From a virus: a stretch of DNA of 64,000 bases. Location of the stretch: the IMG/VR virus record IMGVR_UViG_3300047586_000066, positions 38,599 through 102,598 of that record, one strand, 5' to 3'. The translations under genes and the position numbers were made by a program. Positions 1-64,000 of this stretch are shown here, one piece after another; position 1 is the stretch's first letter; every line of letters starts with the position of its first letter. The notes beneath the pieces were generated by a model. That model worked only from the letters and a program-made list of their open reading frames with translations, did no database searches and had not been told where the DNA came from.

Positions 1-14
1 AAGGAGAGAAGCCA

Positions 15-464
15 ATGAGACTTTCATACACACGAACGGGTTTAATCACGAACGTTGAAACTGTGATCCACAGACTAGAAACAGCTCGCCAGCTATCCGA
101 GAAGGCGGAAGCTATCGAAGCAAAGCTCAAAGCGAAATACGAGGAGGAACTCCGGAAGTATGCCTCTGACATCTTGGAAATGCATGTCCACAAAAAGGAC
201 ACTTCGATTAAGATCGAAGTCGCCGCCGAGCATTGGAACGGCAACACCAAGATGCTGCATATCTCCCTGAAGCCTGCCGCTGGGATCCCTGTCAAATTCG
301 CCGAGGGGTTCAAAGATAAGAACACTCTGCCCAGCGTGGCCAGCATCGACAAGAAAATTCAGGAAGCCAAGGATATCCTTACCACACTGGTGAAGGCGAA
401 CGACAAGAACGTCATTATCACCACAAACTACGATCTTGAGAAGATGAAACCCTACCTGCAATAA
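15..464 (+). CDS. hypothetical early phage protein
   Basis: 149-aa ORF with AAGGAG RBS at 1-6. Confidence 0.7.
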   Translation: MRLSYTRTGLITNVETVIHRLETARQLSEKAEAIEAKLKAKYEEELRKYASDILEMHVHKKDTSIKIEVAAEHWNGNTKMLHISLKPAAGIPVKFAEGFKDKNTLPSVASIDKKIQEAKDILTTLVKANDKNVIITTNYDLEKMKPYLQ

Positions 465-539
465 GTGGCGAGTCCCCGACACGGATGAGACCCGCGTCGG
501 GAATCCGCTATTTACACAGCGGGGAAAGAGAGAAACGAA
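465..539 (+). promoter_or_regulatory. structured early-gene leader, copy 1
   Basis: long imperfect hairpin, then CCGCT-N8-AGCGG (505-522), then GGAAAGAGAGAAAC before ATG 540. Confidence 0.6.
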
Positions 540-1025
540 ATGGGAGAATTAACCAGTGGTAGAGAAAAAGCCGCTTATCATCGTGAAGTGGCCGATGCCC
601 AAGCCGATGTTGAGCAGCACCATACGAAGCTCGAAGCCGCTGCGGCCGTCAATAAACTTCGCCAGTTCATTGGCAAGACTCAGATTCGCTGTCTTAGCGA
701 TCTGTGCCGGGGAGAAGAGCGCCAGTATTTCATCGACAAACTGTGCGCCCTGGCCGAGCTGGTCTCCACAATGCCCAAGACATACGAGCAAGACGGCTTA
801 GGGAAAGAGGCTATCGCCTATCTGCATTACTTCACTTCGGGCACCGATCACTATATCACCGAGAAGGACATGGAAGCCGAGCAGCATCAGGCTTTCGGCT
901 CGGCTAACATCGGATACGGTCCTGAGCTGGGATACATTTCAATCGTTGAGCTTCTCTCCTGCGGAGCGGAACTTGATCTGTACTTTGAGCCGAAAACGCT
1001 TGCCACTATCGAAGATAGAAAGTGA
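540..1025 (+). CDS. DUF2958-like protein
   Basis: motifs PKTYEQDG..AYLHYF..YITE..AFG..ELGYISI.EL..ELDLYFEP recalled for DUF2958. Confidence 0.7.
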   Translation: MGELTSGREKAAYHREVADAQADVEQHHTKLEAAAAVNKLRQFIGKTQIRCLSDLCRGEERQYFIDKLCALAELVSTMPKTYEQDGLGKEAIAYLHYFTSGTDHYITEKDMEAEQHQAFGSANIGYGPELGYISIVELLSCGAELDLYFEPKTLATIEDRK

Positions 1026-1035
1026 AGGATTGGCC

Positions 1036-1476
1036 ATGGATGCAGAACAGATTGATAACTGGGGTTCTGAAGCATGGCGACAACCTGAACCTCTGCCAAC
1101 TGACGTGGTTTTATATTCAGAATGCGGACGTAGCTTGAACAATATCGATTTTCGTTCGCATTCCTTTAAGCTGGTCAAGGCTCAGTTCGGCGGATACTTC
1201 GCTTTGGTTCGTCATGGTGGAGGAGACGAGCGTCTCAGCCTTGGATATTCGCATATGGGAATCGAGAGAATGTTTTCACAGCTCGATTCCGATTCGCGCT
1301 ATTTGCTTTTGCATCAGTTTTTCGATATCGCTCACAATGCAAACCGAGCCGCTACTGACAACACAGCGGGTGAGTATCGCAAGGCTTTTGTCGATGGCAG
1401 GCTGAAAAAACGCAAGTTGCCAGCTCAAGGGATATGGAAAATCTGGATTGAACCTAAAACCGAAGGGAGAGCATGA
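1036..1476 (+). CDS. hypothetical protein
   Basis: ATG 1036 after GAAGGA, in frame with ORF 946..1476. Confidence 0.65.
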   Translation: MDAEQIDNWGSEAWRQPEPLPTDVVLYSECGRSLNNIDFRSHSFKLVKAQFGGYFALVRHGGGDERLSLGYSHMGIERMFSQLDSDSRYLLLHQFFDIAHNANRAATDNTAGEYRKAFVDGRLKKRKLPAQGIWKIWIEPKTEGRA

Positions 1477-1823
1477 TGCCAGATATTTCTTTGAAAAAAC
1501 TGCGCGAGGATTGCCCACAAGGCTACAATCTCGCAACCCTCGTACCTTTAGACCAGCCTTCTACGGACTTAACCCCGCTTCTCGAAGCTGTCCCAGTTCT
1601 GAAGGAAGCCTCCGGCGCTTTGGGTGTTCTCCGCTCTATGGACATTCCTGGTAAGCGTCAGGGAATCCAAAAGCAGATAGCCTTGGATGGTAAAGAGTAC
1701 AAACTTTGGCATCTTGTCTTTCTGCCTGAGCCGGTGGATAACGTTTACGCTACCCTTCATGTTTACAACTTCTTTCTTCACAGGGTTACAGAATCAGAAG
1801 CCAGACACAGAGAGGAGACCTAA
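1473..1823 (+). CDS. hypothetical protein
   Basis: ATGA overlap with upstream gene, GGGAG RBS. Confidence 0.6.
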   Translation: MMPDISLKKLREDCPQGYNLATLVPLDQPSTDLTPLLEAVPVLKEASGALGVLRSMDIPGKRQGIQKQIALDGKEYKLWHLVFLPEPVDNVYATLHVYNFFLHRVTESEARHREET

Positions 1824-1824
1824 A

Positions 1825-2244
1825 ATGGAACTGAACGAAGCCGTTGAACTGGTCCTCAAACTTGCGCGGGAGTCAATCTCTTGGGATCTTATTGAAGTCA
1901 GAAAGGGACAGATTGAAGCCTGCAATTTAATCGAGGACTTTGCTGTGAATCACCTGGGACAAGATGACATTGGCGATCAATGCTGTTTTGTCCGTTCTTC
2001 GGGTACCGGGTGGTTTTGTTGGACGCATAAACACTTATGTCCCGGCCCTCTGCCCTACTGCGATCAAGAGCCCTGGGAAACTCCGCTAGGCCCGCGTGAA
2101 ATGCAAGCCGTCCGGACCTTATGGGATGCTCTCAGCGAGATCCTTGAAGACTCCTCGATTGCAACCTATCTGCCTCCAGAGCTACGGGCTAATGGACTGA
2201 AAGCTATCGAAAAAGCTGTAGACGCTTTCCCAGTGGAGGCATAG
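1825..2244 (+). CDS. hypothetical protein with Cys/His cluster
   Basis: GAGGAG RBS, ATG 1825; CC..CWTHKHLC..C. Confidence 0.6.
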   Translation: MELNEAVELVLKLARESISWDLIEVRKGQIEACNLIEDFAVNHLGQDDIGDQCCFVRSSGTGWFCWTHKHLCPGPLPYCDQEPWETPLGPREMQAVRTLWDALSEILEDSSIATYLPPELRANGLKAIEKAVDAFPVEA

Positions 2245-2246
2245 TC

Positions 2247-2489
2247 ATGAAGATCTACACTGGGAAAGCCACAATCAATAATTCAAGATTCGACCGAACC
2301 TACCGATTCCGTGTCTTTGCCACAAGCTATCACATGGCGGCAGCGCGAGCCATCAAGGTCGCAAAGAAGGAATTCAGGCTCAGCCAAGGACGAACTAAAA
2401 TCGCCTATATGGGCATTCCACATATTGAACAGCTTTCTAATCCCGTGATCCCTGCCGAGTGGGTAGATCAGGCATGGCTCATTGTTTGA
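2247..2489 (+). CDS. hypothetical protein
   Basis: GGAGG RBS, tight packing. Confidence 0.6.
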   Translation: MKIYTGKATINNSRFDRTYRFRVFATSYHMAAARAIKVAKKEFRLSQGRTKIAYMGIPHIEQLSNPVIPAEWVDQAWLIV

Positions 2490-2560
2490 TTCTGGAGGCA
2501 ACGACGCGGGATAGCCCGTGCCATTGCTCCTTGGATCACCCAAGGGGAAAGAGGGGAACC
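2490..2560 (+). promoter_or_regulatory. structured early-gene leader, copy 2
   Basis: long hairpin, then CCTTGG-ATCAC-CCAAGG (2529-2545), then GGAAAGAGGGGAACC before TTG 2561. Confidence 0.6.
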
Positions 2561-2812
2561 TTGAAAAGATCAATGCGCGTTATCTCAGCCATTCTGTGGC
2601 TTGCTCTCGCCGGGCTTGCCGCTGACAAGGCAGTTCAGGAACGGCCCAAAGTCCAATGTGCCGGTATCACTAAAGCCGGATTACGCTGCAAGCGCATCGT
2701 GAAACCGCCTGCCATATATTGCTGGCAGCATAAGGCACAGGCTTCGAAGAAAGCCGAATGCCATACCGATGCAGAGTGCGAACGCATGTACGGGAAACTT
2801 TTCCACAACTAG
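2561..2812 (+). CDS. small exported Cys-motif protein (DUF5763-like)
   Basis: signal-like VISAILWLALAGLAA; CAGITKAGLRCKR..YCWQH; start TTG 2561 or ATG 2573. Confidence 0.55.
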   Translation: MKRSMRVISAILWLALAGLAADKAVQERPKVQCAGITKAGLRCKRIVKPPAIYCWQHKAQASKKAECHTDAECERMYGKLFHN

Positions 2813-2886
2813 ACTCTGGACTTGAAGATGTGGGCACAGCCCATGCCTTCGAGCCTTGGGTTACCCAGGGGGAAAGAGAGAAACCG
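2813..2886 (+). promoter_or_regulatory. structured early-gene leader, copy 3
   Basis: long hairpin, then CCTTGGG-TTA-CCCAGGG (2854-2870), then GGAAAGAGAGAAACC before ATG 2887. Confidence 0.6.
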
Positions 2887-3102
2887 ATGGCCAATTATAA
2901 AGTGTGGGTTCAAATCGAAGTACAGCCCGAAATAAAAGATCCTTACAATGTTGACGAGCCCGTTGACATCATCGAAGTTGATACCCTTCCAAAAGCCCGT
3001 CGCATAGTCAATCAGATCATCGACCTTTTCACCGATGAGGAAACCATTGCCCACTGGAAGAGAACCAAAATCTATCCGTTTGAAAGGAGCAAAAATGTCT
3101 GA
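2887..3102 (+). CDS. hypothetical protein
   Basis: ATG 2887 after leader motif. Confidence 0.65.
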   Translation: MANYKVWVQIEVQPEIKDPYNVDEPVDIIEVDTLPKARRIVNQIIDLFTDEETIAHWKRTKIYPFERSKNV

Positions 3103-3982
3103 ATATGTCATTTGGCAGAGGGGTTACTATATCCCTCCTTCTCATCAGCTACCCGCTGGACCGGATGAACCTTTATTGCTCCCTGAGAATTGTGAGACAA
3201 TCATGAACGCTGAAGCGCCGGAAGGATGGCAGAAGATTGACGCGATTGTCGAACGGACTTCTACTGAAGGAGTTCAGGAAGCCCTGGAAGAAGCTGAAGC
3301 CGCGAAGAAACCAAAGCGCCACTGGGTAATGGACTACTTCAGAGGCAATGAGAAGGACGGTTATGTCTGTGTGCCGCCCTGGCTCAATGAACAGAAAGCG
3401 CCAAAGCTCCAGCCTGGTCCGATTGCCCGGATCGACAGGAATTATACCGTGACCGTGAAGCGGCTGACCGATAACATCAAGAACAATCTCAGTCAATACG
3501 AGAAGCATCTCGGCAAGAAGGTCGGCGCTTATGCCTGTGTCGCAACGGACGGACACCGGGCTTTACTGGTCCGCGATGCACTCAAGGATGGCAAACACCG
3601 AAAGAAATGGCCTGTCAACGGTATTCCGAAGCCCACCGATCCCAACTTCGTTATATCTGATCCTGAGATTATAAACGGGCTTCGACGGCTGGGGACTGTC
3701 ACCAAAGGGGAGAAATATCCTTCCTGGGTGACTTTCTCTCTTTCCGCTGAAGAGGGGAGACTCGTTCTCTCCTCTTCAGTTCCCGACATTAAGGGGACGG
3801 AGGTCTACGAATGCCAGAGCACGGCGTCTATCGAGTTCTCCGTGAATACTGAGTTTATGATTGCGGCTTGTGGCTCCTGGCCGCTGATCTGCTATTTCAA
3901 AGACAATGTGAGCCCGTTGATCTTCATGCCCAAAACCAAAGCCCGAGAATTCATGTACGTGGTTATGCCCGTACAGAAATGA
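3095..3982 (+). CDS. protein with C-terminal DNA polymerase III beta-clamp-like region
   Basis: VATDGHR motif and terminal FMYVVMPV are DnaN signatures; unrelated N-terminal ~130 aa. Confidence 0.6.
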   Translation: MSEYVIWQRGYYIPPSHQLPAGPDEPLLLPENCETIMNAEAPEGWQKIDAIVERTSTEGVQEALEEAEAAKKPKRHWVMDYFRGNEKDGYVCVPPWLNEQKAPKLQPGPIARIDRNYTVTVKRLTDNIKNNLSQYEKHLGKKVGAYACVATDGHRALLVRDALKDGKHRKKWPVNGIPKPTDPNFVISDPEIINGLRRLGTVTKGEKYPSWVTFSLSAEEGRLVLSSSVPDIKGTEVYECQSTASIEFSVNTEFMIAACGSWPLICYFKDNVSPLIFMPKTKAREFMYVVMPVQK

Positions 3983-4188
3983 GGATTATGGCTCTTACCT
4001 TGGAATCAGCTTTGATCGTGGCTCGCAATATTCGAGACATTGACAAGCCCTATCAGCCGGATAGCCCGCTTCCCTCCTGCCAGGAAGCTCTGGAGATTAT
4101 CGAAGATGCTCTTGGCCGCTATGACTTCAACTGGATCACTGGACAGGATGCCCGCGACCTACTCCGAAAGGAGTCTGGCTATGAATAA
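3979..4188 (+). CDS. hypothetical protein
   Basis: overlap-coupled ORF; start 3979 or 3988. Confidence 0.55.
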   Translation: MRIMALTLESALIVARNIRDIDKPYQPDSPLPSCQEALEIIEDALGRYDFNWITGQDARDLLRKESGYE

Positions 4189-4498
4189 AAGTCAATACGT
4201 TAGACCATTTGACAAACTTAACGACATGAAAGAAGACGCGAGGGGATTGCTTGTACGCATCGCCTCACTACACAGTCATTGCAGTCATGCCGAAGAATTT
4301 GGGCTTTATTCCTCCGACCATAGCGCCGTAGCCCATGCCTTTCGTTGTGCGGCAGAGCTTTATGTCGCACTTGAGGATACTGAAGAGAATGCAAGTTTCT
4401 ACCAAGACTTTGATAGATGGGAAAGACGCAGCAAAGAAGAGGCGGCAAAGGCGCTTCGTGATCGTATTCATGACGCCGAGTCAAAATCGAAAGCCTGA
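4181..4498 (+). CDS. hypothetical protein
   Basis: AAGGAG RBS, ATG 4181. Confidence 0.6.
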   Translation: MNKSQYVRPFDKLNDMKEDARGLLVRIASLHSHCSHAEEFGLYSSDHSAVAHAFRCAAELYVALEDTEENASFYQDFDRWERRSKEEAAKALRDRIHDAESKSKA

Positions 4499-4574
4499 TG
4501 ATCGACCACTTGGCTTGTGCACTAGTGCACAAGCCTGGAGGCCGCTGCTATCAGCGGGGAAGGAGAGATTCTCT
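4499..4574 (+). promoter_or_regulatory. structured early-gene leader, copy 4, containing a GTGCAC tandem palindrome
   Basis: perfect palindrome GGCTTGTGCACTAGTGCACAAGCC, then CCGCTG-CTAT-CAGCGG (4542-4557), then GGAAGGAGAG. Confidence 0.55.
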
Positions 4575-4964
4575 ATGGATGAAAAGAAAGAGCCGATGCC
4601 GGACGTGAATCGCAGCCCAATCGGCCAACGGGAATGGCTCGAAGAAGGCAAGCGGCTATTCGGCATGCCTGCAACAAAATGGAAGTTCATGTGTCCTGTC
4701 TGCAAGGGCATTCAGACAATGGACGACTTCATAGTAAGGAACCTCGATCATGACCTAGTGTACCAGGAATGCATCGGAAGACATATTCCCGGCGCTCAGG
4801 ATCGTTTCCTGAAGAGCAAGCGGCAGGTCGGCCCATGTGACTATGCAGCATATGGGCTCATTCATCTTGGTCGAACTGTTAAATACGAGGACAGGAAGGG
4901 AATAAAAATGCCTTCTATCCAGGCTTTCCCGTTTGCTCTCGATTTGAAGGAGGGATTACTATGA
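4575..4964 (+). CDS. VVA0879-like Cys-rich phage protein
   Basis: EW..EG.RLFG..WKF.CPVC..QECIGR..CDYAAYGL pattern. Confidence 0.65.
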   Translation: MDEKKEPMPDVNRSPIGQREWLEEGKRLFGMPATKWKFMCPVCKGIQTMDDFIVRNLDHDLVYQECIGRHIPGAQDRFLKSKRQVGPCDYAAYGLIHLGRTVKYEDRKGIKMPSIQAFPFALDLKEGLL

Positions 4965-5200
4965 GATACATAATTCTAAGCTGGGACAATGAGGAGGAGC
5001 AGACCTTTTACGATATTGTCCAAGCCGAAACCACAGAAAAAGCCAGAGAACTCGTCAAGAAAGTCCGGGACAATTATGCTGAAATAATTGCCTCATTTGA
5101 TGCCGAGGATCTCCGCTCTATGGCAGACCGTATCGCAAGAGCGCCTGAAGACGAAGTTATTTCAGCATCCAACTGGAAGAAATTCAAGGAGGCGTCTTGA
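4961..5200 (+). CDS. hypothetical protein
   Basis: GGAGGG RBS, overlap-coupled. Confidence 0.6.
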   Translation: MRYIILSWDNEEEQTFYDIVQAETTEKARELVKKVRDNYAEIIASFDAEDLRSMADRIARAPEDEVISASNWKKFKEAS

Positions 5201-5463
5201 TGGCTAGAACGATCCAATCTCTTACCCTTTCCGAGATGGACTGCAAAGGGCGCAACGGTTATTTCAACCACGGCAGGACTGAGATTTGGTCCTCCGGCAA
5301 TCCCGTTGATGGAATTACGATTTACGTCCAGGTCTACAGCAAGAAGACAGGCCAAAGTCCTCCGCTTCAGTTCCACGGCCCTGTGGCTGTGATCCTCCAA
5401 TACTTCGCCGAGCTGGCACGAAATTGCATGGAAGTATCCCGAGAAGCAGGAGGCAACCAATGA
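5197..5463 (+). CDS. hypothetical protein
   Basis: AGGAGG RBS, overlap-coupled. Confidence 0.6.
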   Translation: MMARTIQSLTLSEMDCKGRNGYFNHGRTEIWSSGNPVDGITIYVQVYSKKTGQSPPLQFHGPVAVILQYFAELARNCMEVSREAGGNQ

Positions 5464-5744
5464 AAGAACCCAAAGAAGTCATTTGCCCAATGTGCGGAGG
5501 GAATCGGCTGAAGGTCGGGCAGGTCTCCTACAACACTCAGGTCTATAGCCCAGACTGGGAAAAGAACGGCGACGATGAAGAATGGAGCGCGTCAGATTAC
5601 AGTCTTGACCAAAACCGTTACATTGTCTCGATCTACTGTCAGGATTGCTCCGAGAATTGCGAGGATACCGATCTGACCGATCTTGCCATTGAGGCTGGCT
5701 GGGAGATCTACGATGAAGATTCTTTTAAGCTGAAAACGAAGTAG
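5460..5744 (+). CDS. acidic zinc-ribbon protein
   Basis: CPMC ... CQDC, AGGAGG RBS. Confidence 0.6.
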   Translation: MKEPKEVICPMCGGNRLKVGQVSYNTQVYSPDWEKNGDDEEWSASDYSLDQNRYIVSIYCQDCSENCEDTDLTDLAIEAGWEIYDEDSFKLKTK

Positions 5745-5745
5745 C

Positions 5746-6420
5746 TTATTCGTCAGGATCGGGGATGCTTTCGTCTTCAGAATCTTCGAAAACGTCTCCT
5801 TCGGTAGGGGCGACTTCGGTCGCCTCTGCCTCAATCGTCTCGCCTTCGGGCTCAATCGTCTCAGGGAGGGCGACTTGTCTGGATTGCATTTTACTCATAA
5901 CTCGACGCAAAAGATCTTCGCTGCTATTGACGCCGCTGGGCGGCGTTGCCCCTCCTCCGATGCTGAGACTTCTCTGGTCAACGTGGACGTTGATCCCCCC
6001 AGGTTTTTCCTGCATGCCCGTGGCTTCACGGTATTCCTTCATGACGGAATGCGGGCTCAATCCCACGGCGAGATAATCCTTTGCTTCGAGGCTGAGCGCC
6101 GTGTTCAAGAGTTGGCGGTATTTCTTTCCTTCAGTTCTTTGAATCAAAATCCTGTTTCTATCGTTCTCATGGGAAATCAACGTCCGGGTGGGCAGCAACG
6201 ATTGGATGTGCTGAATATCCATCTCGATCTCTTCGAGAGAGCACTCTATCCCTTGAGCATTGAGGAATTTAACAATCTCCTCCTCTGCAAAACCCGAAAT
6301 AAAATGAGTATAAACCGTGGAGGCGCGACCGTGCTGCGCGTAGTCGTCCTTCCCAATCTGTTTTATCTCTGGCGGAGGTCCGCTTTTTGTGACAGCCCAC
6401 TCGAATCCTTGTCGTGCCAT
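5746..6420 (-). CDS. hypothetical protein, possibly terminase small subunit-like
   Basis: lone minus-strand 224-aa ORF; helical N-terminus, very acidic tail; function is a guess. Confidence 0.5.
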   Translation of the reverse strand: MARQGFEWAVTKSGPPPEIKQIGKDDYAQHGRASTVYTHFISGFAEEEIVKFLNAQGIECSLEEIEMDIQHIQSLLPTRTLISHENDRNRILIQRTEGKKYRQLLNTALSLEAKDYLAVGLSPHSVMKEYREATGMQEKPGGINVHVDQRSLSIGGGATPPSGVNSSEDLLRRVMSKMQSRQVALPETIEPEGETIEAEATEVAPTEGDVFEDSEDESIPDPDE

Positions 6421-6560
6421 GGAGGCATCTTACAACAAAGGAATCAAAATGTTTATTCCAATTTACAAAATCGTCGCTTTGGGGATTGTATTTGTTTTCT
6501 TTTTGATGGTCGCATTTCTCATGGGGTGCCTAGCTGGATTTCACGGCGATGACGATTAGC

Positions 6561-6575
6561 GTGCACTGGGTGCAC
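6561..6575. repeat. GTGCAC-TGG-GTGCAC site directly upstream of an RBS
   Basis: same 15-mer (in the coding sense) before the RBS of the gene starting at 44337. Confidence 0.7.
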
Positions 6576-6588
6576 AGAAGGAGCAAGA

Positions 6589-6879
6589 ATGGAAATCCTA
6601 ATTAGAAGGCCCAAGCATCAGAATATCCGCTTTAAGGAATCTGACGATATGGAGATTCACACCAGAAAAAGCAACATCCTTGATGATGGAGATCTTCATT
6701 TCACAGCCACAACGGGCCAGGGAGAAGTTTATATCCGAATGAGTCATGCAGAATTCATCATTCTTTCTCATCGCTATAGGCAATATCACAAGATGCACAC
6801 AAAGACCCCTAAGTATCGTGCTCGAATGAAACGTTTGATGAAGAAACTCGACTGTAAATATGGGAGACTCACAGAATGA
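6589..6879 (+). CDS. hypothetical basic protein
   Basis: AAGGAG RBS, 96 aa. Confidence 0.6.
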   Translation: MEILIRRPKHQNIRFKESDDMEIHTRKSNILDDGDLHFTATTGQGEVYIRMSHAEFIILSHRYRQYHKMHTKTPKYRARMKRLMKKLDCKYGRLTE

Positions 6880-7172
6880 ATAAAATCTTAGCTTTAACGC
6901 GGGCACAAGAAAACATGGCCGAAGCCCTGGCGATTGCGATGCGGTATGGAGGGATCGACGGCGCTCACCATAAAGATTGGGTTATCGATCAAATGGTTCG
7001 CGCTCTCACAGGATGCGCCAGAGTTGAGGTACGAGATAAGGACATCAATGGGAAAGACTATCTCTTCTTGAAATACAACGAATCGGAGACCTATTTGAAG
7101 TTTGTGGCAGCCGCAAAACAAGGTGTGGACAATCCAGAGACTTATGAATGGAATGTGGGGATAGCGCCATGA
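6876..7172 (+). CDS. conserved phage hypothetical protein
   Basis: YGGIDGAHHK.WVIDQMVR.L..YEW..GIAP pattern. Confidence 0.65.
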   Translation: MNKILALTRAQENMAEALAIAMRYGGIDGAHHKDWVIDQMVRALTGCARVEVRDKDINGKDYLFLKYNESETYLKFVAAAKQGVDNPETYEWNVGIAP

Positions 7173-8557
7173 AAACTCAAGTCTTTATTTCTGATCGACT
7201 CTACATCAAAGCTCCGGACCAGGAAGCCAGGATGAGCCATCCGCTCTTTCAGCGGGTCAAGCAGGAGCTTACCCACCTGAATCCGCAATATGACACGCTT
7301 CAGCGCCTGGGAAAGTGGACAGGCAACACACCGCGTTACACGATCATGTGGACAAACCACGAACAGACCTCCGAGTATTTCCTGGGCGCTCCACGCGGGT
7401 ACCGGGAAAAGCTCACCCTGGCTGCTGAGTCAACTCGAACGGATCTGGAATGGATCGACAAAACCGTTTGTCCTGAACTGACTGAACCGCTTGCCCATCC
7501 AACTCAGCCGCTCGACGAATTTCAGGATGATGCGCTTGAAGTTCTTCTTGGTTACGACAACGGCTGTATGGAAGCACCGACCGGAGCCGGGAAAACGAAT
7601 ATCCTTATGAGTATGATTCCCTTTCTCCAAACGCCTACGCTGATCCTGGTCCACACGAAAGAGCTGCTTATGCAGACGCATCGACGCCTGGGCGAATGGC
7701 TTGGCATTGAGGCTGGGATTCTCGGAGGAGGCAAGTCAAAGCTCAAGGATGTCACAGTTGGAATGATTCAGACCTTAGCCCGCATGGATATCCGGCAGTC
7801 CGGCGTCGGCGCTCGCTTCGGGGCTGTGATCGTCGATGAGTGCCATCATTCTCCGGCAATGACCTGGGCCGAGATTCTGAACCGGATGCAGGCAAAGTAT
7901 CGCTATGGCTTCACGGCGACTGCCTGGAGGAAAGACAAGCTCGAATTTGTGATCTGGGACGTGATCGGCGAGATCCGATCCAAGGTCAGCCGGCAGGAAG
8001 TCATCGACGCTGGGCGAATTGTGTGGCCGACTGTGGAGCAAGTTCACACGGACTATTCCTATCCAATCGGCGATGATTCGTCGAAGTGGATTGCCATGAT
8101 TTCCGACCTGATCGCCGATGAGGATAGAAACATACTCATCGAAAAGCAGGTCCGAACCCGAATGTGGGCGAACACGAAAGCTCTGATCCTGACAGATCGG
8201 ATCGATCACGCTAACCATCTTGCAAGCCGCCTGACCGACCTCGATCCCGCGCTGCTGACTGGGGAGCTAACGAAACGGGAGCGCGAGGAAACCATGACCC
8301 GCGTCCGAGCTGGCGCAAAGCTGACGGTCGCCACAATCCATCTCCTGGGTGAAGGCGTAGACGTTCCGGGCTGGGATCTTTTGTTCCTGGTCAGTCCTCT
8401 GTCCAAAGGTCCGAGGGTCATGCAGGCTCTTGGACGAATTGCCCGCGTGGCGCCGGGTAAGGATTCCGCCACATTGATCGACTTCGTTGACAGTGAGATT
8501 CCAATGCTTTACGCCGCGGCGAAAGGTCGCATGAGGCTTTACAGGAGGTCAGACTAA
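7169..8557 (+). CDS. superfamily 2 DExH helicase
   Basis: APTGAGKT, VIVDECHH, FTATA, EGVDVP, QALGRIAR. Confidence 0.93.
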   Translation: MKTQVFISDRLYIKAPDQEARMSHPLFQRVKQELTHLNPQYDTLQRLGKWTGNTPRYTIMWTNHEQTSEYFLGAPRGYREKLTLAAESTRTDLEWIDKTVCPELTEPLAHPTQPLDEFQDDALEVLLGYDNGCMEAPTGAGKTNILMSMIPFLQTPTLILVHTKELLMQTHRRLGEWLGIEAGILGGGKSKLKDVTVGMIQTLARMDIRQSGVGARFGAVIVDECHHSPAMTWAEILNRMQAKYRYGFTATAWRKDKLEFVIWDVIGEIRSKVSRQEVIDAGRIVWPTVEQVHTDYSYPIGDDSSKWIAMISDLIADEDRNILIEKQVRTRMWANTKALILTDRIDHANHLASRLTDLDPALLTGELTKREREETMTRVRAGAKLTVATIHLLGEGVDVPGWDLLFLVSPLSKGPRVMQALGRIARVAPGKDSATLIDFVDSEIPMLYAAAKGRMRLYRRSD

Positions 8558-8794
8558 ATGGCAAAAGAATATCACAAGAAATGGCCTTATCCGAAAGGTA
8601 CGTTGGCAATTCTGAAACCTACCTGGGTGTCGGTTTTCGATAAGATTTTGGTCAAGACCACAACTAAGGCTTCCTTGGCACGGCACGGAGAATGGATAGT
8701 TAAAATACGTCGTGCTGAACCTCCTCGAATAAGTCTGGGAGCTTGGTCCGTTTCTTTTTTGCAGAAAGTTCGAGTAAAGAAAGGAACGATATGA
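8558..8794 (+). CDS. small basic hypothetical protein
   Basis: exactly fills the gap between helicase and recombinase. Confidence 0.5.
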   Translation: MAKEYHKKWPYPKGTLAILKPTWVSVFDKILVKTTTKASLARHGEWIVKIRRAEPPRISLGAWSVSFLQKVRVKKGTI

Positions 8795-9378
8795 GCCGTA
8801 TCTATTTAACTGAAAAGGAAATTCATTTGGTTCTTGGGCTGGCGAAGGATATTAAGCGGGATTATGCCTTGCTGCATCTCATGGCTTCCACGGGGCTGAG
8901 ATCCTCGGACCTGCTTCGCCTGAAGATCAAGGATATGATCGACCAGGATGGAGACATCATCCGTCTGCTTCGTCTCAAAATGAAGAAAACCGGACTGTAT
9001 ATCGAGCATCCCCTCCGCGATGACTGCCGCGAAGCCATCCGCGAATGGCTTGGCAGCCGGGAAGACTCGAACCCCTGGCTATTCTGTTCCCTGAATCCCG
9101 GCTGGGTGAATAAGAACATGCCGCTCAGCCGGGTTCACCATCACAAAATGATGAAGAAGTACCTGGGCGCTATCCGCCATGGGTCCGAGCTGCAAGGAAG
9201 CTCAACGCATACCCTGCGCCGGAGCGTGGCGAAGCTGATCCACAATAAGACTGGCAAGATCGCCGTGGCTCAAAAGTTCCTGGGGCATACGAGTCCCGCG
9301 AACACGTCCCTTTACATTGATCCGGACGAATTAAAGGAAACCGCAAATAAGATTGTCTTGGAGGAATGCCAGTGGTAG
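8791..9378 (+). CDS. tyrosine recombinase, catalytic domain only
   Basis: TGLRSSDLL (R), HTLRRS (HxxR), LGH..TSLY (H,Y); 195 aa. Confidence 0.88.
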   Translation: MSRIYLTEKEIHLVLGLAKDIKRDYALLHLMASTGLRSSDLLRLKIKDMIDQDGDIIRLLRLKMKKTGLYIEHPLRDDCREAIREWLGSREDSNPWLFCSLNPGWVNKNMPLSRVHHHKMMKKYLGAIRHGSELQGSSTHTLRRSVAKLIHNKTGKIAVAQKFLGHTSPANTSLYIDPDELKETANKIVLEECQW

Positions 9379-9388
9379 AGTACCGAAA

Positions 9389-9952
9389 ATGTTCAAGGGA
9401 CCCAAATCGGCGCATTCAGAGGGCGGAAAAGTAATGGCCAAACGCCAACGCGAAGCTGCTCTACAGCGATACCTTACTGATCCCAAGATTTGCCAATTTT
9501 GTAATCGAACAATTCTTATGCGTTTGGGTCAGAAGACTTCAGAAGTAAAAGTTAAGAAATTCTGCAACCATTCATGTGCGGCTGCATTTTCCAACAAAAG
9601 TCGCAGAAAAACACGATTCTGTAAATGTGGCTCAATCCTTGAAGGGAAAAGAACTCTTTGCCCCGATTGTCTCCCAGCCCGCAAAGAGGCAGCTTTACTG
9701 AAAACAAAAGCAGAAGTAAGGCGTACCACTCTCCATACACATGCCCGGCGACGTTGCCCTGCTAAGTCTTGCGAATCCTGCGGATATTCCAAATTTACAG
9801 AAGTATGTCATATCCGCAAAGTGGAGGATTTTCCAGATGAAGCCACTCTTGAGGAAATCAACAGCCCAGAAAATATGATTCGCCTTTGTCCTAATTGCCA
9901 TTGGGAGCTGGATCGTGGTATGCTCGACATCTCACGAATTAGAGCGGGCTAG
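9389..9952 (+). CDS. HNH endonuclease with Zn-finger N-terminus
   Basis: CESC..EVCHIR..NSPENMIRLCPNCHWELD; KFCNHSCAA. Confidence 0.85.
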   Translation: MFKGPKSAHSEGGKVMAKRQREAALQRYLTDPKICQFCNRTILMRLGQKTSEVKVKKFCNHSCAAAFSNKSRRKTRFCKCGSILEGKRTLCPDCLPARKEAALLKTKAEVRRTTLHTHARRRCPAKSCESCGYSKFTEVCHIRKVEDFPDEATLEEINSPENMIRLCPNCHWELDRGMLDISRIRAG

Positions 9953-10028
9953 AGTATGGGTCACTCGCCGGTCTCATAATCCGGTAGTCGAAAGACATAG
10001 GACGGTTCGAGTCCGTCGCCCGCTCCCA
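9943..10028 (+). tRNA. tRNA with CAT anticodon (Met/fMet-like) and long variable arm
   Basis: acceptor AGCGGGC/GCCCGCT, D stem GAGT/ACTC, loop CTCATAA (CAT 9975-9977), T arm GACGG-TTCGAGT-CCGTC, C73, encoded CCA. Confidence 0.85.
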
Positions 10029-10044
10029 AATCTTCCCAATTTAC

Positions 10045-10073
10045 TTGACGATTTCATATACCGATGTTAAATT
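10045..10073 (+). promoter_or_regulatory. sigma70-type promoter
   Basis: TTGACG-17 nt-TAAATT with extended TG. Confidence 0.65.
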
Positions 10074-10079
10074 GCTGAT

Positions 10080-10160
10080 GTCCTACCAGTGGCGGCGTGT
10101 CCACTTGGTTTCTCTCTTGGGGCTGCGACTATATCGGAGTTGCAGCCCCATTCCTTTTTT
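10080..10160 (+). ncRNA. candidate ~80-nt small RNA
   Basis: lies between the promoter at 10045-10073 and a terminator; 5' hairpin, TTGGTTTCTCTCTT tract, no plausible ORF. Confidence 0.45.
10118..10160 (+). terminator. intrinsic terminator
   Basis: TGGGGCTGCGACT-ATATCGG-AGTTGCAGCCCCA followed by TTCCTTTTTT. Confidence 0.75.
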
Positions 10161-10168
10161 ACTATACT
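10140..10168 (+). promoter_or_regulatory. sigma70-type promoter for the glycosylation operon (near-leaderless)
   Basis: TTGCAG-17 nt-TATACT, 8 nt before ATG 10177. Confidence 0.5.
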
Positions 10169-10176
10169 CGACGCCG

Positions 10177-10371
10177 ATGCCAAAACCCTGCAATCATACC
10201 GAACGCTACCGGTGCCAAGCCTGCGGGGAATGCTATCCTTGCTTCCACACGCAGCAATATTTTCACGGGCTCTACTGGTGGAAATGCCGCTTCCAGAATC
10301 GCGTCCACCGGACGGATTATACTGGCAGGATTGTGGAGTGGGTCGGAAACGCTTTCGGAGGAAAGCTATGA
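10177..10371 (+). CDS. small Cys/His-rich protein
   Basis: MPKPCNH..CQACGECYPCFH; ATGA overlap with the next gene. Confidence 0.55.
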   Translation: MPKPCNHTERYRCQACGECYPCFHTQQYFHGLYWWKCRFQNRVHRTDYTGRIVEWVGNAFGGKL

Positions 10372-11054
10372 ATAAAATCTGCCTGATCGTTTTTACTGAT
10401 GGCCGAGATGGTCTCTTGGTTGATACCCTGGCGAGCTTCGACCGCAACATGGAGGGGCTCTTCCACTACCAAATCCTTTCCGATGATTCTGGAGATCCCG
10501 CCTGCGCGGACGTGCTGGACAAGTATTACGGCCACAGATTCCACATTATCGACCATCACCCGAAAAGACTGGGGTTCTGTGCCAGTATCAGAGAGACCTG
10601 GAAGAAGGTCCCAGCCGACAATAACCTAATCTTCCATCTTGAGGATGATTTCCTCCTCCTGCGAAAAGTCCGCCTCGACGATCTTGCCCTGGTCATGCAT
10701 CACAATCCCCAGCTCATGGAAATCACTTTGCTGCGGCAGCCCTTGGGACCGGTTGAAAGAGCGGCCGGGGGAATCTGGCAATGCAACGCAGATAGCTATA
10801 CCGAGCGTCACCTGACTTTTCCGGACGGACGCGATCTCACCTGGCTGGAGCATACGCTTGCGCTCTGGAATACGAATCCGAGCTTGTATCGCCAGAGCTT
10901 AACGCTGCTTTCATTTCCCGGTCCTCCATTCTGTGAGCGCGAATTCGGATTCTTGGGGCAACATCTAGGCTGGCACCTGGCGTTTTGGGGAAATAAAAAG
11001 GACGATCCGATTCTCCGGCACATTGGAGAGGAAAGGAAAGGGACAGGATACTGA
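10368..11054 (+). CDS. GT-A fold glycosyltransferase (family 2-like)
   Basis: ILSDDSGD, IFHLEDDF, NPSLY. Confidence 0.8.
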   Translation: MNKICLIVFTDGRDGLLVDTLASFDRNMEGLFHYQILSDDSGDPACADVLDKYYGHRFHIIDHHPKRLGFCASIRETWKKVPADNNLIFHLEDDFLLLRKVRLDDLALVMHHNPQLMEITLLRQPLGPVERAAGGIWQCNADSYTERHLTFPDGRDLTWLEHTLALWNTNPSLYRQSLTLLSFPGPPFCEREFGFLGQHLGWHLAFWGNKKDDPILRHIGEERKGTGY

Positions 11055-11055
11055 T

Positions 11056-11709
11056 ATGAAACGATCTCAATCACCCGAGCTGTCAATTTACACCCAATCC
11101 ATGGATGGATACCTGGCTCACTATGATCCTTTTGTGGAGCCATGGGTCAACGAGAAAATAAGGATGTTAGAGCTGGGGATCTGGAGAGGAGAATCCCTTC
11201 TCATGTGGCAAGAATACTTCAAAAACGCCCACATTACCGGAATTGACATTGAACCCGTCCCTGAATTAAATCAGCCACAAATCCGATGTTTTCAGGGCGA
11301 TCAGTCCGATCTTAATTTTCTCATGGACGTTGCGGCAGAAAAGACATGGCCTGGTGGTTTCCATTTCATCATCGACGATGCTTCCCATCTCGGCTGGCAC
11401 ACAAAGCGATCCTTCTGGTATCTCTTTGACAACTGGCTCCTGCCTGGCGGATTGTATGCCATCGAAGACTGGGGAGTCGGATACTGGTGGAACTGGCCTG
11501 ACGGTCGGCAGCTCGAAGAGAAACTCGATGACAAAGTGATCTTCCCGAGTCATCAATGCGGCGTGGTCGGATTTATAAAGCAGCTTGTTGACGAACAGGG
11601 CCGAGGGGATGTCTGCCGGGGAAGCACAGGCAAATACGCTCCACGGAGTTCGAAGTTCAAGAGCATCACCATTGTTCCTGGCATTGTTTTCATCCGGAAG
11701 GCTCTATGA
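11056..11709 (+). CDS. class I SAM-dependent (sugar O-)methyltransferase
   Basis: MLELGIWRGES, GIDI, QGDQSD, IIDDASH, GGLYAIED. Confidence 0.85.
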   Translation: MKRSQSPELSIYTQSMDGYLAHYDPFVEPWVNEKIRMLELGIWRGESLLMWQEYFKNAHITGIDIEPVPELNQPQIRCFQGDQSDLNFLMDVAAEKTWPGGFHFIIDDASHLGWHTKRSFWYLFDNWLLPGGLYAIEDWGVGYWWNWPDGRQLEEKLDDKVIFPSHQCGVVGFIKQLVDEQGRGDVCRGSTGKYAPRSSKFKSITIVPGIVFIRKAL

Positions 11710-12521
11710 AAGAAGTCTGGGGAGTGACGATGGTTCGTGACGAAGCCGACATCATCGAGCACACGCTTACCCACATGATCAGCGAGGGGGTTGACGGCAT
11801 CGTGGTCGCCGACAACCTCTCCACAGACGCTACGCCGGACATACTAAGAGCCGTCCAGCGCAATTCTAACGTCCCTGTGTTGATCGTAGAGGACAAAGTT
11901 GTTGCCTATCGGCAAAGTTTGAAGATGACGGCGCTTGTCGAGCTGGCGGCCGCGCATGGGGCTGAATACATCATTCCCTTTGATGCTGATGAGTTCTGGA
12001 CATGTGTCGGCAGGCTACGGCTTGCCGATTGCATTCGTGACCTCGGGCTGGACGTGATCCGGGTTCCCTACTATGACCACTACTGTACGGCTCTCGATCC
12101 CGTGGAATCGAACCCGTTCAAGCGCATGAAGTGGAGAGAGTCGAAATTCTCCTCTTGGAATGGGATTCGCAACCGTAGAATTGCCTTTCGTTGTTATCGG
12201 CATGGCTGCGTTCTCGCCCAGGGGAATCATTACTTGATCCTGGAGAACGGCCGGCAGCTCGACGGGGATGAATCCTATCTCTACATGCATCACTTCCCTT
12301 ACCGATCTGTAGAGCAATTTGTAGTCAAAGTGAAGAATGGGATTGAGGCTTACGAAGCAGCAACCGAGCTGCCCGCCAGCTATGGACATGTCTGGCGGGA
12401 GCACGGAGCGATACTGCGAGCTGAGGGCATCGAAGGAGTCCGGCGCCTCTTCTATTCGAAATGGTTTGTCACTGATCCCAGGTCTCTCGGCCTGGTCCTG
12501 AATCAAACTCTTCCCCTGTAA
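11706..12521 (+). CDS. glycosyltransferase family 2
   Basis: MVRDEADII, DNLSTDAT, FDADEFW, QGNH, HFPYRS. Confidence 0.88.
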   Translation: MKEVWGVTMVRDEADIIEHTLTHMISEGVDGIVVADNLSTDATPDILRAVQRNSNVPVLIVEDKVVAYRQSLKMTALVELAAAHGAEYIIPFDADEFWTCVGRLRLADCIRDLGLDVIRVPYYDHYCTALDPVESNPFKRMKWRESKFSSWNGIRNRRIAFRCYRHGCVLAQGNHYLILENGRQLDGDESYLYMHHFPYRSVEQFVVKVKNGIEAYEAATELPASYGHVWREHGAILRAEGIEGVRRLFYSKWFVTDPRSLGLVLNQTLPL

Positions 12522-13099
12522 CTCGTCCCTCTCATCCGATCCCTTTTGAACCTGATCAAATGAAGGAAAAGCGTGTCGTAGGTGAACGTGAACGAATTCC
12601 ACAGAGGCCAATCAGGACCGAAGATCGCCAGGATGTCATCCTGTGTCAGATCCCACTGATGATAGGGATTGTAGTGAGTGGTTTTCTTCAGGGGGATAGT
12701 GATTATCGCCTCCAGCGCGGCCGAGCGTTTTGCCAGATCTGCGATGTCCCTGGGATCTTTGAGATGTTCTATCGTCTCCAGAGAGACCAGGCAGTCCACC
12801 CGGTCAGGGGCCCAGTTGGCGATTGTGTCGTGAATGAATTTCAGATTCCCAAGGGACCCAAAAACGGACCTGGCAACCTTGATCGATTCTTCGTGATGGT
12901 CGATGCCGATGCAGAGTTTCACATCTGGGTTCTTTGCCATCAAGTAGGTCCCATAGCCCATGCCGCAGGCGGCGTCGAGCACGGTTCCCCATACGTGCTG
13001 ACGAATGATGGAGTATCTTTCAAGATGTCGCCGGACCAGAATGTCGTTTTCCAGAACATCCACTTCCAATCTGTTTAGAGCTATTCTTTCGTTGACCAT
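12503..13099 (-). CDS. class I SAM-dependent methyltransferase
   Basis: HLERY, VLDAACGMGYG, SLETIEHL, NPYH; start MVNER after AGGAG. Confidence 0.88.
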   Translation of the reverse strand: MVNERIALNRLEVDVLENDILVRRHLERYSIIRQHVWGTVLDAACGMGYGTYLMAKNPDVKLCIGIDHHEESIKVARSVFGSLGNLKFIHDTIANWAPDRVDCLVSLETIEHLKDPRDIADLAKRSAALEAIITIPLKKTTHYNPYHQWDLTQDDILAIFGPDWPLWNSFTFTYDTLFLHLIRFKRDRMRGTSYRGRV

Positions 13100-14979
13100 T
13101 TCTCCTCGTATGGATCTCGTTCTAACGGGGTTATTAGTTCCGGGTGCCTCACGAATGACAGGCTGAAATTGTCCCCAGGCACATTGGAGTCTCCGCCGCG
13201 TCCGTGTGCGACAACAACATCCTTCGTGATCCCCAATTTCCATCCTGCTTCTACAGCTCTCCGGCAGAGGTCGGCGTCATCCTTTCCGTACCGGATGAAT
13301 CTCTCATCCAAGAGACCGATCTGGTCAAGCATCGCTCTCCGGAGATAAACAAACGGGAAACAGATGTAATCCTCTCCGAGCCCCGAGCAATAGACGAGCC
13401 CCTTAGTCGGCCAGTGATGCTTCCACTGAGCCCGCTGCTTCGGATTCCCGACTCCTCCGTCAATCAGTGGACTGATAATCCCGACGTCTGGATTGTCCTG
13501 GGCCACTCTCCACATGGTTGCGAAGGTATTAAATTGCAGGAGGCGAACATCGTCATTGATCAGAATGACGTCTGCCTTCCCAGCGGCTTCAATCCCAACG
13601 TTACATTGCCTGGCAAAGATAAATGGCCAATGATCAGGCGTCGAAACAACCTCGAACCCGTATCCGCGTTCATGTCCATCGGCGACCACGATTATCCTGG
13701 GCTTCGCTTTCTCGAATCCCTCGATGCTGTGAATCAGGGGATTGATGATGTCCTCATATTTATTTGGGATGACAACACAGTAGTTCTTCGTTCGCGAAGG
13801 CTCATTTATAGCGGCGTCGCCTGCTCCCCAGGATCTCACGGGCATATAAACCAGTTCTGTCCCTGGGTCGATGACGCAGGGTGGGCCGCTTTTCTTTAAT
13901 TCTTCAACAAGCAGGCCATCGGCAGCGTGGTACTGGGTATCTTCGAAGCTCCATAGCCTATCTTTGAAGTAAGGCTTGTGGAAGAACTGATTCGTGTCGG
14001 TTTTATTTAGTCCAGGGTCCGGGTTGAAGAACCGTTTCCCGAGCATCTTCATGGGGAACACTCCCCAATCCGGGAAGTTGTTCAGGAAGATGTTCTCCGC
14101 CAGGACCATCAGCGCCCGGGGGCTGTAGAAATTGTCGTCATCCAGGTAAAGGACATACATTCCCGAGGTCTTGGGGATCGCGTTATGTCGGCAGGTTATC
14201 CCGTAATTCTTATGCGCCTGGTCACAAATGATCACTTTGCGCTGCGGGTGAGCTAAATATGTCGGGATAGCAGCGTTCGGCAGATCCACCATGATAATAT
14301 GCTCCCAGTTCGTGTATTTCTGGCGCTCAATACTCCGGCACGCCCGCTCGAGTGACGGCCGCAGGACTGTTGGAGTTATGATCGAGAACTTGAACGGGGG
14401 ATGCGGCCCATTGTATGCGATCGCACTTCGGTAGTGGCCAGGAGGGTAGACCTGGCTGATGGTGATCTTGTCCAAATCTACGCAATGGGTCTTGACTGCC
14501 CGCATGAACACGCCCGGAAAGTCGGGATCTTTCATAATCTCCAGGTTCATGTCCCTAAATATTCTGGAAAAATCTCCGCAAGTGAACCTCCAGTGATCTT
14601 CCGGCTCGGGGTGATACCAGAATCCGTGGGATCTCGTCGTCACAAAGGCGACTCCACCAGGTTTAAGCAGGTTCTTTATGGTTTTAACCGTCTTTCTCCA
14701 GTCGTTTACGTGCTCCAGAACCTCAGCGCACACAATCACGTCAAACCATTCGGGCTCGAATCTGACCTCCAGGTCGTCGATATTCATCTGGATGTCAACG
14801 CCGGGCCCTGACCGCATGTCGATCCCGAAGTAGAGAGCCGGGTTCAATGCCTGGAATATCTCCCGAGCGGAGCCTCGGATTTGATCCGTAATCAGGCTAC
14901 CCATCTCAAGCACCCGTTTGCCCTCGACTTCATCGTGCCGGGCATGCTCCCTCAAAAACCGCATTACTGATTCGTGCAC
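13081..14979 (-). CDS. methyltransferase-GT2-GT2 fusion
   Basis: VLEMGS/EVLEHV/LKPGG; FSIITPT/YLDDDN; ILINDDV/LDERF..YG.DD.DLC. Confidence 0.85.
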   Translation of the reverse strand: MHESVMRFLREHARHDEVEGKRVLEMGSLITDQIRGSAREIFQALNPALYFGIDMRSGPGVDIQMNIDDLEVRFEPEWFDVIVCAEVLEHVNDWRKTVKTIKNLLKPGGVAFVTTRSHGFWYHPEPEDHWRFTCGDFSRIFRDMNLEIMKDPDFPGVFMRAVKTHCVDLDKITISQVYPPGHYRSAIAYNGPHPPFKFSIITPTVLRPSLERACRSIERQKYTNWEHIIMVDLPNAAIPTYLAHPQRKVIICDQAHKNYGITCRHNAIPKTSGMYVLYLDDDNFYSPRALMVLAENIFLNNFPDWGVFPMKMLGKRFFNPDPGLNKTDTNQFFHKPYFKDRLWSFEDTQYHAADGLLVEELKKSGPPCVIDPGTELVYMPVRSWGAGDAAINEPSRTKNYCVVIPNKYEDIINPLIHSIEGFEKAKPRIIVVADGHERGYGFEVVSTPDHWPFIFARQCNVGIEAAGKADVILINDDVRLLQFNTFATMWRVAQDNPDVGIISPLIDGGVGNPKQRAQWKHHWPTKGLVYCSGLGEDYICFPFVYLRRAMLDQIGLLDERFIRYGKDDADLCRRAVEAGWKLGITKDVVVAHGRGGDSNVPGDNFSLSFVRHPELITPLERDPYEEKWSTKE

Positions 14980-15060
14980 CAGTGCACTCCTTTCTGATTT
15001 CTTCCTTCATAATCTCCCTAGAAGCCCCTAGAATCGTTTTCCCCGTCAGGGGGGTTATCC

Positions 15061-15534
15061 TTAGTCGCCCGCTCCTGTGATCTTGGCTGCTTCCCTGGCT
15101 AGGCAACCGGGAATGCGGCAAACAGGACAGACCCCATCTTCGATTTCGACAATATCCAGATCAAAGCTGTCGTTCTTACCTGGAACACGATAAACATGAA
15201 GTTCCTGGACCTGCCTATCGTTTTTGATCCGGCCTCCGAGCTGTACCCCATCGAGAACAGCTTTGACTGCATCCACGTCGAGTCGGCCGCGCAGCCAGAT
15301 TTCCATTTTCACTGGTTCGAGAGTGTCTTCTGCGAGGATCATCTTTGAATAGAATCCGATCACGTTCTCCGCCTGCTTGACCGCTTTCGAAGGAGAGATC
15401 CAATAAAGCGGCCCTTTGATGTACTTCTTCAAGCCAGCCACGATGTCCCTGACTCCATTCCAGAAAGTGGCATTGAAATGGACCTCGTAGGTGTTCGCCT
15501 TGTTCGGTAGCGCAATAGGGATCGTCGTTCTCAT
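15061..15534 (-). CDS. rusA: RusA-like Holliday junction resolvase
   Basis: RLDVDAVKAVLDG..IKNDRQV acidic motif; next to dnaB. Confidence 0.65.
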   Translation of the reverse strand: MRTTIPIALPNKANTYEVHFNATFWNGVRDIVAGLKKYIKGPLYWISPSKAVKQAENVIGFYSKMILAEDTLEPVKMEIWLRGRLDVDAVKAVLDGVQLGGRIKNDRQVQELHVYRVPGKNDSFDLDIVEIEDGVCPVCRIPGCLAREAAKITGAGD

Positions 15535-16865
15535 TCTTGCTCCTGATAGAGATTGCTGAAGGTAGAATAGTGTCTCTCAAACGCCATCGAGAATGAACCG
15601 GTCATGCCGTTCCTTTGTTTCCCGATGATTACATCGGCCAGTCCGGCATTCTCTTCTGTTTCTCGGGCGAGTTCCGGCCGATGCAGGAGGATAACCACGT
15701 CGGCGTCCTGTTCAATCTGCCCAGACTGCCGAAGATCCGAGAGTTTGGGAGTCTGGTCTCGGCGCTTCTCTGTGGACCTGGAGAGCTGGGCGGCGGCGAT
15801 GACTGACGCATTTGTGCTTTTTGCCATGTTCTTTAGGGCAACGGATACGGCGCCGATTTTCTCGACATCGTTCGCCCGCTGAAGATGCTTTGGGGGACTG
15901 ACAAGCTGGAGGTAGTCGATTAGGATCACAGGGATCTCGGTCGGAATCCTTCGAGTCCTGGACCTCATGTCCGACACGGTTAATGCTGAGCTGTCATCAA
16001 TCCAGATCGGCAACGCGGAGAGGTCTCCGGCAGCACGGCTTAGCCTGTTCCAATCCTCTTTGTTCATGAATCCGGTATTCATGCGTGTGAGATCCACGCG
16101 GGACATAGCCGACAGCATTCTCATAATCAGTTCCATTTCAGCCATTTCCAGGGAAAAGATAATAATCGGGGTGCCAATCTTCGCCATTTGGATCGCTATC
16201 CCGAGTAGCATGCTTGTTTTCCCATGCCCTGGTCTGCCGGCAATAATTACGAGATTCTTCCGATGAACGCCTGTGGGGATCATCCGATCCAGCTCGGAGA
16301 ATCCCAGCTTGAAGCCTCCAGAGGTTTTATGGTTGGCAATATTTTCTATGGTTCGGAATGCTTCAGAGACAAGATCGGAGATCTCCCGCGGTCCTTCTTT
16401 CCGCTGCATCTTTGACAGCTCGCCGTCGAGCCGGATGAATGCGTCGTCAATGACATCCTTGAACGGCTGTTCATCGTAGCAGCGGGTCATCAGTTCATTT
16501 CCGGCCTGGACTCCGATCCTAAGCGCCGCCTTCTCTCGAACGATGCTGGCGTAATGCTCTATGTTCATAGCCCTTGGAAGTCCGTCAGTTAAGCTGACCA
16601 GGTAAGCAGCTCCTCCGGTGGCTTCAAGCTCATTCGAACTCTGTAGAGCATTCTTCAGGGTTATCAGATCCAAGCCGCTTCCGGAGTCAATCACTTCGAC
16701 CATCTTAGCGAAGATCCTCCTATGGCTGTCGAGGTAAAAATCGGTCGCCTCGATAGTCCCCAGGGCGACATTGATTGCTTTCTCTTCAAGCAGGATGGCT
16801 CCGAGAATCGATCGCTCAGCCTCAAGGTTATTCGGAAGCATCTTTTCCAAGCTGATGTCTGCCAT
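15531..16865 (-). CDS. dnaB: replicative DNA helicase
   Basis: EAERSILGAIL, AGRPGHGKT, FSLEM, IDYLQL, QLSR, SDLRQSGQIEQDAD, KQRNG. Confidence 0.97.
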   Translation of the reverse strand: MADISLEKMLPNNLEAERSILGAILLEEKAINVALGTIEATDFYLDSHRRIFAKMVEVIDSGSGLDLITLKNALQSSNELEATGGAAYLVSLTDGLPRAMNIEHYASIVREKAALRIGVQAGNELMTRCYDEQPFKDVIDDAFIRLDGELSKMQRKEGPREISDLVSEAFRTIENIANHKTSGGFKLGFSELDRMIPTGVHRKNLVIIAGRPGHGKTSMLLGIAIQMAKIGTPIIIFSLEMAEMELIMRMLSAMSRVDLTRMNTGFMNKEDWNRLSRAAGDLSALPIWIDDSSALTVSDMRSRTRRIPTEIPVILIDYLQLVSPPKHLQRANDVEKIGAVSVALKNMAKSTNASVIAAAQLSRSTEKRRDQTPKLSDLRQSGQIEQDADVVILLHRPELARETEENAGLADVIIGKQRNGMTGSFSMAFERHYSTFSNLYQEQE

Positions 16866-17698
16866 TATTCCTCCCTTTCGAGAATGATCGCGCCCTTGGT
16901 ACACTCCTGGAATCTCCGCATCGTCGCCGCTCCAAGGATCTCTGATAGTTTTTCTTGGGGTTCATTTGAAGCAAATGACACAGACACCATAGGTATGTTG
17001 CGCCAGCATAGGTCTGACAGCTCGAAGATTTTCCGAATAGAGAAGTCTGTAACTGGCACGATATCCAGCTCATCCAGGAAGACATGGATTTTATTCTTAA
17101 TTTTTTCCGCAAAGAAGATTCCGTCCGGGTGATCGTCACCGAACTGGCTCATCCTCATTCCTTCGACGTATTGGGAAGCGGTCCTGAAGATTACCTCGAT
17201 CCCGGCGTAGGCGCATTCTTGAGCTTGGGCCCACATGAGGAAGCTCTTTCCGACCCCAGTGGAACCATAAAACGCCCAGCCAGCCGTTGGGTCCTGGTAA
17301 AGAGTCTTGAGGATATTCGTTTGAGCTCGGCCATTTACTCCCCGCTTCATGACTACCTTCGAAGGCAGAATGATTTCAGCTTCGAATGTTTCCACGGGGA
17401 ATACGCGGTAATGGTAGTCAGGCATCAGGCGTTTGCCTTCAAGATCTTTCCTGATCTGCGGGGGAGCTTGCTCCAGCGTATGCTGAGCTGCTTTCCGGTA
17501 ATGGCACTCGCAGTATGTTAAGGCATACCCGGATTTGAATTCTCTTTCTACCCATTCGCTGTCCCGGCAGATTCCGCATTTATAGCCGGGCTCTTCAGTC
17601 ATTGAGGATAACGCCTCTTCGCTTTTCGTTCTTAAACGGCTCATGACTTCCTTTATCGCTGAGCCGACTTCTCTTGGTTCCTCCATCCTTTCCTCCAT
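16865..17698 (-). CDS. DnaC/IstB-like ATPase (helicase loader)
   Basis: CGIC..CEC Zn motif, GSTGVGKS, FLDEL; upstream of dnaB. Confidence 0.8.
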   Translation of the reverse strand: MEERMEEPREVGSAIKEVMSRLRTKSEEALSSMTEEPGYKCGICRDSEWVEREFKSGYALTYCECHYRKAAQHTLEQAPPQIRKDLEGKRLMPDYHYRVFPVETFEAEIILPSKVVMKRGVNGRAQTNILKTLYQDPTAGWAFYGSTGVGKSFLMWAQAQECAYAGIEVIFRTASQYVEGMRMSQFGDDHPDGIFFAEKIKNKIHVFLDELDIVPVTDFSIRKIFELSDLCWRNIPMVSVSFASNEPQEKLSEILGAATMRRFQECTKGAIILEREE

Positions 17699-18566
17699 CT
17701 CTCAGTGGTTTGCTGTAGACACCCCGAAGCAGCTTATTGATTTTATCCAGGTCCTTCGCAAACCAGAGCGGCGAAAGGTAGGCTCTGAAGTCCGGATGAA
17801 CCTGCCGGCATTTCCCTACAAAATCTTTCCAGTATTCTTCTGGGCCCCGGCCGTTCTTTGCATGAAGGTTGAAGTGATCGACCAGGAGCCGTACCTCATG
17901 AAGATCCGGACGGACTTCCATCGGCGCGAGTGGAGCGCACTCAGCATCCCAAATATCCAAGAGGCTTATTGGCGTTAAAAATGTTTGCTTTTCAGCTTGG
18001 GGAGTAAGAGGGGAAACAGAAGATAATTTATTATCTTCTGTTGAAGAGGAAAAGGAAGAGGAAGAGGGGGGATAACCACCCTGGTTAAGCAAATCCTCTA
18101 TCTTCTTTGCCCTCTTATTTTGCAGTAACACTGGATTTCCTCCCAAATGCCCGCAGACACGCCTGATTGATGCGAGTTTGGTTTCACGAACCATGCGCCG
18201 GCAGTATAGGATATTTGTTTTGGGGTCCTCACTGGCCAGACCGTAGTCGAGCAGTTTTTGGATGATTGTTTGAGCTTGGTTTAGAGGCACTCCGAGGATG
18301 TTTGCGATACCTTCCAAGGGTATCGCCTTTCCGTTCAACATCAACCTGCCCCTCTGTTCTGATTCGTTCATGGCAATCATCAGTTCCCACCAGGCGCCTT
18401 TATGAAGTAGGTCTAACGCTTGGTATCCAGCATCCTTTTTTAGGTCTCCCGGGTACACCTGAAATGAGGGCTTGTTTGGGCTATTATATTTTCCTTTACC
18501 TAGCTCTGTCGCCTGGCGCAGTACAGTCCTGATAGGGAGCTTTGTTTTACCCACAAATCCTCCCAA
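17595..18566 (-). CDS. phage replication initiator (DUF1376/YdaU-like N-terminus)
   Basis: PSFQVYPGD..GAWWELM..RGRL..RRMVR, Ser-rich linker, position before loader and helicase; GTG 18554 is an alternative start. Confidence 0.65.
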   Translation of the reverse strand: MGGFVGKTKLPIRTVLRQATELGKGKYNSPNKPSFQVYPGDLKKDAGYQALDLLHKGAWWELMIAMNESEQRGRLMLNGKAIPLEGIANILGVPLNQAQTIIQKLLDYGLASEDPKTNILYCRRMVRETKLASIRRVCGHLGGNPVLLQNKRAKKIEDLLNQGGYPPSSSSFSSSTEDNKLSSVSPLTPQAEKQTFLTPISLLDIWDAECAPLAPMEVRPDLHEVRLLVDHFNLHAKNGRGPEEYWKDFVGKCRQVHPDFRAYLSPLWFAKDLDKINKLLRGVYSKPLRDGGKDGGTKRSRLSDKGSHEPFKNEKRRGVILND

Positions 18567-19611
18567 TCATTTCTAAAAGTGAAGTATCAGGGTTAAACCA
18601 TTCTCCATCAACGAGTAGGTGCGAAAACAGTTTATGGCAGAATTGCTCTACTTCCTGAGTCCCTTCTATTGATCCCAAGAGTTTGAGCGGCAGGGCATTC
18701 GCAGTTTTAAGTTGCTTTAGCCGGGAGCGGACATCTTCTGACCACCCGATTTTGATGGGCCCATCATTCCCGGCTTGGATAAAATAAATAAATCCCCGAC
18801 TTCTCTCTAATTTAGCTCTCTTGGCGTGGTTATTTTTCCATTGTTTTTTACAGTCACCCTCTGTAATCGACTGAACCATTTCAAGTTGAGCGCATAATTC
18901 TTCATGATCCATTGTTCCTGGCCACATTGGCCAAAGAACTTGTTCATCTGTTACGGAGAGCGGCCATGTCAATCCCACGGGACCATCAGACGAAGGATGG
19001 CACTTTCTACATGGATGGTATTTGTAGCCAGAAATAATTAGCCTGTCAGGCATACCAGCAATCATCAGCTCAATCCCAGTACCACCACATACTGGGCATC
19101 CTTTGGCTGACGGGTCCTGCGTAAGGCTAGAATGGAAACTGGTTTGGATATCTAAAATATGGTTGCGAATTTCTTCATCTTGAGGATTGTCAGTCATTAC
19201 CGTTCCTGACGGTTCACCGGAGCGATCAGCGGAAGGAGCCGGTAAAGTCTCTTTGTCGTCCGAGGTCATGACCCCCGGACTATCCGCTGTCGGTTTTTCG
19301 CTTGTTGGAGAATCCGGAGTTTTTATACTCCGGGCAAAGTAGTTTTTCAACACTCCTTTTGCCCAATCCAGACCTATTTCTTTTTTTGCTTTGAGGGCAG
19401 CGTCGAGAACATATACGCAGGCAGCGCAATCCTGACCGGAGGCCGAGAACAGGTCGCTGATAAACTTCTTCTGTTCACTGTGGGATTTGACTTTGAAGAT
19501 CTTCAGATGTTTTAAGGCTTTATGGAAGCCGCGGTCTAAATCAGCTTTTCCATATTTTGACGGATCCCCAACGTCCCCGGTGGTGTTTCTCCAGTGCTCG
19601 TAGTCCGACAT
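18547..19611 (-). CDS. composite protein with C-terminal GIY-YIG (T5orf172/MUG113) domain
   Basis: GFIYFIQAG..IKIGWS..RLKQL..E..H..F..GEWF; central CPVC..CRKC. Confidence 0.75.
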   Translation of the reverse strand: MSDYEHWRNTTGDVGDPSKYGKADLDRGFHKALKHLKIFKVKSHSEQKKFISDLFSASGQDCAACVYVLDAALKAKKEIGLDWAKGVLKNYFARSIKTPDSPTSEKPTADSPGVMTSDDKETLPAPSADRSGEPSGTVMTDNPQDEEIRNHILDIQTSFHSSLTQDPSAKGCPVCGGTGIELMIAGMPDRLIISGYKYHPCRKCHPSSDGPVGLTWPLSVTDEQVLWPMWPGTMDHEELCAQLEMVQSITEGDCKKQWKNNHAKRAKLERSRGFIYFIQAGNDGPIKIGWSEDVRSRLKQLKTANALPLKLLGSIEGTQEVEQFCHKLFSHLLVDGEWFNPDTSLLEMIGRICG

Positions 19612-19850
19612 GAATCCTGCTTCGGCATATTGTCTTTTTTATTATGACAATCCACGCATAAGGGAGCGGCATTGACGAGCTCATCTCCACCCATCTGGCT
19701 GCGTTTTCGCTTGTGGTCTCTGGTCATGGAACGGCGCCGGCCGCAGGCAGCACATCGATATTCATGTGCTTCAAACAGACTTTCCCGCTGTTTATCGTAC
19801 TCCTCCCGGCTCAGTTTCACTCTCTTCTTCTTGAAGTTCGGCTCTGGCAC
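19536..19850 (-). CDS. HNH endonuclease
   Basis: CAACG..DH..RSQMGGD...N...LCVDCH. Confidence 0.8.
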   Translation of the reverse strand: MPEPNFKKKRVKLSREEYDKQRESLFEAHEYRCAACGRRRSMTRDHKRKRSQMGGDELVNAAPLCVDCHNKKDNMPKQDSCRTTSTGETPPGTLGIRQNMEKLI

Positions 19851-20595
19851 CTTCTCTACCTTTCTCAACCCAGGTAGCAAGCTGGGTGATTAGTCGGTCG
19901 TAGACTTCTGGCTTTTTCCGATCCATTTGATCCAGGAGCCTGCCAATGATACTCATGATGAAAGTATTCCTGTCGTAGATCCTTCCTTTGCCGTCATCAC
20001 GATACCCAGAAAGGAAATCCCTGGCCATGATGCAGACAGCCTCGGTCGTTTTATCTGTCTCCCCTTCCATCATGGCGATCTTCAGCGCCTCATTGAAATC
20101 GTAGATCTGTGAACCGGAGAAGGATAGGGTGACGAATGAAACCTCCTCCTTTGGAGCTGGGTTCGAAACCTCCTGATTGTGAACGACCGCCTTAACCCGT
20201 TCCTTGAAAACTACCGAATCCTCTTCCTGGGCGTGGAGGAAGTAATTGTTTGGGACCGTTCCAAACGACTTCTGAACCTTGCAGAGTTCCCGGCACTTTG
20301 CGAACCCGATCTGTTCCAGGAGCTTATGATCGTAATGGTTTAGGTTCTTGGCAATGCGGATGAGATCGTAGTAAAGGCTGCGGGAATTCTTGAAGGTTGC
20401 TTCGATATACTGGGTCTCGTCCTGATAACCGCGGCGGATCCAGTATGCGTTTTGGTAAGCCTCGAGGAGATGATTCGCCAGTGTCATCATCCTCTGTTCG
20501 ACTTTGTTTTGAAGGTCAGACTTCCAGGCTATGATTGCATCAATTTCTTTCAGGATTTGATCGGCGCGTTCGGGGTTTTCGATTACGATGTCCAT
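19792..20595 (-). CDS. hypothetical protein, possibly DNA-binding
   Basis: 267-aa helical ORF in the operon. Confidence 0.65.
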   Translation of the reverse strand: MDIVIENPERADQILKEIDAIIAWKSDLQNKVEQRMMTLANHLLEAYQNAYWIRRGYQDETQYIEATFKNSRSLYYDLIRIAKNLNHYDHKLLEQIGFAKCRELCKVQKSFGTVPNNYFLHAQEEDSVVFKERVKAVVHNQEVSNPAPKEEVSFVTLSFSGSQIYDFNEALKIAMMEGETDKTTEAVCIMARDFLSGYRDDGKGRIYDRNTFIMSIIGRLLDQMDRKKPEVYDRLITQLATWVEKGREGARAELQEEESETEPGGVR

Positions 20596-20875
20596 TGTCC
20601 AGGGCTTCCCTCGTCAAACGGCTGTAATCGGGAACTGGTAGAGAGTTCCCTTTTACAAAAGTCTCATAAGCCCCAGCGCGTGAAAGATACCCAAAGACCG
20701 GATCCCCCACCCGGCCCCGACACTTCCATAATATGATATGCAGTCTGGCGATTTCACAATCTATTCCCAGTTTTCTGCATGCCTCTCGAAACGCATCATG
20801 TTTGAAGAGTATCCTTTTTGCGCTGAGCCAGTGTGACCAAGGAGTGTCCTTGGCCAGGTAATCTTTCTCTGCCAT
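20540..20875 (-). CDS. hypothetical protein (start uncertain)
   Basis: fills the gap downstream of ssb. Confidence 0.4.
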   Translation of the reverse strand: MAEKDYLAKDTPWSHWLSAKRILFKHDAFREACRKLGIDCEIARLHIILWKCRGRVGDPVFGYLSRAGAYETFVKGNSLPVPDYSRLTREALDNGHRNRKPRTRRSNPERN

Positions 20876-20915
20876 TCGGATGATGTCAATCAAAATCCGA
20901 AACCTGGCAATTTGA

Positions 20916-21368
20916 TCAGAATGGGATGTCGTCGTCGCTGATTCCTGCGCTTCCGAATCCATCATCATAGGGCTCGGAACGCTCGGTAGGTGCTGGACTT
21001 GGAGCGCGGTTGTCATTCTCTTCCTGCTTCGGGCGCGATGTTCCCGCGGTTCTGAATTTTGATGCGATGATTTCGACGGATGTCTTCTCGGTCCCGTCCC
21101 TGCCGGTATATTTACGAATCGAAAGGGAACCCTTGATATCGACGAACGATCCCTTTTGAAGCAACTTATAACAGAGCTCCGCCAGCTTGTCAAACGCAAC
21201 CACATTCAGCCACAGAGTCTTTTCCTTAAGATCTCCGTCTTTTGTACTATACGATTCGTTTACGGCGATAGAGAAGTTGGTGACTTCCTGACCGCCCTGA
21301 GTGAATTTGTGCTCCGGATCTCGCCCGAGATGACCAGTAAAGTGGCAGTCGTTAAAATCTAAACCCAT
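20916..21368 (-). CDS. ssb: single-stranded DNA-binding protein
   Basis: GHLGRDPE, FSIAVNE, LQKGS, acidic DDDIPF tail. Confidence 0.96.
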   Translation of the reverse strand: MGLDFNDCHFTGHLGRDPEHKFTQGGQEVTNFSIAVNESYSTKDGDLKEKTLWLNVVAFDKLAELCYKLLQKGSFVDIKGSLSIRKYTGRDGTEKTSVEIIASKFRTAGTSRPKQEENDNRAPSPAPTERSEPYDDGFGSAGISDDDIPF

Positions 21369-21378
21369 TAGAATCTCC

Positions 21379-23577
21379 TTATGAAATAATCTCTGCAATT
21401 CCGTTGTTCAAATTGATTCGTGAATCCGCAAGATCCTGGACTCGGGTTTGATGCGCGATGAAGAACACCTTCAGGAAGTGGCCTATCTCTCTGGCCCGGC
21501 GCAGCATTTGAATATACTTCGGAGCCGCAATGTCATCCAGAGCGCCAGATACTTCGTCGCGCCACAGGCTCTCCCAGGCTATGCCGTTTTTGGATTTGTT
21601 AAAGATTGCGACTGCGAGACCGAGTGCTTCCGAGACAACCACCTTCTCGCCGCCGCTCAACTCAGACACGCTGCCCTCGCGCCCGCGCTCAGTGTCCATA
21701 ACAACGGCGTCGAACTCGTCCTTGTAGCCCGATCCGTCAGCCAAGAGCTTCTGGGTGATCAACTTCAAACTGAACCTGGCGCCGTAGCAGGCGAACAGCA
21801 ATTCATTGGCATAGGCGCTGACCGTGGGACCGGCCGCGTCGATCTCCAGACTTTGAATTCCATTAGGCCCGAACGCAGTTTCGAGTAATGCCCATTGGCG
21901 CCGATCGGTTTCCTTGTTTCGGATCTCTACCAGGAGTCCGGCAAGCTCCTGTTGGGCTTCATCCGCCTGCTTGTAGAGAAGCTCAGCCTGATGGATATTA
22001 TTGAATAGGTTTTCCCGCTGAGTCTTAGTGATCACCAGGTCTCTTTGGGCATTGGAAAGATGCATGACAGCGATCTCGCGCTTGCTGTCTGAATCCTTCG
22101 CGGTCGCCCATTCGGATTCAGCGTCGGTTAAGGATGCGGTCGTACCGATGATGCTTTCGTCAATCGCCTTGATCTGGTTTGCCAGCTCAGCGACCAGAGC
22201 TTCCGCGTATGCGACTCGAGCTCCCCGCGCAGCTATCGGCTCTAGACTTTTACTCTGGAACTCTGCCGTCGATATTGTGGACTCGATGGATTGCATTTGA
22301 GCGTCAAGATTAGCGATGAGTCCTTTGTTCGGCGCAATAAGAGCTTTCTGGTCATCTTGGATTCGGAGCATGGCCTGCTTGTGGTTCAGGATGTCCACTT
22401 CATAGGCTTCCATCTTCTCCTTTTCCTCAACGGCTCTCAGGAGGAACTGGCATTTTGCAAAATCGCCTTCGCCCTTGCAGGGAACCTCTTCCATGAGTGC
22501 GGCAGCTTGCTCAGCGTCAACCTTCAGCTTCTCAGCCGCTTTCATCGCACCCTGTTCTTTAAGCCAGTTCAGCCGCATTTCGGAAACACTCGTATCATAT
22601 CTTTCCTTCTGGCTGGCCGCTTCACGCCGCTGCCCTGTCAACTGGCTCAGAAGTTTGCGCTGCTTCTCGATCTCTCCGCGAAGAATTATGATCTGTTCGC
22701 TGGCATGTTTGATCTTCGGGGCTTCCTCCAAGAGTTTCTGATTGAGCATCTTTCTCGTCGCCAGATCTGTCGTTTGTTTTGTGGCGTAATCCAGCTTTTT
22801 CCGTAGCTCATTTAACCGCTTGACGATCTCCTCGACCATAGAGGCTTTTGCTTTCAGGACCCCGACCTCTTCCTTGAGCTTGTCCATGCGGGCCTCCTGT
22901 TCGAAGATGGAAGCCGAGAACTCTTCGTTTTTCTTTCTCATTGCATCGAGGTCCGGAAGAACCTGCTTTGCTACAGCATCAAGCTGCTGTTCCTTGAATC
23001 TCATTTGTTCGAGAGCATTGTCTGTAGTGAAAACTCCAGCTCCCGCCAGCTTGGAAATCTGTCCGAGCTTCTCCAGGTTAAGCATGCCGAGGAACAGCCG
23101 CTTACGTTCGATCTTCTCCAGGTCCAGGAAGTTTCCCTGCTTGGTCTGAGCCGCAAATGAGCTGGCAAGGACCATAGCCGAATCGCCGAACAGCTTCTCT
23201 ATGACCTTATCGAAATCCTTGTTCTTGCCCGTGATCCCTTTGTATGGCTGAGGCTCCCCATCAAAAGTAAATCCGTACAGGAACGACTCCATCTCCTTTT
23301 GAACTGCATCGATGTTGAGCAGAGTCCGGTACTGCTCCCCGTGCCAATCGAAATCGAATTCGATTTTTGCATCCTTCCCGTGGCATGAGGCATAGATCCC
23401 AGCCGGCCGCGAGGGGAACGTCCGATAGAGCGATGCAAACACCGACTCGATAAGGGATGTCTTTCCCTGGCCATTGAGTCCGGTGACTGCAATGAGATCA
23501 CCGGGAATCTTGTCGAAATCGACTTCAACGTCCTTAAGGACAGTGACGCCCCTAACCTTCAGTTTCTTCGGTATCAT
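21379..23577 (-). CDS. sbcC: SbcC/Rad50-like ATPase
   Basis: GLNGQGKTS, coiled coil with central Cys pair, LSGGE, DEVSGALD, IAH. Confidence 0.9.
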   Translation of the reverse strand: MIPKKLKVRGVTVLKDVEVDFDKIPGDLIAVTGLNGQGKTSLIESVFASLYRTFPSRPAGIYASCHGKDAKIEFDFDWHGEQYRTLLNIDAVQKEMESFLYGFTFDGEPQPYKGITGKNKDFDKVIEKLFGDSAMVLASSFAAQTKQGNFLDLEKIERKRLFLGMLNLEKLGQISKLAGAGVFTTDNALEQMRFKEQQLDAVAKQVLPDLDAMRKKNEEFSASIFEQEARMDKLKEEVGVLKAKASMVEEIVKRLNELRKKLDYATKQTTDLATRKMLNQKLLEEAPKIKHASEQIIILRGEIEKQRKLLSQLTGQRREAASQKERYDTSVSEMRLNWLKEQGAMKAAEKLKVDAEQAAALMEEVPCKGEGDFAKCQFLLRAVEEKEKMEAYEVDILNHKQAMLRIQDDQKALIAPNKGLIANLDAQMQSIESTISTAEFQSKSLEPIAARGARVAYAEALVAELANQIKAIDESIIGTTASLTDAESEWATAKDSDSKREIAVMHLSNAQRDLVITKTQRENLFNNIHQAELLYKQADEAQQELAGLLVEIRNKETDRRQWALLETAFGPNGIQSLEIDAAGPTVSAYANELLFACYGARFSLKLITQKLLADGSGYKDEFDAVVMDTERGREGSVSELSGGEKVVVSEALGLAVAIFNKSKNGIAWESLWRDEVSGALDDIAAPKYIQMLRRAREIGHFLKVFFIAHQTRVQDLADSRINLNNGIAEIIS

Positions 23578-24241
23578 TCGTGCTCTCCATCGGAAGTTCC
23601 GGGTTGCTGTTTTCAGGTATCACTCGCACGATTCGAACGCGATCACCCAGACTCTTAGCTAGGTTTTTGGCCTTCTCCGGCAGCTCATCTTCTTTGTCGG
23701 TGTCGACGACCAACTCAACGCGCTTCGGCCGGAACGATGTGAAGATTCCAGGGACGAATCCTGGCTTAGCTTCCAGGTTTTCAGCCGCGAGAGTATGAAT
23801 AGCTTTCTTATGAGCCAAGTAGACAACAGTCAGACCCACTTCGAAGCCGTGAGGTATGGAAGAAATGCGCTTCGAGATCCCCCTTTCCCGAGCTTCTTTC
23901 ATAAAATCCGCGGTTGAGTAGAACTTCTCTCCCACCCATAGAAGCCCCTGCCTGCCTTCCACTGGGTTACAGACATCACAGGTAAGGCAGCTATGTCCCG
24001 GGGCCGCTTGGGTACAAAGCGGCCAGTTCGCCGGAGCCATAATTATGCTGGGCTCAATCCAGGTGAAGCCACGGGAAAACTTAATCCCCTGGCTGCATGT
24101 CGGACAGCATGCCAGCGGGAATGGTAATCGTTCGCACGATTCGAAGATCCCCTCTCCTATAAAGTAGATTCCAACACCATCTGGTCCTGAATGGCGGAAG
24201 CCGCAACCCCGCGCTTTCTCTCTTACAGTTTCGATCTCCAT
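23552..24241 (-). CDS. Cys-rich hypothetical protein
   Basis: RGCGFR, CPTC, LLWVGEKFY; between sbcD and sbcC. Confidence 0.65.
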   Translation of the reverse strand: MEIETVREKARGCGFRHSGPDGVGIYFIGEGIFESCERLPFPLACCPTCSQGIKFSRGFTWIEPSIIMAPANWPLCTQAAPGHSCLTCDVCNPVEGRQGLLWVGEKFYSTADFMKEARERGISKRISSIPHGFEVGLTVVYLAHKKAIHTLAAENLEAKPGFVPGIFTSFRPKRVELVVDTDKEDELPEKAKNLAKSLGDRVRIVRVIPENSNPELPMESTNDTEETEG

Positions 24242-25380
24242 TGATCCTCCAGTTGTCTCAGTTTCTCTTTCATCCCAGCCTGGTCTTCTTCACTGGGATA
24301 ATTGTTGGTTGCTTTCCAGTAGGCTTCGAGCTTTTGCTCCAGCGTATCCGCCTTCGCAATATCGGCAGCTCGAACCGCTTCTTTTGGCTGTACCTGCGGC
24401 TCGACTTTCGCCTCGAGGGCCCCCAGCTCCATGAGCACTCGCTCGAGTTCGGCTTTGGCGAACCCTATATCATCTCCCTCATCGACTTTCAGGAGGACTC
24501 GGACCCGAGCGCCTTTGATCCTGGCTGGCTCGTAGATTCCTGTTTCAATGAATTCTCCTTTTTTCCAGACGTATTCCATCGAGTATCGATCAACGACATC
24601 CAGCTTGATCCATTCGATGGTACCGGCGTCGGTGTCGAGAACGGAGCAATACTTCTCCGGGTGCTCTCCATAATCGAGCGCAGCAGGGGAACCGTTGTAG
24701 AAATAGGGCCCACATAAATCAGGAAACTGCTGCCTCAGATGAATATGTCCGAAGATGCCAGCGAAGAAGCCAGCTTCCATCAGGTCATACTGCCCGAACT
24801 TCACGCCCTCACCCTTGAATGGCTGGTGATTCTCCAGCGTAGCGCCGTCGATTACAAGATGGCTGACGAGAATGTGTTTGTCGCTTTCCTCGGCACCTGG
24901 TTTTAGCTTTGCCAAGTAGATCGATTGCAACAAGTAATCCATCGCCAGTTTCGAGACTGCCTTGTCGCCATCTTCCTTTGACATTCCTGGATGAGCGGAA
25001 ATCCATGACGACTTTGTGAACCAAGGCAAAATGTGGAGAACGCAATCAGGCCCGAACAGACCAGGGTAGAAGATATGCGGCGATGAAAATACCTTAATCG
25101 GATACTTCGATTTGATTTCTCCAAAGATGTCCAGATCGCCGGGCTCATCGTGGTTTCCGTAACAGATGACAACGGGCGCAACCTCCGCCATGTCGTGCAC
25201 TAGTGCACGGAGGAGATTGCGCCCTTCGGGTGTTGATTTGCGATCGAACAGATCGCCGGGGAGAGCGATCAGGTTTACTTTCCTGACCGCGAAGTGCTGG
25301 ATGATTTGTCGCACAGAAATAGTTATGTCGGCGTCCAGACCGCAGTCCAGATGCCAATCGCCGGATGAGCCTATTAACAA
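24223..25380 (-). CDS. sbcD: SbcD/Mre11-like nuclease
   Basis: DWH, GDLFD, GNHD, GHIH, GSP. Confidence 0.92.
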   Translation of the reverse strand: MLIGSSGDWHLDCGLDADITISVRQIIQHFAVRKVNLIALPGDLFDRKSTPEGRNLLRALVHDMAEVAPVVICYGNHDEPGDLDIFGEIKSKYPIKVFSSPHIFYPGLFGPDCVLHILPWFTKSSWISAHPGMSKEDGDKAVSKLAMDYLLQSIYLAKLKPGAEESDKHILVSHLVIDGATLENHQPFKGEGVKFGQYDLMEAGFFAGIFGHIHLRQQFPDLCGPYFYNGSPAALDYGEHPEKYCSVLDTDAGTIEWIKLDVVDRYSMEYVWKKGEFIETGIYEPARIKGARVRVLLKVDEGDDIGFAKAELERVLMELGALEAKVEPQVQPKEAVRAADIAKADTLEQKLEAYWKATNNYPSEEDQAGMKEKLRQLEDQWRSKL

Positions 25381-25395
25381 GAGGGAGTCTCCTTT

Positions 25396-25608
25396 CTAAT
25401 TTTCATTGTACCTATAGTTCCAGTTTTTCAGAGCACGTTTGCGAGTCGATCCGCATACTGAGGGAGTGACAAGGCAAATCTCACTCTCACAAGAAACCAT
25501 TCGTTTTAATGGTCCGCCTCCATGCCACGGCTGGATGACAGGCTGTGAGCCGCAGAATGGACACGGCTTAGCCTCACAGGTACTCAAAACCTTCATATTA
25601 GATTGCAT
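25396..25608 (-). CDS. Lar-family restriction-alleviation-like Zn protein
   Basis: KPCPFCGS..C....C..A...WN. Confidence 0.65.
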
Positions 25609-26696
25609 TATAGGATGTCCTTTTTCTGAAGATCCGGCAGCGCCGACAGAGCTTTCTCGATCTCGGTAAGGTCGGAATCGTTAAGCCCTGTGAGCGGCGG
25701 TTTCGTCGGACTCAGTATCTCTCTTGTGGTTCCCTTCTTTGCAAGATAGAGAACTTCGATGCTTTTGACCAGGGCTTCTCTCTCTGCCCAATACTTCTTC
25801 TGTTCTATTTCGTCCGGATCTTCATATTCCCCTGTTACCGGATCTACAACACCGGGAAGATCGACGGGCCCCGAGACTGGCGGCAGAGCGGCCGGAGGCT
25901 CGGTGATCGATTCCGTGAGGCGTCTCATCGACTCTGCCTCGACCTGCATCAGTCCGAAGAGTTCCTTCTCGATGCCCATCTGCTTCGCGGCCATGATGGT
26001 ATCGAGTTTCTTTTTAATCTCCGGATCGATCTTGTCGATGTTGAACTGCATCTTGAGAACGATGAACGGCTTCTCGAGGTCGGCGATCGTGTAAGAGGAC
26101 TGGATCCCCAAGAGCGACCGGAGAACTCTCAGCTTGCATTTGGTGATAGTGAGCTGCTCGATGTTCTGTCGGACTTTCGGGAGTTCCTTTTCCGTCTTCG
26201 CCAATGCTTGCGGACTTCCGTCTCTCAGGTCATATCCAAAGCCATCGCTGGCGCTTCGGATCTGGCCATCGATATCACGGATGTACCCCGTTGCCTGATA
26301 GCGGCAGACGTACATATCCTTGCCGTCATCAGTTCGGCGTACCGTAGAAACTCCTGTGCGCGGATCTTCCCATGTAACGCCGGCAAGCTGCTCAAGCCTC
26401 CAGAGCCCGATCTTGGTCAGAGCGAGTCTCGGGGTTCCTTGGATGTTGTAGACCTCCTGATCGGGATAAATGGTGTATCCCTTGGCATCCTTCTCGGAGC
26501 GCGTGGAGATCTTGTATTGATGGAAGTAAACGTCCCAGCCGTTTGGGATCATTGGGACATTGGACCTGGCGAATGGCGTCAGAATGTGGGCTTTGTCTCT
26601 GACCTCTACCAGGAATTTTTGAACTATTGCTAAATCGTGGGCAACTACTGTGCGGAGCGCAATGGCTTGACTGTTGTCAGGCATGCAACCCTCCAA
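25608..26696 (-). CDS. hypothetical protein, candidate single-strand annealing protein
   Basis: first gene of the recombination operon, 362 aa; function inferred from position only. Confidence 0.5.
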
Positions 26697-26754
26697 TGAA
26701 CGAAAACGTTAGGTACTTCCGTAAGTGACAGAGGGTCTCTTACTAGATGATTTT

Positions 26755-26783
26755 ACTCTACAATCGAAGGAAATTGTTGTCAA
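26755..26783 (-). promoter_or_regulatory. sigma70-type promoter of the replication/recombination operon
   Basis: TTGACA-17 nt-TAGAGT on the minus strand. Confidence 0.7.
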
Positions 26784-26788
26784 GAGAA

Positions 26789-26831
26789 AATATTCTGCCG
26801 CACCAGATTTTCCCCAATGCGGCAAAATATT
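26789..26831 (-). terminator. inverted repeat at the end of the late operon
   Basis: AATATTCTGCCGCA...TGCGGCAAAATATT immediately after the stop at 26833. Confidence 0.5.
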
Positions 26832-26832
26832 G

Positions 26833-27138
26833 CTAAGGCAGAACCTTTAAGAGAACGCTTTTGATCTTGGAGAGCTTCGTTACCTTCGCGTGGGCGTCGG
26901 TCGAGTCACCCTTTGCTCCAACGACGTTTGTAATCGAGGTTACCGATCCCGAGACAGTTGCAAATCGGCCGCTGAATTCAACGGTGTCCAGCGCGAAGAT
27001 AAGGACCCTGGTTTTCCCATTCACCTGATTCGTTGAGAGGCTCTTGTGAACAGACGGATCGATCTGAACAGAAACCCCAGGATCGATATCAAATTGCAAG
27101 GTCGATACCGGAGGGCTGACGTACAGGAATGTAGCCAT
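26833..27138 (-). CDS. cohesin-like small beta protein
   Basis: STLQFDI..KSLSTN..RVLIF..SG..ATV..ITNVV resembles cohesin strands; 101 aa. Confidence 0.45.
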   Translation of the reverse strand: MATFLYVSPPVSTLQFDIDPGVSVQIDPSVHKSLSTNQVNGKTRVLIFALDTVEFSGRFATVSGSVTSITNVVGAKGDSTDAHAKVTKLSKIKSVLLKVLP

Positions 27139-27160
27139 GAGTACCCCCGCCATCAAAAGG

Positions 27161-27439
27161 TTAAGCAATGGTGATGCTGATCGACACATTGATGACCTTC
27201 CCGCAGACTGGAGGCGTGGAGGCTGGATCCGACACCGGCCCTGGACCCCAGATATTAGACGCCTGGACCGTGTAAGCATGGACTCCGGGCGTGACATTCG
27301 GAATGGAAGCGGACTCGCTTGTGGCCCCCGCGGTCGGGTTGACGGTCGCAGCAAGAACGCCATCCTGGAAGACGTCGTACTTGGTGACTTGTTCATCGGC
27401 CGGTGCGGCCGGGAAGGTGACATTTACGGTTGCTGACAT
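27161..27439 (-). CDS. fibronectin type III-like protein
   Basis: VTKYDVFQDG..PGVHAYTVQASNIWGPGPVS. Confidence 0.7.
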   Translation of the reverse strand: MSATVNVTFPAAPADEQVTKYDVFQDGVLAATVNPTAGATSESASIPNVTPGVHAYTVQASNIWGPGPVSDPASTPPVCGKVINVSISITIA

Positions 27440-27448
27440 GTGAAACTC

Positions 27449-27922
27449 CTACGGACATTGTGCGATTCCCAGAATCACGTTTGCTTCAAGCTGCAAATCC
27501 AGAACATCGGTCCTGGAGTCGTTATTCAGGTCCCCATTGGTGATAGGCTTGATCCCGAGAATCGCGTTGGCGAGGGCCTGAAGGTCAAGAACGTTTACGG
27601 ATCCATCTCCGTTAATATCGCATTTGGACCCATAGCCGATGATTTGAGAAACTTCATTGGAGAAATCGCTTTCATTCCCGGCGACATCGAAGGCTGTCAC
27701 GGCAAAATAATAGGTGTTCGGCCCCAATCCCATAACGGTATAGGTCGTTTGATTTCCGATTGTGATCGGAGAGCCGTAGGTCCTGCTTGCATTGCCAACG
27801 TAGACTTTGTAACCCGCAATATTCGGAGAGATGCTCGGATCCCAGGCGAGGCTGACATCAGCGGGGAAAAGATTAACTGCCGCAACGAGCCAGACCAAGA
27901 GTAAAAATCCTCTTGAGCGCAC
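27449..27922 (-). CDS. secreted FN3 + dockerin protein
   Basis: signal peptide; LAWD..GYKVY.G..YYFAVTAFD.AGNES..SNEV; duplicated Ca loops DINGDGSVNVLDLQ / DLNNDSRTDVLDLQ. Confidence 0.85.
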   Translation of the reverse strand: MRSRGFLLLVWLVAAVNLFPADVSLAWDPSISPNIAGYKVYVGNASRTYGSPITIGNQTTYTVMGLGPNTYYFAVTAFDVAGNESDFSNEVSQIIGYGSKCDINGDGSVNVLDLQALANAILGIKPITNGDLNNDSRTDVLDLQLEANVILGIAQCP

Positions 27923-28274
27923 AGCCGATCCCTCCCTTTTTCGCCTTTGCTGCATTATAAAGGCTCAGGTACAAATCTGCCTTTTCTTTTTCCATGTCCC
28001 GCTCTTTTTCTGCCAGAGCGGTTGCTTGCTTTTCGAGATCTAAAGATCTCTGCCAGTTGTCATGCTCCTTCTGGGAGAGGTCCGTTTCTCTTTGGATGAA
28101 TTGATCATAGGCAAGGATCTGGCTGCGAGACGATTGGAGTTCATAGAGTTGGTTGAGGACCTGCCTCTTGTCCCCTTCAGTGAGCGGGGGAGGGGCTGGA
28201 TTTGGCGAGCTCGTTTGAGAGATCGCGGATTGCCCCATCGAGCATAGAAGCAGGGATAGAATTAACTTGAACAC
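27873..28274 (-). CDS. exported coiled-coil protein, spanin-like
   Basis: GTG after AGGAGG, hydrophobic N-terminus, overlaps upstream TM coiled-coil gene. Confidence 0.5.
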   Translation of the reverse strand: MFKLILSLLLCSMGQSAISQTSSPNPAPPPLTEGDKRQVLNQLYELQSSRSQILAYDQFIQRETDLSQKEHDNWQRSLDLEKQATALAEKERDMEKEKADLYLSLYNAAKAKKGGIGCALKRIFTLGLARCGS

Positions 28275-28632
28275 GACGGCCCTCCTGAGTTGTTCGAGCC
28301 TGAGTGAGACTTGTCGCCAGCCTGGCGACAATGTTCTCTCTGGATTTTGCAAGCTGGTCACTCGCTACCTTGGCCGCGTCGATCTGCTTCTGAAGATCAA
28401 CCTTATCGGCTTTGAGCGTATCTGTCTCCAGCTTCCATTTCGCTTCTTCCTGTTTTAATACCTGGTCAGTAGTCTGAGTCCGTGTCTCGGCCGCGATCCT
28501 GTTATCATGGCCATTGAGCCAGAAGACTTTGAAGCCCCATAGGACCAGCGCGACAATGCCAACGTATTCGATGATCTTCTGAAAGGGACCCGGAATGAGT
28601 CCCCATTTTCCGGCAATCCAAGCAAACCACAT
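28177..28632 (-). CDS. i-spanin-like membrane-anchored coiled-coil protein
   Basis: one N-terminal TM plus coiled coil, downstream of lysin and holin. Confidence 0.55.
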   Translation of the reverse strand: MWFAWIAGKWGLIPGPFQKIIEYVGIVALVLWGFKVFWLNGHDNRIAAETRTQTTDQVLKQEEAKWKLETDTLKADKVDLQKQIDAAKVASDQLAKSRENIVARLATSLTQARTTQEGRRVQVNSIPASMLDGAIRDLSNELAKSSPSPAH

Positions 28633-28659
28633 GGTTCCTCCGTTAGATGATAAGCCAGA

Positions 28660-29061
28660 TCATGACTTGTCGCCTCCGGTCCCAAGTACATTTCCCTGAT
28701 TCGCAAAGGGAATTTTACTACAAAGCCACTTTGCCAGGGCCGGAACAGTCATTTCGGCCAATGCTCCCATCAAGAAAGCGAAGGGCGGCGCCGTGGGCAT
28801 GTCGAGCAAAACTCCGCCAAATATCCACTGGGTTCCTACCTTGTCGATGAAGGCAGCCCCGATCGCCCAGACGATCCCTATCGTGACAGCCCAGGACATC
28901 TGCGATCCCACCGTAACCAATTCGAACCAATTCTTGGAGGCTGTCCAAAAAGGAATACCCGTTCCCTTGGACTGATAGCAGAACCGTTGCCACTTCCAGA
29001 CCAACGTCATCAAAGCGCCGATCAGATACCATATCCATTGAACGTGATTAGAGAAATTCAT
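28660..29061 (-). CDS. holin-like membrane protein
   Basis: about 3 hydrophobic segments, adjacent to the lysin. Confidence 0.5.
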   Translation of the reverse strand: MNFSNHVQWIWYLIGALMTLVWKWQRFCYQSKGTGIPFWTASKNWFELVTVGSQMSWAVTIGIVWAIGAAFIDKVGTQWIFGGVLLDMPTAPPFAFLMGALAEMTVPALAKWLCSKIPFANQGNVLGTGGDKS

Positions 29062-29068
29062 ATTTTCC

Positions 29069-29476
29069 TCATCCATGGGTGACAGTGATCCAGCACTCCT
29101 CGCCGGCATTCAGCGCAGCCTGGAGCTGGTCAAAGAACGGATGGAAAGCAGTCTCGCAATCCCAAATCCTGTCGACGCCTTTATCATGCCCGAGAAGGAT
29201 ACAGCCTTCCGTGTTCTGGTCGGTATTTCCTTTGTGTATCCGGACTCCGATAAAATTCTGGACATTAAGGATATGCGGCATCAGGCGTTTGAACCTGGTC
29301 GACATGTCGATAATGACCTGGTAGCGCCCTTCCGCGATTGCCGTGGCGCCGGGAACCTTCGGCCCTGTTCTCACGCAGTCTTCGAGCGTGTAAGAATGGA
29401 ATTCTCCGTTAATCAGGAAATCACCGATAGTGCTTTTCCCGGTGAGCACTTTTCGGAGGACTGTGAGTTCCATCAT
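29069..29476 (-). CDS. DUF5675-family putative endolysin
   Basis: STIG..YTLED..AIAEGRY..GVRIHKGN....TEGCILLG. Confidence 0.8.
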   Translation of the reverse strand: MMELTVLRKVLTGKSTIGDFLINGEFHSYTLEDCVRTGPKVPGATAIAEGRYQVIIDMSTRFKRLMPHILNVQNFIGVRIHKGNTDQNTEGCILLGHDKGVDRIWDCETAFHPFFDQLQAALNAGEECWITVTHG

Positions 29477-29769
29477 TCCCCTCGTTTCGCTACGGTTCCC
29501 AGACAAGTTGCAATCTCATCCACCCGTTCCCGAATGTATTTGAGATCCTCTTTTAAGATAGCCTGAGCTGTCTCGAGCGCGGAGATCCTCTCCCCTCTTA
29601 CGGACAAGCGTAACGACTCCTGCTGACAATTTGACTGGATTGAGGCCAGGACTGCGGCATGAGTTGTTTCGACCTTTGAAATATCGCCTGCCAACTTACG
29701 CATGTAGGCGCCTCCGATCAAAATCACCAGAGACAACAGGCCGCTGAGTATCCACATAAGTACCTGCAT
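29473..29769 (-). CDS. single-TM coiled-coil protein (lysis module)
   Basis: N-terminal TM, AAGGAG RBS. Confidence 0.6.
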   Translation of the reverse strand: MQVLMWILSGLLSLVILIGGAYMRKLAGDISKVETTHAAVLASIQSNCQQESLRLSVRGERISALETAQAILKEDLKYIRERVDEIATCLGTVAKRGE

Positions 29770-29816
29770 GGTTTCTCCTTGCATTCGTAACCTCTCGAAA
29801 ACAGGAACCTGCCCGC

Positions 29817-29837
29817 ATGTTAGCAGTCTGATGTCAA
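29817..29837 (-). promoter_or_regulatory. TTGACA-N9-TAACAT motif (putative late promoter)
   Basis: same geometry at 45503-45523 and 61619-61639. Confidence 0.5.
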
Positions 29838-29849
29838 TATCAACTTCGT

Positions 29850-32800
29850 TTAAGGCGATGGCGGCGGAGGGAGGGATGCCGACGCCGACTTTCGAGCGGG
29901 TGCATTGACTTTACCTGAGAGAATTTGGTCAATCACTCCGCGTTCCTTCTTTGGACTCGCTTTGACGACACGTCCCTTATTCGGGCCAGAGGTTATCACG
30001 CGAGCTCCTTTAGGAACTTCATGAGTTGCTCTGATCGCCATGAGGGTCTCCATAATGTACTCAGGGATAGAATACCTTTGATCCCCTCGAGTTAACATAC
30101 TAATTAAATTGGTTACCGAGAAGGGTATCGGCGTAATGCCTCCGGCAATATGCAGGAGTCCTCTGATTGACGCGGCTGGCTCCGGCATTCCCTTCTGGGC
30201 GATGGCTCTTCCTGCCCAGTCCTCATTCTTCAAAGCCTCCATCCCGGTTCGTGAGAGCGGGCTCATTTTGTTGGCTATCGACCGAAGTAGACCTTGAACC
30301 AATCCATAATCTTGGACGTTATCCCATGCCTGAATCAAATCGGAAGGTCCGCCAGCAAAGAAAGTCTTCTTATAGAAAACATCCTTCCCATCCTTATCCT
30401 TGCCAGCGTACACGGCTGTCGGATGCCTTGAGAACTTTCCGGTGAGCATCAGGCTTGTGAATTCCGACAGGAGGATTCCAAACACAAAGGCTCGGAACCA
30501 GAACCACCTTGCAGCTCGCCCGGCCGGCGTGCTCTCGATAAGTCTTCCCATAGGATTATCAGGAGGCGGCGGCAGCCCGGCGCCAGGTGGTTGGTTCGGC
30601 GGACCTCCGCCAGGAGGAGTCCCACCCGGAGGAGGAGCCCCACCGGCCGGAGGAGGAGCCCCACCGGCCGGAGGAGGAGCCATTTCAAAAGCATATTTTA
30701 GCTGTATGACATTGGAGAATGTCCAGTCGGGCGCCAGGAAGAACAGCCGAGCAGCTCCAACCAGCATCTTATTAAGGCCCATGACCTCCCAATTCAATCC
30801 ACCATAGGCCGAGTTGACCTCTTTGGCGATCGATCTCCTGGCTTCAGCGAGTCTGTTGGGATTCTGGGCTTCCACTGGATGTTTTGCTATCCACGCCGCA
30901 TCCTTCAGCATGAAGTCGTGAACCTTAAAGATGCGCTGCATATGATCGAACATGAAGCGGGTCAGCCCGCGTGCGGCTTCGTCGATCTGTTTGATCCCGG
31001 GGACAGTCCTTAGCTTGTCCGCCAGAGGAGATTCTTCGGCCCTGATCCCGCGGTAGGCTTCGATCGCCTTTCCCGCCATGCTGGTTACTAGGCCATACCG
31101 AGCGCCGAGCACTTCCCCAGCTTTGAACGTCGGGGTATCGCTGAATCCTTTTTCAAAGATTGTCTTGATCTCTTTGGGACCCATGTTTGCGATTGCGGTC
31201 GCCGTCAGAGCTTTCATGTGGAAGAAGGATAGCCCGAGTTCCACGGATTTCAACATTGCCTGGTAAACCCGGATAGCGGTATAGCCCTTGAGATGACGGA
31301 GATAATCCGGATCCGTGATCGCTCTTAGGGCTTCGACGATCGGCTTTGGTCCGAAAGCTCTTCGGTATGCGGTCCTGGGTTCTCCGGTATCTTTGTCATC
31401 ATAGGCGAAGTGATAATCCCAGAGCGCGTTCTCTCCACGGGTATATGGAACCCAGTCTTTAAGATCCGGATCTCCGCGGGTGCCATATTTAAGGACACCA
31501 TTATTTTTAAGCAATCCGATCAGTTTAACGGTGGCGGCCACTTTCGCCCAGCGATCGCCGTAGATCGTCATAGCGTCCAGGGCGTTGAATGTCGCGGGCC
31601 GGGCCCCAGTCTCACCGCTGAATGCAAGAGCCGTCAGCAAGTCTGGGAATGTTCGTTTGCTGGCGAACTCGAAATTTCTGGGCATTGGATGACCTTTGAT
31701 GTTCGTTGGAGCCGCATTGCCACTGGATGGTTCCTGATCGAAGGTCAAGATATGGACGAGATAGTCCTCCGGCAGAATGTTGCTTTGCAGGAAGCCAAGC
31801 AATCTCCCTTCATACAGCCGGCGCCGGAAGTAGGCTGTCTGCAAATCGGCGACCTGCTGCATCTCTGGAGACGGATTCATCGCTCGCTCGATTACCGGCC
31901 GCAGCTCTCGCACGGCTTTTATCGCTCTCAACCTGGCATCCGTGACCTCCTGGGGCGTTGCCTTCGGATTCTTCTGCGCGAAGTACCGAGCAACCTTATT
32001 GAATATCGGATGAGTCCCATCCATAAATTCTTGCAGCTCGCCCGGCCGGTTTCCAAATTCACGAAGCAGGCTTACCGCTTGCTGATCCAGGACAGAAGGG
32101 ATCATCTGCCGGCACATTTCTCTGAGCTGGTTGGTTTCAACAATGGACGGGTCTCGATCGCCAACAAAGAATGATCGGAGGGCTTCTTCGAGTTGGCGCC
32201 TCTCCTGGCCCATGGCTGTCTGAAGATCTGCCAGGACCTCTTCAGGAGAACGACCTCCGATGCCGGCCGTATAGCCGAGGGTCCTGGCTACTGCGCCAAG
32301 GATTTGTTGCGTCGACGGACCACCTGAATACATGTAATGAGGCCCCTTATTGTCGGGCTCTGGCTCATTCGCCGCATCTTTGGGTTCTGTTTCCTCGTCC
32401 GGCTGTGCGACTTTGGATTCAGGCAGCGGCGTCAGGCGATTATTTATGCGTTCGTCGAGCTGTCTCTGAGCGTCGAGAACCTGATCAGAAAGCTGGTTGT
32501 AAAGTTCGAAGTCTCCTTGATTGCCGGCCTCGTCTCGCTGCTTCGTCAAATCCTTGACTCTGGTATCGAGGGCGTCGACGTCCATGTCCGGAGGTTTCAG
32601 TCCGCCCGGAGGTCCGGGAAGTCCTCCGGCTGGAGGCTTGGCCACTTTTCTTTTAACTGTTGGGACTGCCTTCTTTAACTGGAGGCCACTGAGGAACTTT
32701 CTCGGAGCCGAGGAGGCTATCCCCGCTTCCGCATCCACTTCCTCAACCGATTTACCAGATCTCTTTGCCTGCTCATAAAGAACAACATAGGCTTCGGCTT

Positions 32801-35800
32801 TGGAATATTCCTCACCAAGGCTCTCAATCCGATCGCGCCACTTCGCAATTTCGTCCTGGTAATTCTTAACCCGACTCTGAGCATCCGAAACGTTATTGCG
32901 TAGGCTCTCCAAGAGCTGTTCATAATATGCCGAGCCATTTCCTTCGCGGATATCCTTTTCATAGTCGGTAATCCTGTCCTGCCAGCTCTTGATTCTGTTT
33001 TCGTGGTTTACAACGGCATGTTCGGATTGCTGGATATCCTTTTCCAGTTCAGCGATGCCAGCCTGAGCAAGCGTCGAGGCGTGTTTGGCGCGATAGTAAT
33101 CTAGGGTCGATTGCGGGATCGCCGCGGAGTCGGCCAGCTCTTGGAAGTTCCGTCCATCCGAATCGAAGTCCGTAACTTCATCGGCGTCACCCATCCAGAG
33201 CTCTTTATTCCAGCGATCTTTTCTGGCCAGTATGTCATACAGCTTTGCGTCGGAAGTTCCCTTGACCAGGTACCGGTGAATCCTGACAACATCATTCGTG
33301 TTGCCTTGGCGCAATCCTCGGCCGCCGCGCTGTTCAAGTCCGGCTGGATTCCATGGAACATCGTAATTATGGATATCAGTCGTGTAGGTTTGGAGGTTCA
33401 TGCCCTCACCCATTGATTGGGTTGTTCCAATCAGAAACCGGTTCTTTCCTTCGGCGTTCTCCTGCTGAACCTTAAACTTTGCCTTGGCTCCAGAATTGCT
33501 CTGCTGGTTTATGATCTCGATCTGAGACTCTGGGATCCCGGCTTCTATCAGCTTCGCTTTAATGTGCTTGTGGATATTGAGGAGCTCTACGAATTTCCCT
33601 TTTTTCTGCTTTGAGGCTTCTGGATCTTCGTCGTCTTCTCCTCCTTGGCTGATCTTCTGATTTTCAAGATCGTCCCCTTCCTCTTCATGGTAGCCGCCAC
33701 GGTAAAGATCGCAGAAGATTAACTGGCAGTTGTCGCCAGTGTCGAGATTGATAACGTTGTTTATCAGGCTGTCGAGCTTAGAACCAGGTCCGCCGAGAGA
33801 ATCGCCATACTTTACTGGGTCAAAGATTGCAGGGTCAGCCGCAACCTTCCTGGCTTCAGTCAAAACTGTGAGATGATTGATTCCCAGCTCTGCCGCATGC
33901 CGGAAGTCTTCTTTGACGAATTCATCGAGCCATGCAATATAGCCGGCTGCTTCGGTGACTGCTTCCGTTGGCTCCAGTTTGTGATCCTGATACTCAGCGG
34001 CAGGACGCTGGACAGGCAACATTTCAATCGGACGGAAATCGACATAGCGCCGGAAGATCGAGCGGAGCTCCTTCAGGTTTTTATATCCGGTCCAGACTGT
34101 CTTAGAAGTAGGAACGCCTGTGGCTCCTTTGACTTCAACGGTGTCTATCACTCCGAACTGTTCGATGAAGTCACCGGCGTTCATGATCCCTCGGCTTGTC
34201 CATTCTTCCGGAGCTACATACTGCATCATCGCGTAGATTTCAGAAGGATGGTTAGGCGTCGGGGTTGCCGTCAGACCAAAAACATTGGCGCCTTTCTTCC
34301 CGCCTCGGCGCTCATGAATGTATCTGGTTTTGTAAACCATGTCGGCCGCCCGCTGGGCCGGCTTACCCTCATGAACGTATTCAGCCATGTCTCCGTATGA
34401 ACGCGGAGAATTTTTGTAATTGTGAGCCTCGTCAATAATTATCCCGTCGACGCCGAGGTCCTCGAACCAAACCGTCTTTGTCTTCTTGAAGGCTTGGAGC
34501 TGCGCCAACCGTTCCTCGAGGCGCATGACAGCATTCTGGATATCTTGCTCTCTCTTTTTTCTCTGGGCATCACTCTTACCACCGGCCGCCATAGTCGCAT
34601 GGAGTCTGTCTTCGAACAGTCGGATATCTTCTCGGATGTATTCTTCCGATTTCTGGAGGGGAATCTCCTTCATACTCTCAAAGCTGATAAGAATATAGTC
34701 AGCATCACTGGCCGCAACTCTCTGGAGCATCCGGTATCGGTTGTCGGCATCCATCCCAGAAAGGTCTGCAATCTTGGCATCAGGCAATACCTGAGAGATT
34801 TCATAGGCCCAGTTTTTAACCACCTTGGCCGGAGCTACAATCATCGGCTTTGTAACCTTGCCGGTAGCTTTAAGGTGAGCTGCCAAGAGGATTCCAACGA
34901 GCGTCTTGCCGCCGCCGACACCGTAGGAAACAATCCCGGCGCCCATATGAGCCTGCCGGCCGACCCCTTCCCATTGATGAGACTGGATCTCTAAAGGCTT
35001 CCCTTTGAAAGTGGAAGCCAACCCAGGGATGTTGAGCTGCTTCGGAGAATAGAATCTCTCCCTGAACGATCGGAACATGCGGTTATAAATCGGCGTGAGG
35101 TCCTCAAAATAGGAGCGATTCCCTCTGGCCCATGTCTGGAAGTAATCCGTCAGCTTCTTGTAGGTTCGCTCTCCGACTTCCGAGAAGATTGTCTTCATCT
35201 TCTCCCGGCCTTTGGCATCACGCTGCCCGGTTGGGATCTGCTTTGTAGGTCTCCTGTGATTCAGGTAATTCTCTACGACCTCTTCATCGAGGACGACCTG
35301 GGTAGGAAGAGGAACACCATTTGCATCCTTTATCTCTCCGGCGACTTCCATCTGGAGTCTGAAATGTCCAGAGACGTGCCAGGCAAACTTCCCACGTTCC
35401 GGATCAAATTCTTTTTCAACGGTCCATGTTCCCGGGAATTGATTCTGAACCCATGTCTTTACAATCCGGTCCTGCATGTAAGAAGAGAACGGATCTGATC
35501 GCCGAATAACTTCGTCCGTATCGGCTTGTTCAGGTAGGGCATTTTGAAGTTTCTCGAGCTGCTTCGAGAGGACCTCAAGGATCTTCGCTTTATCCGTGCT
35601 GTCCTCATGTGTCGACTCAATCTCATTGTAGAGAGTGTTCGTCTCATCAATTTTGGGATAGATATCTCCGAAGAGATATTCATCATCGATTTGGAGGACT
35701 GGCAGAGCATTGGCGTCGAGGGCCTCAATGCTGAAATCCGGATGTCCGACAAGATCATTCTGGTCTCCGGGCCCAGTATAGAGAGACTTAAACCGATCCC

Positions 35801-38800
35801 AATCCATAACAGAGGTTTCTTCGTAAACAAACTTAGCTGTGTCTACAGCGTCGGTCGGATCGAAACTCCGCGGGACTGGAGCGGGACGATACATCGTATT
35901 CTTTGTGAAGATGTCAGACGGATCCCCTTTTCTGTCGGTCAGTCCGGCCAAACGCCAGACTCTTGGATCAGCAAATGGGAAGGGGTTCGATGCAGGCCCG
36001 CCATTCAGATACTTCCAAAGCGCAGGATCGGTCCCGGGTGCCCCTGAAGGATTAGATTTTGCAGTTGCATAATCCTTCTTATACTTCTCGAGCGTCGGAC
36101 GGATCAATTCACGAAGCTGGTCGGCACGGTCGATATCATTCTCTCTCAGTGCGGAATACAGCTCATCCGTCAACTCCATCAATCTCAGGCCCCGCTGGAC
36201 TCGATTAAAGGTCTTGTTCTTATCTTCGCCACCCTTTCGCTTCCTGGGCATCTCAGAGGCTTCGTAGATATTTCCATCCTTGGCGGCGTAGCCGAACTTC
36301 TCCTTTTCGGCATCCCAGACGATCGTCCCGGTCTTCATTCCTTCCGGACGTTCGCCGAGGATAGGACGCTCCGACTCTTCTTTGTCTTCCCGAGTTGAGG
36401 CTGTTATCTTTACGGGCACGTAGCGGATCTCATCCTTCAGAGCTCCGTGCATAACCCTGTCATATCGAGCTGCGTCTCGTTTCCCGTCAGCTCCTTTGAA
36501 ATGCTCTACGCCGACCTGTTCCTCATACAACCCCAGTCCTGATTTTAGAGTCCCCCATGCCTTTTCAGGATGCTTGACATACCAGGACGACAGTTTCCCT
36601 TTCGTTGGGTTGCCTTCGTCTTTGGGATTCAGGGCATGGATGAATTCCTCCTGATACATTGTATCGGTCCAGTTCGCCATTTCCTCTGGAGTCCGTTTGC
36701 GGAAGAAGATGACGTCAGTGCTTCCTTCGTAATGGGTGTTTTTCGAGAATTCCCCATTCGGAGTTCGATACGCCCCGAGGAATTCGCCGCGACGGTTCAT
36801 CTCTTTCCTGGTCTCGACCTTATCGACGCCGGTGCCATCCATGGTCCCGATGCTCGTAAAGTAAGCAACCATGCCATTCGGCCGCGCCATGTCCAGAGAC
36901 TTCATAAAGAAGAAGTCATGTAGAGCTTTAATATCTTCGTATTCCTTTGCTTCGTCTGAATACTTCAGGGCTCCACGGTGAGCGTTGAAAGGAACGTTCG
37001 AGATGAACAAATCGATATCGCGGCGAGGAGCGTATTCCTCAAAAGGCAAGTTTGAGACTTTGGCATCGGGGTAGAGTAACCGGGCTACCTTAACGGCGAT
37101 CTCATCAATTTCTGTCCCAAAGATCTGAACCGATGGATGCGCGAAACCTCCGAAGTTTCCTATGCCGAAGGCCGGATCCATCATCTTTATATCTTCAACG
37201 GGGAATCCCATTGCGCGGAGTTTGTCCCAGGTCCACTCCACCATGCGATAGGATGTATAGTGCTCGTAGAGTAAACCGCGCTCTTTCTCGGTATCTCCGA
37301 GACCTCCGGATCCGGTGTATTTGCGAAGGAGATCTTTTTCTTCGTCTGTGAGGGGATCACCTGGTTGTTTGGTTTGGACAAGATCGATGACCCGGGCATT
37401 GATATCCCGGCGCTCTTGCTTGGACAGGACTATTGGATCTCGTCCTCGGAGGCTGTAGCGGCTTCCTTTGCTGAGCTCCCCAATATCTGGCTTTTTAACT
37501 GGTCTTGGAGCTGGTCGCTCGGCAGGCTGCTCAGTAGGAACTGCTGTGTCAGGTCCTCCACTAGGTTCTGCCTCCCGTACTTCTCCACTAACTCCGGCGG
37601 GAGTTGGTCCACCAGCTTCTCCGCTGACTCCTCCGCTTGGTATATTCTTTGCAGTTCGGTCGCGCTGTTCACTGGGCTTCCTCTCTTTCCGTGGAGGAAC
37701 AACCTCAATATCTTCTGGAGGAGGTTGCGGTAATCCTTCACGTTCGGCAATGGTGCCGGCGGCGATGCTTTCCGCTGGGCCCGTTACTATTCTAGCATTT
37801 TGGTCATCAAACTGATCCTGAAATTCCTCTGTTTGGGCTTCCTGGTTCCCCGGACTCACGATCGCGGTCGCCGCTTCAGTCCAGCCGCCGTTCTGTTTTG
37901 GAACCTCAGCCCGGACTCCTACAGTGGTCATTTCAGACTTGGGCTCCAGGATTCCCATTAGGGAGAAGTCGGTATTGTTTTGGGCTGCCGTTCGAATATC
38001 CTCGGCGCTAATCGCTTTGGGATCGTACAGATATCGGCCTTTCCCCTCGATATCAATGGCTCCGATGGTGTCCGGATCAACTCCAGACCGATCGATGATC
38101 GATTGGCTGAAATTATCGATGTCTACAGTCGGGTCATTCGGGATGAAAACTACTCTACGCCGTCCTTTGTTAAGAGCCTTGAGCTGGGTGGAGAAGGTTG
38201 CCTGCTCTTCTGGAACCGTGACCTCTGGAGGCGGAGGGATCCCATGAGTTGGAACCGGTGCCCGGCCGCCAGATCTCTCGAGGTTTTTCCCGATCGTGTT
38301 TATTTCATCGTTGCTCAGGCCATCAAACGGTTTCCCATATAGTCTTCGAGCAATGTGATCCAGATCTTGATGCTGTCGTTGCGCCATTCCCCTGATACGC
38401 AAGCGGCTGAATCCCGAAGTCTTTCCCGGAGGTTCAGGAAGCGACTCGCGTTTAATCGCCGTTCTGGCACCTGGTATTTTAGGGATATGGGCTGCGTCCG
38501 CGAACAGGTGATTCATCCATTTCTGGGCTTCATCAAGAACGCGCTGGGAAGGTCCGAGACCTGCCTCTGAACTCATGGCAAGCTGAATCTTCGGTTCGTC
38601 AGCCGTGCCGGCGATCTTTGCGCGGATGGAGAAGGCTGTTTGCGGTGGATCCCCCAGCTTCTCAGACAGGTGATGAACGATTTCGTTGGCGAGCTGGCCG
38701 ACTCCTTTCCACGCTTCAGGGGAGGCATCTGTTCGCAGCGACGTCGGGATATCTGCCTGGGTAATCTTGCGGGCAAACTTCATTCGCTCTGCCTGATCCG

Positions 38801-41800
38801 GGATCAGAGGCTCAAGTTTGTTCGATGTTTCTTGAACGAACTGTTCAGTCTCGGCATTCTCGAACGCATACCGGCGCTGATACAGCCCCTCGAGGATGCT
38901 ACTTTCTTCCCGGGTGAATGGGGATTTCTCATGAGGCATGAGAGTCAAGGAGGCTTCTCCATACTTCGAAGCTAATTGATCTTCGTAAGCATCGACCGCT
39001 TTTTGGGCATCATCGTAGCTCTGCGGTTCGGGACCCAGTTTACTTGACAGGCCGGTGTCCGCCTGAGCTGGCGTCAGATCTGGAGGAGGAGCCGGAAGCT
39101 CACTGGTAGGCTGAGCCGGTGCCGCGGCCGCTCCTATCTCCGGGATTCCTTCATTCCAGTTGGTCGCGCCGTGGCGAATGAAATAGACTCCCGGCCGCAA
39201 TGGAGCATCGTTCTCCGGATGGGTGCCAACGCGCTCCATCTTCAGTCCGTCCGGAGTGAAGCCTAACCAGTAAACGGATCCGGGCTCGCCATCCTTCTTC
39301 TGCATCTCGCCTTTGTCGATGTCGAGAGTCTCGCCGTTGGCTCCTGCTTTGATCCACGCCTCGAGGAGCTTTGCGTTTCTGAATGAGCCTACAACCGCAA
39401 ATTTCTTTTCCGGATTATCGTGAGCTGTGCCCAATACGATTTGCATATAGCCCAGAAACCTGTTTTTGAAATCGTTGAAGCTCTCTCCGGGCTTGGTTGA
39501 ACTGGGTCCCTGGCCAGGTACGGGCTCATCGGGACGATTGAGCATGTAGTCATGGAGTTTGTCGATAACGAGAGAAGTCTGCTGTCCCTCAAATCCACCA
39601 GACCTCCAAGGCTGAAGATCTTCGCTCATGTCAAGGATCGGAGCATTAGTGGCATCCGACAAGATCGTCGCTGTCTGTGCCGTCCGCTGGAGATCGCTGG
39701 AGAAGATTCCATCCAGCCCGCCATTGCGGTGGAAGTAATCTCCGATATCTGTAGCCTGGCCGATCCCGTTCTGATTCAGAGGCAGCGGATCAGAGCTTCC
39801 GCGGAGAAGTTCCTCTGACTGAGCAGGCGATACCCCTTCCGGTTCTCCTTCAGGAGGAGCTTTATCGAGAACTCCGCCCGACTCTCCACCCGGAACGGCC
39901 GCAGGAGTCTCTTCTGTCGGAGGAGCTTTTAATTCTCCGCTCTTGGGCTCGACCTGGGTCTCAATCTGGGTCTGGGCCTCAGTTCCATAAGCATTTTGTT
40001 CGACAGTGGCTTGTTCGATCGGCGTGAGCGGACGTCCGAGCCGTTGTTCTTCCTGAGCCTTCAGGGCGTCGACGTCGACAGAACCGAGTCCGGCTCTGCC
40101 CTGGGCTGCCGTGATTCGGTCCATATTGAACTTCTGCCGGATCGCGTTGACCTCATCAGAGCTGAGCGGAGCGCCCTTCTTGGACTCAGCGGCATCAAGC
40201 CGGTCCTGCAACTCCGGTATTCCGCTCTTCGCCGAACTTATTTTCCCCGCGGCAGCCGGTCTTGGTTTCCCAGCATTGATCTGAGCCTTCGTCACCCGGT
40301 CCAGGTTGAATTGACCGCGAATCTTATCGATCTCTTCCGGAGAGAGCGGAGCACCCTTTTTGGACTCGGCAGACGCCAGGCGTTCCTTGAATGTCGCATC
40401 TGTATCCGGCAAATCTCCTCCAGGAGGCGCCGGAGTCCCAGGCTCAGGGATAGACGCAGGCTCGCCTCCGGATCCAGTCGGACCAGGCGGAAGAGCTTTC
40501 TTGTCAAGGTCAGCCGACGTTCCTGCTTGCGCTGGCGGAGTAGGACCCTTGCCTGCTTCGTTCACCTTCTTGGCATTCTCAAACCGAGAGGTCTGAGCTG
40601 TCTTCTTGCCGGCCACGTAATCTTTTATGATCCCCATCCATTCCGAGGTTGTCTTGATCCCTCCGGCAAGGATGGCCGAGCCGAAGGTCGCATTGGCCAG
40701 AGCCTTCGTGACTGCATTCCCGAGACCTTCGTAATCGCCCTTCTTTGCGGCATCCCAGGCTTCCTGAGAGTCTTGAATCGCACCATAGAGCATTGGAACG
40801 CTCAGACCAAACGAAGCCGCAATTTTGAGAAACGGCGCCATGGGAATCTTTCTCAAGGCAACCATGAGAACGATATTCTTGGGCGTGGTCATCTGCTCGG
40901 CGAGTTCTCCCATGGCTTTCACGCCGCCGACAATGAAAGGTGGAGGCGGCGGCGCGGTGTAAACCACACCATTCAAACCAACGACCTGTCGAGGTCCTCG
41001 CGCAACGTCGGCATCGACTATTTTCGATACAGCGCCGGAGATCTTCAGGAAAGGATGATCGTACCAGGCCGTGTCATTCGCGACATGGGGATCCTTGTTC
41101 TCGTATCCTGGAATCTTCCCTGATGCGTAATCATCATGCAAAGTCTGGGCGTAGGACGTCGCCGACTGCGGAGAATCGAAGATGCCGAGATGCCGGCCCG
41201 TTCGCTTATAAGCGTCGACGGCTTCCTCGTTCGTCATGATATGGCCGTCATCGCTCACTGTTGGAATCAGAATCTCTTCTCCATTGATTCCGACGCTGAT
41301 CGAACGAACGGTACTCCGGGTGCCATCGGGATTGGTGACGACCGGCCGCTTTGTCAGATCGATATTCCCAGGTTCAAGAAGGCCAGGGACTTCCTTGTCG
41401 ACCAGACTCGTAGGCAAGGTTTGAGGAGTGCTCTTATCTGACTGGAGTTGAGCCGCAATGAGGCGCTGAGGTAACTGCTGTCCGGCCTGCAAGGCATCCC
41501 AAACCGACGCATATCTCTTGTCTCCACTTTTGGGATCGTACTTCTGGGCGTTCTCTCCGATGTAGAGCAACAGATCTTTGTCCTTCAGTCCCATCGCCAC
41601 GCCGGCATCGTAGACAGGCTTGATGTATTCCAGGGATTTCGGGATCACGTAGTCCGGATCATAGGCCAACTGATCAGGGACATCTTTGCCATACCCGGAG
41701 CCATTCCATTGGTAGAGACCTCGGGAATATTGCTTGTTGGAATCCATGACTTTGGCGTGGGAGTTTCCGCCCGACTCCGACATGATAATCGCCCGATTGA

Positions 41801-42275
41801 TCGCGGGATCGACGCCATAGATGTTGGCGTATCGATCGGCCTTCGTCCACAGGCTTTCAGTCTCATTTGGATCCGGAATGGCACCCGGAAGATTTTTTGG
41901 CAACTTCGCCGGCGTGAACTTTGTCGTCTGGTCCGGTGGAGGAGGAGGCAGACCCCCGCCATATGCCTGCTGGGCCAGTTCTCCTATTCTTCCAACGGCC
42001 GCTTTCGTAGCTCCCCAGGTCCTTTCCATGAGACCTGGTTCTCGGAACTCATTGACCCACTGATCATAAGGACGATGGATGATGTAGTCCTGGGATTCCT
42101 TGTCAGCGCCGGCAAAGCCTTTATCGATCTGGGAGAGCACAATTCGACGAGCTTCTGGCACTAAAGCATGGAATTTGGGGTCAAGAACTGTGTCCTTAAG
42201 AGTGGGTAGAGGTTGAGCCCCCATCCCCCCCGGAGTCGGTTCCTGTGGCGTCTGCCCTTGGGGATCTTCTGCCAT
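29850..42275 (-). CDS. giant polyvalent virion protein: SLT + permuted histidine phosphatase + DarB-like N6-adenine methyltransferase + SNF2 helicase
   Basis: AIIMSESGG..SRGLYQ; SSDLQRTAQTA/GES/RHGATNWN; DPAFGIGNF/ISNVPF; GVGGGKT/IDEAHNYKN/LTATP/QRGGRGLRQGN. Confidence 0.88.
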   Translation of the reverse strand: MAEDPQGQTPQEPTPGGMGAQPLPTLKDTVLDPKFHALVPEARRIVLSQIDKGFAGADKESQDYIIHRPYDQWVNEFREPGLMERTWGATKAAVGRIGELAQQAYGGGLPPPPPDQTTKFTPAKLPKNLPGAIPDPNETESLWTKADRYANIYGVDPAINRAIIMSESGGNSHAKVMDSNKQYSRGLYQWNGSGYGKDVPDQLAYDPDYVIPKSLEYIKPVYDAGVAMGLKDKDLLLYIGENAQKYDPKSGDKRYASVWDALQAGQQLPQRLIAAQLQSDKSTPQTLPTSLVDKEVPGLLEPGNIDLTKRPVVTNPDGTRSTVRSISVGINGEEILIPTVSDDGHIMTNEEAVDAYKRTGRHLGIFDSPQSATSYAQTLHDDYASGKIPGYENKDPHVANDTAWYDHPFLKISGAVSKIVDADVARGPRQVVGLNGVVYTAPPPPPFIVGGVKAMGELAEQMTTPKNIVLMVALRKIPMAPFLKIAASFGLSVPMLYGAIQDSQEAWDAAKKGDYEGLGNAVTKALANATFGSAILAGGIKTTSEWMGIIKDYVAGKKTAQTSRFENAKKVNEAGKGPTPPAQAGTSADLDKKALPPGPTGSGGEPASIPEPGTPAPPGGDLPDTDATFKERLASAESKKGAPLSPEEIDKIRGQFNLDRVTKAQINAGKPRPAAAGKISSAKSGIPELQDRLDAAESKKGAPLSSDEVNAIRQKFNMDRITAAQGRAGLGSVDVDALKAQEEQRLGRPLTPIEQATVEQNAYGTEAQTQIETQVEPKSGELKAPPTEETPAAVPGGESGGVLDKAPPEGEPEGVSPAQSEELLRGSSDPLPLNQNGIGQATDIGDYFHRNGGLDGIFSSDLQRTAQTATILSDATNAPILDMSEDLQPWRSGGFEGQQTSLVIDKLHDYMLNRPDEPVPGQGPSSTKPGESFNDFKNRFLGYMQIVLGTAHDNPEKKFAVVGSFRNAKLLEAWIKAGANGETLDIDKGEMQKKDGEPGSVYWLGFTPDGLKMERVGTHPENDAPLRPGVYFIRHGATNWNEGIPEIGAAAAPAQPTSELPAPPPDLTPAQADTGLSSKLGPEPQSYDDAQKAVDAYEDQLASKYGEASLTLMPHEKSPFTREESSILEGLYQRRYAFENAETEQFVQETSNKLEPLIPDQAERMKFARKITQADIPTSLRTDASPEAWKGVGQLANEIVHHLSEKLGDPPQTAFSIRAKIAGTADEPKIQLAMSSEAGLGPSQRVLDEAQKWMNHLFADAAHIPKIPGARTAIKRESLPEPPGKTSGFSRLRIRGMAQRQHQDLDHIARRLYGKPFDGLSNDEINTIGKNLERSGGRAPVPTHGIPPPPEVTVPEEQATFSTQLKALNKGRRRVVFIPNDPTVDIDNFSQSIIDRSGVDPDTIGAIDIEGKGRYLYDPKAISAEDIRTAAQNNTDFSLMGILEPKSEMTTVGVRAEVPKQNGGWTEAATAIVSPGNQEAQTEEFQDQFDDQNARIVTGPAESIAAGTIAEREGLPQPPPEDIEVVPPRKERKPSEQRDRTAKNIPSGGVSGEAGGPTPAGVSGEVREAEPSGGPDTAVPTEQPAERPAPRPVKKPDIGELSKGSRYSLRGRDPIVLSKQERRDINARVIDLVQTKQPGDPLTDEEKDLLRKYTGSGGLGDTEKERGLLYEHYTSYRMVEWTWDKLRAMGFPVEDIKMMDPAFGIGNFGGFAHPSVQIFGTEIDEIAVKVARLLYPDAKVSNLPFEEYAPRRDIDLFISNVPFNAHRGALKYSDEAKEYEDIKALHDFFFMKSLDMARPNGMVAYFTSIGTMDGTGVDKVETRKEMNRRGEFLGAYRTPNGEFSKNTHYEGSTDVIFFRKRTPEEMANWTDTMYQEEFIHALNPKDEGNPTKGKLSSWYVKHPEKAWGTLKSGLGLYEEQVGVEHFKGADGKRDAARYDRVMHGALKDEIRYVPVKITASTREDKEESERPILGERPEGMKTGTIVWDAEKEKFGYAAKDGNIYEASEMPRKRKGGEDKNKTFNRVQRGLRLMELTDELYSALRENDIDRADQLRELIRPTLEKYKKDYATAKSNPSGAPGTDPALWKYLNGGPASNPFPFADPRVWRLAGLTDRKGDPSDIFTKNTMYRPAPVPRSFDPTDAVDTAKFVYEETSVMDWDRFKSLYTGPGDQNDLVGHPDFSIEALDANALPVLQIDDEYLFGDIYPKIDETNTLYNEIESTHEDSTDKAKILEVLSKQLEKLQNALPEQADTDEVIRRSDPFSSYMQDRIVKTWVQNQFPGTWTVEKEFDPERGKFAWHVSGHFRLQMEVAGEIKDANGVPLPTQVVLDEEVVENYLNHRRPTKQIPTGQRDAKGREKMKTIFSEVGERTYKKLTDYFQTWARGNRSYFEDLTPIYNRMFRSFRERFYSPKQLNIPGLASTFKGKPLEIQSHQWEGVGRQAHMGAGIVSYGVGGGKTLVGILLAAHLKATGKVTKPMIVAPAKVVKNWAYEISQVLPDAKIADLSGMDADNRYRMLQRVAASDADYILISFESMKEIPLQKSEEYIREDIRLFEDRLHATMAAGGKSDAQRKKREQDIQNAVMRLEERLAQLQAFKKTKTVWFEDLGVDGIIIDEAHNYKNSPRSYGDMAEYVHEGKPAQRAADMVYKTRYIHERRGGKKGANVFGLTATPTPNHPSEIYAMMQYVAPEEWTSRGIMNAGDFIEQFGVIDTVEVKGATGVPTSKTVWTGYKNLKELRSIFRRYVDFRPIEMLPVQRPAAEYQDHKLEPTEAVTEAAGYIAWLDEFVKEDFRHAAELGINHLTVLTEARKVAADPAIFDPVKYGDSLGGPGSKLDSLINNVINLDTGDNCQLIFCDLYRGGYHEEEGDDLENQKISQGGEDDEDPEASKQKKGKFVELLNIHKHIKAKLIEAGIPESQIEIINQQSNSGAKAKFKVQQENAEGKNRFLIGTTQSMGEGMNLQTYTTDIHNYDVPWNPAGLEQRGGRGLRQGNTNDVVRIHRYLVKGTSDAKLYDILARKDRWNKELWMGDADEVTDFDSDGRNFQELADSAAIPQSTLDYYRAKHASTLAQAGIAELEKDIQQSEHAVVNHENRIKSWQDRITDYEKDIREGNGSAYYEQLLESLRNNVSDAQSRVKNYQDEIAKWRDRIESLGEEYSKAEAYVVLYEQAKRSGKSVEEVDAEAGIASSAPRKFLSGLQLKKAVPTVKRKVAKPPAGGLPGPPGGLKPPDMDVDALDTRVKDLTKQRDEAGNQGDFELYNQLSDQVLDAQRQLDERINNRLTPLPESKVAQPDEETEPKDAANEPEPDNKGPHYMYSGGPSTQQILGAVARTLGYTAGIGGRSPEEVLADLQTAMGQERRQLEEALRSFFVGDRDPSIVETNQLREMCRQMIPSVLDQQAVSLLREFGNRPGELQEFMDGTHPIFNKVARYFAQKNPKATPQEVTDARLRAIKAVRELRPVIERAMNPSPEMQQVADLQTAYFRRRLYEGRLLGFLQSNILPEDYLVHILTFDQEPSSGNAAPTNIKGHPMPRNFEFASKRTFPDLLTALAFSGETGARPATFNALDAMTIYGDRWAKVAATVKLIGLLKNNGVLKYGTRGDPDLKDWVPYTRGENALWDYHFAYDDKDTGEPRTAYRRAFGPKPIVEALRAITDPDYLRHLKGYTAIRVYQAMLKSVELGLSFFHMKALTATAIANMGPKEIKTIFEKGFSDTPTFKAGEVLGARYGLVTSMAGKAIEAYRGIRAEESPLADKLRTVPGIKQIDEAARGLTRFMFDHMQRIFKVHDFMLKDAAWIAKHPVEAQNPNRLAEARRSIAKEVNSAYGGLNWEVMGLNKMLVGAARLFFLAPDWTFSNVIQLKYAFEMAPPPAGGAPPPAGGAPPPGGTPPGGGPPNQPPGAGLPPPPDNPMGRLIESTPAGRAARWFWFRAFVFGILLSEFTSLMLTGKFSRHPTAVYAGKDKDGKDVFYKKTFFAGGPSDLIQAWDNVQDYGLVQGLLRSIANKMSPLSRTGMEALKNEDWAGRAIAQKGMPEPAASIRGLLHIAGGITPIPFSVTNLISMLTRGDQRYSIPEYIMETLMAIRATHEVPKGARVITSGPNKGRVVKASPKKERGVIDQILSGKVNAPARKSASASLPPPPSP
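30600..30680. repeat. tandem 21-nt repeats encoding a GAPPPAG linker
   Basis: GGAGGAGCCCCACCGGCC repeated. Confidence 0.75.
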
Positions 42276-42278
42276 GAC

Positions 42279-43973
42279 TTAACCTTTTGCTTTTTTGATG
42301 ATCGATTGAGCTCCAGCGGGGACCGCTCCGGTTTTCTGACCGCCTTTATTCAAATACTTGCTGGCCGCATCCTGGGCCGAAGTATCCGGAGCAGGCGTTG
42401 TAGCAGGCGTTCCGGGAGGAGGCGTCAATCCTTTCTGTGATTTGGTCGATTCTCCCATTTCGGTCATAACGGTATCGTAATCGACACCGCTGTCTGCCAA
42501 CACCATTTTCAAAACATCCTGGTAGGTGCGCGTGTCATCCGGAGCCAAGACTATCTTATTCGCGATCTGTCGGGCCTGAGTCAGAAGAGCCGAAGCAGCC
42601 TTACCCTGAGCGGCTGTATTCCCCTTGCGGAGGGCGTCCAATCGAGCTTGTCTGAGCGGAGCAATCAGCTCTCGTCCGGTGTTGAGTAATTTCTGTCCCG
42701 CGACTCCGAGCCTGGCTTTCTCATAGGCCAGATCTCCCATCTTTCCTTTAAGGGCTCGATAAGCATCCAAAGCCTCATCGTCAGTCCAGTTCTTCTCCGG
42801 GTGCGCGGCTTTCATCCAGCCGGCTTCGCGCATTTCTTTGTCGCTGGCTGTCATCTGTCCAGCGGTGACTCCAGAAGGCAGGGCGTTCACAGGCTCGCCA
42901 TAGCGGTCATGATAGACGTCGTAGAATTTTCCGGGCTGTCCGACGAACTTACCGTTAGTCGCGTCCGCGAGATCTTCTCCCTTGACTCTTCTGCTTGCCG
43001 ATCCTGAGACCACGCCAGCGTAATTTACCGGTAGGCTGACCGGCTTCCCTGTTTTAAGTTCCGTCTTTAGCGCAGCAGCCTGTGTCTTGGAGAGTCCCTC
43101 AAACAATCCCTGGTCAGTTGCCCACTGGACGCGTTTGTCTCCGAATTCTTCCTGCTGCTTCTCGAGCGCAGCGGCCTTTTCGACGTCCACTGGGATCATT
43201 GACCTTGCCCTCGCCTGCTCGATCGCGGTCTGGGCCGAGACTGCTGGGTTCATCGCATAGCCAGGAGGCAATGCCAATCCTGGTACTGCCGCAGCTCCGG
43301 TAGCGTCTGCCACTGGAGTCTTAGGAGGAGCTGCTGGAGGTTTAGCCAGTGATGGTTTGGCGACGTCAGCCGGAGCTGCTGTCGCGGCCTGACCAGGAGG
43401 AGGAGGGATCGGGAGCCCCATGGATCCCATTTCCCCCATCGTTTGCGTATAGCCCGCTTCCGGAACTGGAGGCGCCGCTTCCGCTGGCGCTGGAGCGGGT
43501 GCGCTTACCGGTGGAGCCGCTGTTACCTGTTCCTGAGCTGTCGGAGCTGGCGCAGAAGTCCCCGCCGCTTGACTTAATAGATCTCCAGTAGCCGGTCCTT
43601 GGCTTGCTCCCGCAGGTTTGGCCGCACCGTTTCCGCCGCCGCCCATGCCCTTAAACATTCCAACGAGCTTGGCTATGCCGCCGATCTTTTGATTCATGGC
43701 CTTTTCGGCCTGCATCACAGCGTCTTGGGCTTGTTGATTGGCCTGATCCATTACAGTTTTGGCAGACTGGACTACCCTGTCGTGATCTGGGCCCCAGACA
43801 GTCTTCGCATTTTCGGCTTCAATAATTTGACGCTGGCGCTCTGCGACCTGTTGATGCTGGTTGGCAAGGCTCATCAGATCGTGGAATTGCTCCTGCTTTT
43901 GGGCATGACGGGTAGCAATGGTATCTGAATATCCCTTCATGAATGCCCCAAATCCGGTTCCGAAGCCTCCCAT
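42279..43973 (-). CDS. putative internal virion (ejection) protein
   Basis: Ala/Pro/Gln-rich helical 564 aa upstream of the giant gene. Confidence 0.55.
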   Translation of the reverse strand: MGGFGTGFGAFMKGYSDTIATRHAQKQEQFHDLMSLANQHQQVAERQRQIIEAENAKTVWGPDHDRVVQSAKTVMDQANQQAQDAVMQAEKAMNQKIGGIAKLVGMFKGMGGGGNGAAKPAGASQGPATGDLLSQAAGTSAPAPTAQEQVTAAPPVSAPAPAPAEAAPPVPEAGYTQTMGEMGSMGLPIPPPPGQAATAAPADVAKPSLAKPPAAPPKTPVADATGAAAVPGLALPPGYAMNPAVSAQTAIEQARARSMIPVDVEKAAALEKQQEEFGDKRVQWATDQGLFEGLSKTQAAALKTELKTGKPVSLPVNYAGVVSGSASRRVKGEDLADATNGKFVGQPGKFYDVYHDRYGEPVNALPSGVTAGQMTASDKEMREAGWMKAAHPEKNWTDDEALDAYRALKGKMGDLAYEKARLGVAGQKLLNTGRELIAPLRQARLDALRKGNTAAQGKAASALLTQARQIANKIVLAPDDTRTYQDVLKMVLADSGVDYDTVMTEMGESTKSQKGLTPPPGTPATTPAPDTSAQDAASKYLNKGGQKTGAVPAGAQSIIKKAKG

Positions 43974-43974
43974 A

Positions 43975-44337
43975 TTACCTCCTGGATCCTGTTCGGCTTG
44001 CCTTACGGGCTTTCTTGCGAGGGGTTCTTGCAGCTTTCTCTGCTGCCTTTACAACGTGGACCGGAACAACAATCTCGTCTTTATGCATTCGGTAGATCCC
44101 GGTCCTTTTGACCCGTCCACCTTTTTTCATGCTTCCAGCGGTTTCGCCTGCCGTGGCAGCCTGGCTCAAGAGGTCACCCTTAGCCGGTTCAGAACTTGAA
44201 CCCGCTGCGGTCTCGCTCCGGCTCAGCTTTTTCCCGATCCACCGACTTAGAGGAGATTCGCTGTTATCGTCCTTCGCTTTTAGACTGCCAGCAACCCCGC
44301 TTGCAAATCCGCCGATTGCATCACCGACTCCAGCCAT
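43975..44337 (-). CDS. small virion-associated protein with basic tail
   Basis: MKKGGRVKRTG...HKDE.VVP motif; Arg/Lys-rich C-terminus. Confidence 0.55.
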   Translation of the reverse strand: MAGVGDAIGGFASGVAGSLKAKDDNSESPLSRWIGKKLSRSETAAGSSSEPAKGDLLSQAATAGETAGSMKKGGRVKRTGIYRMHKDEIVVPVHVVKAAEKAARTPRKKARKASRTGSRR

Positions 44338-44364
44338 AACGACTCCTTTTGTGCACCCAGTGCA

Positions 44365-44880
44365 CTAAATCATACCGACAAGAGACCCGACGCCGCTCAT
44401 CATACTGCCAAGCGATTGTGCCCCCATTTGGGCCAGATTCGTGTAAGTGCCGGACGCTCCGCCCAAGGCTTGACTTCCTGTGCTCATGCTACTTATCCCT
44501 GCCTGAGTTCCAAGATTTGCCTGGTTTGCCAGTCGGGTGACAGCATCGCTGACACCCCCGGAATAGATCCCGGTTTTCGCCCCGGCTTCTGAGGTATCAA
44601 GGTTCCTCATTGAGATGTCCCTCAATCCTCCAGGAGGCAATTCCTTGGCAGCTTTACGAGCCAGTGAGAATTGTTGGCTGGCCGCGTTGATCTGTGGAGC
44701 TACGGCCTGCTGAAGTTGCGGGCCACCCTTGATGATATTTGACCAGAAGTCTCCAGTCTGCTTTCGATAAGGAGCCGCCTCTCCCCACATTTGCTTGGAG
44801 AAGTCGATCATTTGCTTGCCAATATCGGCTTGAGATTTTGCTGCATCCCTCGCTGACGACTGATCGCCTTTACCACCCAT
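44365..44880 (-). CDS. Gly/Ala/Ser-rich ejection protein-like
   Basis: MGGKG start, composition, position after the GNAT-like gene. Confidence 0.55.
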   Translation of the reverse strand: MGGKGDQSSARDAAKSQADIGKQMIDFSKQMWGEAAPYRKQTGDFWSNIIKGGPQLQQAVAPQINAASQQFSLARKAAKELPPGGLRDISMRNLDTSEAGAKTGIYSGGVSDAVTRLANQANLGTQAGISSMSTGSQALGGASGTYTNLAQMGAQSLGSMMSGVGSLVGMI

Positions 44881-44882
44881 AA

Positions 44883-45485
44883 TTACTCCAGTCTACTGGC
44901 GTGATACGACTCTTTGGACATCCAGGAGACGATCCCGTCACATTTCTGACCTTCATAAGTTGTGTAATCGGGGATCCGGCATAGCTCCTTGAGCCCAAGA
45001 CGCTTCACAAATATTGAAGCTGCCCGATTCAGGGAAGGAGTCAACCCTACCAACGTATCCAAATTGAGAACATCAAACCAGTAATCGAAGATAAGATCTC
45101 TGAATGGATCAGTGTAGGCCGGCTTCTGATAATCAGCGAAGAACAGGAAGTTGCCAACCGCCTTCACGAGAATTCCGCCGCTGCATGATGCCATGTCGGC
45201 CAACCATGCCATGCCACAGATATCTACCACCTTGTCCTCGGACATGATCGCAAGGATCTGGAGCAGGGTTTTTGAGCCAGAAAAGAAATTCATGAATTCC
45301 AGGAGTGAGATATCCGGATTCTCATGGAACACAACCGAGTCCAACTTCTCTGCTTTCAACCTGAAAAACAGATCAATCAAAGCCTGATGCTGGTCCGTGC
45401 CGTTCTGTGGGCAGTACGGAATCATCAGATAAGGTCCGCGGCGAGGTTCAAATTTAGCCGTTGCTTCAGTAATCGTTTCTTGCAT
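44883..45485 (-). CDS. GNAT-fold protein
   Basis: LVGLTPSLNRAASIFVKRLGLKE resembles the GNAT C-terminal motif. Confidence 0.55.
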   Translation of the reverse strand: MQETITEATAKFEPRRGPYLMIPYCPQNGTDQHQALIDLFFRLKAEKLDSVVFHENPDISLLEFMNFFSGSKTLLQILAIMSEDKVVDICGMAWLADMASCSGGILVKAVGNFLFFADYQKPAYTDPFRDLIFDYWFDVLNLDTLVGLTPSLNRAASIFVKRLGLKELCRIPDYTTYEGQKCDGIVSWMSKESYHASRLE

Positions 45486-45502
45486 AAGGCTCTCCCGAAT
45501 TC

Positions 45503-45523
45503 AGTCTATCATTGCGCTGTCAA
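45503..45523 (-). promoter_or_regulatory. TTGACA-N9-TAGACT motif (putative late promoter)
   Basis: fills a short intergenic gap. Confidence 0.5.
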
Positions 45524-45526
45524 GTC

Positions 45527-45901
45527 CTAGCTAATGTAGGCGATCACGTCCCCAGGACCGACGATTGATCCGGGCTGGTTTGTTGCCGATGCCGGGTAAA
45601 ACGGTTCAACGTCATAGGTGTAAGCCTCGAAATCGCCTAGAATCGTATTTGGGCTCGGAACGGCGTCAAGCCAAGCGTAATTGTTGACTCCGATGGACTT
45701 GGTAACATGATATAAGGCTTCAAAAAAGGCCGCCTTCCTCAAATTGAAAGATTCGAAATCGGAATATTCAGCGTCAGTCATCAAGGCCAGGGCATCAACT
45801 TCTATGGTGTCCGGGGTAGGAACAGTGTCTACCTCTTCGATTTTTGTAAACCCAGTATTGATGTGTTTGAACTCGTCTATCTTGTAAATTCCCAGAGTCA
45901 T
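45527..45901 (-). CDS. hypothetical virion protein
   Basis: 124-aa ORF in the operon. Confidence 0.6.
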   Translation of the reverse strand: MTLGIYKIDEFKHINTGFTKIEEVDTVPTPDTIEVDALALMTDAEYSDFESFNLRKAAFFEALYHVTKSIGVNNYAWLDAVPSPNTILGDFEAYTYDVEPFYPASATNQPGSIVGPGDVIAYIS

Positions 45902-45903
45902 AA

Positions 45904-46728
45904 CTATGGTACCCTGACGTAAATTGCCGCTCCGATTGCGCTGGTCATGCCAAGAACCTGTCTAAAATCTCCGGTAGCTCCTACGTCTATGGGGATGGTA
46001 ATTTTCCCTGACTCACCAGTTAAACCAGACGGCCCCATGAAGCATTGATAGCGCCTGCCGGCCAGTTTGTTGCCCCCCGCTATCGCCGTGTTGATGTGTA
46101 TGATCGGCTTGAATATGTTACTCCCGGACTGCGAGAGCACCGGAGTGTTGCTTGTGTTTTGAGCGTTGCAATAGCTGAGCACCCTGGCTGCCAAAGTCGC
46201 CGTCACATTATCGACCATAGCCGCATATTGCCAGGTATTGCTACTCAAAGCGTCTGCCGTACTTCTTGATCCTCCACCAAAACAATAATGTGTGTGTGAA
46301 TTTTGAGCCTCCGGCGACAGGTCGAGGATTCCACCAAACACGCATTCTGGGGCAACGGAAACAATCTCTATGTCTACATAAAGATGGAATTGGCCTGAGT
46401 AGATCCTGACAATCCAGTTGTTGGATGCCGTTCCATTTATTCTTCTGGTGCACAGTGTTACTCCGTTTTGATTCCTTACCCTGCATTCCAATTTCAGGTC
46501 GCTGGCTCCAGCTACATTGGTCAGGAGAATATCGAAGAATCGCCCCGAAGCATCGACAGGAGAAGTCAGAAGGACTGCCGGGGTGCCCGGTCTAAGATCT
46601 GAGGTAGTCCAGGCTGGGCTGTTGGCTGCAACTTGGGCAAGGGCGTCGGACAGAACGGTGTCCATGCTACTGACGCCCTGGCGTTCGAAGTAATAAAAAT
46701 TTGAGCCCAAAAAAGTCGGAACTGACAT
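45904..46728 (-). CDS. putative tail protein, paralog of 46730..47551
   Basis: shared M.VP.FL..NF.Y, PAWTT, SPV..G.FF, T.PID.G.TG.F. Confidence 0.65.
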   Translation of the reverse strand: MSVPTFLGSNFYYFERQGVSSMDTVLSDALAQVAANSPAWTTSDLRPGTPAVLLTSPVDASGRFFDILLTNVAGASDLKLECRVRNQNGVTLCTRRINGTASNNWIVRIYSGQFHLYVDIEIVSVAPECVFGGILDLSPEAQNSHTHYCFGGGSRSTADALSSNTWQYAAMVDNVTATLAARVLSYCNAQNTSNTPVLSQSGSNIFKPIIHINTAIAGGNKLAGRRYQCFMGPSGLTGESGKITIPIDVGATGDFRQVLGMTSAIGAAIYVRVP

Positions 46729-46729
46729 A

Positions 46730-47551
46730 TCAGGATTTCCTATAAGCTAATTTCATTGTTGTGTTTGGAGAGGCACCCGCAGTAAACCCAACCACCTTGA
46801 ATACACCAGTCACGCCCGTATCAATAGGAACGGTCAACTCCGCCGCGTTGGCCTGCCCTGAATCCACATGTAAGGCTTGGTTCTTTCTTCCAAACAGATA
46901 GTTGCCCGTTGCTCCCATTTCAGATGGGAAGAATACGAGAGCCCCCGTCATGGACACCAACGCAGGAGTCGCGTATCCGCCCGACAGGGATCTTCCATAC
47001 ACATAGGGAGCAACACTGTAAGCAGTCGCTCCGTTCGCAAGCAACCACACATTATCAGACCCCTGGGATGCCAGGGCTCCGGCGGTAGTTCGCGGTCCCG
47101 CCGATGCAAAGTAATATCCCCTTGGGATTCCGATCGTGTCGGGATACACGTCCAGCAATCCACAATCAAAAGCCTCCGGTGTGGCCCTCTCCGAGGAGAC
47201 GCAAATCCCGTATTGGTTTGTGTAATAATGGATTGTAGTTCCACCAGCATCGACGTCCTGTCGAACATCGGTTAAATTGTTTATCAGGAGGCCCGTGTGA
47301 TCATTGATAATCCAGGCTATCCTGGTAGCTGAAATCCTGGTCATATTGACTGTAAAGAAAAGACCATCGGATCGGACGGGCGACTTGATGGTCGTAGGAG
47401 TGACCCCGGTTCCACCAAGAATTGTGGTCCACGCCGGGTTGCCGTTTGTGACGCATTCCGCTACCAGATCGTCGATGATCGACTGAACGTCAGTGACGGC
47501 CAAATGCTCCAGATATCGGAAATTGCAGCTCAGGAAATTTGGTACTGTCAT
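46730..47551 (-). CDS. putative tail protein, paralog of 45904..46728
   Basis: same shared motifs. Confidence 0.65.
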   Translation of the reverse strand: MTVPNFLSCNFRYLEHLAVTDVQSIIDDLVAECVTNGNPAWTTILGGTGVTPTTIKSPVRSDGLFFTVNMTRISATRIAWIINDHTGLLINNLTDVRQDVDAGGTTIHYYTNQYGICVSSERATPEAFDCGLLDVYPDTIGIPRGYYFASAGPRTTAGALASQGSDNVWLLANGATAYSVAPYVYGRSLSGGYATPALVSMTGALVFFPSEMGATGNYLFGRKNQALHVDSGQANAAELTVPIDTGVTGVFKVVGFTAGASPNTTMKLAYRKS

Positions 47552-47558
47552 GTTACTC

Positions 47559-48437
47559 CTATGCGTAATCCTGTAAGAACCCGGTAATGATCACTTTATC
47601 CAGGATCGAATTGTAGATTCCCGCCAAAAGACTCCATCGATTTGGTGTCAGTGTCAGGATGACTGGGGGTACGTTATTCGGGACCACAAATTTTGAATCC
47701 AAGGTGATCGTTCGGTTCCCGCTGCCATCCTGCAAAAACTCCCAGATAAAACGCTGTCCATCGACTGGGGTGGTGACATTCCCGAGCGTCCGATTTCCCC
47801 CAAGAGTTACCCTGAAGTGATTCCCGAGGGACGCGTCGGTGACAATCGTCGCCGCATCGGCCAAGTTTGCTACCGCTGGAAGAATTGATCCGGCAGTAGC
47901 CTTAATCTGACCCTGTACTTCCAATTTATAAGCTGGAGCTCCCGGAGTCCCGAGCCCAATTTTGCCGGCGGCTTCCTTGATAACAGAATCGCCGATCGTT
48001 CCGGCAGCGGTAAATTTGGGTAGAGTCCCAATCGTCCCGCTTCCTCCAACCTTGGCATTAAAGATTACCCAGTCTGTGGCTGAGATATATCCGTCGACTG
48101 CGGCTGTGGCCTTGAGGATGGAGATCGTAATGGGTGGGACTCCGCCTCCGGTGAGTGGCGCCGCTGTGCTGACAGATCCGCCGCCGACGCCGCCCGCGCC
48201 GGCTAGACTCTTTACCAGGGCGATCGTTGCGAAGTCCGTTCCAGGTTCTTTACTTTGATTGGCGGGCCCGTTGATGATCGGGTATCCGCCCATGTCGAGC
48301 GGTCCTGTGAACTTTACTCCGCCTTTGGCTGAGTCGACAGAATCAAGGCGCTTGAAGATCTGGCGCAAAACGAAGTTGAGTTTTTCTTTCCAGGATTTTT
48401 CGTCCAGACCCGGGTCTAATTGATAGAAGTCCGCCAC
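47559..48437 (-). CDS. short tail-fibre-like protein
   Basis: Gly-rich fibre motifs (GYISATDW..FNAK, PAYKLEVQG, TLGGNRTL, QDGSGNRTIT). Confidence 0.65.
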   Translation of the reverse strand: MADFYQLDPGLDEKSWKEKLNFVLRQIFKRLDSVDSAKGGVKFTGPLDMGGYPIINGPANQSKEPGTDFATIALVKSLAGAGGVGGGSVSTAAPLTGGGVPPITISILKATAAVDGYISATDWVIFNAKVGGSGTIGTLPKFTAAGTIGDSVIKEAAGKIGLGTPGAPAYKLEVQGQIKATAGSILPAVANLADAATIVTDASLGNHFRVTLGGNRTLGNVTTPVDGQRFIWEFLQDGSGNRTITLDSKFVVPNNVPPVILTLTPNRWSLLAGIYNSILDKVIITGFLQDYA

Positions 48438-48447
48438 GTAGGACCTC

Positions 48448-51400
48448 CTATAGGGTCTGAGGCGGCGAGAGCTTCACTCTACCGTAACCGTCCTCGGGGT
48501 TGGTGCCTTTCATCTCTACTTCACTTTTTTCCCAATAGAGCTGAAAGGCAAAGGGAGAGCTGAACAAAATCCGGAATAACCGACCTTCGATATTGCTCTC
48601 AAGGTCGATTCTCCTCTTGTTGTGTCCGGTGACCCTGCGATCGATTGAGATTGTTTTCGTCGACGCCAGAACATCATCGGCATAGAGTTGCATCGTCACC
48701 GCGGAATCTGGATTCTTCATTGCAAGCCACAGGCGCCGGATAACCTTAGTCCGATCATAAGAGAAGAGTTGCTCGTAGGTGTCCGAGAAGGTGACGTCAG
48801 CCGGGTCTTTGTCGATGACGAACCGGATAGAATAGACGCGCACTCCCTGGGGCAAGCAGCAGAACGGATCCAGGAAAGTTTCATTCACCGTTACCCGGCC
48901 GAGTTTCCCGAACAGGTCTTTGTCCAAAGACTTGGTAACGAGGGCCCTGCCATCCGTTCGGATATCAAAACTCTGTTTGATCTTACCATCGACCCAGAAA
49001 TCGAAGCCGATCGCCGTGTTGTTGGTATCGATGTCGAAAATGATTTCCTTCCAGAGTTTCGGATAAGGCCATTGTTCCTCAGACCAAGGCACCTGATAAC
49101 TGTTGATCTGCGGCGGCTCGGGCAAAGTCTGGATGCTATGGTCGTAGAGTTTTACTTCGTTCTCTCCCTGGGGAACAATCTTTAGCCGTGCCAGCGTCCC
49201 ACGGAGATCCGGAGGCAGCCCATAAAAGAATTTAGTGCGGCCGTTGGCTGTCGTGTTTGCTTTGATGGTCGCGCCCAATGCCTGATCGATTTGGACCTCA
49301 ATTCTGTCGAGAGGGAAACCGAAGGTATCAAGTTCAATCCAAAGTTCTCTGAAGAATTTAGGGTTCGGAGATCCATAATCATACCATTCCGTAACGAACG
49401 TCCGGTGCTTCATCGGTTCCAGCAGGACCCGATGTATTACCTTGAAAAGTTTTGTCGACCTGATAGCTGTGACGCTCTGTCTGGAAATAACCCGGATCGA
49501 ACTGCGACGAGCCAGGAAACCTTCGCCTTCCCCCATAGGACATGGAAGGATAAACTGGTCTCTTCGAGTGGTGCGAACGTCTCCAAGAATCTGCTTATCC
49601 CAGCCGTCGAAAGTAACCTCGAATCTGACCGGATAGCCCAGGGTGTCTACGTCGAAAACGTAATCGATGAACCGCTTTTCCTGGTCCGGATATCCGAGAT
49701 CGAATTCCTTTGTGTCCATCGCATAGAAGATTCCTCGGTTCCCGGACTCGCATTGATCGAAGAAACCGTTTTCCATCTGCATGACCCAGGCGCCGCTGAA
49801 GGCGAAATCCAAAGGAACGCCGTTAATGAGCGCGTCCCACTGAGTCACGTTGGAACCGGCAAGGAGTTTGGTTTCCGGCTCAAAGAACAATCCCTGACAG
49901 CCGTAGAGGTAGTAATGCCACCGGCTATATATGATGTCCCAAACCAGCATGTTGTCATTCTTGACCGTGATATCTGGCAATCTGGGATAGCTGAAATAGA
50001 GTTTGGAATTCCAGAACGCCATCGCAATTTCATGCTCGCGGCCCTTCTGAATTGCCGGCGCTTCGTTCACCGTTTCATTGAAGAAGATCGGATTGATCAG
50101 CTCGCTTATCTTGGTGCCGGACGGGAATTCATAAACCCCATCATAGCAGTACATGAAGATTTGTCGATCGCCGCGACACACTCCGAAAGGACTCATCAGA
50201 CCTTTGTTGATCGCGGTCGAGGGAGCCTGGTAGGAGTTGAGATCCGCTCCGGTGACACGATAGACCCTGGTGAGCGTAAAGACGAAGAGTTCTCCGTCAT
50301 TCTCCATAACTCGCTGAATCGCTTCTGACCCGGTTCCGACATAGATATAGTTCTCTGCGGGAAACAGTTCGACCCTGGTTCTCTTGGAAAATCTCAACCG
50401 GTTAGGAGGCTCGTTTACCACAGTCCCGGTCGAATCGGTTATCGATCCTCCCCATGTCCACAGGCGATTATCCGAGAACTCCAGACCGGCAACGTTATCC
50501 GGAGGAAGCTGATTGTCTGTCTCAAGCACATCTCCGAGAGCCGAGTCTGGAGTGCTATCTGTATAGACCGGGGGTATGGCTCCAGGTGTGTATGGGATTT
50601 CATCCACAAGCTGGAACTGGGTTATTGTCGCCCCCATCCTGTAAATCCTAATTTTATCAGGATCAGCCATGGGCGGAGTCGTCAGCGGGCACGGAGGGAA
50701 AGTGAGGTCGAACACTCCGTACTCTATTACCCCAGATGTAGGACCGGCAATCGTGTCCGCGTAATCGCTTTCCGTGTCTGTCTTCGAATTGTAATAAGTG
50801 AAAGTGTACTTGAGATCCGGGGCTGTCGTGCTGACTCCCGTTGCAACCTGACCGGTCTTATTGAGAGACATCTGGTCCCAATACACATTGCAAGGGGTGA
50901 GAGCTCCAGCGATCGGTGTAACTATCAGATTGATGGCTGTGACGTTGGCCCAGGTAAGCGAAGGGTCTGGTCCGGAGAACTGGAACGTGTTCTTTGGGAT
51001 CTGGACTAGGTTCCAAACTCCTGCGACTAAGCCGACTGTCGGCACGTCACACCACATTATGTTTTCGAACGTGACATCACTTGGAGTCAGGCTCAGTCCG
51101 AACTGGATAGTCGCTACTCCAAAAGCGTCGATGTCGTCCTGGCTTGGGAACATCATGTAAACCTGGATCGACTGAGTAAGATCGCTTTGGTTTAGATCGA
51201 TAGTCGTAGCAGCAACCGGCTTATGACATGATCCTGTCGTATCGGGTGGGCTGACCAACGTGCTCATGGCCTTTGTTCCCACTATTCCAGTGACATCGGC
51301 CAGAGTCATACTCGCGTCAGGAGTCCAGGTAGCTTTGCTCTCAAAGTCTTCAATTCCAGTGGTCGCTGCGGTTCCAATCGCTATATTTGTGATCGGAGAG

Positions 51401-51870
51401 AGAGGTCGAGGGATGCCCACACGACGAGCTGCATTGGAGCCGCCTGAATGTTTCAGAAGCGCCTTCCCATCCGTGAAAAACATAAAAGGCTTCAGCTCCG
51501 AACCTGTGAGCGTATAGCTCCCAAAGAACGCTCTCGGGTCATCAGCGATTGACAGGTTGCTTCCACCTGTTACTTGAGTGAATGCTCCCGGATTTGGGCT
51601 GACCTGGGCAATATAGAGCTGGGCAGCGCAGATAGCGTATCTCCAGACCACGCCGTCATAATCTCTGATGATAAATGACGAGTGAGGAGTCGCGGGAAGA
51701 CCGTCATTGAACCTGGAAAATCCTTTGCGGACGGAGATCGAGTTCTCCTGGTCGGTGAACATATTGACCAAGAGTTTGTAGGCAGTAATCGGAATCTCAT
51801 CCGGAGTGGACTTGAGGACCATTCCAGTGTTTGCGAAAGTGATCGGAATGGATTTCGTTGTCTCTGGCAT
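48448..51870 (-). CDS. tail nozzle / DNA stabilisation-like protein
   Basis: 1140-aa beta-rich protein, NRLW/RLRFS/LFVF propeller-like motifs, follows adaptor genes. Confidence 0.6.
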   Translation of the reverse strand: MPETTKSIPITFANTGMVLKSTPDEIPITAYKLLVNMFTDQENSISVRKGFSRFNDGLPATPHSSFIIRDYDGVVWRYAICAAQLYIAQVSPNPGAFTQVTGGSNLSIADDPRAFFGSYTLTGSELKPFMFFTDGKALLKHSGGSNAARRVGIPRPLSPITNIAIGTAATTGIEDFESKATWTPDASMTLADVTGIVGTKAMSTLVSPPDTTGSCHKPVAATTIDLNQSDLTQSIQVYMMFPSQDDIDAFGVATIQFGLSLTPSDVTFENIMWCDVPTVGLVAGVWNLVQIPKNTFQFSGPDPSLTWANVTAINLIVTPIAGALTPCNVYWDQMSLNKTGQVATGVSTTAPDLKYTFTYYNSKTDTESDYADTIAGPTSGVIEYGVFDLTFPPCPLTTPPMADPDKIRIYRMGATITQFQLVDEIPYTPGAIPPVYTDSTPDSALGDVLETDNQLPPDNVAGLEFSDNRLWTWGGSITDSTGTVVNEPPNRLRFSKRTRVELFPAENYIYVGTGSEAIQRVMENDGELFVFTLTRVYRVTGADLNSYQAPSTAINKGLMSPFGVCRGDRQIFMYCYDGVYEFPSGTKISELINPIFFNETVNEAPAIQKGREHEIAMAFWNSKLYFSYPRLPDITVKNDNMLVWDIIYSRWHYYLYGCQGLFFEPETKLLAGSNVTQWDALINGVPLDFAFSGAWVMQMENGFFDQCESGNRGIFYAMDTKEFDLGYPDQEKRFIDYVFDVDTLGYPVRFEVTFDGWDKQILGDVRTTRRDQFILPCPMGEGEGFLARRSSIRVISRQSVTAIRSTKLFKVIHRVLLEPMKHRTFVTEWYDYGSPNPKFFRELWIELDTFGFPLDRIEVQIDQALGATIKANTTANGRTKFFYGLPPDLRGTLARLKIVPQGENEVKLYDHSIQTLPEPPQINSYQVPWSEEQWPYPKLWKEIIFDIDTNNTAIGFDFWVDGKIKQSFDIRTDGRALVTKSLDKDLFGKLGRVTVNETFLDPFCCLPQGVRVYSIRFVIDKDPADVTFSDTYEQLFSYDRTKVIRRLWLAMKNPDSAVTMQLYADDVLASTKTISIDRRVTGHNKRRIDLESNIEGRLFRILFSSPFAFQLYWEKSEVEMKGTNPEDGYGRVKLSPPQTL

Positions 51871-51873
51871 ATC

Positions 51874-52545
51874 TTATCCTGCCTGTGTGGCCATCGGGTT
51901 TGCCGGTAATGCGCTTCCCTGAACTAATCGTTTCGCCAGTGATACTCCCAGCATGTATCTTTGATGGCAATACCCGCTTCGCTTCACGTCCTGGTAATCC
52001 CCATCCTTGCCCAAAGCCAGAGCGAGGACATCCCACCGGATGTATGGCTCCCAGGCATCGATCACGTTAAGATTCTCGGCGTAGCCGGCTGGGTAGGCCG
52101 CATGAACAGTGGGGACCATAGTCACGAAGAAACGGAATGCGCCTCCGGCAACCGGCCTTCGGTTGACTTCGAAATTGTTTACGCCCAAGTGATCTTCATG
52201 CCAATACTTGGGCTGACCTGGGGCACTGTTCCTCCAGTTTGGATTCTGCCTTGTTAAGTCCCAGGTAGACTGGCGCCTCATTCTCTTTTTATTAAAGCTC
52301 AGTCTTTCAATATCCATAGCTCCTACCGGCTTGGTGAATCCGATAGTATTGCCGGCTGGCATGGCTTGGCTGATGTCGAATATTTTGATTCCAGTCTGGC
52401 GAAACCAATCCTTCTCCACGTAATTCACGTAGCCGATCATTTCATCTGGATTCCAATAAGGAGCCTCGGCACCCAGCTTAAAGGTGTTATCCTTCTGGTG
52501 GAGATCTCGGGCAACCCTCGTTAGCGTATTCCCGACAGTCGTCAT
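51874..52545 (-). CDS. head-tail adaptor-like protein
   Basis: helical ends, W...E.I.Y.N pattern shared with its neighbour. Confidence 0.55.
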   Translation of the reverse strand: MTTVGNTLTRVARDLHQKDNTFKLGAEAPYWNPDEMIGYVNYVEKDWFRQTGIKIFDISQAMPAGNTIGFTKPVGAMDIERLSFNKKRMRRQSTWDLTRQNPNWRNSAPGQPKYWHEDHLGVNNFEVNRRPVAGGAFRFFVTMVPTVHAAYPAGYAENLNVIDAWEPYIRWDVLALALGKDGDYQDVKRSGYCHQRYMLGVSLAKRLVQGSALPANPMATQAG

Positions 52546-53231
52546 TGCTTACCTCCGGGTTCGAGTCCTGCCGGATAAGTCGTTTCCGATGTTTTGGTCT
52601 CCGGCTCAATGTCCCAAGCCGGATAGCGGCGGATGACGTTGCGCCCGCTCAACTGCTGAACTGCATCGAGGAACCTGGCATAGAAAGGCTCCATCTGATC
52701 CAGCTCTGGCCCACCCTCACGGAACATCGCACGATGAACCATGTAGTCCTCGATGGCAGTTTCGTACTCCGGCCTGATGCTTAGAAAGAAAGTCGGATCA
52801 TCGATGATCGTCGGATGCATGGCCATTTCTTCCACTTGCATCGAGGTAGGCTGGATTAACGGACGAGGCCAAATAATAAAAGACTGGAGACCCATGGGCG
52901 ACCAAACTCGAATATTCAGACGTTTTTGGTTGTCTTCTTCCCAGTCCACTTTATTGTCCAGTTCATTTACTGGCTCTCGCTGGAGATAATAGCCGTTGAC
53001 CCTGACAGCCATGGGAGCGATCGCCGTAGCACCAAGCGAATAGGCATTCACATTGTTGACCGTGCTTACGGTCTCTGTGGTTTGGATTTCAGCCGCAATA
53101 AGATTGAGTTCGTTGACAGCCTCAGTGAGGTAGTCGAGCAACTCCGCTCTCGTCCAGTGCACTGGTGCACTCGTACTCAGCTCGGAAAGTCTTCGGATTG
53201 CTTGGTCTATGATCTGCGCTGTCGATGCCAT
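52542..53231 (-). CDS. head-tail adaptor-like protein
   Basis: WTRAELLDYLTEA..YSL..IWPRP..YETAIEDY. Confidence 0.6.
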   Translation of the reverse strand: MASTAQIIDQAIRRLSELSTSAPVHWTRAELLDYLTEAVNELNLIAAEIQTTETVSTVNNVNAYSLGATAIAPMAVRVNGYYLQREPVNELDNKVDWEEDNQKRLNIRVWSPMGLQSFIIWPRPLIQPTSMQVEEMAMHPTIIDDPTFFLSIRPEYETAIEDYMVHRAMFREGGPELDQMEPFYARFLDAVQQLSGRNVIRRYPAWDIEPETKTSETTYPAGLEPGGKQ

Positions 53232-53245
53232 TGTCTCTCACAGGG

Positions 53246-53602
53246 TTATGTCGTTTTCGTGACGTCCGGGAGGATAATCAGGTTCCCGCTGTTTACGGTA
53301 TAAATGTTTCCCGAGGCATCTTTGACCTGGCAATCCCACAGAAGCATGACCTTTGTGTCTGGCTCCCCGGAAGTGTCTGCGTTAGCGATCGTCACTTGGC
53401 ACAGACCGTTCGGAGCGTCGGTGATTGTGATCCCGCCATTCGTAGTTGATTTCTGAAATACCGACTGATTGTCAGGATCCGAGTATTGATTCTTCACCGT
53501 GAACCAGACGGTACAGCCAGTGAGGTTAAACACAGCCCCTCCAGCCGTGACAGCCACGTTCAGTTTGACGGTATCACCGCGGTAGATCGTTAAGTCTGTC
53601 AT
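53246..53602 (-). CDS. BppU N-terminal-like Ig domain protein
   Basis: IYRGDT..NLTGCTV.FTVK..G...VTI...DT..WDCQV..G.L.I.PDVT. Confidence 0.65.
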   Translation of the reverse strand: MTDLTIYRGDTVKLNVAVTAGGAVFNLTGCTVWFTVKNQYSDPDNQSVFQKSTTNGGITITDAPNGLCQVTIANADTSGEPDTKVMLLWDCQVKDASGNIYTVNSGNLIILPDVTKTT

Positions 53603-53609
53603 ATTCTCC

Positions 53610-53924
53610 TCACTGAGCGCATCTCACTGTAGCTGTGGGTCTTGTTTCAATAATCACCGTGGCCTGTGGAACACAATAAAGATTGGTGTTCGGTGAACAC
53701 TGGATCACCGAGACCCCTCCTCCAGGCTGAGGCTGAGTATTGATCTGAGTGATGATCCTCTGCATGATGAATCCGGCGCTATACAGAGTTTCGATCGTCG
53801 TCGAAGATCCGGCGCCAATTATAAACGGCAAGGGAGCATCCCTGCCGGTCTGACCGTGCGCCGTTGGATCGACCGGGAAGACTCGAGTAGGAGCTGGGAT
53901 TGGAAAGATTCTTCCGATTGTCAT
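53610..53924 (-). CDS. hypothetical virion protein
   Basis: overlap-coupled ORF. Confidence 0.55.
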   Translation of the reverse strand: MTIGRIFPIPAPTRVFPVDPTAHGQTGRDAPLPFIIGAGSSTTIETLYSAGFIMQRIITQINTQPQPGGGVSVIQCSPNTNLYCVPQATVIIETRPTATVRCAQ

Positions 53925-56152
53925 TTAGGCCCCTCTCCCACGATTATCCCCTTGGTCACTGTGATCGCACTCAAGGTCGAAGTGTCTCCAGCTATGCCAT
54001 GCTGCTGATGAACCAAAGGCATAATCCGGTAACCCTCAACCCCTTGGATATGGGTTGGCCGACCCATCGTTGCTTGGGTGAGGGTATTGAAGCCTGCCCC
54101 ATTGATCTGGTACTCGAGTAAATACCATCCGACAAACTTCTCAGCCGGAGACTCCTGAATCGTAACGCGAAGATCGCAGGCAAATCCCGGCGCCGGCATT
54201 GCGATGTCTACTGGAGTTGGAAGCGCATATTCTACGGGACCGTTCTTGGTAACCATCGTCCAGGAGGCAAGAGCAAGACGCAGTTTTCTTGCAGCAGCCG
54301 CGTAGACGCTTCTTGCGCTCAATGCCCAAAGCATTTGGGAATTCAATCCAGGAACCGGCTCCTGGTTTCCCATCCAAAGCGCCAGCATAAGCGATTGAGA
54401 AGGATAATTATGGCCGGCATCATCGCTAAACGTCACAGCCGTCCAACTCGACATTACCTGGATCTGTCCATCAAGCCCAGGCATGATATAGGCTCGATTG
54501 ACAACTCCTGCTATGCCCGAATTGTTTGTTCCAGCGTGAGCCTCTGCCACTGTGACAGTCCCATTGGCGTTGATCGTCAGCGATACTCGATCGCCGCCTA
54601 TAATAGGAATCCACCAATTCGGATCGTCGAATCGATTCCAGGTATATGCTCCCAGGATTCGATCTCCCCCGATATATCCCGTGCTGTGCGTGTTCGCGTT
54701 ATCAGCCCGGCTGTAGCCATTCTCAAACCACACGCGAGCCTCGACGTTTGTAAGTCCTGCTGGGATCGGGATGGGATCGCTGACGAACTCTCTTGTAGCG
54801 AGATCGTTCACAAATGACTCAGGAATGAAACCCTCGGACCCAGAAGTAAAGAATCCACCATTAGGCTGAGCTCCAAGGAATCCTTCTGAGATCCAATTCC
54901 AGGGTGGTTTGACGATCTTCAACCGTACCTGGTCGTAGACCGGACCCGTCTTATGCGCGGACGTCAACGGTCTCCAGCGGCCATGAATGACCATGGCGGT
55001 CCCGTTGAGAGACTTCACTGTAGCCCACTGGCAGTTTGCCAGGGTCCAGGAACCAGCTCCCTGAACATCAATCAGAACAAGGTCTCCTACTGAGGCCGTG
55101 CCCCAGGTTCCCGGAGTGATGAATGTCAGAGTCGCTGGATCAAATTGATGATTGGCCCCGGAGCCATCATACTCAGTGACCGCAGCTCCGGCATTTGCAT
55201 CGAGTTCTCGCCAGCTTCCTGTTGAGGCATCTTTGACCTGAACCATCCAGTAAAGGATATTCACGCCGTTTGTAGCCGGCCTTGTGGCATGAACAATTAC
55301 CGTATTGGCGATCGGACCATTCTCGACACTGACCGACCATCCGGAAGGTGGGCCGCTATCATAGGTCGTGTTGGTATTCACCCGCTGAGTGACAGCCATG
55401 GGCGTGATGTTTCCATCCGACCAGTTGGACCAGCCGAAACTGTTATGCAGCCTCCAGGCAAAGTACCAGGTTCCCTGAGCCGCGCTCGTCCAGATGTACT
55501 GAGCTCCTTCTGAATTAGCCACGATGCCTGTTATGATGAGCTGCGTTGTACCATTGTGCGCGAAGGATCCGCCCTCGCCGGCTGTTCTAAGATCTTCCAA
55601 AACCGGTAAAGTCGCTCCTGCCGCAACCAAGATAGCTCTAAATTCAGCCTGGTCGATAGCCGGGGCGTTCTTTGCAGCGAAGACTCCGGACGTGACATCG
55701 AGTCCATTCGCATAAGCACTGGCCTTTAATCCGTCCGGGACACCGACCACATTGGTGCTGAACTCTGAGAGAGCGTAAGTGATCTTGATATCGTAGGTTT
55801 TGTTTGAAACGTCATTGTTCTGGATCCGGCAATACATACTCAGCGCCGACAAGGCATCATAGTATCTACCGACAAATCCTTCGTTGCGCTCGGCAAACGA
55901 GCCCGCATTGTCTTCAACCGGATCATAAAACTTTGTTCCGCTCCAAATCCCGGAATTGTATAGCACTTGCCCGGCCGCTCTGGCTGAATTGGAGTGAATC
56001 CAGAACTGCGCCGTTCCGGCAACAACCGCCGGAGTGATCTCGATCTTCACGATATCCACGAAGTTATTGGGCAGGCTTCGAGAGAAATCCAGTATTCCGC
56101 CGTTGGCGAGAACAGATGCGGTCGTGAAGGAGTCAGTCGTATATCTGGACAT
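53921..56152 (-). CDS. tail/receptor-binding protein paralog 3
   Basis: conserved blocks shared with two upstream genes; FN3-like WRLHNSFGWSNW. Confidence 0.7.
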   Translation of the reverse strand: MSRYTTDSFTTASVLANGGILDFSRSLPNNFVDIVKIEITPAVVAGTAQFWIHSNSARAAGQVLYNSGIWSGTKFYDPVEDNAGSFAERNEGFVGRYYDALSALSMYCRIQNNDVSNKTYDIKITYALSEFSTNVVGVPDGLKASAYANGLDVTSGVFAAKNAPAIDQAEFRAILVAAGATLPVLEDLRTAGEGGSFAHNGTTQLIITGIVANSEGAQYIWTSAAQGTWYFAWRLHNSFGWSNWSDGNITPMAVTQRVNTNTTYDSGPPSGWSVSVENGPIANTVIVHATRPATNGVNILYWMVQVKDASTGSWRELDANAGAAVTEYDGSGANHQFDPATLTFITPGTWGTASVGDLVLIDVQGAGSWTLANCQWATVKSLNGTAMVIHGRWRPLTSAHKTGPVYDQVRLKIVKPPWNWISEGFLGAQPNGGFFTSGSEGFIPESFVNDLATREFVSDPIPIPAGLTNVEARVWFENGYSRADNANTHSTGYIGGDRILGAYTWNRFDDPNWWIPIIGGDRVSLTINANGTVTVAEAHAGTNNSGIAGVVNRAYIMPGLDGQIQVMSSWTAVTFSDDAGHNYPSQSLMLALWMGNQEPVPGLNSQMLWALSARSVYAAAARKLRLALASWTMVTKNGPVEYALPTPVDIAMPAPGFACDLRVTIQESPAEKFVGWYLLEYQINGAGFNTLTQATMGRPTHIQGVEGYRIMPLVHQQHGIAGDTSTLSAITVTKGIIVGEGPK

Positions 56153-58440
56153 TAAATGATCTCTCCCAGCCCATTTGTGATTTCAAATTCGGTCAAAGTT
56201 GCTGTGGCACCATTCAGCCGGCAATTCCCAATCCAGCCAACAAACGGAACCATCCCGCGGAAGTATCCGTGTCCGACTCGCCCGGAGGCCGTGCTCGTAT
56301 AATATACGTAGGCTCCGCCTCCGCCACTCCGATAGCCTTCATTTGCGAGACCAAAATTCTTCTTAAAGGTTGCATCACCCCATTGCGCGAGGATTTCTAT
56401 AGTCGCTCCGTCTGTCGGTTTCCCTTTCTGGACAGAATCAAAGTCGTATCCAGCCGCGAAAACATCGGCCCCGTAAGTTGCGATCAGACCTTGATAGATC
56501 TTCAAAGCAACGCCGGCCGCACCAAAGTTCACATGAGCCGAATCCGAGCCTTTCATTTCTATCATGGAACCGGTCATCTGGCCGTACATCTGCATGCCCT
56601 GAAAGAACCAGACCCCAAGCGCAAGCCGGTCGCCCGCGTTCAGCCCAGCAGGGAAGATTACATTTGTCCATTTTGCCCGGACGATGACGAGAAAGTTGTC
56701 GTCGCCAAGTATTTTGAATCTTCCACGAACTCCGACGGCCCCAGCGTGAGCGGTCTCAGAAGTTCCTGCCACGGCACTGACCACGCTGCCATCGGCATTG
56801 AAGATCAGCGTTCCAAAATTGGCGTCCGGGATGACTGGAAGCCACAGACCGCGATTATTGAAGTCCTTCAACAGCCGGGGCCCAAAGGTCCCACCGGATC
56901 CAACAATCCCAGAACTATGGCGAAGACCGTCATCGCTGAACGAATAAAGGCTATTGAACCATACTCTGACCTCCGGATTGGTGACAGTAGCGGGAATAGG
57001 AATAGGAGTTGTGATGAACTCCTGGCTCACATGATCATTGTAAATGAAGTTTATCCCTAGTCCCGAACCTTCTCCGGGACCTGGCCAAATTCCACTATTG
57101 GGTTCCAAACCAAGATATCCTTCGGTCACCCAGGCCCAGGGTGGTTTGACGATCTTGATTCGAACATCAGTGAAGGAATCCGGATGCATAAATCCATAAC
57201 ACTGAAGAGTGTTGGCTCCTATCCCACCAGGAACAATCCATGTCCAATTACAATAGGCGAGTCCGAAATTGGAACCTCTCCGGTCCCAAAGAACTAAATC
57301 ACCTTCTACTGCCGTGCCCCATCCAGCAGCGACCTTGCTGATTGTGGTCCCATCCGCGGAAATCGTATGAGAAACGGCCGAGCCATCATAATGAGTCTCA
57401 GCGGCGCCGGCGTTCGCATCGACTTCTCTCCATGATCCCGTATCTGCATCTTTAACCTGGACCAGCCAATAGAGAAGGTTGGTTCCATTTGTTCTCGGCC
57501 TGGTAGCGTGGGCTATAACCGTATTCGGCGTAGGTCCTGGCTCGAGCCATACTTCCCAATCGGCAGGCGGACCAGAATCGACCGTGGAGGCATCTTTGGT
57601 GTCCGTGTATTGCGTCACGTTTGAAGGCGTCACATTGCCATCGGTCCAGAGAGACCAGCCGACTGAGTTCTTGAGTCTCATGGCAAAGAACCATCTTCCT
57701 TGAGCGGCAGACGTATATTTGTACTGAGCTCCGATGTTGGTCGCCGCTATCCCGGTGATAATTCTTTGAGTCGTTCCGTTATCAACAAACGATCCGCCCT
57801 CGGCAGCCGTCCGCATGTCAACGGACGTTCCATAGACGCCGGAGGCAAAGTAGGCCATTCGGAGCTCCGCCTCTATCGTGGTATCCATGAATTTGGTTCC
57901 GGTCACGCCGAAAATAATACTCAAACCATTTACGGTTGCGATGGCGTAAACCCCTGAAGATCCCTGAGTGCCGGTCTGGGTACTGGGCTGAGTGTCGGGC
58001 TGGGTGGCCTGGACCGAATTTACGCCTTCTGGAACCCCAAGAACTGCGGAAGGAGATGACTGCCCAACTTCATATTCGATGGTAACGTCATAGGTTTTCG
58101 TCGCGCTGTGGTTATTGATGATCCGCAAATGGAGTTTGAGGCCCTCATCGGCATCATAGTATGGGCAAACTGAGGCTTCATTCAGTTCTGCTCCGCCACT
58201 GTCTGGCGGGTCGACATACAAAGTACCCGTAAAAGGCTTCGTAGTAAGCAGGAGGTCCGCAACTGCGCGAGCTGCCTTTTTGTGAATCTGGAGAACGTTT
58301 GTGTTGGTCCCATCGCTCGGAACGACCTTGATTTTTGAAATGTCCAGGTTATTGCCTGTGAGGGTGCGCTCGATGTCAAGATGCCCTCCATTGGCCGGGA
58401 CTGCTGCGCTGGTGAATGCGTCTGTCGTGTACCTGGACAT
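56152..58440 (-). CDS. tail/receptor-binding protein paralog 2
   Basis: RYTT, EGGSF, HATRP, IVKPPW, RVWF blocks. Confidence 0.7.
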   Translation of the reverse strand: MSRYTTDAFTSAAVPANGGHLDIERTLTGNNLDISKIKVVPSDGTNTNVLQIHKKAARAVADLLLTTKPFTGTLYVDPPDSGGAELNEASVCPYYDADEGLKLHLRIINNHSATKTYDVTIEYEVGQSSPSAVLGVPEGVNSVQATQPDTQPSTQTGTQGSSGVYAIATVNGLSIIFGVTGTKFMDTTIEAELRMAYFASGVYGTSVDMRTAAEGGSFVDNGTTQRIITGIAATNIGAQYKYTSAAQGRWFFAMRLKNSVGWSLWTDGNVTPSNVTQYTDTKDASTVDSGPPADWEVWLEPGPTPNTVIAHATRPRTNGTNLLYWLVQVKDADTGSWREVDANAGAAETHYDGSAVSHTISADGTTISKVAAGWGTAVEGDLVLWDRRGSNFGLAYCNWTWIVPGGIGANTLQCYGFMHPDSFTDVRIKIVKPPWAWVTEGYLGLEPNSGIWPGPGEGSGLGINFIYNDHVSQEFITTPIPIPATVTNPEVRVWFNSLYSFSDDGLRHSSGIVGSGGTFGPRLLKDFNNRGLWLPVIPDANFGTLIFNADGSVVSAVAGTSETAHAGAVGVRGRFKILGDDNFLVIVRAKWTNVIFPAGLNAGDRLALGVWFFQGMQMYGQMTGSMIEMKGSDSAHVNFGAAGVALKIYQGLIATYGADVFAAGYDFDSVQKGKPTDGATIEILAQWGDATFKKNFGLANEGYRSGGGGAYVYYTSTASGRVGHGYFRGMVPFVGWIGNCRLNGATATLTEFEITNGLGEII

Positions 58441-60656
58441 TATCTCACCTGTTGAATTCTGTTCTGGACGATCGTTCCTTGGACCACTTCAATCTCGTCA
58501 AGGGTCGCTCCCCAAATACATGAAGCCGTGGCTCCGTTGGTAGGAATGACTATTCCTGCAACAAATTCGAACCCTGTTGCCGGAGTAAAAGGAAGCACTT
58601 TAGTATCGACCGAAGCAGGAGGCGTCCATGAACCGCCATTCAATCTGTATTCAGCCGTGACATTGCCGAACGTATAATTTTGAGTTGAATCCTGGGCATA
58701 GCCCATCAAGAGTTCGAGAGTGTATCCCGAGGCTGGCCTGGTGACATCCAGGTGATTTGTCCCAGCGATATATATGAGATTCCCATCGGAATCGTTTGGA
58801 AAGAAGTTCTCAAACCTGACATCTGCGTTGGCCTGGTAGTTCCCCCATCGTATAGCTGAAAGGAATGGTCCGACTCCAGTCCAGGTATTGGGATGGATAG
58901 CTCCAATGAAGATGCTTTCATAGCTCTGCGTACCTAGACCAGCGGGGATCGAGACATTCGAAAATTGAGCTCTGATCTTTATGACGCCGGTCGAATCCGG
59001 GTAGACGTGGAAGTGGCTTTTTATCCCCCAGATGTACCCTTGAGGCAGGGTGATTATGGACTGGGGATTGGTCGCCACCATGACCACCTTGCCAGCGGCG
59101 TCCATGACCGCGCTTCCAAATACCTGACTACCGTGTACCGGAACCAGCCATCGACGATCGGAAAGATTTATCCACTTCCTGGCAGTAGGCAACCCTCCCA
59201 AACCAACAGAATGCGTAAGGTTGTTGTCGGCCCTCGAGAAAAGATTATCGAACCATACGCGAGCCTGTGGATTGGTGACGGTGCTTGGGATTTTAATTGC
59301 CGAAGTCACGAACTCCGTTGTCTGAGTGTCTCCGATAAACGCATTCGGATCGTCATTCTGTTGAGGATACATGCCACGGTTCGCTGTGGCTCCGAGATAT
59401 CCATTCGTTGACCACTCCCAGGGTGGTTTCACAATTATCAGGCGAAGATCAGAAGTCACTTGAGGACGAAGGAACCCGTTTATCGTCAGAGTCGTTGCAG
59501 TCACAGAGTAGACAGTCGCCCACTGAACATTTTGTTCATTCCATACGCCGCCGCGCACGTCGACGAGAACCAGATCGCCGGCGGCCGCCGTACCGAATCC
59601 CCCGGCGCCGGCATCGGTAAGTTGTGTCCGATCTGCGCTAAGACTGTAGCTGACCAGCCGGCCATCCCATTTCATGTGACCCGCATCCGATCCAGCGAAC
59701 AAAGTTTTCCAAGTTCCGGTGTCGGCGTCTAAAATCTGGACGGTGAAGCCCATAATGATAGCGCCGTTTATATTTGGTCGGGTAGCGCGGCAGACCACTG
59801 TATTGGAGCTGGGACCTCTCTCGAGCGTGACAAGCCAGTCGGACGGAGCACCCGTATCAACCAGGTCCGAGCCAGTAGTTTTGATGTTTTCCGTGACATT
59901 GCTGGGATTGACATTCCCGTCAGTCCAGTTGGACCAGCCGATGCTATTATGCAGTCTCCAAGCGTAATACCAATATCCATCTGCGGCTGAAGTGAACTGA
60001 TATTGAGCTCCAGCCGAAACTGCTTTGATGCCAGTAATAATTTTCTGGGTCGTCCCATTGTCGACGAAGGTTCCACCTTCGGCAACTGATCGAAGATCGT
60101 ATGCTTGCAGGGGCGAATCTCCTGCGGGAATGAAAATCATTCTCAGCTCGGCCTGGTCGATTGTCGAGGCATTTACCCTGGCGGCAACTGCCAATAGGAT
60201 CGTGCGATAAGAAGCGACTGCCCGATCAAACAGACCGGAAGGAACGCCAAGCACGAGGCCGGAGCTTCCGGTCAGATTGGCATCGTACTCAACGGTGACA
60301 TTATAGGTGCACGGTGCGCCGCTATTGTTCTTGATTTTGAAGTACATCATGTTCGCGCTCTGCTTATCTTCGAACGCGCACACAAAACCCTCATTCCTTT
60401 CAAGAACGCTCGAGCCGTTATCCTCAATCGGGTCAATCAGATTACCGGTGTAGGCTTTGGTCGCATAGGCCCGATCGGCGTCAGCATAAGTGCTGTCCTT
60501 ATAAATGAAGAACTCCGTCGAAGCGGAAAGGACCGTAGGAATACACTTCAGCTTAACGACATTGCAGGCGTTCACCGAGATTGACTGACTGAAAGTATCA
60601 GAGATGCTGGCGCCCACAGTTCGAGAAAACGTAAGTGTCGTATATCGGTTCGCCAT
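58440..60656 (-). CDS. tail/receptor-binding protein paralog 1
   Basis: same conserved blocks, divergent C-terminal ~220 aa. Confidence 0.7.
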   Translation of the reverse strand: MANRYTTLTFSRTVGASISDTFSQSISVNACNVVKLKCIPTVLSASTEFFIYKDSTYADADRAYATKAYTGNLIDPIEDNGSSVLERNEGFVCAFEDKQSANMMYFKIKNNSGAPCTYNVTVEYDANLTGSSGLVLGVPSGLFDRAVASYRTILLAVAARVNASTIDQAELRMIFIPAGDSPLQAYDLRSVAEGGTFVDNGTTQKIITGIKAVSAGAQYQFTSAADGYWYYAWRLHNSIGWSNWTDGNVNPSNVTENIKTTGSDLVDTGAPSDWLVTLERGPSSNTVVCRATRPNINGAIIMGFTVQILDADTGTWKTLFAGSDAGHMKWDGRLVSYSLSADRTQLTDAGAGGFGTAAAGDLVLVDVRGGVWNEQNVQWATVYSVTATTLTINGFLRPQVTSDLRLIIVKPPWEWSTNGYLGATANRGMYPQQNDDPNAFIGDTQTTEFVTSAIKIPSTVTNPQARVWFDNLFSRADNNLTHSVGLGGLPTARKWINLSDRRWLVPVHGSQVFGSAVMDAAGKVVMVATNPQSIITLPQGYIWGIKSHFHVYPDSTGVIKIRAQFSNVSIPAGLGTQSYESIFIGAIHPNTWTGVGPFLSAIRWGNYQANADVRFENFFPNDSDGNLIYIAGTNHLDVTRPASGYTLELLMGYAQDSTQNYTFGNVTAEYRLNGGSWTPPASVDTKVLPFTPATGFEFVAGIVIPTNGATASCIWGATLDEIEVVQGTIVQNRIQQVR

Positions 60657-61046
60657 TTACAGGCACCTTGCCTCTTGAAGTTTGAACACGAAATTCAGCA
60701 TTGCTCCGATCGCCAGGTTATAGGCCGGGCTGACATCCTCATGTACCAAAAGATTTCCCGCATTTGCGGCATCGAACAGACCCCAGTTGGTGATGGCGAG
60801 CACGGCTCCAGCCGTCAGAGCTCCGGAAACCTGCCAGGTGTCATTCGCAATCAGAGTCGTGATGATCGAACTGACTCCGACCGCTCGAGCGTATCCTCCT
60901 GTTGTGTCTTCCGTGAACAGAACGGTATCCCCTACGGCTGCCACACCCGCTCCGGTTCCCCATCCGACGTAAACAGGTTCGGTCCCCTGCCCTTTGATCC
61001 GCTTGGCCAGGATAGCCAGGCCGGCATTCGTAATCACGAAAGCCAT
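60657..61046 (-). CDS. virion structural protein
   Basis: ITNAG..YVGWGTG..DT.L..ITNWGLFDAA..GNL motif typical of tail-associated proteins. Confidence 0.6.
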   Translation of the reverse strand: MAFVITNAGLAILAKRIKGQGTEPVYVGWGTGAGVAAVGDTVLFTEDTTGGYARAVGVSSIITTLIANDTWQVSGALTAGAVLAITNWGLFDAANAGNLLVHEDVSPAYNLAIGAMLNFVFKLQEARCL

Positions 61047-61056
61047 GACGCCTCCT

Positions 61057-61359
61057 TTAGAACTCTTCGAGGACTATGTTCACGCCTTCACCCTGGGTCC
61101 CCGTGATATACCAATCATGGAGTTCAAGGCAGTTCTGTCCGCTCGCTTGGATTGCGATCGCGGGAAGCTGAACACCGGCAGCCGGCGCTACCAACTCCAG
61201 ACCTTTTCCTGATGCAAGAGTGGAGCTTGGACCTATCTGACATAGGTTGCTATTTCCCCTTTTGGCCTGAACGATCGCCGACGCTCCGGTTTTGCTTGTA
61301 GCCGTGAGCGGCTCCGGCCCCGCGCCGGCTAATACTTTTTCAATCAGTACGAATCCCAT
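61057..61359 (-). CDS. hypothetical virion protein
   Basis: AAGGAG RBS, 100 aa. Confidence 0.6.
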   Translation of the reverse strand: MGFVLIEKVLAGAGPEPLTATSKTGASAIVQAKRGNSNLCQIGPSSTLASGKGLELVAPAAGVQLPAIAIQASGQNCLELHDWYITGTQGEGVNIVLEEF

Positions 61360-61368
61360 GGCCGCTCC

Positions 61369-61602
61369 TTAGTATCCCTGACGGGTTTTTGAATCATTGT
61401 CCGTAGGCAGATCTTCTTCATCCAGGACAAATGGCGTGGAAAACTGACCACCGGCTTTCACTCCACAGTCATGGACCTTGAAGGCCATGCCCGGATCGTC
61501 GGCGGATCGGCCATCGGGAATCTTGTGCCCGGTTGGCACCTGGTTAAATGTTGGATCCGGCCGGCATGATTCCTCCGGAATCTCTTTTCGATCGTGTGAC
61601 AT
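61369..61602 (-). CDS. small acidic hypothetical protein
   Basis: GGAGG RBS before MSHDR. Confidence 0.55.
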   Translation of the reverse strand: MSHDRKEIPEESCRPDPTFNQVPTGHKIPDGRSADDPGMAFKVHDCGVKAGGQFSTPFVLDEEDLPTDNDSKTRQGY

Positions 61603-61618
61603 ATTTCCTCCCATTCAC

Positions 61619-61639
61619 AGTTTATCAATGTGTTGTCAA
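61619..61639 (-). promoter_or_regulatory. TTGACA-N9-TAAACT motif (putative late promoter)
   Basis: spans the stop codon of the upstream gene. Confidence 0.5.
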
Positions 61640-62281
61640 CCCCACGCCAGAGTACCGGAGAAAGTCTTCTTCTCCGACTGGCCGAGCATTCCCCATCTGT
61701 TTTATGATGAGCGAAGTATCGCACCAAACCTTGAATCCTTTACGGATAGCCCGAAGGCAGAAATCCAGGTCCATTGTTATGCTTGAACGCTCAGGGAAAT
61801 AAAACCACGGATCTCCCAATGCTTCTAATACTTCACGTTTTATCAGCATCATTCCCGTTCCGACTCCGCCCGTAACCTCGAACAGAGTGTTTTTGGGATA
61901 ATCCAGAATCGGATGCGGTTCGCCATCACCGTTAAGGTGAAAGACCAGAGGATCGAAATTATCATCCGATCTGAAGAATAAAGGCGAAACGATGTCCTTA
62001 TCATGGGCAAGCAGACGCTCGAAGATATCCTCTGGCTCGAGGATCATGTCATCGTCTATAAAAGCCAAGTGGCTCGCTCCGCCATCGAGAGCTGCCTTGC
62101 ATGATATGTTCCGAACTTTCTGGATTTTGACCTTGGGTCCGCCTACCAGCCATTTAACCGAATACTTGCCGGCAGTTCTGGCTCGGCCGGTTTCTTGGCA
62201 GACATTCAAGAAATGCATGAACGGAAGAGGATCAACCGCGTGATAGACCGGTATGGCAGCCAGAATTCGTTTGTCGAGCAT
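61625..62281 (-). CDS. GT-A fold glycosyltransferase in the structural operon
   Basis: RN....AL..HLAFIDDDM, DKDIVS, GTGMMLIKREV, D.DFC.RA..GFKVWCDT. Confidence 0.8.
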   Translation of the reverse strand: MLDKRILAAIPVYHAVDPLPFMHFLNVCQETGRARTAGKYSVKWLVGGPKVKIQKVRNISCKAALDGGASHLAFIDDDMILEPEDIFERLLAHDKDIVSPLFFRSDDNFDPLVFHLNGDGEPHPILDYPKNTLFEVTGGVGTGMMLIKREVLEALGDPWFYFPERSSITMDLDFCLRAIRKGFKVWCDTSLIIKQMGNARPVGEEDFLRYSGVGLTTH

Positions 62282-62287
62282 AGCGCC

Positions 62288-63505
62288 TCATACGTAACCG
62301 AAGACGCTATCCACGTCATGAGATTGCCAGTAGTTTGCGCCGTGTTGAGTGAACGGATATCGGCTGTAGGCCCATTGCAGATTTTGCATGTAAATTGAGT
62401 CATCTGCCAACATCGCAGCCTGGAGATCCCGTTCGAAATCAGTTTCGAACTTCCTCGAGGTCGACGGATCGTAATATGGGCTCTTGGGATTGTAGACCAG
62501 AACGTCAGCAATGGCGCCGGCTACCAGCACATGGCTGGGGATCGCCGGAGGAGGCGTATCTTCATCCTCGACCAGGTTCACCACTGTTCGGTAAGCCAGG
62601 TAGGGGAAGCCCTGCTGCATGGACGGAGAAGGATAAAGTTCGTACTGGAATCTTCCGATCTCGTCTGGAACCCAATCGGCCATCATATAACAGAATCCGG
62701 TTGTCTGACGCCAGGCATCGTAAGTATTTAGGACTTCCTGGGGCATATTCAGTTTCAGGCGCCAGCCCTGTTTATTGTTGACGACAGACCAGATCATCCT
62801 CAGATTTTGTTCGAGCGAGACATAGGCGCTCATGATTTGGTAGGCCGAAGTGAGAAAATCTGCATGAGACCAAACCAGGTCGAGCTTCAGCCAGGGGACA
62901 ATCGGATTACCGGGCAGGACCGTCGACGCCTGATTGAACACTCCAATGATCCCATAAAAGGATGTTGTCGTGCCGACACGGAACTGTCGGCGCACCAATG
63001 AGCTCTTGGTGACCGATTCTCCGGCTGAGTGAGTCAACGTCGGCTTCGCCTTGAAACTCGAGGTCCCAACGCTGATAACCAACATGAATTCGAGCTGGGG
63101 CCCCTGGTCGTTTAGAGTTATCCAGTCTCCAGCATTGATTCCCACCATGGAATTCGGGAAGACATCTTGGTACTCGTTCGGGATGGTGATTGGCTGCGCC
63201 AGGGTCGTGTTTACAAGATCGTTGAAAGGGAAAGAGGTATTGATCCCCTCTACCGAATCGGAGCCCTGCAAAACGTTCACAGAGCCAGTAGTGAAGACGC
63301 CAGGGATGACGATCTGACCGCGCACAAGAAGACCTGCCCACATGCGGCGATCAAGAATACCGCGTAGACGGGTATTGAGTCTTCGTTCTGCGAGCTGAGG
63401 CGGACAATCCGGGTTGTAGGTCAGAACGTGATCGACCATGCCCCGGAAGTTCTCCTGTACCGCTCCACCCCCAGCATAGGGCTGGATAGGGCCGACAATG
63501 GGCAT
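62288..63505 (-). CDS. head-tail adaptor-like protein with inserted beta domain
   Basis: helical N/C termini, YELYPSP, position downstream of capsid-region genes. Confidence 0.5.
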   Translation of the reverse strand: MPIVGPIQPYAGGGAVQENFRGMVDHVLTYNPDCPPQLAERRLNTRLRGILDRRMWAGLLVRGQIVIPGVFTTGSVNVLQGSDSVEGINTSFPFNDLVNTTLAQPITIPNEYQDVFPNSMVGINAGDWITLNDQGPQLEFMLVISVGTSSFKAKPTLTHSAGESVTKSSLVRRQFRVGTTTSFYGIIGVFNQASTVLPGNPIVPWLKLDLVWSHADFLTSAYQIMSAYVSLEQNLRMIWSVVNNKQGWRLKLNMPQEVLNTYDAWRQTTGFCYMMADWVPDEIGRFQYELYPSPSMQQGFPYLAYRTVVNLVEDEDTPPPAIPSHVLVAGAIADVLVYNPKSPYYDPSTSRKFETDFERDLQAAMLADDSIYMQNLQWAYSRYPFTQHGANYWQSHDVDSVFGYV

Positions 63506-63528
63506 GGCAACCTCCGAGATGAGCTCCC

Positions 63529-63553
63529 GGGGCCGTGTAAATCACACGGCCCC
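63529..63553. terminator. GC-rich intergenic hairpin
   Basis: GGGGCCGTGT-AAATC-ACACGGCCCC; no clear U tract. Confidence 0.45.
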
Positions 63554-63564
63554 TTCGTAGCAGC

Positions 63565-63819
63565 TTAGGTTCCGATCGCCAGAACCATCACGTTGGTCGC
63601 CGGACCCCCGCCGACAGCGAAGGTGACAGTCCCTCCGCTATACGTTGCCCCGATCGTGAAACCGGAAGCTCCGGGAGTACAGAAAACCATCTCGACCTTG
63701 CCGAGACCTGTGACCCAGGTGTCTCCATCCGTGATGGACGTGAACTTGGCTTCAACGTGATCCCGATTCCCCATGTTTAGGAGGATCTTGGTCCCGCTGA
63801 TTGGAGTTATCGCACCCAT
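63565..63819 (-). CDS. small virion structural protein
   Basis: Gly/Thr-rich 84 aa, AAGGAG RBS. Confidence 0.6.
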   Translation of the reverse strand: MGAITPISGTKILLNMGNRDHVEAKFTSITDGDTWVTGLGKVEMVFCTPGASGFTIGATYSGGTVTFAVGGGPATNVMVLAIGT

Positions 63820-63832
63820 AAATAACTCCTTT

Positions 63833-64000
63833 CTACCAGATCAAATTCTGGAGAAGAACCGAGTTTGTTCCATCGGTGCCATTCCGCGCACCCAGAGCAA
63901 CACCGAAATTCACGTTGACCTGAGATCCGGCCGCCATCCGACCGAAGGTTTTGTCAGTGCCGTAAGACACCATGTCTCCGGCCACGGTTGAGGCCGCGGT
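63833..64000 (-). CDS. 3' end of a gene entering from beyond the window, possibly capsid decoration
   Basis: open frame TAASTVAGDMVSYG..FGVALG..LIW-stop. Confidence 0.5.
   Translation of the reverse strand, partial: TAASTVAGDMVSYGTDKTFGRMAAGSQVNVNFGVALGARNGTDGTNSVLLQNLIW

What the first reader, a model, noticed from the sequence alone, without database searches (positions are those of the whole stretch)
465..4574. Repeated structured leader in the four larger intergenic gaps of the early region
Seen: the gaps at 465-539, 2490-2560, 2813-2886 and 4499-4574 (71-76 nt) share one architecture: a long hairpin, a small hairpin whose sequence co-varies (CCGCT/AGCGG, CCTTGG/CCAAGG, CCTTGGG/CCCAGGG, CCGCTG/CAGCGG), then immediately GGAA(A/G)GAG(A/G)G and the start codon. 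In copies 1-3 the small hairpin's 5' strand can alternatively close the base of the long stem. Inference: a cis RNA module such as an RNase III-type processing site (T7 early region analogy), a conformational switch, or a gene-cassette boundary. The window start probably clips a fifth copy.
Basis: partly seen in the sequence, partly recalled or inferred. Interest (0 to 1): 0.7.

Follow-up and report, generated by a model that had tools for sequence, protein, structure and literature searches.

The report
Two-state RNA cassette between phage genes
An uncultivated peat-soil phage and four relatives separate many early genes with a roughly 80-base RNA module that can fold in two competing ways, one of which pairs the upstream stop codon, and that ends in a shared ribosome-binding box matched by a phage small RNA.

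Summary
The window is part of a 102,598-bp virus record. It holds 7 copies of the module, 4 in the window and 3 upstream.

A covariance model finds 38 copies in 6 phage records, all on the sense strand and clustered in early regions. In each, a stop codon is followed by a long variable hairpin (P2), a short hairpin (P3) and a GGGGAAAGAGAG-type box, then the start codon.

- P2 and P3 are paired in 92.6% of cells, with compensatory change at 19 of 20 pairs.
- G·U outnumbers A·C 67 to 12, so the sense strand is what folds.
- A third helix, P1, pairs the stop-codon flank with the 5' arm and loop of P3. It excludes P3, covaries (85% paired; 0 of 5000 shuffles) and is about iso-energetic with P3.
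- P1 plus P2 make about two helical turns.
- The box complements a conserved phage sRNA, and the two change together in one lineage.
- Cassettes also sit at gene-swap junctions between relatives.

The window start does not clip a copy; that gap holds a sigma-70-like promoter.

The function is inferred. Most likely the module is an mRNA processing and stabilising punctuation mark with an sRNA-controlled ribosome-binding site. The scan had already noted this same stretch (e1-6005640), but no other DNA.

The parts
462..542 (+). Cassette copy 4 of 7 in the genome. Stop TAA 462-464. P1 5' strand 462-470. P2 hairpin 472-504. P3 5' arm 505-509, loop 510-517, 3' arm 518-522. P1 3' strand 506-514. Box 521-536. 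ATG 540-542.
   Evidence: (72.9 bits)
2487..2563 (+). Cassette copy 5. Stop TGA 2487-2489. P1 5' strand 2487-2492 plus 2494-2495. P2 2497-2528. P3 arms 2529-2534 and 2540-2545, loop 2535-2539. P1 3' strand 2529-2530 plus 2533-2538. Box 2544-2559. TTG start 2561.
   Evidence: (68.1 bits)
2810..2889 (+). Cassette copy 6. Stop TAG 2810-2812. P1 5' strand 2812-2816 plus 2818-2819. P2 2821-2853. P3 arms 2854-2860 and 2864-2870, loop 2861-2863. Box 2869-2884. ATG 2887.
   Evidence: (75.4 bits)
4496..4577 (+). Cassette copy 7. Stop TGA 4496-4498. P2 4506-4541, with the genome's dispersed GTGCAC-TA-GTGCAC palindrome at its tip. P3 arms 4542-4547 and 4552-4557, loop 4548-4551. Box 4556-4571 (AAGGAG variant). 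ATG 4575. P1 is weakest here; the minimum-energy fold prefers P3.
   Evidence: (77.2 bits)
10045..10160 (+). Small-RNA unit whose exposed stretch at 10107-10118 is complementary to the cassette box. Promoter-like site 10045-10073. Terminator hairpin 10118-10150 followed by a T run.
1..17 (+). Not a cassette. This is the ribosome-binding site and start of the first gene in the window. It follows a sigma-70-like promoter that lies just upstream of the window (L002 19543-19572).

Best explanation
This is a family of about 80-nt intercistronic RNA cassettes that punctuate the polycistronic early transcripts of a small clade of ~100-110-kb phages.

Shown:
- Each cassette starts at the upstream gene's stop codon and ends at the next start codon.
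- It can adopt two exclusive folds. In fold A, P1 plus P2 form one irregular helix of about two turns, whose lower part pairs the stop codon and flank with the 5' arm and loop of P3.
- In fold B, P2 and a separate short hairpin P3 stand side by side.
- The purine-rich box downstream is predicted to stay mostly single-stranded, and it is complementary to a conserved phage small RNA.

Inferred mechanism:
- Fold A is a substrate for a double-strand-specific endonuclease, most simply host RNase III, cutting at the conserved mismatch junction between P1 and P2.
- The cut would leave P2 as a 3' protective hairpin on the upstream message.
- The downstream message could then refold into P3 at its very 5' end, giving a 5' protective hairpin directly before a standard ribosome-binding box.
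- A ribosome terminating on the paired stop codon must melt P1 and so favours fold B. Cutting would therefore depend on translation of the upstream gene.
- The small RNA can later silence all box-led genes together.
- Because all copies share their ends, they also serve as crossover points where genes are swapped between phages.
For: Structure:
- 38 model hits in 6 records, all on the + strand.
- P2 and P3 are paired in 92.6% of cells against 57.3% in shuffles; 19 of 20 pairs carry compensatory change; slid controls give 40-48%.
- G·U 67 against A·C 12.

P1:
- In a fixed register, 175 of 205 cells are paired (85%) against 29-46% when slid and 54 +/- 3% when partners are shuffled (0 of 5000).
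- Cognate flank-partner duplexes average -6.68 kcal/mol against -4.14 for non-cognate (0 of 20000 permutations, also within hairpin type).
- The three stop codons pair with matching partner triplets.
- The minimum-energy fold contains P1 in 31 of 38 copies and P3 in 5 of 38.
- The two folds are balanced: median ddG 0.0, 26 of 37 within 3 kcal/mol, 18 favour each.

Geometry:
- A stop triplet starts 9-11 nt before P2 in 30 of 37 copies.
- P1 plus P2 total 19-23 bp in 29 of 37.
- P3 ends 13-20 nt before the start codon.

Box and context:
- The box is predicted unpaired (mean 0.76).
- No promoter and no T-tract terminator lies in any cassette, whereas the sRNA has a canonical T-tract terminator.
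- sRNA homologues occur in 4 of 4 other complete cassette-bearing genomes. In G002 the exposed stretch is two bases shorter, matching its shorter boxes.
- 4 of the 8 non-self sites in the genome with 9 or more complementary bases are cassette boxes.
Against: - No RNA data exist for this phage, so no 5' or 3' end, cleavage or expression effect is shown.
- Total helix length is only loosely constrained: the P1-P2 length correlation is -0.24 and the range is 10-23 bp.
- Copy 7 and four others prefer P3 outright.
- Two G002 copies have P1 without a stop codon in it, so stop-codon pairing is not obligatory.
- The phage encodes no RNase III of its own, and the host and its RNase III specificity are unknown.
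- The box is a poor match to a canonical Shine-Dalgarno sequence, while neighbouring genes use GGAG-type sites. How it recruits ribosomes is open.
- The near-equal energies could simply reflect two short helices of similar size.
Confidence: 0.45

Rival explanations
1. The cassette is a ribosome-operated translational coupling switch with no cleavage. Termination at the paired stop codon melts P1, P3 snaps shut, and this conformer (or the compaction by two adjacent hairpins) promotes initiation, or ribosome hand-over, at the next gene.
For: The stop codon sits in a fixed register inside P1. P1 and P3 are exclusive, both conserved and iso-energetic. P2 begins where the mRNA entry of a terminating ribosome would lie; that is an inference from general ribosome geometry. 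P2 and P3 abut without a spacer.
Against: The box and start codon are predicted open in both folds, so there is no obvious sequestration for translation to relieve. Two copies lack a stop codon in P1.
Confidence: 0.2
2. The cassette is an RNA operator for a phage-encoded RNA-binding protein, such as a translational repressor or activator. The protein would recognise the invariant CC...GG hairpin base plus the GGGGAAAG box. This is the role proposed, and also untested, for SAS/ESAS in cluster K mycobacteriophages.
For: The C-G closing pairs and the GGGGAAAG run are nearly invariant in 37-38 of 38 copies across genomes whose cassette G+C ranges from 0.37 to 0.68. The sRNA complement does not cover GGGGAA. 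SAS/ESAS show the same start-associated layout (PMC3203893, passages read).
Against: No candidate protein was identified. The early genes are ORFans. P1 and P2 covariation is not explained by a protein that reads only P3 and the box.
Confidence: 0.12
3. The cassette is primarily a DNA-level recombination element: a crossover site for modular gene shuffling, PeSL-like by homologous exchange or attC-like by a recombinase. The RNA folds would be incidental.
For: A-[C]-E in G001 corresponds to A-[C]-O-[C]-E in G003 and A-[C]-L-[C]-E in G006. D-[C]-C corresponds to D-[C]-other, and C-[C]-K to C-[C]-F. 14 of 61 blastn block ends fall in cassettes against 5.1 expected (ends are paired, so not independent). 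Two G003 cassettes are 68 of 69 identical from stop codon to box, with unrelated flanks. A 211-aa tyrosine recombinase is conserved nearby.
Against: The G·U to A·C asymmetry and the two competing covarying helices indicate selection on a single sense strand. There is no promoter or terminator as in PeSLs. The recombinase scores far below the integron-integrase cut-off (25.8 against 265 bits) and lies next to a tRNA gene, as an ordinary integrase would. The sequence read shows no GTTRRRY-type core at the cassette ends.
Confidence: 0.08
4. The cassette is a transcriptional element: a partial terminator or attenuator without a U tract, or a put-like antiterminator RNA acting on RNA polymerase.
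For: P2 is a very stable G+C-rich hairpin placed right after a gene. Two adjacent hairpins recall the put RNAs of phage HK022; that resemblance is recalled, not tested.
Against: No T run follows P2 or P3, while the sRNA of the same phage ends in a classic T-tract terminator. Seven in series would strongly attenuate an operon. put sites are promoter-proximal and few (recalled). Rfam gives no match even at E <= 1.
Confidence: 0.05

Closest known systems
RNase III processing sites between the early genes of coliphage T7 (R0.3 to R1.3; R1.1 is the model substrate)
   Same: They are intercistronic hairpins inside a polycistronic early transcript. The helix is irregular, about two turns long, with an internal loop or mismatch. 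Conservation is of structure, not sequence. In T7, cleavage leaves a protective 3' hairpin (general features from PMC1540722, passages read; the T7 site list is recalled).
   Different: No cleavage is shown here and there is no sequence relation. These cassettes add a competing hairpin (P3), pair the upstream stop codon, and end in a shared box complementary to a phage sRNA. None of these features is known to me for the T7 sites.
PeSLs (promoter-early stem-loops) of T4-type phages (PMC2839356 abstract and outline read; PMC4122927 search listing only)
   Same: They are short repeated regulatory cassettes in the ORFan-rich early or hyperplastic regions. They sit at the borders of insertions, deletions and replacements between related phages.
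   Different: PeSLs are a sigma-70 promoter plus a terminator stem-loop. These cassettes have neither a promoter nor a T-tract terminator. They carry a ribosome-binding box and two competing helices instead.
SAS/ESAS (start-associated sequences and their extended form) of cluster K mycobacteriophages (PMC3203893 and PMC12699233, passages read)
   Same: A conserved asymmetric motif lies directly upstream of the start codons of a subset of non-structural genes, in one orientation. About half have an imperfect inverted repeat just upstream. The function is still untested.
   Different: ESAS arms have a subcluster-specific consensus sequence. Here the arms vary freely and are kept by compensatory change. 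The motif sequence is different. No stop-codon pairing, alternative fold or matching sRNA is reported in the passages I read.
REP/BIME extragenic palindromes of enterobacteria
   Same: They are transcribed, repeated intergenic palindromes inside operons that stabilise the upstream message against 3' exonucleases (recalled, not checked in a paper here).
   Different: REPs have a conserved sequence, occur genome-wide in the host in both orientations, and carry no ribosome-binding box or alternative helix.
Integron attC sites
   Same: A structure-conserved, sequence-variable imperfect palindrome follows each mobile gene, with conserved unpaired bases, and genes are exchanged at these sites.
   Different: The sense strand folds here. 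There is no conserved core site and no integron integrase, attI or Pc. See the membership test.

Membership tests
T7-type RNase III processing site | Lies between cistrons of one polycistronic transcript | tested here: met
   All copies lie between same-strand ORFs. Sigma-70-like promoters lie upstream at genome 35033 and 38543, and none lies inside a cassette. That the genes share one transcript is itself inferred.
T7-type RNase III processing site | Double helix of about two turns, interrupted by an internal loop or mismatches | tested here: met
   P1 plus P2 total 19-23 bp in 29 of 37 copies. An A opposite C is conserved at the P1/P2 junction in 34 of 36.
T7-type RNase III processing site | Cut by RNase III in vivo or in vitro | not testable with these tools
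   No RNA data are available; no RNA holder was listed.
PeSL (T4-type phages) | Contains a strong sigma-70-like early promoter | tested here: not met
   None of the 7 own-genome cassettes carries a promoter-like site.
PeSL (T4-type phages) | Stem-loop acts as an intrinsic terminator | tested here: not met
   No T run follows P2 or P3, and the scan lists none of them. Actual termination was not assayed.
PeSL (T4-type phages) | Marks the borders of gene insertions and replacements between related phages | tested here: met
SAS/ESAS (cluster K mycobacteriophages) | 13-bp GGGATAGGAGCCC-type motif 3-8 bp before start codons | tested here: not met
   The box here has a different sequence (GGGGAAAGAGAG type), although it is similarly placed.
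SAS/ESAS (cluster K mycobacteriophages) | 17-bp imperfect inverted repeats with a conserved consensus per subcluster | tested here: not met
   P2 arms have no consensus. All 15 P2 pairs vary with changes on both sides.
Integron attC / gene cassette | Integron integrase with attI and Pc next to the array | tested here: not met
   The only tyrosine recombinase is a 211-aa protein at window 8743-9378. It scores 25.8 bits against a cut-off of 265 for integron integrase.
Integron attC / gene cassette | Conserved inverse-core and core sites at the ends of the palindrome | tested here: not met
   The P1 strands covary without a fixed sequence, and the 3' end is the purine box.
Riboswitch or attenuator-type conformational switch | Two mutually exclusive, evolutionarily conserved helices | tested here: met
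   P1 and P3 share the same strand, and their energies are balanced.
Riboswitch or attenuator-type conformational switch | Expression platform that hides a terminator or the ribosome-binding site in one state | tested here: not met
   The box is predicted unpaired (mean 0.76; above 0.7 in 23 of 37) and is outside both helices except for its first two G.
Any curated RNA family (Rfam 15, including its CRISPR direct-repeat models) | Match to a family covariance model | tested here: not met
   0 matches at gathering score over 64 kb, and 0 at E <= 1 over window 1-6000.

The most novel reading that the evidence does not exclude
The cassette is a translation-history sensor and a gene-exchange joint in one. 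Each ribosome that terminates on the paired stop codon flips the RNA from the long two-turn helix (P1 plus P2) to the P3 fold. The flip decides whether the junction is cut and whether the next cistron, led by a box shared by the whole regulon, is stabilised, translated or handed to the phage sRNA for silencing. Because every cassette runs exactly from a stop codon to a start-proximal box, any gene can be dropped between two cassettes and is at once wired into this circuit. That would be a phage-borne, RNA-level analogue of an integron array.
Probability: 0.2. Interest if true: 0.85.

Novelty: new variant of a known kind. Interest (0 to 1): 0.68.

Why it matters
Repeated intercistronic signals in phage early regions are known, for example T7 RNase III sites, T4-type PeSLs and mycobacteriophage SAS/ESAS. 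For most of them the mechanism is unresolved.

This family gives an unusually clean comparative case:
- 38 copies carry three covarying helices.
- Two of the helices compete and are energetically balanced.
- One competing helix contains the upstream stop codon.
- A trans-acting sRNA changes together with the shared box in one lineage.

The family therefore yields concrete, testable predictions on how a phage couples translation, mRNA processing and coordinated shut-off of ORFan early genes. It also suggests how new genes are plugged into that circuit. If the two-state design is confirmed, it could serve as a compact part for building synthetic operons.

Tried and rejected
- **Rfam.** There were no matches at gathering score over 64 kb, or at E <= 1 over window 1-6000. 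Known RNA families, including Rfam's CRISPR repeat models, are therefore not supported. I had considered a phage repeat-mimic (RNA anti-CRISPR) from memory and dropped it, also because P3 arms and loops vary freely.
- **Promoter or terminator.** None lies in the cassettes.
- **Hairpin promoter for a virion or T7-like RNA polymerase.** The sense-strand G·U excess argues against a template-strand hairpin. The PF00940 search found nothing, but its control rang nowhere, so it is uninformative.
- **Phage-encoded RNase III.** None was found with PF14622, and the control rang in 8 of 14 genomes.
- **Relatives through the protein after copy 4.** The search gave 27 loci of a widespread family (phrog_5203) with no cassette context; this route was abandoned.
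- **Short box patterns in the collections.** These gave mostly chance hits. Of 119+ viral loci, only G003, G002 and G006, plus weak hits in L145 and L076, carried model hits. Of 118+ metagenome loci, L220, L269 and L299 (= G002) did, with L251 and L290 weak. Of 59 prokaryote-genome loci, only one borderline 24-bit hit appeared (L363), so no prophage or host was identified.
- **Text search for the 12-mer box.** It found 11 papers, none on phages. That is the only search behind my statement that I found no description of this box.
- **Sequencing runs.** No RNA holder was listed, and read laying was not used.
- **Early gene products.** 8 of 9 have no Pfam family; one is DUF7007.
- **First gene map.** It used a naive ORF caller and was messy. 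It was replaced by the cassette-anchored map.
- **First conformer comparison.** It was unfair to fold A and was replaced.
- **Rows dropped.** G008 and the G002 copy with a 46-nt insertion were left out (36 of 38 used). G008 was left out (37 of 38 used).
- **Supplements.** Supplementary files of the SAS/ESAS and PeSL papers were not seen and may hold further motif details.

Full report
**What is there.** Each holds a long hairpin, a short hairpin and the purine box. The 10-mer box pattern occurs 6 times in 64 kb against 1.22 expected (0 of 100 shuffles reach 6), and 4 of those are the gaps. Each gap folds better than its shuffles (z = -2.25 to -2.97). In copies 1-3 the best fold uses the 5' arm of the short hairpin to lengthen the long stem.

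**More copies, and one wrong guess.** Reading the genome upstream of the window shows three more copies at genome 35929, 37004 and 38050. It also shows that the gap before the window's first gene is different. That gap carries a TTGACA-N18-TATAGT promoter-like site (11 of 12) and no hairpins. The guess of a clipped fifth copy is therefore wrong, but the family has 7 members here. A covariance model built from them (R1) finds these 7 and nothing else in the genome (67-80 bits; next best 18 bits), all on the + strand.

**Relatives.**
- Exact-pattern scans followed by R1 searches found the module in four other complete phage records of 107-110 kb. G001 has 6 copies, G003 has 7, G002 has 11 and G006 has 6 (G006 has direct terminal repeats).
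- One weak hit lies in a 68.6-kb fragment, G008. That makes 38 hits at E <= 0.01, all on the + strand and clustered within 4-10 kb.
- Metagenome and prokaryote-genome scans added only short pieces, the source contig of G002 and one borderline hit. No prophage or host emerged.
- Rfam has no match.

**Structure P2 and P3.**
- On the 38-row alignment, 92.6% of cells are paired, against 57.3 +/- 1.4% in shuffles and 40-48% when partners are slid.
- 19 of 20 pairs carry changes on both sides, and all 15 pairs of the long hairpin vary. This alignment was fitted to the model and so leans towards it.
- The independent MAFFT alignment of the 7 paralogues gives the same picture: 17 of 20 pairs are compensatory, and 90.6% of cells are paired against 66.1%.
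- Paired cells hold 67 G·U but only 12 A·C. Selection therefore acts on the folded sense strand, as expected for RNA and not for a duplex-DNA protein site.

**A third, competing helix (P1).**
- The rows show that the 5' flank, usually starting at the stop codon itself, is complementary to the 5' arm and loop of the short hairpin. The partner triplet changes with the stop codon (TGA, TAA or TAG).
- In a fixed register counted from the two ends of P2, positions 5-10 are paired in 175 of 205 cells (85%). Slid registers give 29-46%, and shuffled partners give 54 +/- 3% (0 of 5000). Several positions show four or five pair types (36 of 38 copies used).
- Duplex energies of cognate flank-partner pairs average -6.68 kcal/mol against -4.14 for non-cognate pairs (0 of 20000 permutations, also when permuting only within the two short-hairpin types).
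- P1 and P3 use the same nucleotides, so they exclude each other. In segments of about 85 nt the minimum-energy fold contains P1 in 31 of 38 copies, P3 in 5 and neither in 2.
- When each conformer is allowed the same sequence, the two are balanced. The median difference is 0.0 kcal/mol, 26 of 37 are within 3 kcal/mol, and 18 favour each side.

**Geometry.**
- A stop triplet starts 9-11 nt before P2 in 30 of 37 copies.
- An upstream ORF of at least 30 codons ends in that flank in 33 of 38.
- P1 plus P2 total 19-23 bp in 29 of 37.
- P3 ends 13-20 nt before the start codon.
- An A facing a C is conserved at the P1/P2 junction in 34 of 36.

**The box and the small RNA.**
I checked it. It has a promoter-like site and a canonical hairpin plus T-run terminator. 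An exposed stretch at 10107-10118 is complementary to the box.
- Homologues lie a few kb downstream of the cassette cluster in all four other complete genomes.
- In G002 the exposed stretch lacks two U, and the G002 boxes lack the matching two A. In G001, G003 and G006 the complementary core is kept.
- In this genome, 9 sites have 9 or more contiguous complementary bases. One is the sRNA gene itself and 4 are cassette boxes directly before start codons.
- The box is predicted mostly unpaired (mean 0.76) and lies outside P1 and P3 except for its first two G.

**Gene exchange at cassettes.**
- I anchored ORFs on the cassettes and clustered them. Family A is followed by one cassette and then family E in G001.
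- In G003 an extra gene O plus a cassette lies between A and E. In G006 a different gene, L, plus a cassette lies there.
- Family D is followed by a cassette and family C in G003 and G006, but by an unrelated gene in this genome. Family C is followed by K in G001 and G003, but by F in G006.
- Blastn block ends fall in cassettes 14 times out of 61 against 5.1 expected (p = 4e-4). The two ends of an alignment are not independent.
- Two cassettes within G003 are 68 of 69 identical from the stop codon through the box, with unrelated sequence on both sides.
- The cassette is therefore a discrete unit with defined ends, and genes are exchanged between copies.

**How it most likely works.**
- *Shown:* a sense-strand structure with two competing conserved folds; a fixed relation to the stop and start codons; an open shared box matched by a conserved sRNA; and no promoter or T-tract terminator.
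- *Inferred:* fold A (P1 plus P2) has the length and interruptions typical of bacterial RNase III substrates. According to PMC1540722 (passages read), these are about two helical turns, and internal loops confine cleavage so that a protective 3' hairpin remains.
- A cut at the P1/P2 junction on the 3' side would leave P2 on the upstream message and would let the downstream message start with P3, directly followed by the box.
- A ribosome on the stop codon must open P1, so translation of the upstream gene should favour P3. The sRNA would then allow joint silencing of box-led genes.
- I give this combined model a probability of 0.45. Its rivals are a cleavage-free coupling switch, a protein operator, a mainly DNA-level recombination site and a transcriptional element. 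They are set out with their tests in the Rival explanations section.

**Comparison with known systems.**
- The layout works like the T7 early RNase III sites, but cleavage is untested and the competing hairpin, stop-codon pairing and sRNA-matched box are additions.
- It behaves like the PeSLs of T4-type phages at the genome level but fails their two defining parts, the promoter and the terminator (PMC2839356, abstract read).
- It resembles SAS/ESAS of cluster K mycobacteriophages in placement, but differs in sequence and in having covarying rather than consensus arms (PMC3203893 and PMC12699233, passages read). The function of SAS/ESAS is still described there as needing experimental verification.
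- It is not an integron array.
- I therefore class it as a new variant of a known kind.

**Limits.** There is no expression or end-mapping data, and the host is unknown. The 38 copies come from five to six related phages and include orthologues, so cells are not independent events. Energy values are predictions.

Noticed in passing
window 4517-4530; genome-wide in G000 (10 sites, e.g. genome 34940, 37690, 38072, 43115): The tip of P2 in two cassettes of each genome carries that phage's own dispersed palindrome. In this genome it is GTGCAC-N2/3-GTGCAC (10 sites; reversed control 0). In G001, G003 and G006 it is GTAAAC-CNG-GTTTAC (7, 8 and 9 sites). G002 cassettes show other recurring palindromes. 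It looks like a lineage-specific operator or similar DNA site lodged where any palindrome is tolerated.
   Followed up: partly
L002 18674-18729 (genome 37674-37729, upstream of the window): This is a half cassette. A stop codon is followed 10 nt later by a P2-like hairpin carrying the GTGCAC palindrome. There is no P3 or box, only an ordinary GGAGG site before the next ATG. The stop-to-hairpin spacing matches that of full cassettes.
   Followed up: no
window 1-17 and L002 19543-19572: The first gene of the window follows a near-consensus sigma-70-like promoter. Its ribosome-binding site (AAGGAGAGAAGCC) can still pair with the sRNA stretch if two G·U pairs are allowed. The sRNA regulon may therefore extend beyond the hairpin-bearing cassettes (pairing judged by eye).
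   Followed up: no
window 8743-9378 (+): A tyrosine recombinase of 211 aa with only the catalytic domain (PF00589, 94.9 bits; below every NCBIfam cut-off, with its best resemblance to Xer and invertase types). It lies just before tRNA-Met (9943-10028) and the sRNA. Its family was found in all five early regions by the rough map.
   Followed up: partly
genome 34932-34960, minus strand (L002 about 15932-15960): The first gene of the divergent leftward unit also has a GGGGAAAGAG box directly before its ATG, preceded by the GTGCAC palindrome but by no cassette hairpins.
   Followed up: no
L002 18006-18016 (5' flank of the cassette at genome 37004): The flank reads GGTTCGAGTCC, the same 11 bases as the T-arm of the phage's tRNA-Met gene (window 10004-10014). 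This may be coincidence. It is of interest only because this genome is reported to carry tRNA-mimic RNAs elsewhere.
   Followed up: no
L183 9691-9772 and 11415-11496 (G003): Two cassettes in one genome are 68 of 69 identical, with unrelated flanks. The single difference makes or breaks one P2 pair. This points to a recent copy or gene conversion.
   Followed up: yes
L002 18077-18673: The gene after the cassette at genome 37004 is a DUF7007 protein (E = 1.8e-35). The other 8 early products tested have no Pfam family.
   Followed up: no

Follow-up and report, generated by a model that had tools for sequence, protein, structure and literature searches.

Positions 10045-10160 of the phage DNA analysed here hold what is, judged by sequence comparison, a real, conserved small non-coding unit, and it is held with moderate confidence that this unit encodes a trans-acting antisense RNA that would block translation initiation of a set of phage genes. 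A preliminary description had proposed one small RNA antisense to the leaders of several genes, and comparative evidence now supports the core of that proposal: the trans-acting antisense reading is preferred because of the anatomy and conservation of the unit, its unpaired seed, complementarity to a family of gene leaders and other start regions above that of controls, and co-variation of the seed with start regions in one relative, G002. The seed is conserved and predicted to be accessible, and its complementarity to start regions exceeds chance and is conserved or co-varying, being weak in one related genome (G001).

Genomic setting and related phages

The window, a stretch of 64,000 nucleotides, comprises bases 38599-102598 of a 102.6-kb IMG/VR viral contig (here G000) that is estimated to be 96% complete. 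Plus-strand genes form a single block of about 18 kb, from about 4.6 kb upstream of the window to window position 13078, with minus-strand gene blocks on either side. Besides small ORFs, the block encodes a helicase, a short tyrosine-recombinase-like protein, an HNH endonuclease, a tRNA-Met, and glycosyl- and methyltransferases. Host RNA polymerase probably transcribes it, since near-consensus sigma-70-like promoters lie at its divergent left border and upstream of the window's first gene, and from their position and these promoters the block genes would be early.

Relatives were retrieved by two routes. A search with a leader 16-mer yielded three viral contigs of about 110 kb (G001-G003), and a search with the recombinase-like protein yielded G004 (with direct terminal repeats), G005 and a 3970-nt metagenome contig, L070. 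The related genomes, from uncultivated phages of about 105-110 kb, have 45-58% G+C, and orthologues of the 196-amino acid tyrosine-recombinase-like protein (PF00589; gene at window 8788-9378, + strand), 46-60% identical to that of G000, are encoded upstream of the unit and served as its synteny marker. Homologous units were found in G001 and G003 (one lineage), G002, G004, G005 and L070, making seven units in six lineages with that of G000, and the unit usually stands right after the short recombinase gene and a tRNA-Met. The location beside the recombinase and tRNA genes, as first described, is thus shared by most relatives. In the window the tRNA-Met (CAU; 86 nt with a long variable arm, 9943-10028, + strand) ends 17 nt before the -35 hexamer of the unit, and five of the seven units have as their syntenic neighbour a tRNA-Met, intact or decayed.

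Several features of this neighborhood can be recorded in their own right. The best Rfam score of the window's tRNA was to the tRNA-Sec model (36 bits, under the cut-off); its orthologues in relatives measure 72-78 nt, and G003 has a decayed copy only, for which ARAGORN calls no tRNA. An HNH endonuclease gene (PF13391, window 9353-9952) lies between the recombinase gene and the tRNA, in the same arrangement as in L070; its presence in these two and absence from the corresponding place in G001-G004 suggest a mobile insertion. Further along, a 4141-amino acid ORF (window 29850-42275, minus strand) has DarB-like antirestriction, DNA methyltransferase and helicase matches. An N4-like phage with virion RNA polymerase hairpin promoters had been suspected from this ORF, and was rejected with its assignment as a DarB-like methyltransferase/helicase.

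Wider searches added no further members. A DNA search of a phage database with the locus gave no match, and a highly conserved virion protein matched in the phage database only portal proteins of Tunturiibacter (Acidobacteria) phages, at 26% identity. No relatives were found by way of the downstream glycosyltransferase-like gene, nor in viral contigs with the recombinase homologues P0002 and P0009, and a recombinase scan of 185,579 prokaryote genomes showed no prophage or host copy. A scan of prokaryote genomes with a pattern of the small RNA gave 23 matches, all by chance, none of the 23 having the hairpin and U-run.

Anatomy of the unit

The unit opens with a sigma-70-like promoter (10045-10073, + strand) comprising a -35 hexamer TTGACG (10045-10050), a 17-nt spacer and a -10 hexamer TAAATT (10068-10073), with a TG (10065-10066) two bases upstream of the -10 hexamer; the predicted start of transcription is at about 10080. 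The promoter matched 9 of 12 consensus positions in the scan and is one of about four intergenic sigma-70-like sites genome-wide. The region shows no general excess of promoter-like sites over shuffled sequence (11 found, 16 expected), and with 9 of 12 positions matched the promoter alone is therefore not significant. At the other end lies an intrinsic terminator (10118-10160, + strand) with a 13-bp GC-rich stem-loop at 10118-10150 and a U-run at 10151-10160, TTCCTTTTTT following directly after the hairpin; it was the top match of a terminator scan of window positions 1-20000.

Between these elements lies the pyrimidine seed TTGGTTTCTCTCTT (10105-10118, + strand), just where it had been reported, which is the complement of the leader and start-region motif GAGAGAAACC. 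A 5' hairpin (10085-10109, + strand) is specific to the G000 lineage and takes in the first four seed bases, UUGG, which close it, so that the earlier caution about part of the seed being folded away was well placed. Within the seed, UUUCUCUCUU is predicted to be unpaired. The RNA from about 10080 to 10160 is predicted to fold as 5' hairpin, unpaired UUUCUCUCUU and terminator (z = -4.6), and RNAs of 81-87 nt from the unit give fold z values of -3.5 to -4.6 relative to shuffles. Within the terminator loop an AUCGG motif (window 10130-10138; GAUCGGGG in most relatives) is kept in five of six lineages despite changing stems, and might serve as a further contact, as a site of protein binding or as a target of GATC methylation.

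An open frame at 10045-10371 crosses the unit; its conserved portion is confined to a 64-amino acid Cys-rich ORF (10177-10371), which in G001 and G003 lies about 390 nt further downstream, past another gene. No ORF is kept across relatives on either strand of the unit, the plus-strand open frame having no counterpart there. The bracketing of about 80 nt without an ORF by a promoter and a terminator, as originally claimed, is confirmed in that both elements are present, the terminator being the best in the first 20 kb, and that no conserved ORF intervenes. The unit thus has its own promoter, an intrinsic terminator and no conserved ORF, as would an independent transcription unit predicted from sequence. 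The Cys-rich ORF itself, without a Shine-Dalgarno sequence and with an ATGA overlap with the next gene, is 62-67% identical in G001 and G003, and for that reason is a real gene.

Conservation of the unit

All seven units share TTGAC[AG], a 17-18-nt spacer, a -10-like hexamer, the seed, a GC-rich hairpin and a U-run. The promoter and seed are, respectively, TTGACG-17-TAAATT and UUGGUUUCUCUCUU in the window, TTGACA-18-TAGAAT and GCUUGGUUUCUCUC in G001 and G003, TTGACA-18-TACAAT and again GCUUGGUUUCUCUC in G004, TTGACA-17-GAAGAT and AUGGUCUCUCUU in G002, TTGACA-18-TATCAT and GCUUUCUCUCUUCUCC in L070, and TTGACA-17-TATCCT and GGGUUUCUCUCUU in G005; the -10 hexamer of G002 is poor. The stretch from the -10 hexamer to the seed varies from 8 to 52 nt and is not alignable. 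The 5' hairpin of the window is absent in G001, G002, G003 and G004, and L070 and G005 have other 5' hairpins; the seed of G001, G003 and G004 lies almost at the predicted 5' end, starting about one base past it. Terminator stems vary in sequence and are predicted still to be paired over 12-13 bp, that of L070 being almost wholly different. The seed core GGU(U/C)UCUCU is kept in five of six lineages with diverged flanks, making the seed, the AUCGG loop motif aside, the best-conserved transcribed part of the unit across lineages, and it is predicted to be unpaired in all five lineages that were folded.

A covariance model (R1) built on five units recovered these training units at 61-80 bits, and scored the units of L070 and G005 at noise level (12.6 bits), so that the homology of these two rests on synteny and anatomy. 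The model revealed no paralogues of the unit in five genomes and is too insensitive for a wider search. An Rfam cmscan of window 9000-11500, with E values up to 10, found nothing at 10045-10160, its only matches being the tRNA and two chance lncRNA matches.

A gene for a small, very basic protein, which starts MGD and continues with SKKPKKGAAKVR, was also observed next to the unit in several relatives. It adjoins the unit on the same strand in L070 (3258-3478, + strand) and is convergent to it in G001 (about 48700-48870, minus strand), G003 and G004, with its own conserved TTGACA promoter.

Leaders and start regions complementary to the seed

The principal candidate targets belong to a repeated leader family, in which a long imperfect hairpin (20-30 bp) is followed by GGGGAAAGAGAGAAAC, then 2-4 nt, and then the start codon. 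A genome-wide search found seven copies in G000, confined to the plus-strand block, at genome positions 35982, 37058, 38111, 39119 (window 521), 41142 (2544), 41467 (2869) and 43154 (4556), all on the plus strand. Each relative examined has two to six copies, which share one strand of the equivalent block. Most predicted leader folds leave the purine motif unpaired. The hairpins themselves lie at window 465-539, 2490-2560, 2813-2886 and 4499-4574, and at genome 35920-38130 upstream of the window; their stems co-vary between copies and between phages, and they appear to resemble RNase III-type intercistronic processing or stabilising sites.

The four complementary sites named in the preliminary description are all there. 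Two plus-strand leader copies have perfect seed matches: GGGGAAAGAGAGAAAC-gaa-ATG at 521-542, preceding a 161-amino acid gene, with 11 of 11 nt (526-536), and GGGGAAAGAGAGAAAC-cg-ATG at 2869-2889 with 12 of 12 nt (2874-2885). A variant copy, GGGGAAAGAGGGGAAC (2544-2575, + strand), pairs over 12 nt with two G-U pairs (2549-2560) and has both TTG 2561 and ATG 2573 in frame. The fourth site is the start region AGGAGAGAAGCCAATG of a 149-amino acid gene (2-17, + strand), which pairs over 14 nt with two G-U pairs (2-15) and forms the third best seed duplex among 151 start regions. That these sites lie at gene starts holds for all four, with the refinement that three belong to the repeated leader family rather than to generic ribosome-binding sites, whereas that at 2-15 is a plain ribosome-binding site with no hairpin leader and with its own TTGACA-18-TATAGT promoter just upstream of the window. 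A divergent leader copy, GGGGAAGGAGAGATTC-tct-ATG (4556-4577, + strand), has a weaker seed match.

With up to two mismatches, the seed 12-mer has 13 matches in the window, relative to 7.2 +/- 2.6 in shuffles, 1 of 100 of which reaches 13. The exact 11-mer occurs three times on the plus strand of the 102.6-kb genome, each time in a leader, and its complement occurs once, at the 10045-10160 locus. The targets lie 5.5-12.7 kb from the unit on the same strand, or about 31 kb away on the other strand, and so the arrangement is not that of a cis-antisense RNA of the lambda OOP or P22 sar type.

Complementarity against controls

CU-rich RNA pairs readily with purine-rich ribosome-binding sites, a caution that the preliminary description had itself attached to its proposal. 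When all 30-nt windows of the genome are considered, duplex energies like those of the leaders (-21 to -25 kcal/mol) arise elsewhere by chance, the leaders being among the top sites and not unique; duplex energy alone is thus not decisive, and the genome-wide energy scan was replaced by tests on start regions. Crude gene prediction in five genomes gave 141-162 genes each, and the start region was taken as -25 to +6.

When the 141-162 start regions are ordered by duplex energy, the leader genes come, as had been predicted for them, among the first ~10 in four genomes and for the most part in the fifth too (Mann-Whitney p = 5e-4 to 2e-3); two leaders in G003 and one in G004 rank lower. Matches of at least 8 nt to the seed are 5-18 times commoner in start regions than in random windows, and 13-18 times commoner in G000, G002 and G004. 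The number of start regions with a Watson-Crick match of at least 8 nt to the genome's own seed was 8 in G000 (reached by 20 of 2000 shuffled seeds), 11 in G002 (0 of 2000), 10 in G004 (2 of 2000), and 3 in G001, which is not significant (230 of 2000); in the latter genome just one of four leaders has a long seed match. Start-region matches therefore exceed those of shuffled seeds in three of four lineages, and the earlier expectation that pairing should surpass shuffled controls is upheld in G000, G002 and G004, the excess in G001 not being significant.

Co-variation of seed and start regions in G002

Compensatory changes in related phages had been suggested as a check on the proposal, and the seed and the start-region motif do shift together in G002. 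There the start-region motif is GAGAGACC and the seed GGUCUCUC, relative to a motif GAGAAACC and a seed GGUUUCUC elsewhere, the seed of G002 being without the same two bases that are present in GGUUUCUC. Start-adjacent GAGAGAC(C) outnumbers GAGAAAC 15:3 in G002, and the ratio is 6:26 across the four remaining genomes (Fisher p = 1.3e-5). Correspondingly, the G002 seed has matches of at least 9 nt in six of its own start regions and in 0-1 of each other genome, and the non-G002 seeds match one G002 start region at this length. Though many genes are involved, this co-variation is that of one lineage and one evolutionary event.

A PurA-like candidate target outside the leaders

A PurA-like adenylosuccinate synthetase gene (PF00709, E = 3e-56; genome 15903-17225, L075:903-2225, minus strand) is present in four of the five genomes, each time with a seed match in its 5' region. 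The match is of 10 nt, 20 nt before the ATG, in G000 (ranking 4th among start regions); of 11 nt, reaching the A of the ATG, in G001 (3rd); of 11 + 5 nt, through the ATG into the second codon, in G003 (1st); and of 13 nt, reaching the A of the ATG, in G004 (1st). The G004 match uses the 5' extension of the seed, which argues that these sites are not merely inherited copies. The PurA-like gene is thus a conserved additional putative target outside the leaders and on the other strand. Hence the target set first envisaged, leaders of several early genes, is supported for the presumed early plus-strand block and needs widening to include genes such as this one.

Proposed mechanism

In the mechanism proposed, host sigma-70 RNA polymerase would transcribe, from the unit's own promoter, a small RNA of about 80 nt in G000 and about 55-60 nt in some relatives, ending at the intrinsic terminator; read-through tRNA-Met precursors could also release it. 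Through its single-stranded CU-rich seed the RNA would pair with the purine stretch GAGAGAAACC right before the start codons of phage mRNAs, these being the seven plus-strand (presumed early) leader genes and a few others, such as that for the PurA-like adenylosuccinate synthetase. The duplex would mask the Shine-Dalgarno-like segment together with the spacer, keeping the 30S subunit off, and would probably speed mRNA decay, so that output of the gene set would drop as the RNA accumulates. We infer transcription itself, repression rather than activation as the outcome, the timing, and the part of any chaperone.

Alternative explanations

Four other readings were weighed. It is unlikely, though the best surviving of these, that the RNA is real and conserved with its main role elsewhere, in pairing with host mRNAs, in titrating a host factor with affinity for CU- or U-rich RNA (such as Hfq or ribosomal protein S1), or in acting in cis within a long plus-strand precursor. 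The conserved anatomy would suit any small-RNA function, the seed shares its strand and gene block with the leaders, and the conserved AUCGG loop motif is left unexplained by the start-region model. A host decoy or a host-only target would not, however, predict that the seed tracks a phage-specific spacer (ACC versus AAACC) in G002, nor the conserved match at the PurA-like start region.

Quite unlikely is the reading in which there is no separate RNA gene, the hairpin being the terminator of a recombinase-tRNA-Met transcript, the promoter arising by chance, and the complementarity reflecting ordinary pyrimidine-purine affinity. The interval of only 17 nt between the tRNA end and the -35 hexamer, the lack of enrichment of promoter-like sites in the region and the comparable duplex energies at many unrelated sites all fit this reading. 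It does not account for the recurrence of TTGAC[AG], spacer and -10-like hexamer in seven of seven units amid unalignable surroundings, nor for a seed that is conserved and co-varies with start regions. Moreover, in G001 an ORF of about 300 nt intervenes between tRNA and unit, and there is no tRNA near the unit of G005, from which it follows that the unit is independent of the tRNA.

A promoter-proximal attenuator like lambda pR'-tR' (the 6S transcript), in which the short RNA would be a by-product of regulated read-through to the Cys-rich ORF and glycosyltransferase genes, is highly unlikely. Same-strand genes do follow the terminator directly in G000, G002 and L070, but in G001, G003 and G004 the next gene past the terminator is a convergent one on the minus strand with its own promoter, so that the unit is not a leader for downstream genes, and such an attenuator leaves seed conservation and co-variation unexplained. 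Very little credence can be given to a functional minus strand, on which an inverted leader copy would drive a mini-ORF: the minus strand does read hairpin, AAGAGAGAAACC, aa and GTG in G000, with a start codon after the motif in relatives also, but the peptides (6 to at least 17 codons) share no similarity and end after 6 codons in G003 and not in its close relative G001, CCCC stands where the leader has GGGGAA, the plus strand alone has the promoter and U-run, and the transcript would run antisense into the tRNA in most units. The attenuator and minus-strand readings were accordingly rejected on the convergent downstream genes, the non-conserved peptides and the co-variation of the seed.

Implications

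With the trans-acting antisense RNA as the preferred reading, a broader proposal can be put forward more tentatively, and with less than even confidence, that this clade possesses an RNA-based, class-wide translational shut-off. A start-region code, GAGAGAAACC-AUG after RNase III-like intercistronic hairpins, would be read by a co-evolving small RNA that silences the leader genes and nucleotide-metabolism genes (PurA-like), as an RNA counterpart of T4 RegA/RegB. If so, a single small RNA, fitted to a ribosome-binding leader private to these phages, would time or limit a whole gene class. To our knowledge, a target has been established for very few small RNAs of non-model phages, and trans control of the phage's own genes is known for almost none. 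In this candidate both the seed and a multi-gene target motif are defined and co-variation occurs naturally, in a clade without a cultured member, and the compact seed-and-leader pair is directly testable by reporter fusions.

Comparison with known systems

Small RNAs can arise from tRNA precursors, as do the tRNA-trailer RNAs (3'ETS-leuZ). We know of no established targets for the T4 band C/D RNAs or for PAK_P3 sRNA2. The latter are small non-coding RNAs beside tRNA genes in virulent phages, and PAK_P3 sRNA2 has an 11-nt stretch in common with tRNA T-loops and no ribosome-binding site match (PMC4933390). The unit differs from these tRNA-adjacent RNAs in having its own conserved promoter and in standing apart from a tRNA in G001 and G005.

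In architecture the unit shares with RybB, OmrA/B and the prophage RNA DicF an exposed seed, a terminator hairpin, a U-tail and many initiation regions per seed. Those RNAs are products of chromosomal or prophage genes and act on host mRNAs with Hfq, whereas the best matches of the unit are the phage's own repeated leaders, there is no homology, and the unit belongs to an uncultivated phage clade not known to lysogenise. The T4 RegB endoribonuclease and RegA repressor, both phage-made, disable early mRNAs as a class by acting at their Shine-Dalgarno or initiation region; these are proteins and functional analogues, whereas in the unit an RNA seed would confer the specificity.

The system nearest in logic is the c4 antisense RNA, for which related phages vary in recognition sequence and target in step (heteroimmunity). 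In phages P1 and P7 (immI), c4 is a phage-encoded RNA of about 77 nt that pairs around a ribosome-binding site of the phage's own mRNA and blocks translation (PMC12197685). The unit is likewise proposed to pair with ribosome-binding sites of its own phage, and it has no sequence or structure match to c4 in the Rfam scan of window 9000-11500. Where c4 recognises its target by two short loop sequences, is cut from the same operon transcript and controls one operon (icd-ant), the unit would use a single linear seed beside its terminator, has its own predicted promoter, and has 8-11 matching start regions per genome.

Follow-up and report, generated by a model that had tools for sequence, protein, structure and literature searches.

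Does this phage genome encode a histidine phosphatase whose catalytic strand lies at the end of the domain rather than at its front? The histidine phosphatase (phosphoglycerate mutase-like, PGM-like) fold belongs to a textbook enzyme family, and the question is raised by a protein of 4141 aa (P0001) that is encoded at 29850..42275 (minus strand) of the window, meaning the whole 64,000-nucleotide stretch of DNA analysed. The source, a virus record in IMG/VR, has 102,598 bases and is rated 96% complete, and the gene is a single open frame that runs for 12.4 kb without interruption. The original prediction had seen the motifs of the family in a rotated order within this protein, with the RHG coming last at 39176-39168, and had proposed a natural circular permutation. 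All of the motifs it listed are present in the order it gave, within the minus-strand ORF at 29850-42275, and the RHG is indeed the last of them. The domain occupies 39147..39818 (minus strand, aa 820-1043 of P0001) and is very probably a true branch-1 (PGM-like) permutant, forming a module of a giant phage protein and belonging to a large family of phage proteins.

The domain can be followed motif by motif along the minus strand. It opens with LLRGSSD (39789..39809, aa 823-829), the new N-terminus of the fold, which includes Arg825. This is the RxxG motif that comes after RHGxTxWN in canonical enzymes (residue 19 of the phosphatase PhoE corresponds to position 8 of the family profile), and 104 of 119 permuted homologues have Arg at this position. 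Next come DLQRTAQTA (39669..39695, aa 861-869), with the phosphate-pocket Arg864 (equivalent to PhoE Arg59), and DLQPWRSGG (39594..39620), where alignment to PhoE (LREIHLG vs LepwhlG) places Pro888 at the site of the general-acid Glu83. The GES motif with Glu931 lies in PGESFNDF (39468..39491, aa 929-936) and is preceded by an 8-residue insert peculiar to the permuted clade. AVVGSFRN (39375..39398, aa 960-967) represents canonical strand beta-4 and the second-His site, with Ser964 (codon TCA) and then the conserved Arg966. A beta-hairpin at 39228..39275, predicted by AlphaFold2 (AF2) as strands 186-192 and 195-201, corresponds to canonical strands beta-5 and beta-6, the former C-terminus. From there a 12-residue linker, GTHPENDAPLRP (39192..39227), connects the old C-terminus to the old N-terminus; it is modelled without regular structure at a pLDDT of about 94, and its counterpart varies in length across the permuted family. 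The domain ends with the relocated strand beta-1 and catalytic loop, GVYFIRHGATNWNEG (39147..39191, aa 1029-1043), containing Arg1034, the nucleophile His1035, Gly1036, Thr1038 and Asn1041, and including a predicted strand at 214-219 (pLDDT about 98).

When the isolated domain (window 39120-39830, minus strand, 237 aa) was scanned with Pfam, His_Phos_1 matched at 73 bits (E 3.3e-20, cut-off 21.7). The match covers profile positions 17-190 of 194 (onset 14-17) and leaves the N-terminal RHG strand of the profile unmatched; the RHG of the domain sits 13 residues past the end of the match, and upstream of the domain in P0001 there is neither a hydrophobic strand nor an RHG. A profile built from 54 permuted members matches PhoE (1EBB/1H2E) as two pieces in swapped order, positions 212-227 corresponding to PhoE residues 3-18 and positions 8-160 to residues 19-162, with the junction exactly at 18|19. 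Every circular shift of the domain was also scored against an HMM made from 24 canonical relatives. The maximum single-domain score, 188.3 bits, was reached with a start at residues 205-213, just before PGVYFIRHG, which is exactly the expected start; the native order scored 165.8 bits, and cuts in mid-domain brought the score down to 85 bits. The improvement in family match on re-ordering, put forward as a check with the original prediction, is thus about 22 bits.

An AF2 model of the domain (54-sequence alignment) reached a mean pLDDT of 94.3 and a pTM of 0.90, with strands at 41-45, 65-69, 143-148, 186-192, 195-201 and 214-219, the block with the last strand scoring 98. In the published PGM-like sheet the strand order is 324156, with the RHG following strand 1 (PMC6957218). 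The six predicted strands match this topology when read as 2-3-4-5-6-1, and the model has the three-layer alpha/beta/alpha fold with a six-stranded mixed sheet; the sheet position of strand 214-219 is taken from the DSSP strand call, the pLDDT and the strand count. The model of a stand-alone relative, P0013, agrees with this (pLDDT 96.9, last strand at 209-214 of 222), and in both models the RHG segment, whose place in the fold the original prediction had referred to AlphaFold, is confidently predicted as the sixth strand. As to membership of branch 1 (PF00300), the score, the RHG nucleophile, the second pocket Arg and the fold agree with the branch, while the second pocket His, the general-acid Glu and the canonical chain order are absent; the domain is a superfamily homologue with different connectivity. 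The proposal of a natural circular permutation is backed by the swapped PhoE match, the shift scan, the AF2 models and the relatives described below, and we regard a genuine permutation of the histidine phosphatase fold as very probable. The chain is opened in the loop that joins RHGxTxWN to the RG..D.PL motif; it begins at Arg825 and passes through canonical strands 2-3-4-5-6, and the 12-residue linker returns it to strand 1, which bears Arg1034-His1035 and is predicted to complete the six-stranded sheet.

Rather than a one-off, the permuted order belongs to a big phage family; neither this nor the additional lack of the canonical general-acid Glu was part of the original prediction. A phmmer search of 1.84 billion cluster representatives (50%-identity clusters) gave 1137 hits at E up to 0.001, 514 of them at E up to 1e-10. 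Of the 150 top-ranking relatives among these 1137, about 120 align continuously over query residues 5-227, the C-terminal RHG strand included, and about 25 others are canonical, with the RHG upstream. As defined here, the permuted family is recognized by one unbroken alignment in the order RG..D.PL, GES, T-H-x-R and C-terminal G.Y.IRHG.T.WN, and 119 homologues align in this way end to end. They are stand-alone proteins of 205-260 aa, which stop right after RHGxTxWN, or parts of giants; by size, 52 of 112 permuted sequences have up to 300 aa, 30 have 301-1000 aa and 30 are larger. Within the RHG segment the His is kept in 119/119 homologues, the Thr in 117, the Arg in 107 and the Asn in 100, and because of this conservation the position of the RHG after the end of the fold is, judged on the sequences, beyond chance. 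The order is found in clusters from several sources (ENA, JGI, Logan and NCBI), and in 12-13 of 19 loci from IMG/VR; a locus search with the single protein as query found no related loci. NCBI names family members 'histidine phosphatase family protein'.

For a phylogeny, the permuted sequences were re-ordered and aligned with canonical relatives, and the tree was restricted to the core common to both, with the RHG strand and the linker excluded. On the resulting tree the permuted or canonical label needs one change, on a branch with an SH-aLRT of 92, and P0001 groups with P0003 within the permuted side. Since the core tree is unrooted, this is at most consistent with a single origin of the permuted clade. 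Three features set members of that clade apart from their canonical relatives: the RG motif is followed by Ser where the latter have Trp, GES has the 8-residue insert in front of it, and a Glu (Glu896 in P0001) is almost invariant; P0001 retains all family positions conserved in at least 90%. A large permuted clade beside sisters of canonical order amounts to a natural experiment, in which the connectivity was changed and the active site kept.

Three relatives deserve separate mention. NCBI assigns P0155 and P0163 to metagenome-assembled genomes labelled Thaumarchaeota archaeon (a 63.6-kb contig) and Patescibacteria group. In both cases a phage contig has probably ended up in the bin of a cellular genome, and the labels have little bearing on the host. 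In P0112 (1989 aa), the permuted member at aa 630-1090 has about 200 residues inserted between the beta-hairpin and the RHG strand, the core lying at 642-834 and a hairpin remnant plus RHG at 1033-1089. A segment RTHAQLG.EG.GGLM.R stands before the core and again before the RHG piece, and the arrangement may have come from duplication of part of the protein or from insertion of a domain into the linker.

The active site has been altered in two places. We take the catalytic set of PhoE to comprise Arg59 (dPGM Arg62), His151 (dPGM His184) and the general acid Glu83 (dPGM Glu89), and the alignment is consistent with this. Kept in P0001 are Arg1034, His1035, Arg825, Arg864, Thr1038, Asn1041, Glu931 and Arg966. 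The nucleophile His is invariant in all 136 sequences, and Arg864 likewise in 119/119 permuted homologues and 24/24 canonical relatives. At the second-His position the original prediction had read VVGSF; the loss of the His holds, but the residue in that column is the S of G-S-F (Ser964), not the F, and Gly963 stands in place of the usual Thr. Among the 119 permuted homologues the column has His in 100, Asn in 12 and Ser in 7 (consensus V-T-H-Y-R), and the canonical sisters have His in 24/24. The nearest kin, P0003 (48% identity) and L001 (47%), read T-H-Y-R, which makes the loss a recent one, confined to the P0001 lineage. The core tree implies at least 7 separate replacements of the second His by Asn or Ser among the permuted sequences, and none among the canonical sisters. 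At the Glu site, Pro is found in all 24 canonical sisters and in 75 of 112 permuted members, and the missing general-acid Glu is, by this distribution, a subfamily trait. A co-variation between Asp at the Glu site and Asn at the second-His site was also considered; the raw signatures were suggestive, but there were too few independent pairs (p about 1), and the idea was rejected.

Is the RHG strand nevertheless part of another domain? It could be the vestige of a second, truncated tandem domain lying outside the fold, in which case the main domain would be N-terminally truncated and inactive. Duplication followed by truncation is a textbook route to such arrangements, and the RHG piece alone scores merely 13 bits against PhoE. 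The segment is, however, conserved in 119 clusters with its His invariant, stand-alone proteins terminate directly behind it, two independent AF2 models give it a strand (pLDDT about 98), and the sheet, without it, would be one strand short of its six. Nor did the canonical relatives show a remnant of a second domain upstream of their RHG: an HMM of the C-terminal hairpin and linker, searched against the 24 canonical relatives, matched at the expected downstream position only and never upstream, and weak upstream matches in one remnant search were not reproduced. The giant itself holds a single His_Phos_1 match by Pfam. This origin is accordingly very improbable, and it is yet more improbable, to the point of being negligible, that a normal phosphatase gene was scrambled by an assembly or frameshift artefact. 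The contig is viral and metagenome-derived, but no positive evidence for such an artefact was found, and against it the same order recurs in more than 100 independent clusters (ENA, JGI, Logan, NCBI) and in 12-13 IMG/VR contigs, in addition to the uninterrupted frame of 12.4 kb.

A far more serious rival accepts the permutation and holds that the copy in P0001 is dead: left without its second pocket His and general acid, it would be a passenger in decay or a module that binds phosphate or a phospho-ligand. Ser964 and Gly963 at the second-His site agree with this, as does Pro888 at the Glu site, and the retention of T-H-Y-R in P0003 and L001 marks the loss as recent and peculiar to this lineage. 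Yet the remaining pocket residues are all retained, together with every family position conserved in at least 90%, and the repeated replacement of the second His (at least 7 times) beside an invariant nucleophile looks like a change that is tolerated rather than decay. Moreover, Pro at the Glu site is family-wide and includes all 24 canonical sisters, so that the family either works without this Glu or does not work at all. A dead copy is therefore a real prospect, although its probability falls somewhat short of one half. With Pro in place of the general-acid Glu and Ser964 in place of the second pocket His, turnover in P0001 has probably been weakened or the chemistry altered; a weakened enzyme that still works and a module that merely binds are about equally likely.

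The closest characterised protein is PhoE (YhfR), a broad-specificity phosphatase of Geobacillus stearothermophilus (PDB 1EBB / 1H2E), with the phosphoserine phosphatase iPSP1 of Hydrogenobacter thermophilus (4IJ5/4IJ6) and the CobC alpha-ribazole phosphatases as close seconds. In contrast to PhoE, a free-standing cellular enzyme, the domain of P0001 is a module of a giant phage protein; residues 3-18 of PhoE are its last 16 residues, and Glu83 and His151 of PhoE are replaced by Pro888 and Ser964. Nearer at hand are phage sisters of canonical order (P0002, P0061, P0098 and P0150), which carry the motif RHGxT..N......IRGW.DVPL and are 31-44% identical to the query. P0002 (36% by BLAST) is the sole other giant that a word-based search returned. 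These sisters have RPW (with Pro at the Glu site), GESFNxFKxR, V-T-H-x-R and AW..G in common with the permuted group, and they too occur in giant polyvalent proteins. They differ in their N-terminal RHG strand, in having Trp rather than Ser after the RG motif, in lacking the 8-residue insert before GES and in not conserving Glu896, and they lie on the opposite side of one branch of the core tree. The protein-directed enzymes SixA, Sts-1 and PGAM5 belong to the same superfamily as the domain and are proof that phosphoproteins can be substrates of the fold (for Sts-1, PMC6957218). The match of the domain to the sixA equivalog TIGR00249 is weak and below threshold, at 20.3 bits (cut-off 74.5).

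Standard profile annotation misses the catalytic His of the permuted proteins, which are therefore at risk of being read as truncated or dead. No NCBIfam model matched at its cut-off; the matches obtained start at profile positions 13-29 and skip the RHG strand, and that to the two-domain RNase H/acid phosphatase model starts at position 197. Among PHROGs, phrog_12933 (unknown function) alone was matched, from profile position 19, and the N-terminal, middle and C-terminal parts of P0001 had no match. There was no DNA or protein match among the isolated phages of INPHARED, and the viral structures of BFVD yielded generic canonical histidine phosphatases alone (TM at most 0.55), with no close relative. 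A full-text literature search found no paper on a permuted histidine phosphatase, and a natural circular permutant of the PGM-like fold appears to be undescribed in the literature.

The carrier is itself of a recognizable type. Pfam matches above the cut-offs in P0001 are His_Phos_1 (aa 821-969), SNF2-rel_dom, Helicase_C and ResIII; SLT and SLT_3 give weak matches below the cut-off, on which the assignment of an SLT-like lysozyme at aa ~148-208 is based. An N6-MTase-like NVPF motif lies at aa 1758-1764 and the SNF2 helicase at aa ~2444-2991. The phosphatase domain is flanked on both sides by low-complexity linkers rich in Pro, Ala and Glu, and P0001 has no transmembrane segment (no 19-residue window with a Kyte-Doolittle mean >1.6). 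With His_Phos_1, SNF2 and Helicase_C, and a weak SLT, in one ORF, P0001 fits the description of polyvalent phage proteins by Iyer, Burroughs, Anand, de Souza and Aravind (2017; PMC5512222). It resembles such proteins and the P1 DarB-type MTase-helicase in that a lysozyme-like domain is joined to an MTase-like region and an SNF2 helicase, and also in being encoded among structural genes; around it lie, among others, an internal-virion-protein-like gene, genes for helicases and one for an SbcC-like nuclease. Phosphatase, phosphoglycerate mutase and permutation are all absent from the text of the polyvalent-protein paper (PMC5512222), and the phosphatase module is an extra relative to the repertoire described there. 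As an added module in polyvalent, probably injected, phage proteins, it points to a host phospho-target that phages attack in the first moments of infection.

In IMG/VR, stand-alone members of the family adjoin virion genes: that of L002 lies between a portal gene and a virion structural gene, and that of L018 downstream of the major head gene. From these neighborhoods, virion delivery of the family is likely. P0001 would either travel in the virion or be produced early in infection, and its modules would act inside the infected cell. There, a phosphomonoester from a host or phage phospho-compound would be held in the Arg825/Arg864/Arg1034 pocket and its phosphate passed to His1035, hydrolysis proceeding through a phospho-His1035 intermediate; the loss of the general acid may mean that the leaving group of the substrate is a good one or that the proton comes from another donor. 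The altered substrate suggested in the original prediction, a nucleotide signal or a phosphoprotein of host defence, is speculative. A more specific suggestion, to which we give a low probability, is that the virion brings in the permuted family as a phosphatase for counter-defence or takeover, directed at a class of substrates that canonical enzymes do not handle, variants of the Ser964 type being tuned or substrate-trapping. The fold would then be adapted to the new class by having its nucleophile loop at a free end of the chain and by the loss of the general-acid Glu; for this class a phosphoprotein (phospho-His, or Ser/Thr of host kinase-based defence) and a phosphorylated nucleotide signal are candidates.

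The giants are mosaics. The C-terminal ~790 residues of P0001 (aa 3345-4133) recur in P0025, P0056, P0071 and P0100 at 33-37% identity (E 1e-115 to 1e-125), and the MTase-helicase body recurs in P0046 (44%); all five proteins carry the permuted phosphatase domain, at differing positions. The C-terminal part (window 29877-32243, minus strand) has no Pfam or PHROG match and may be a constant carrier or virion-anchoring part of these proteins. Several smaller features were seen in the same frame, again on the minus strand. Behind the SLT-like region, a block GNIDLTKRPVV...STV.S...G...ILIPTV (window 41124-41532, aa 248-384), without a Pfam match, is kept in P0046 (33% identity, E 2e-15). In the linker upstream of the phosphatase, a motif of about 35 residues, RL.(S/A)AESKKGAPLS..E...IR..FN.DR.T.AQ, occurs twice at a spacing of 60 residues (window 40161-40382, aa 632-705). 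Inside the conserved C-terminal module lies a Pro/Gly/Ala-rich repeat, PPPAGGAPPPAGGAPPPGG... (window 30639-30677, aa 3867-3879 and flanks).
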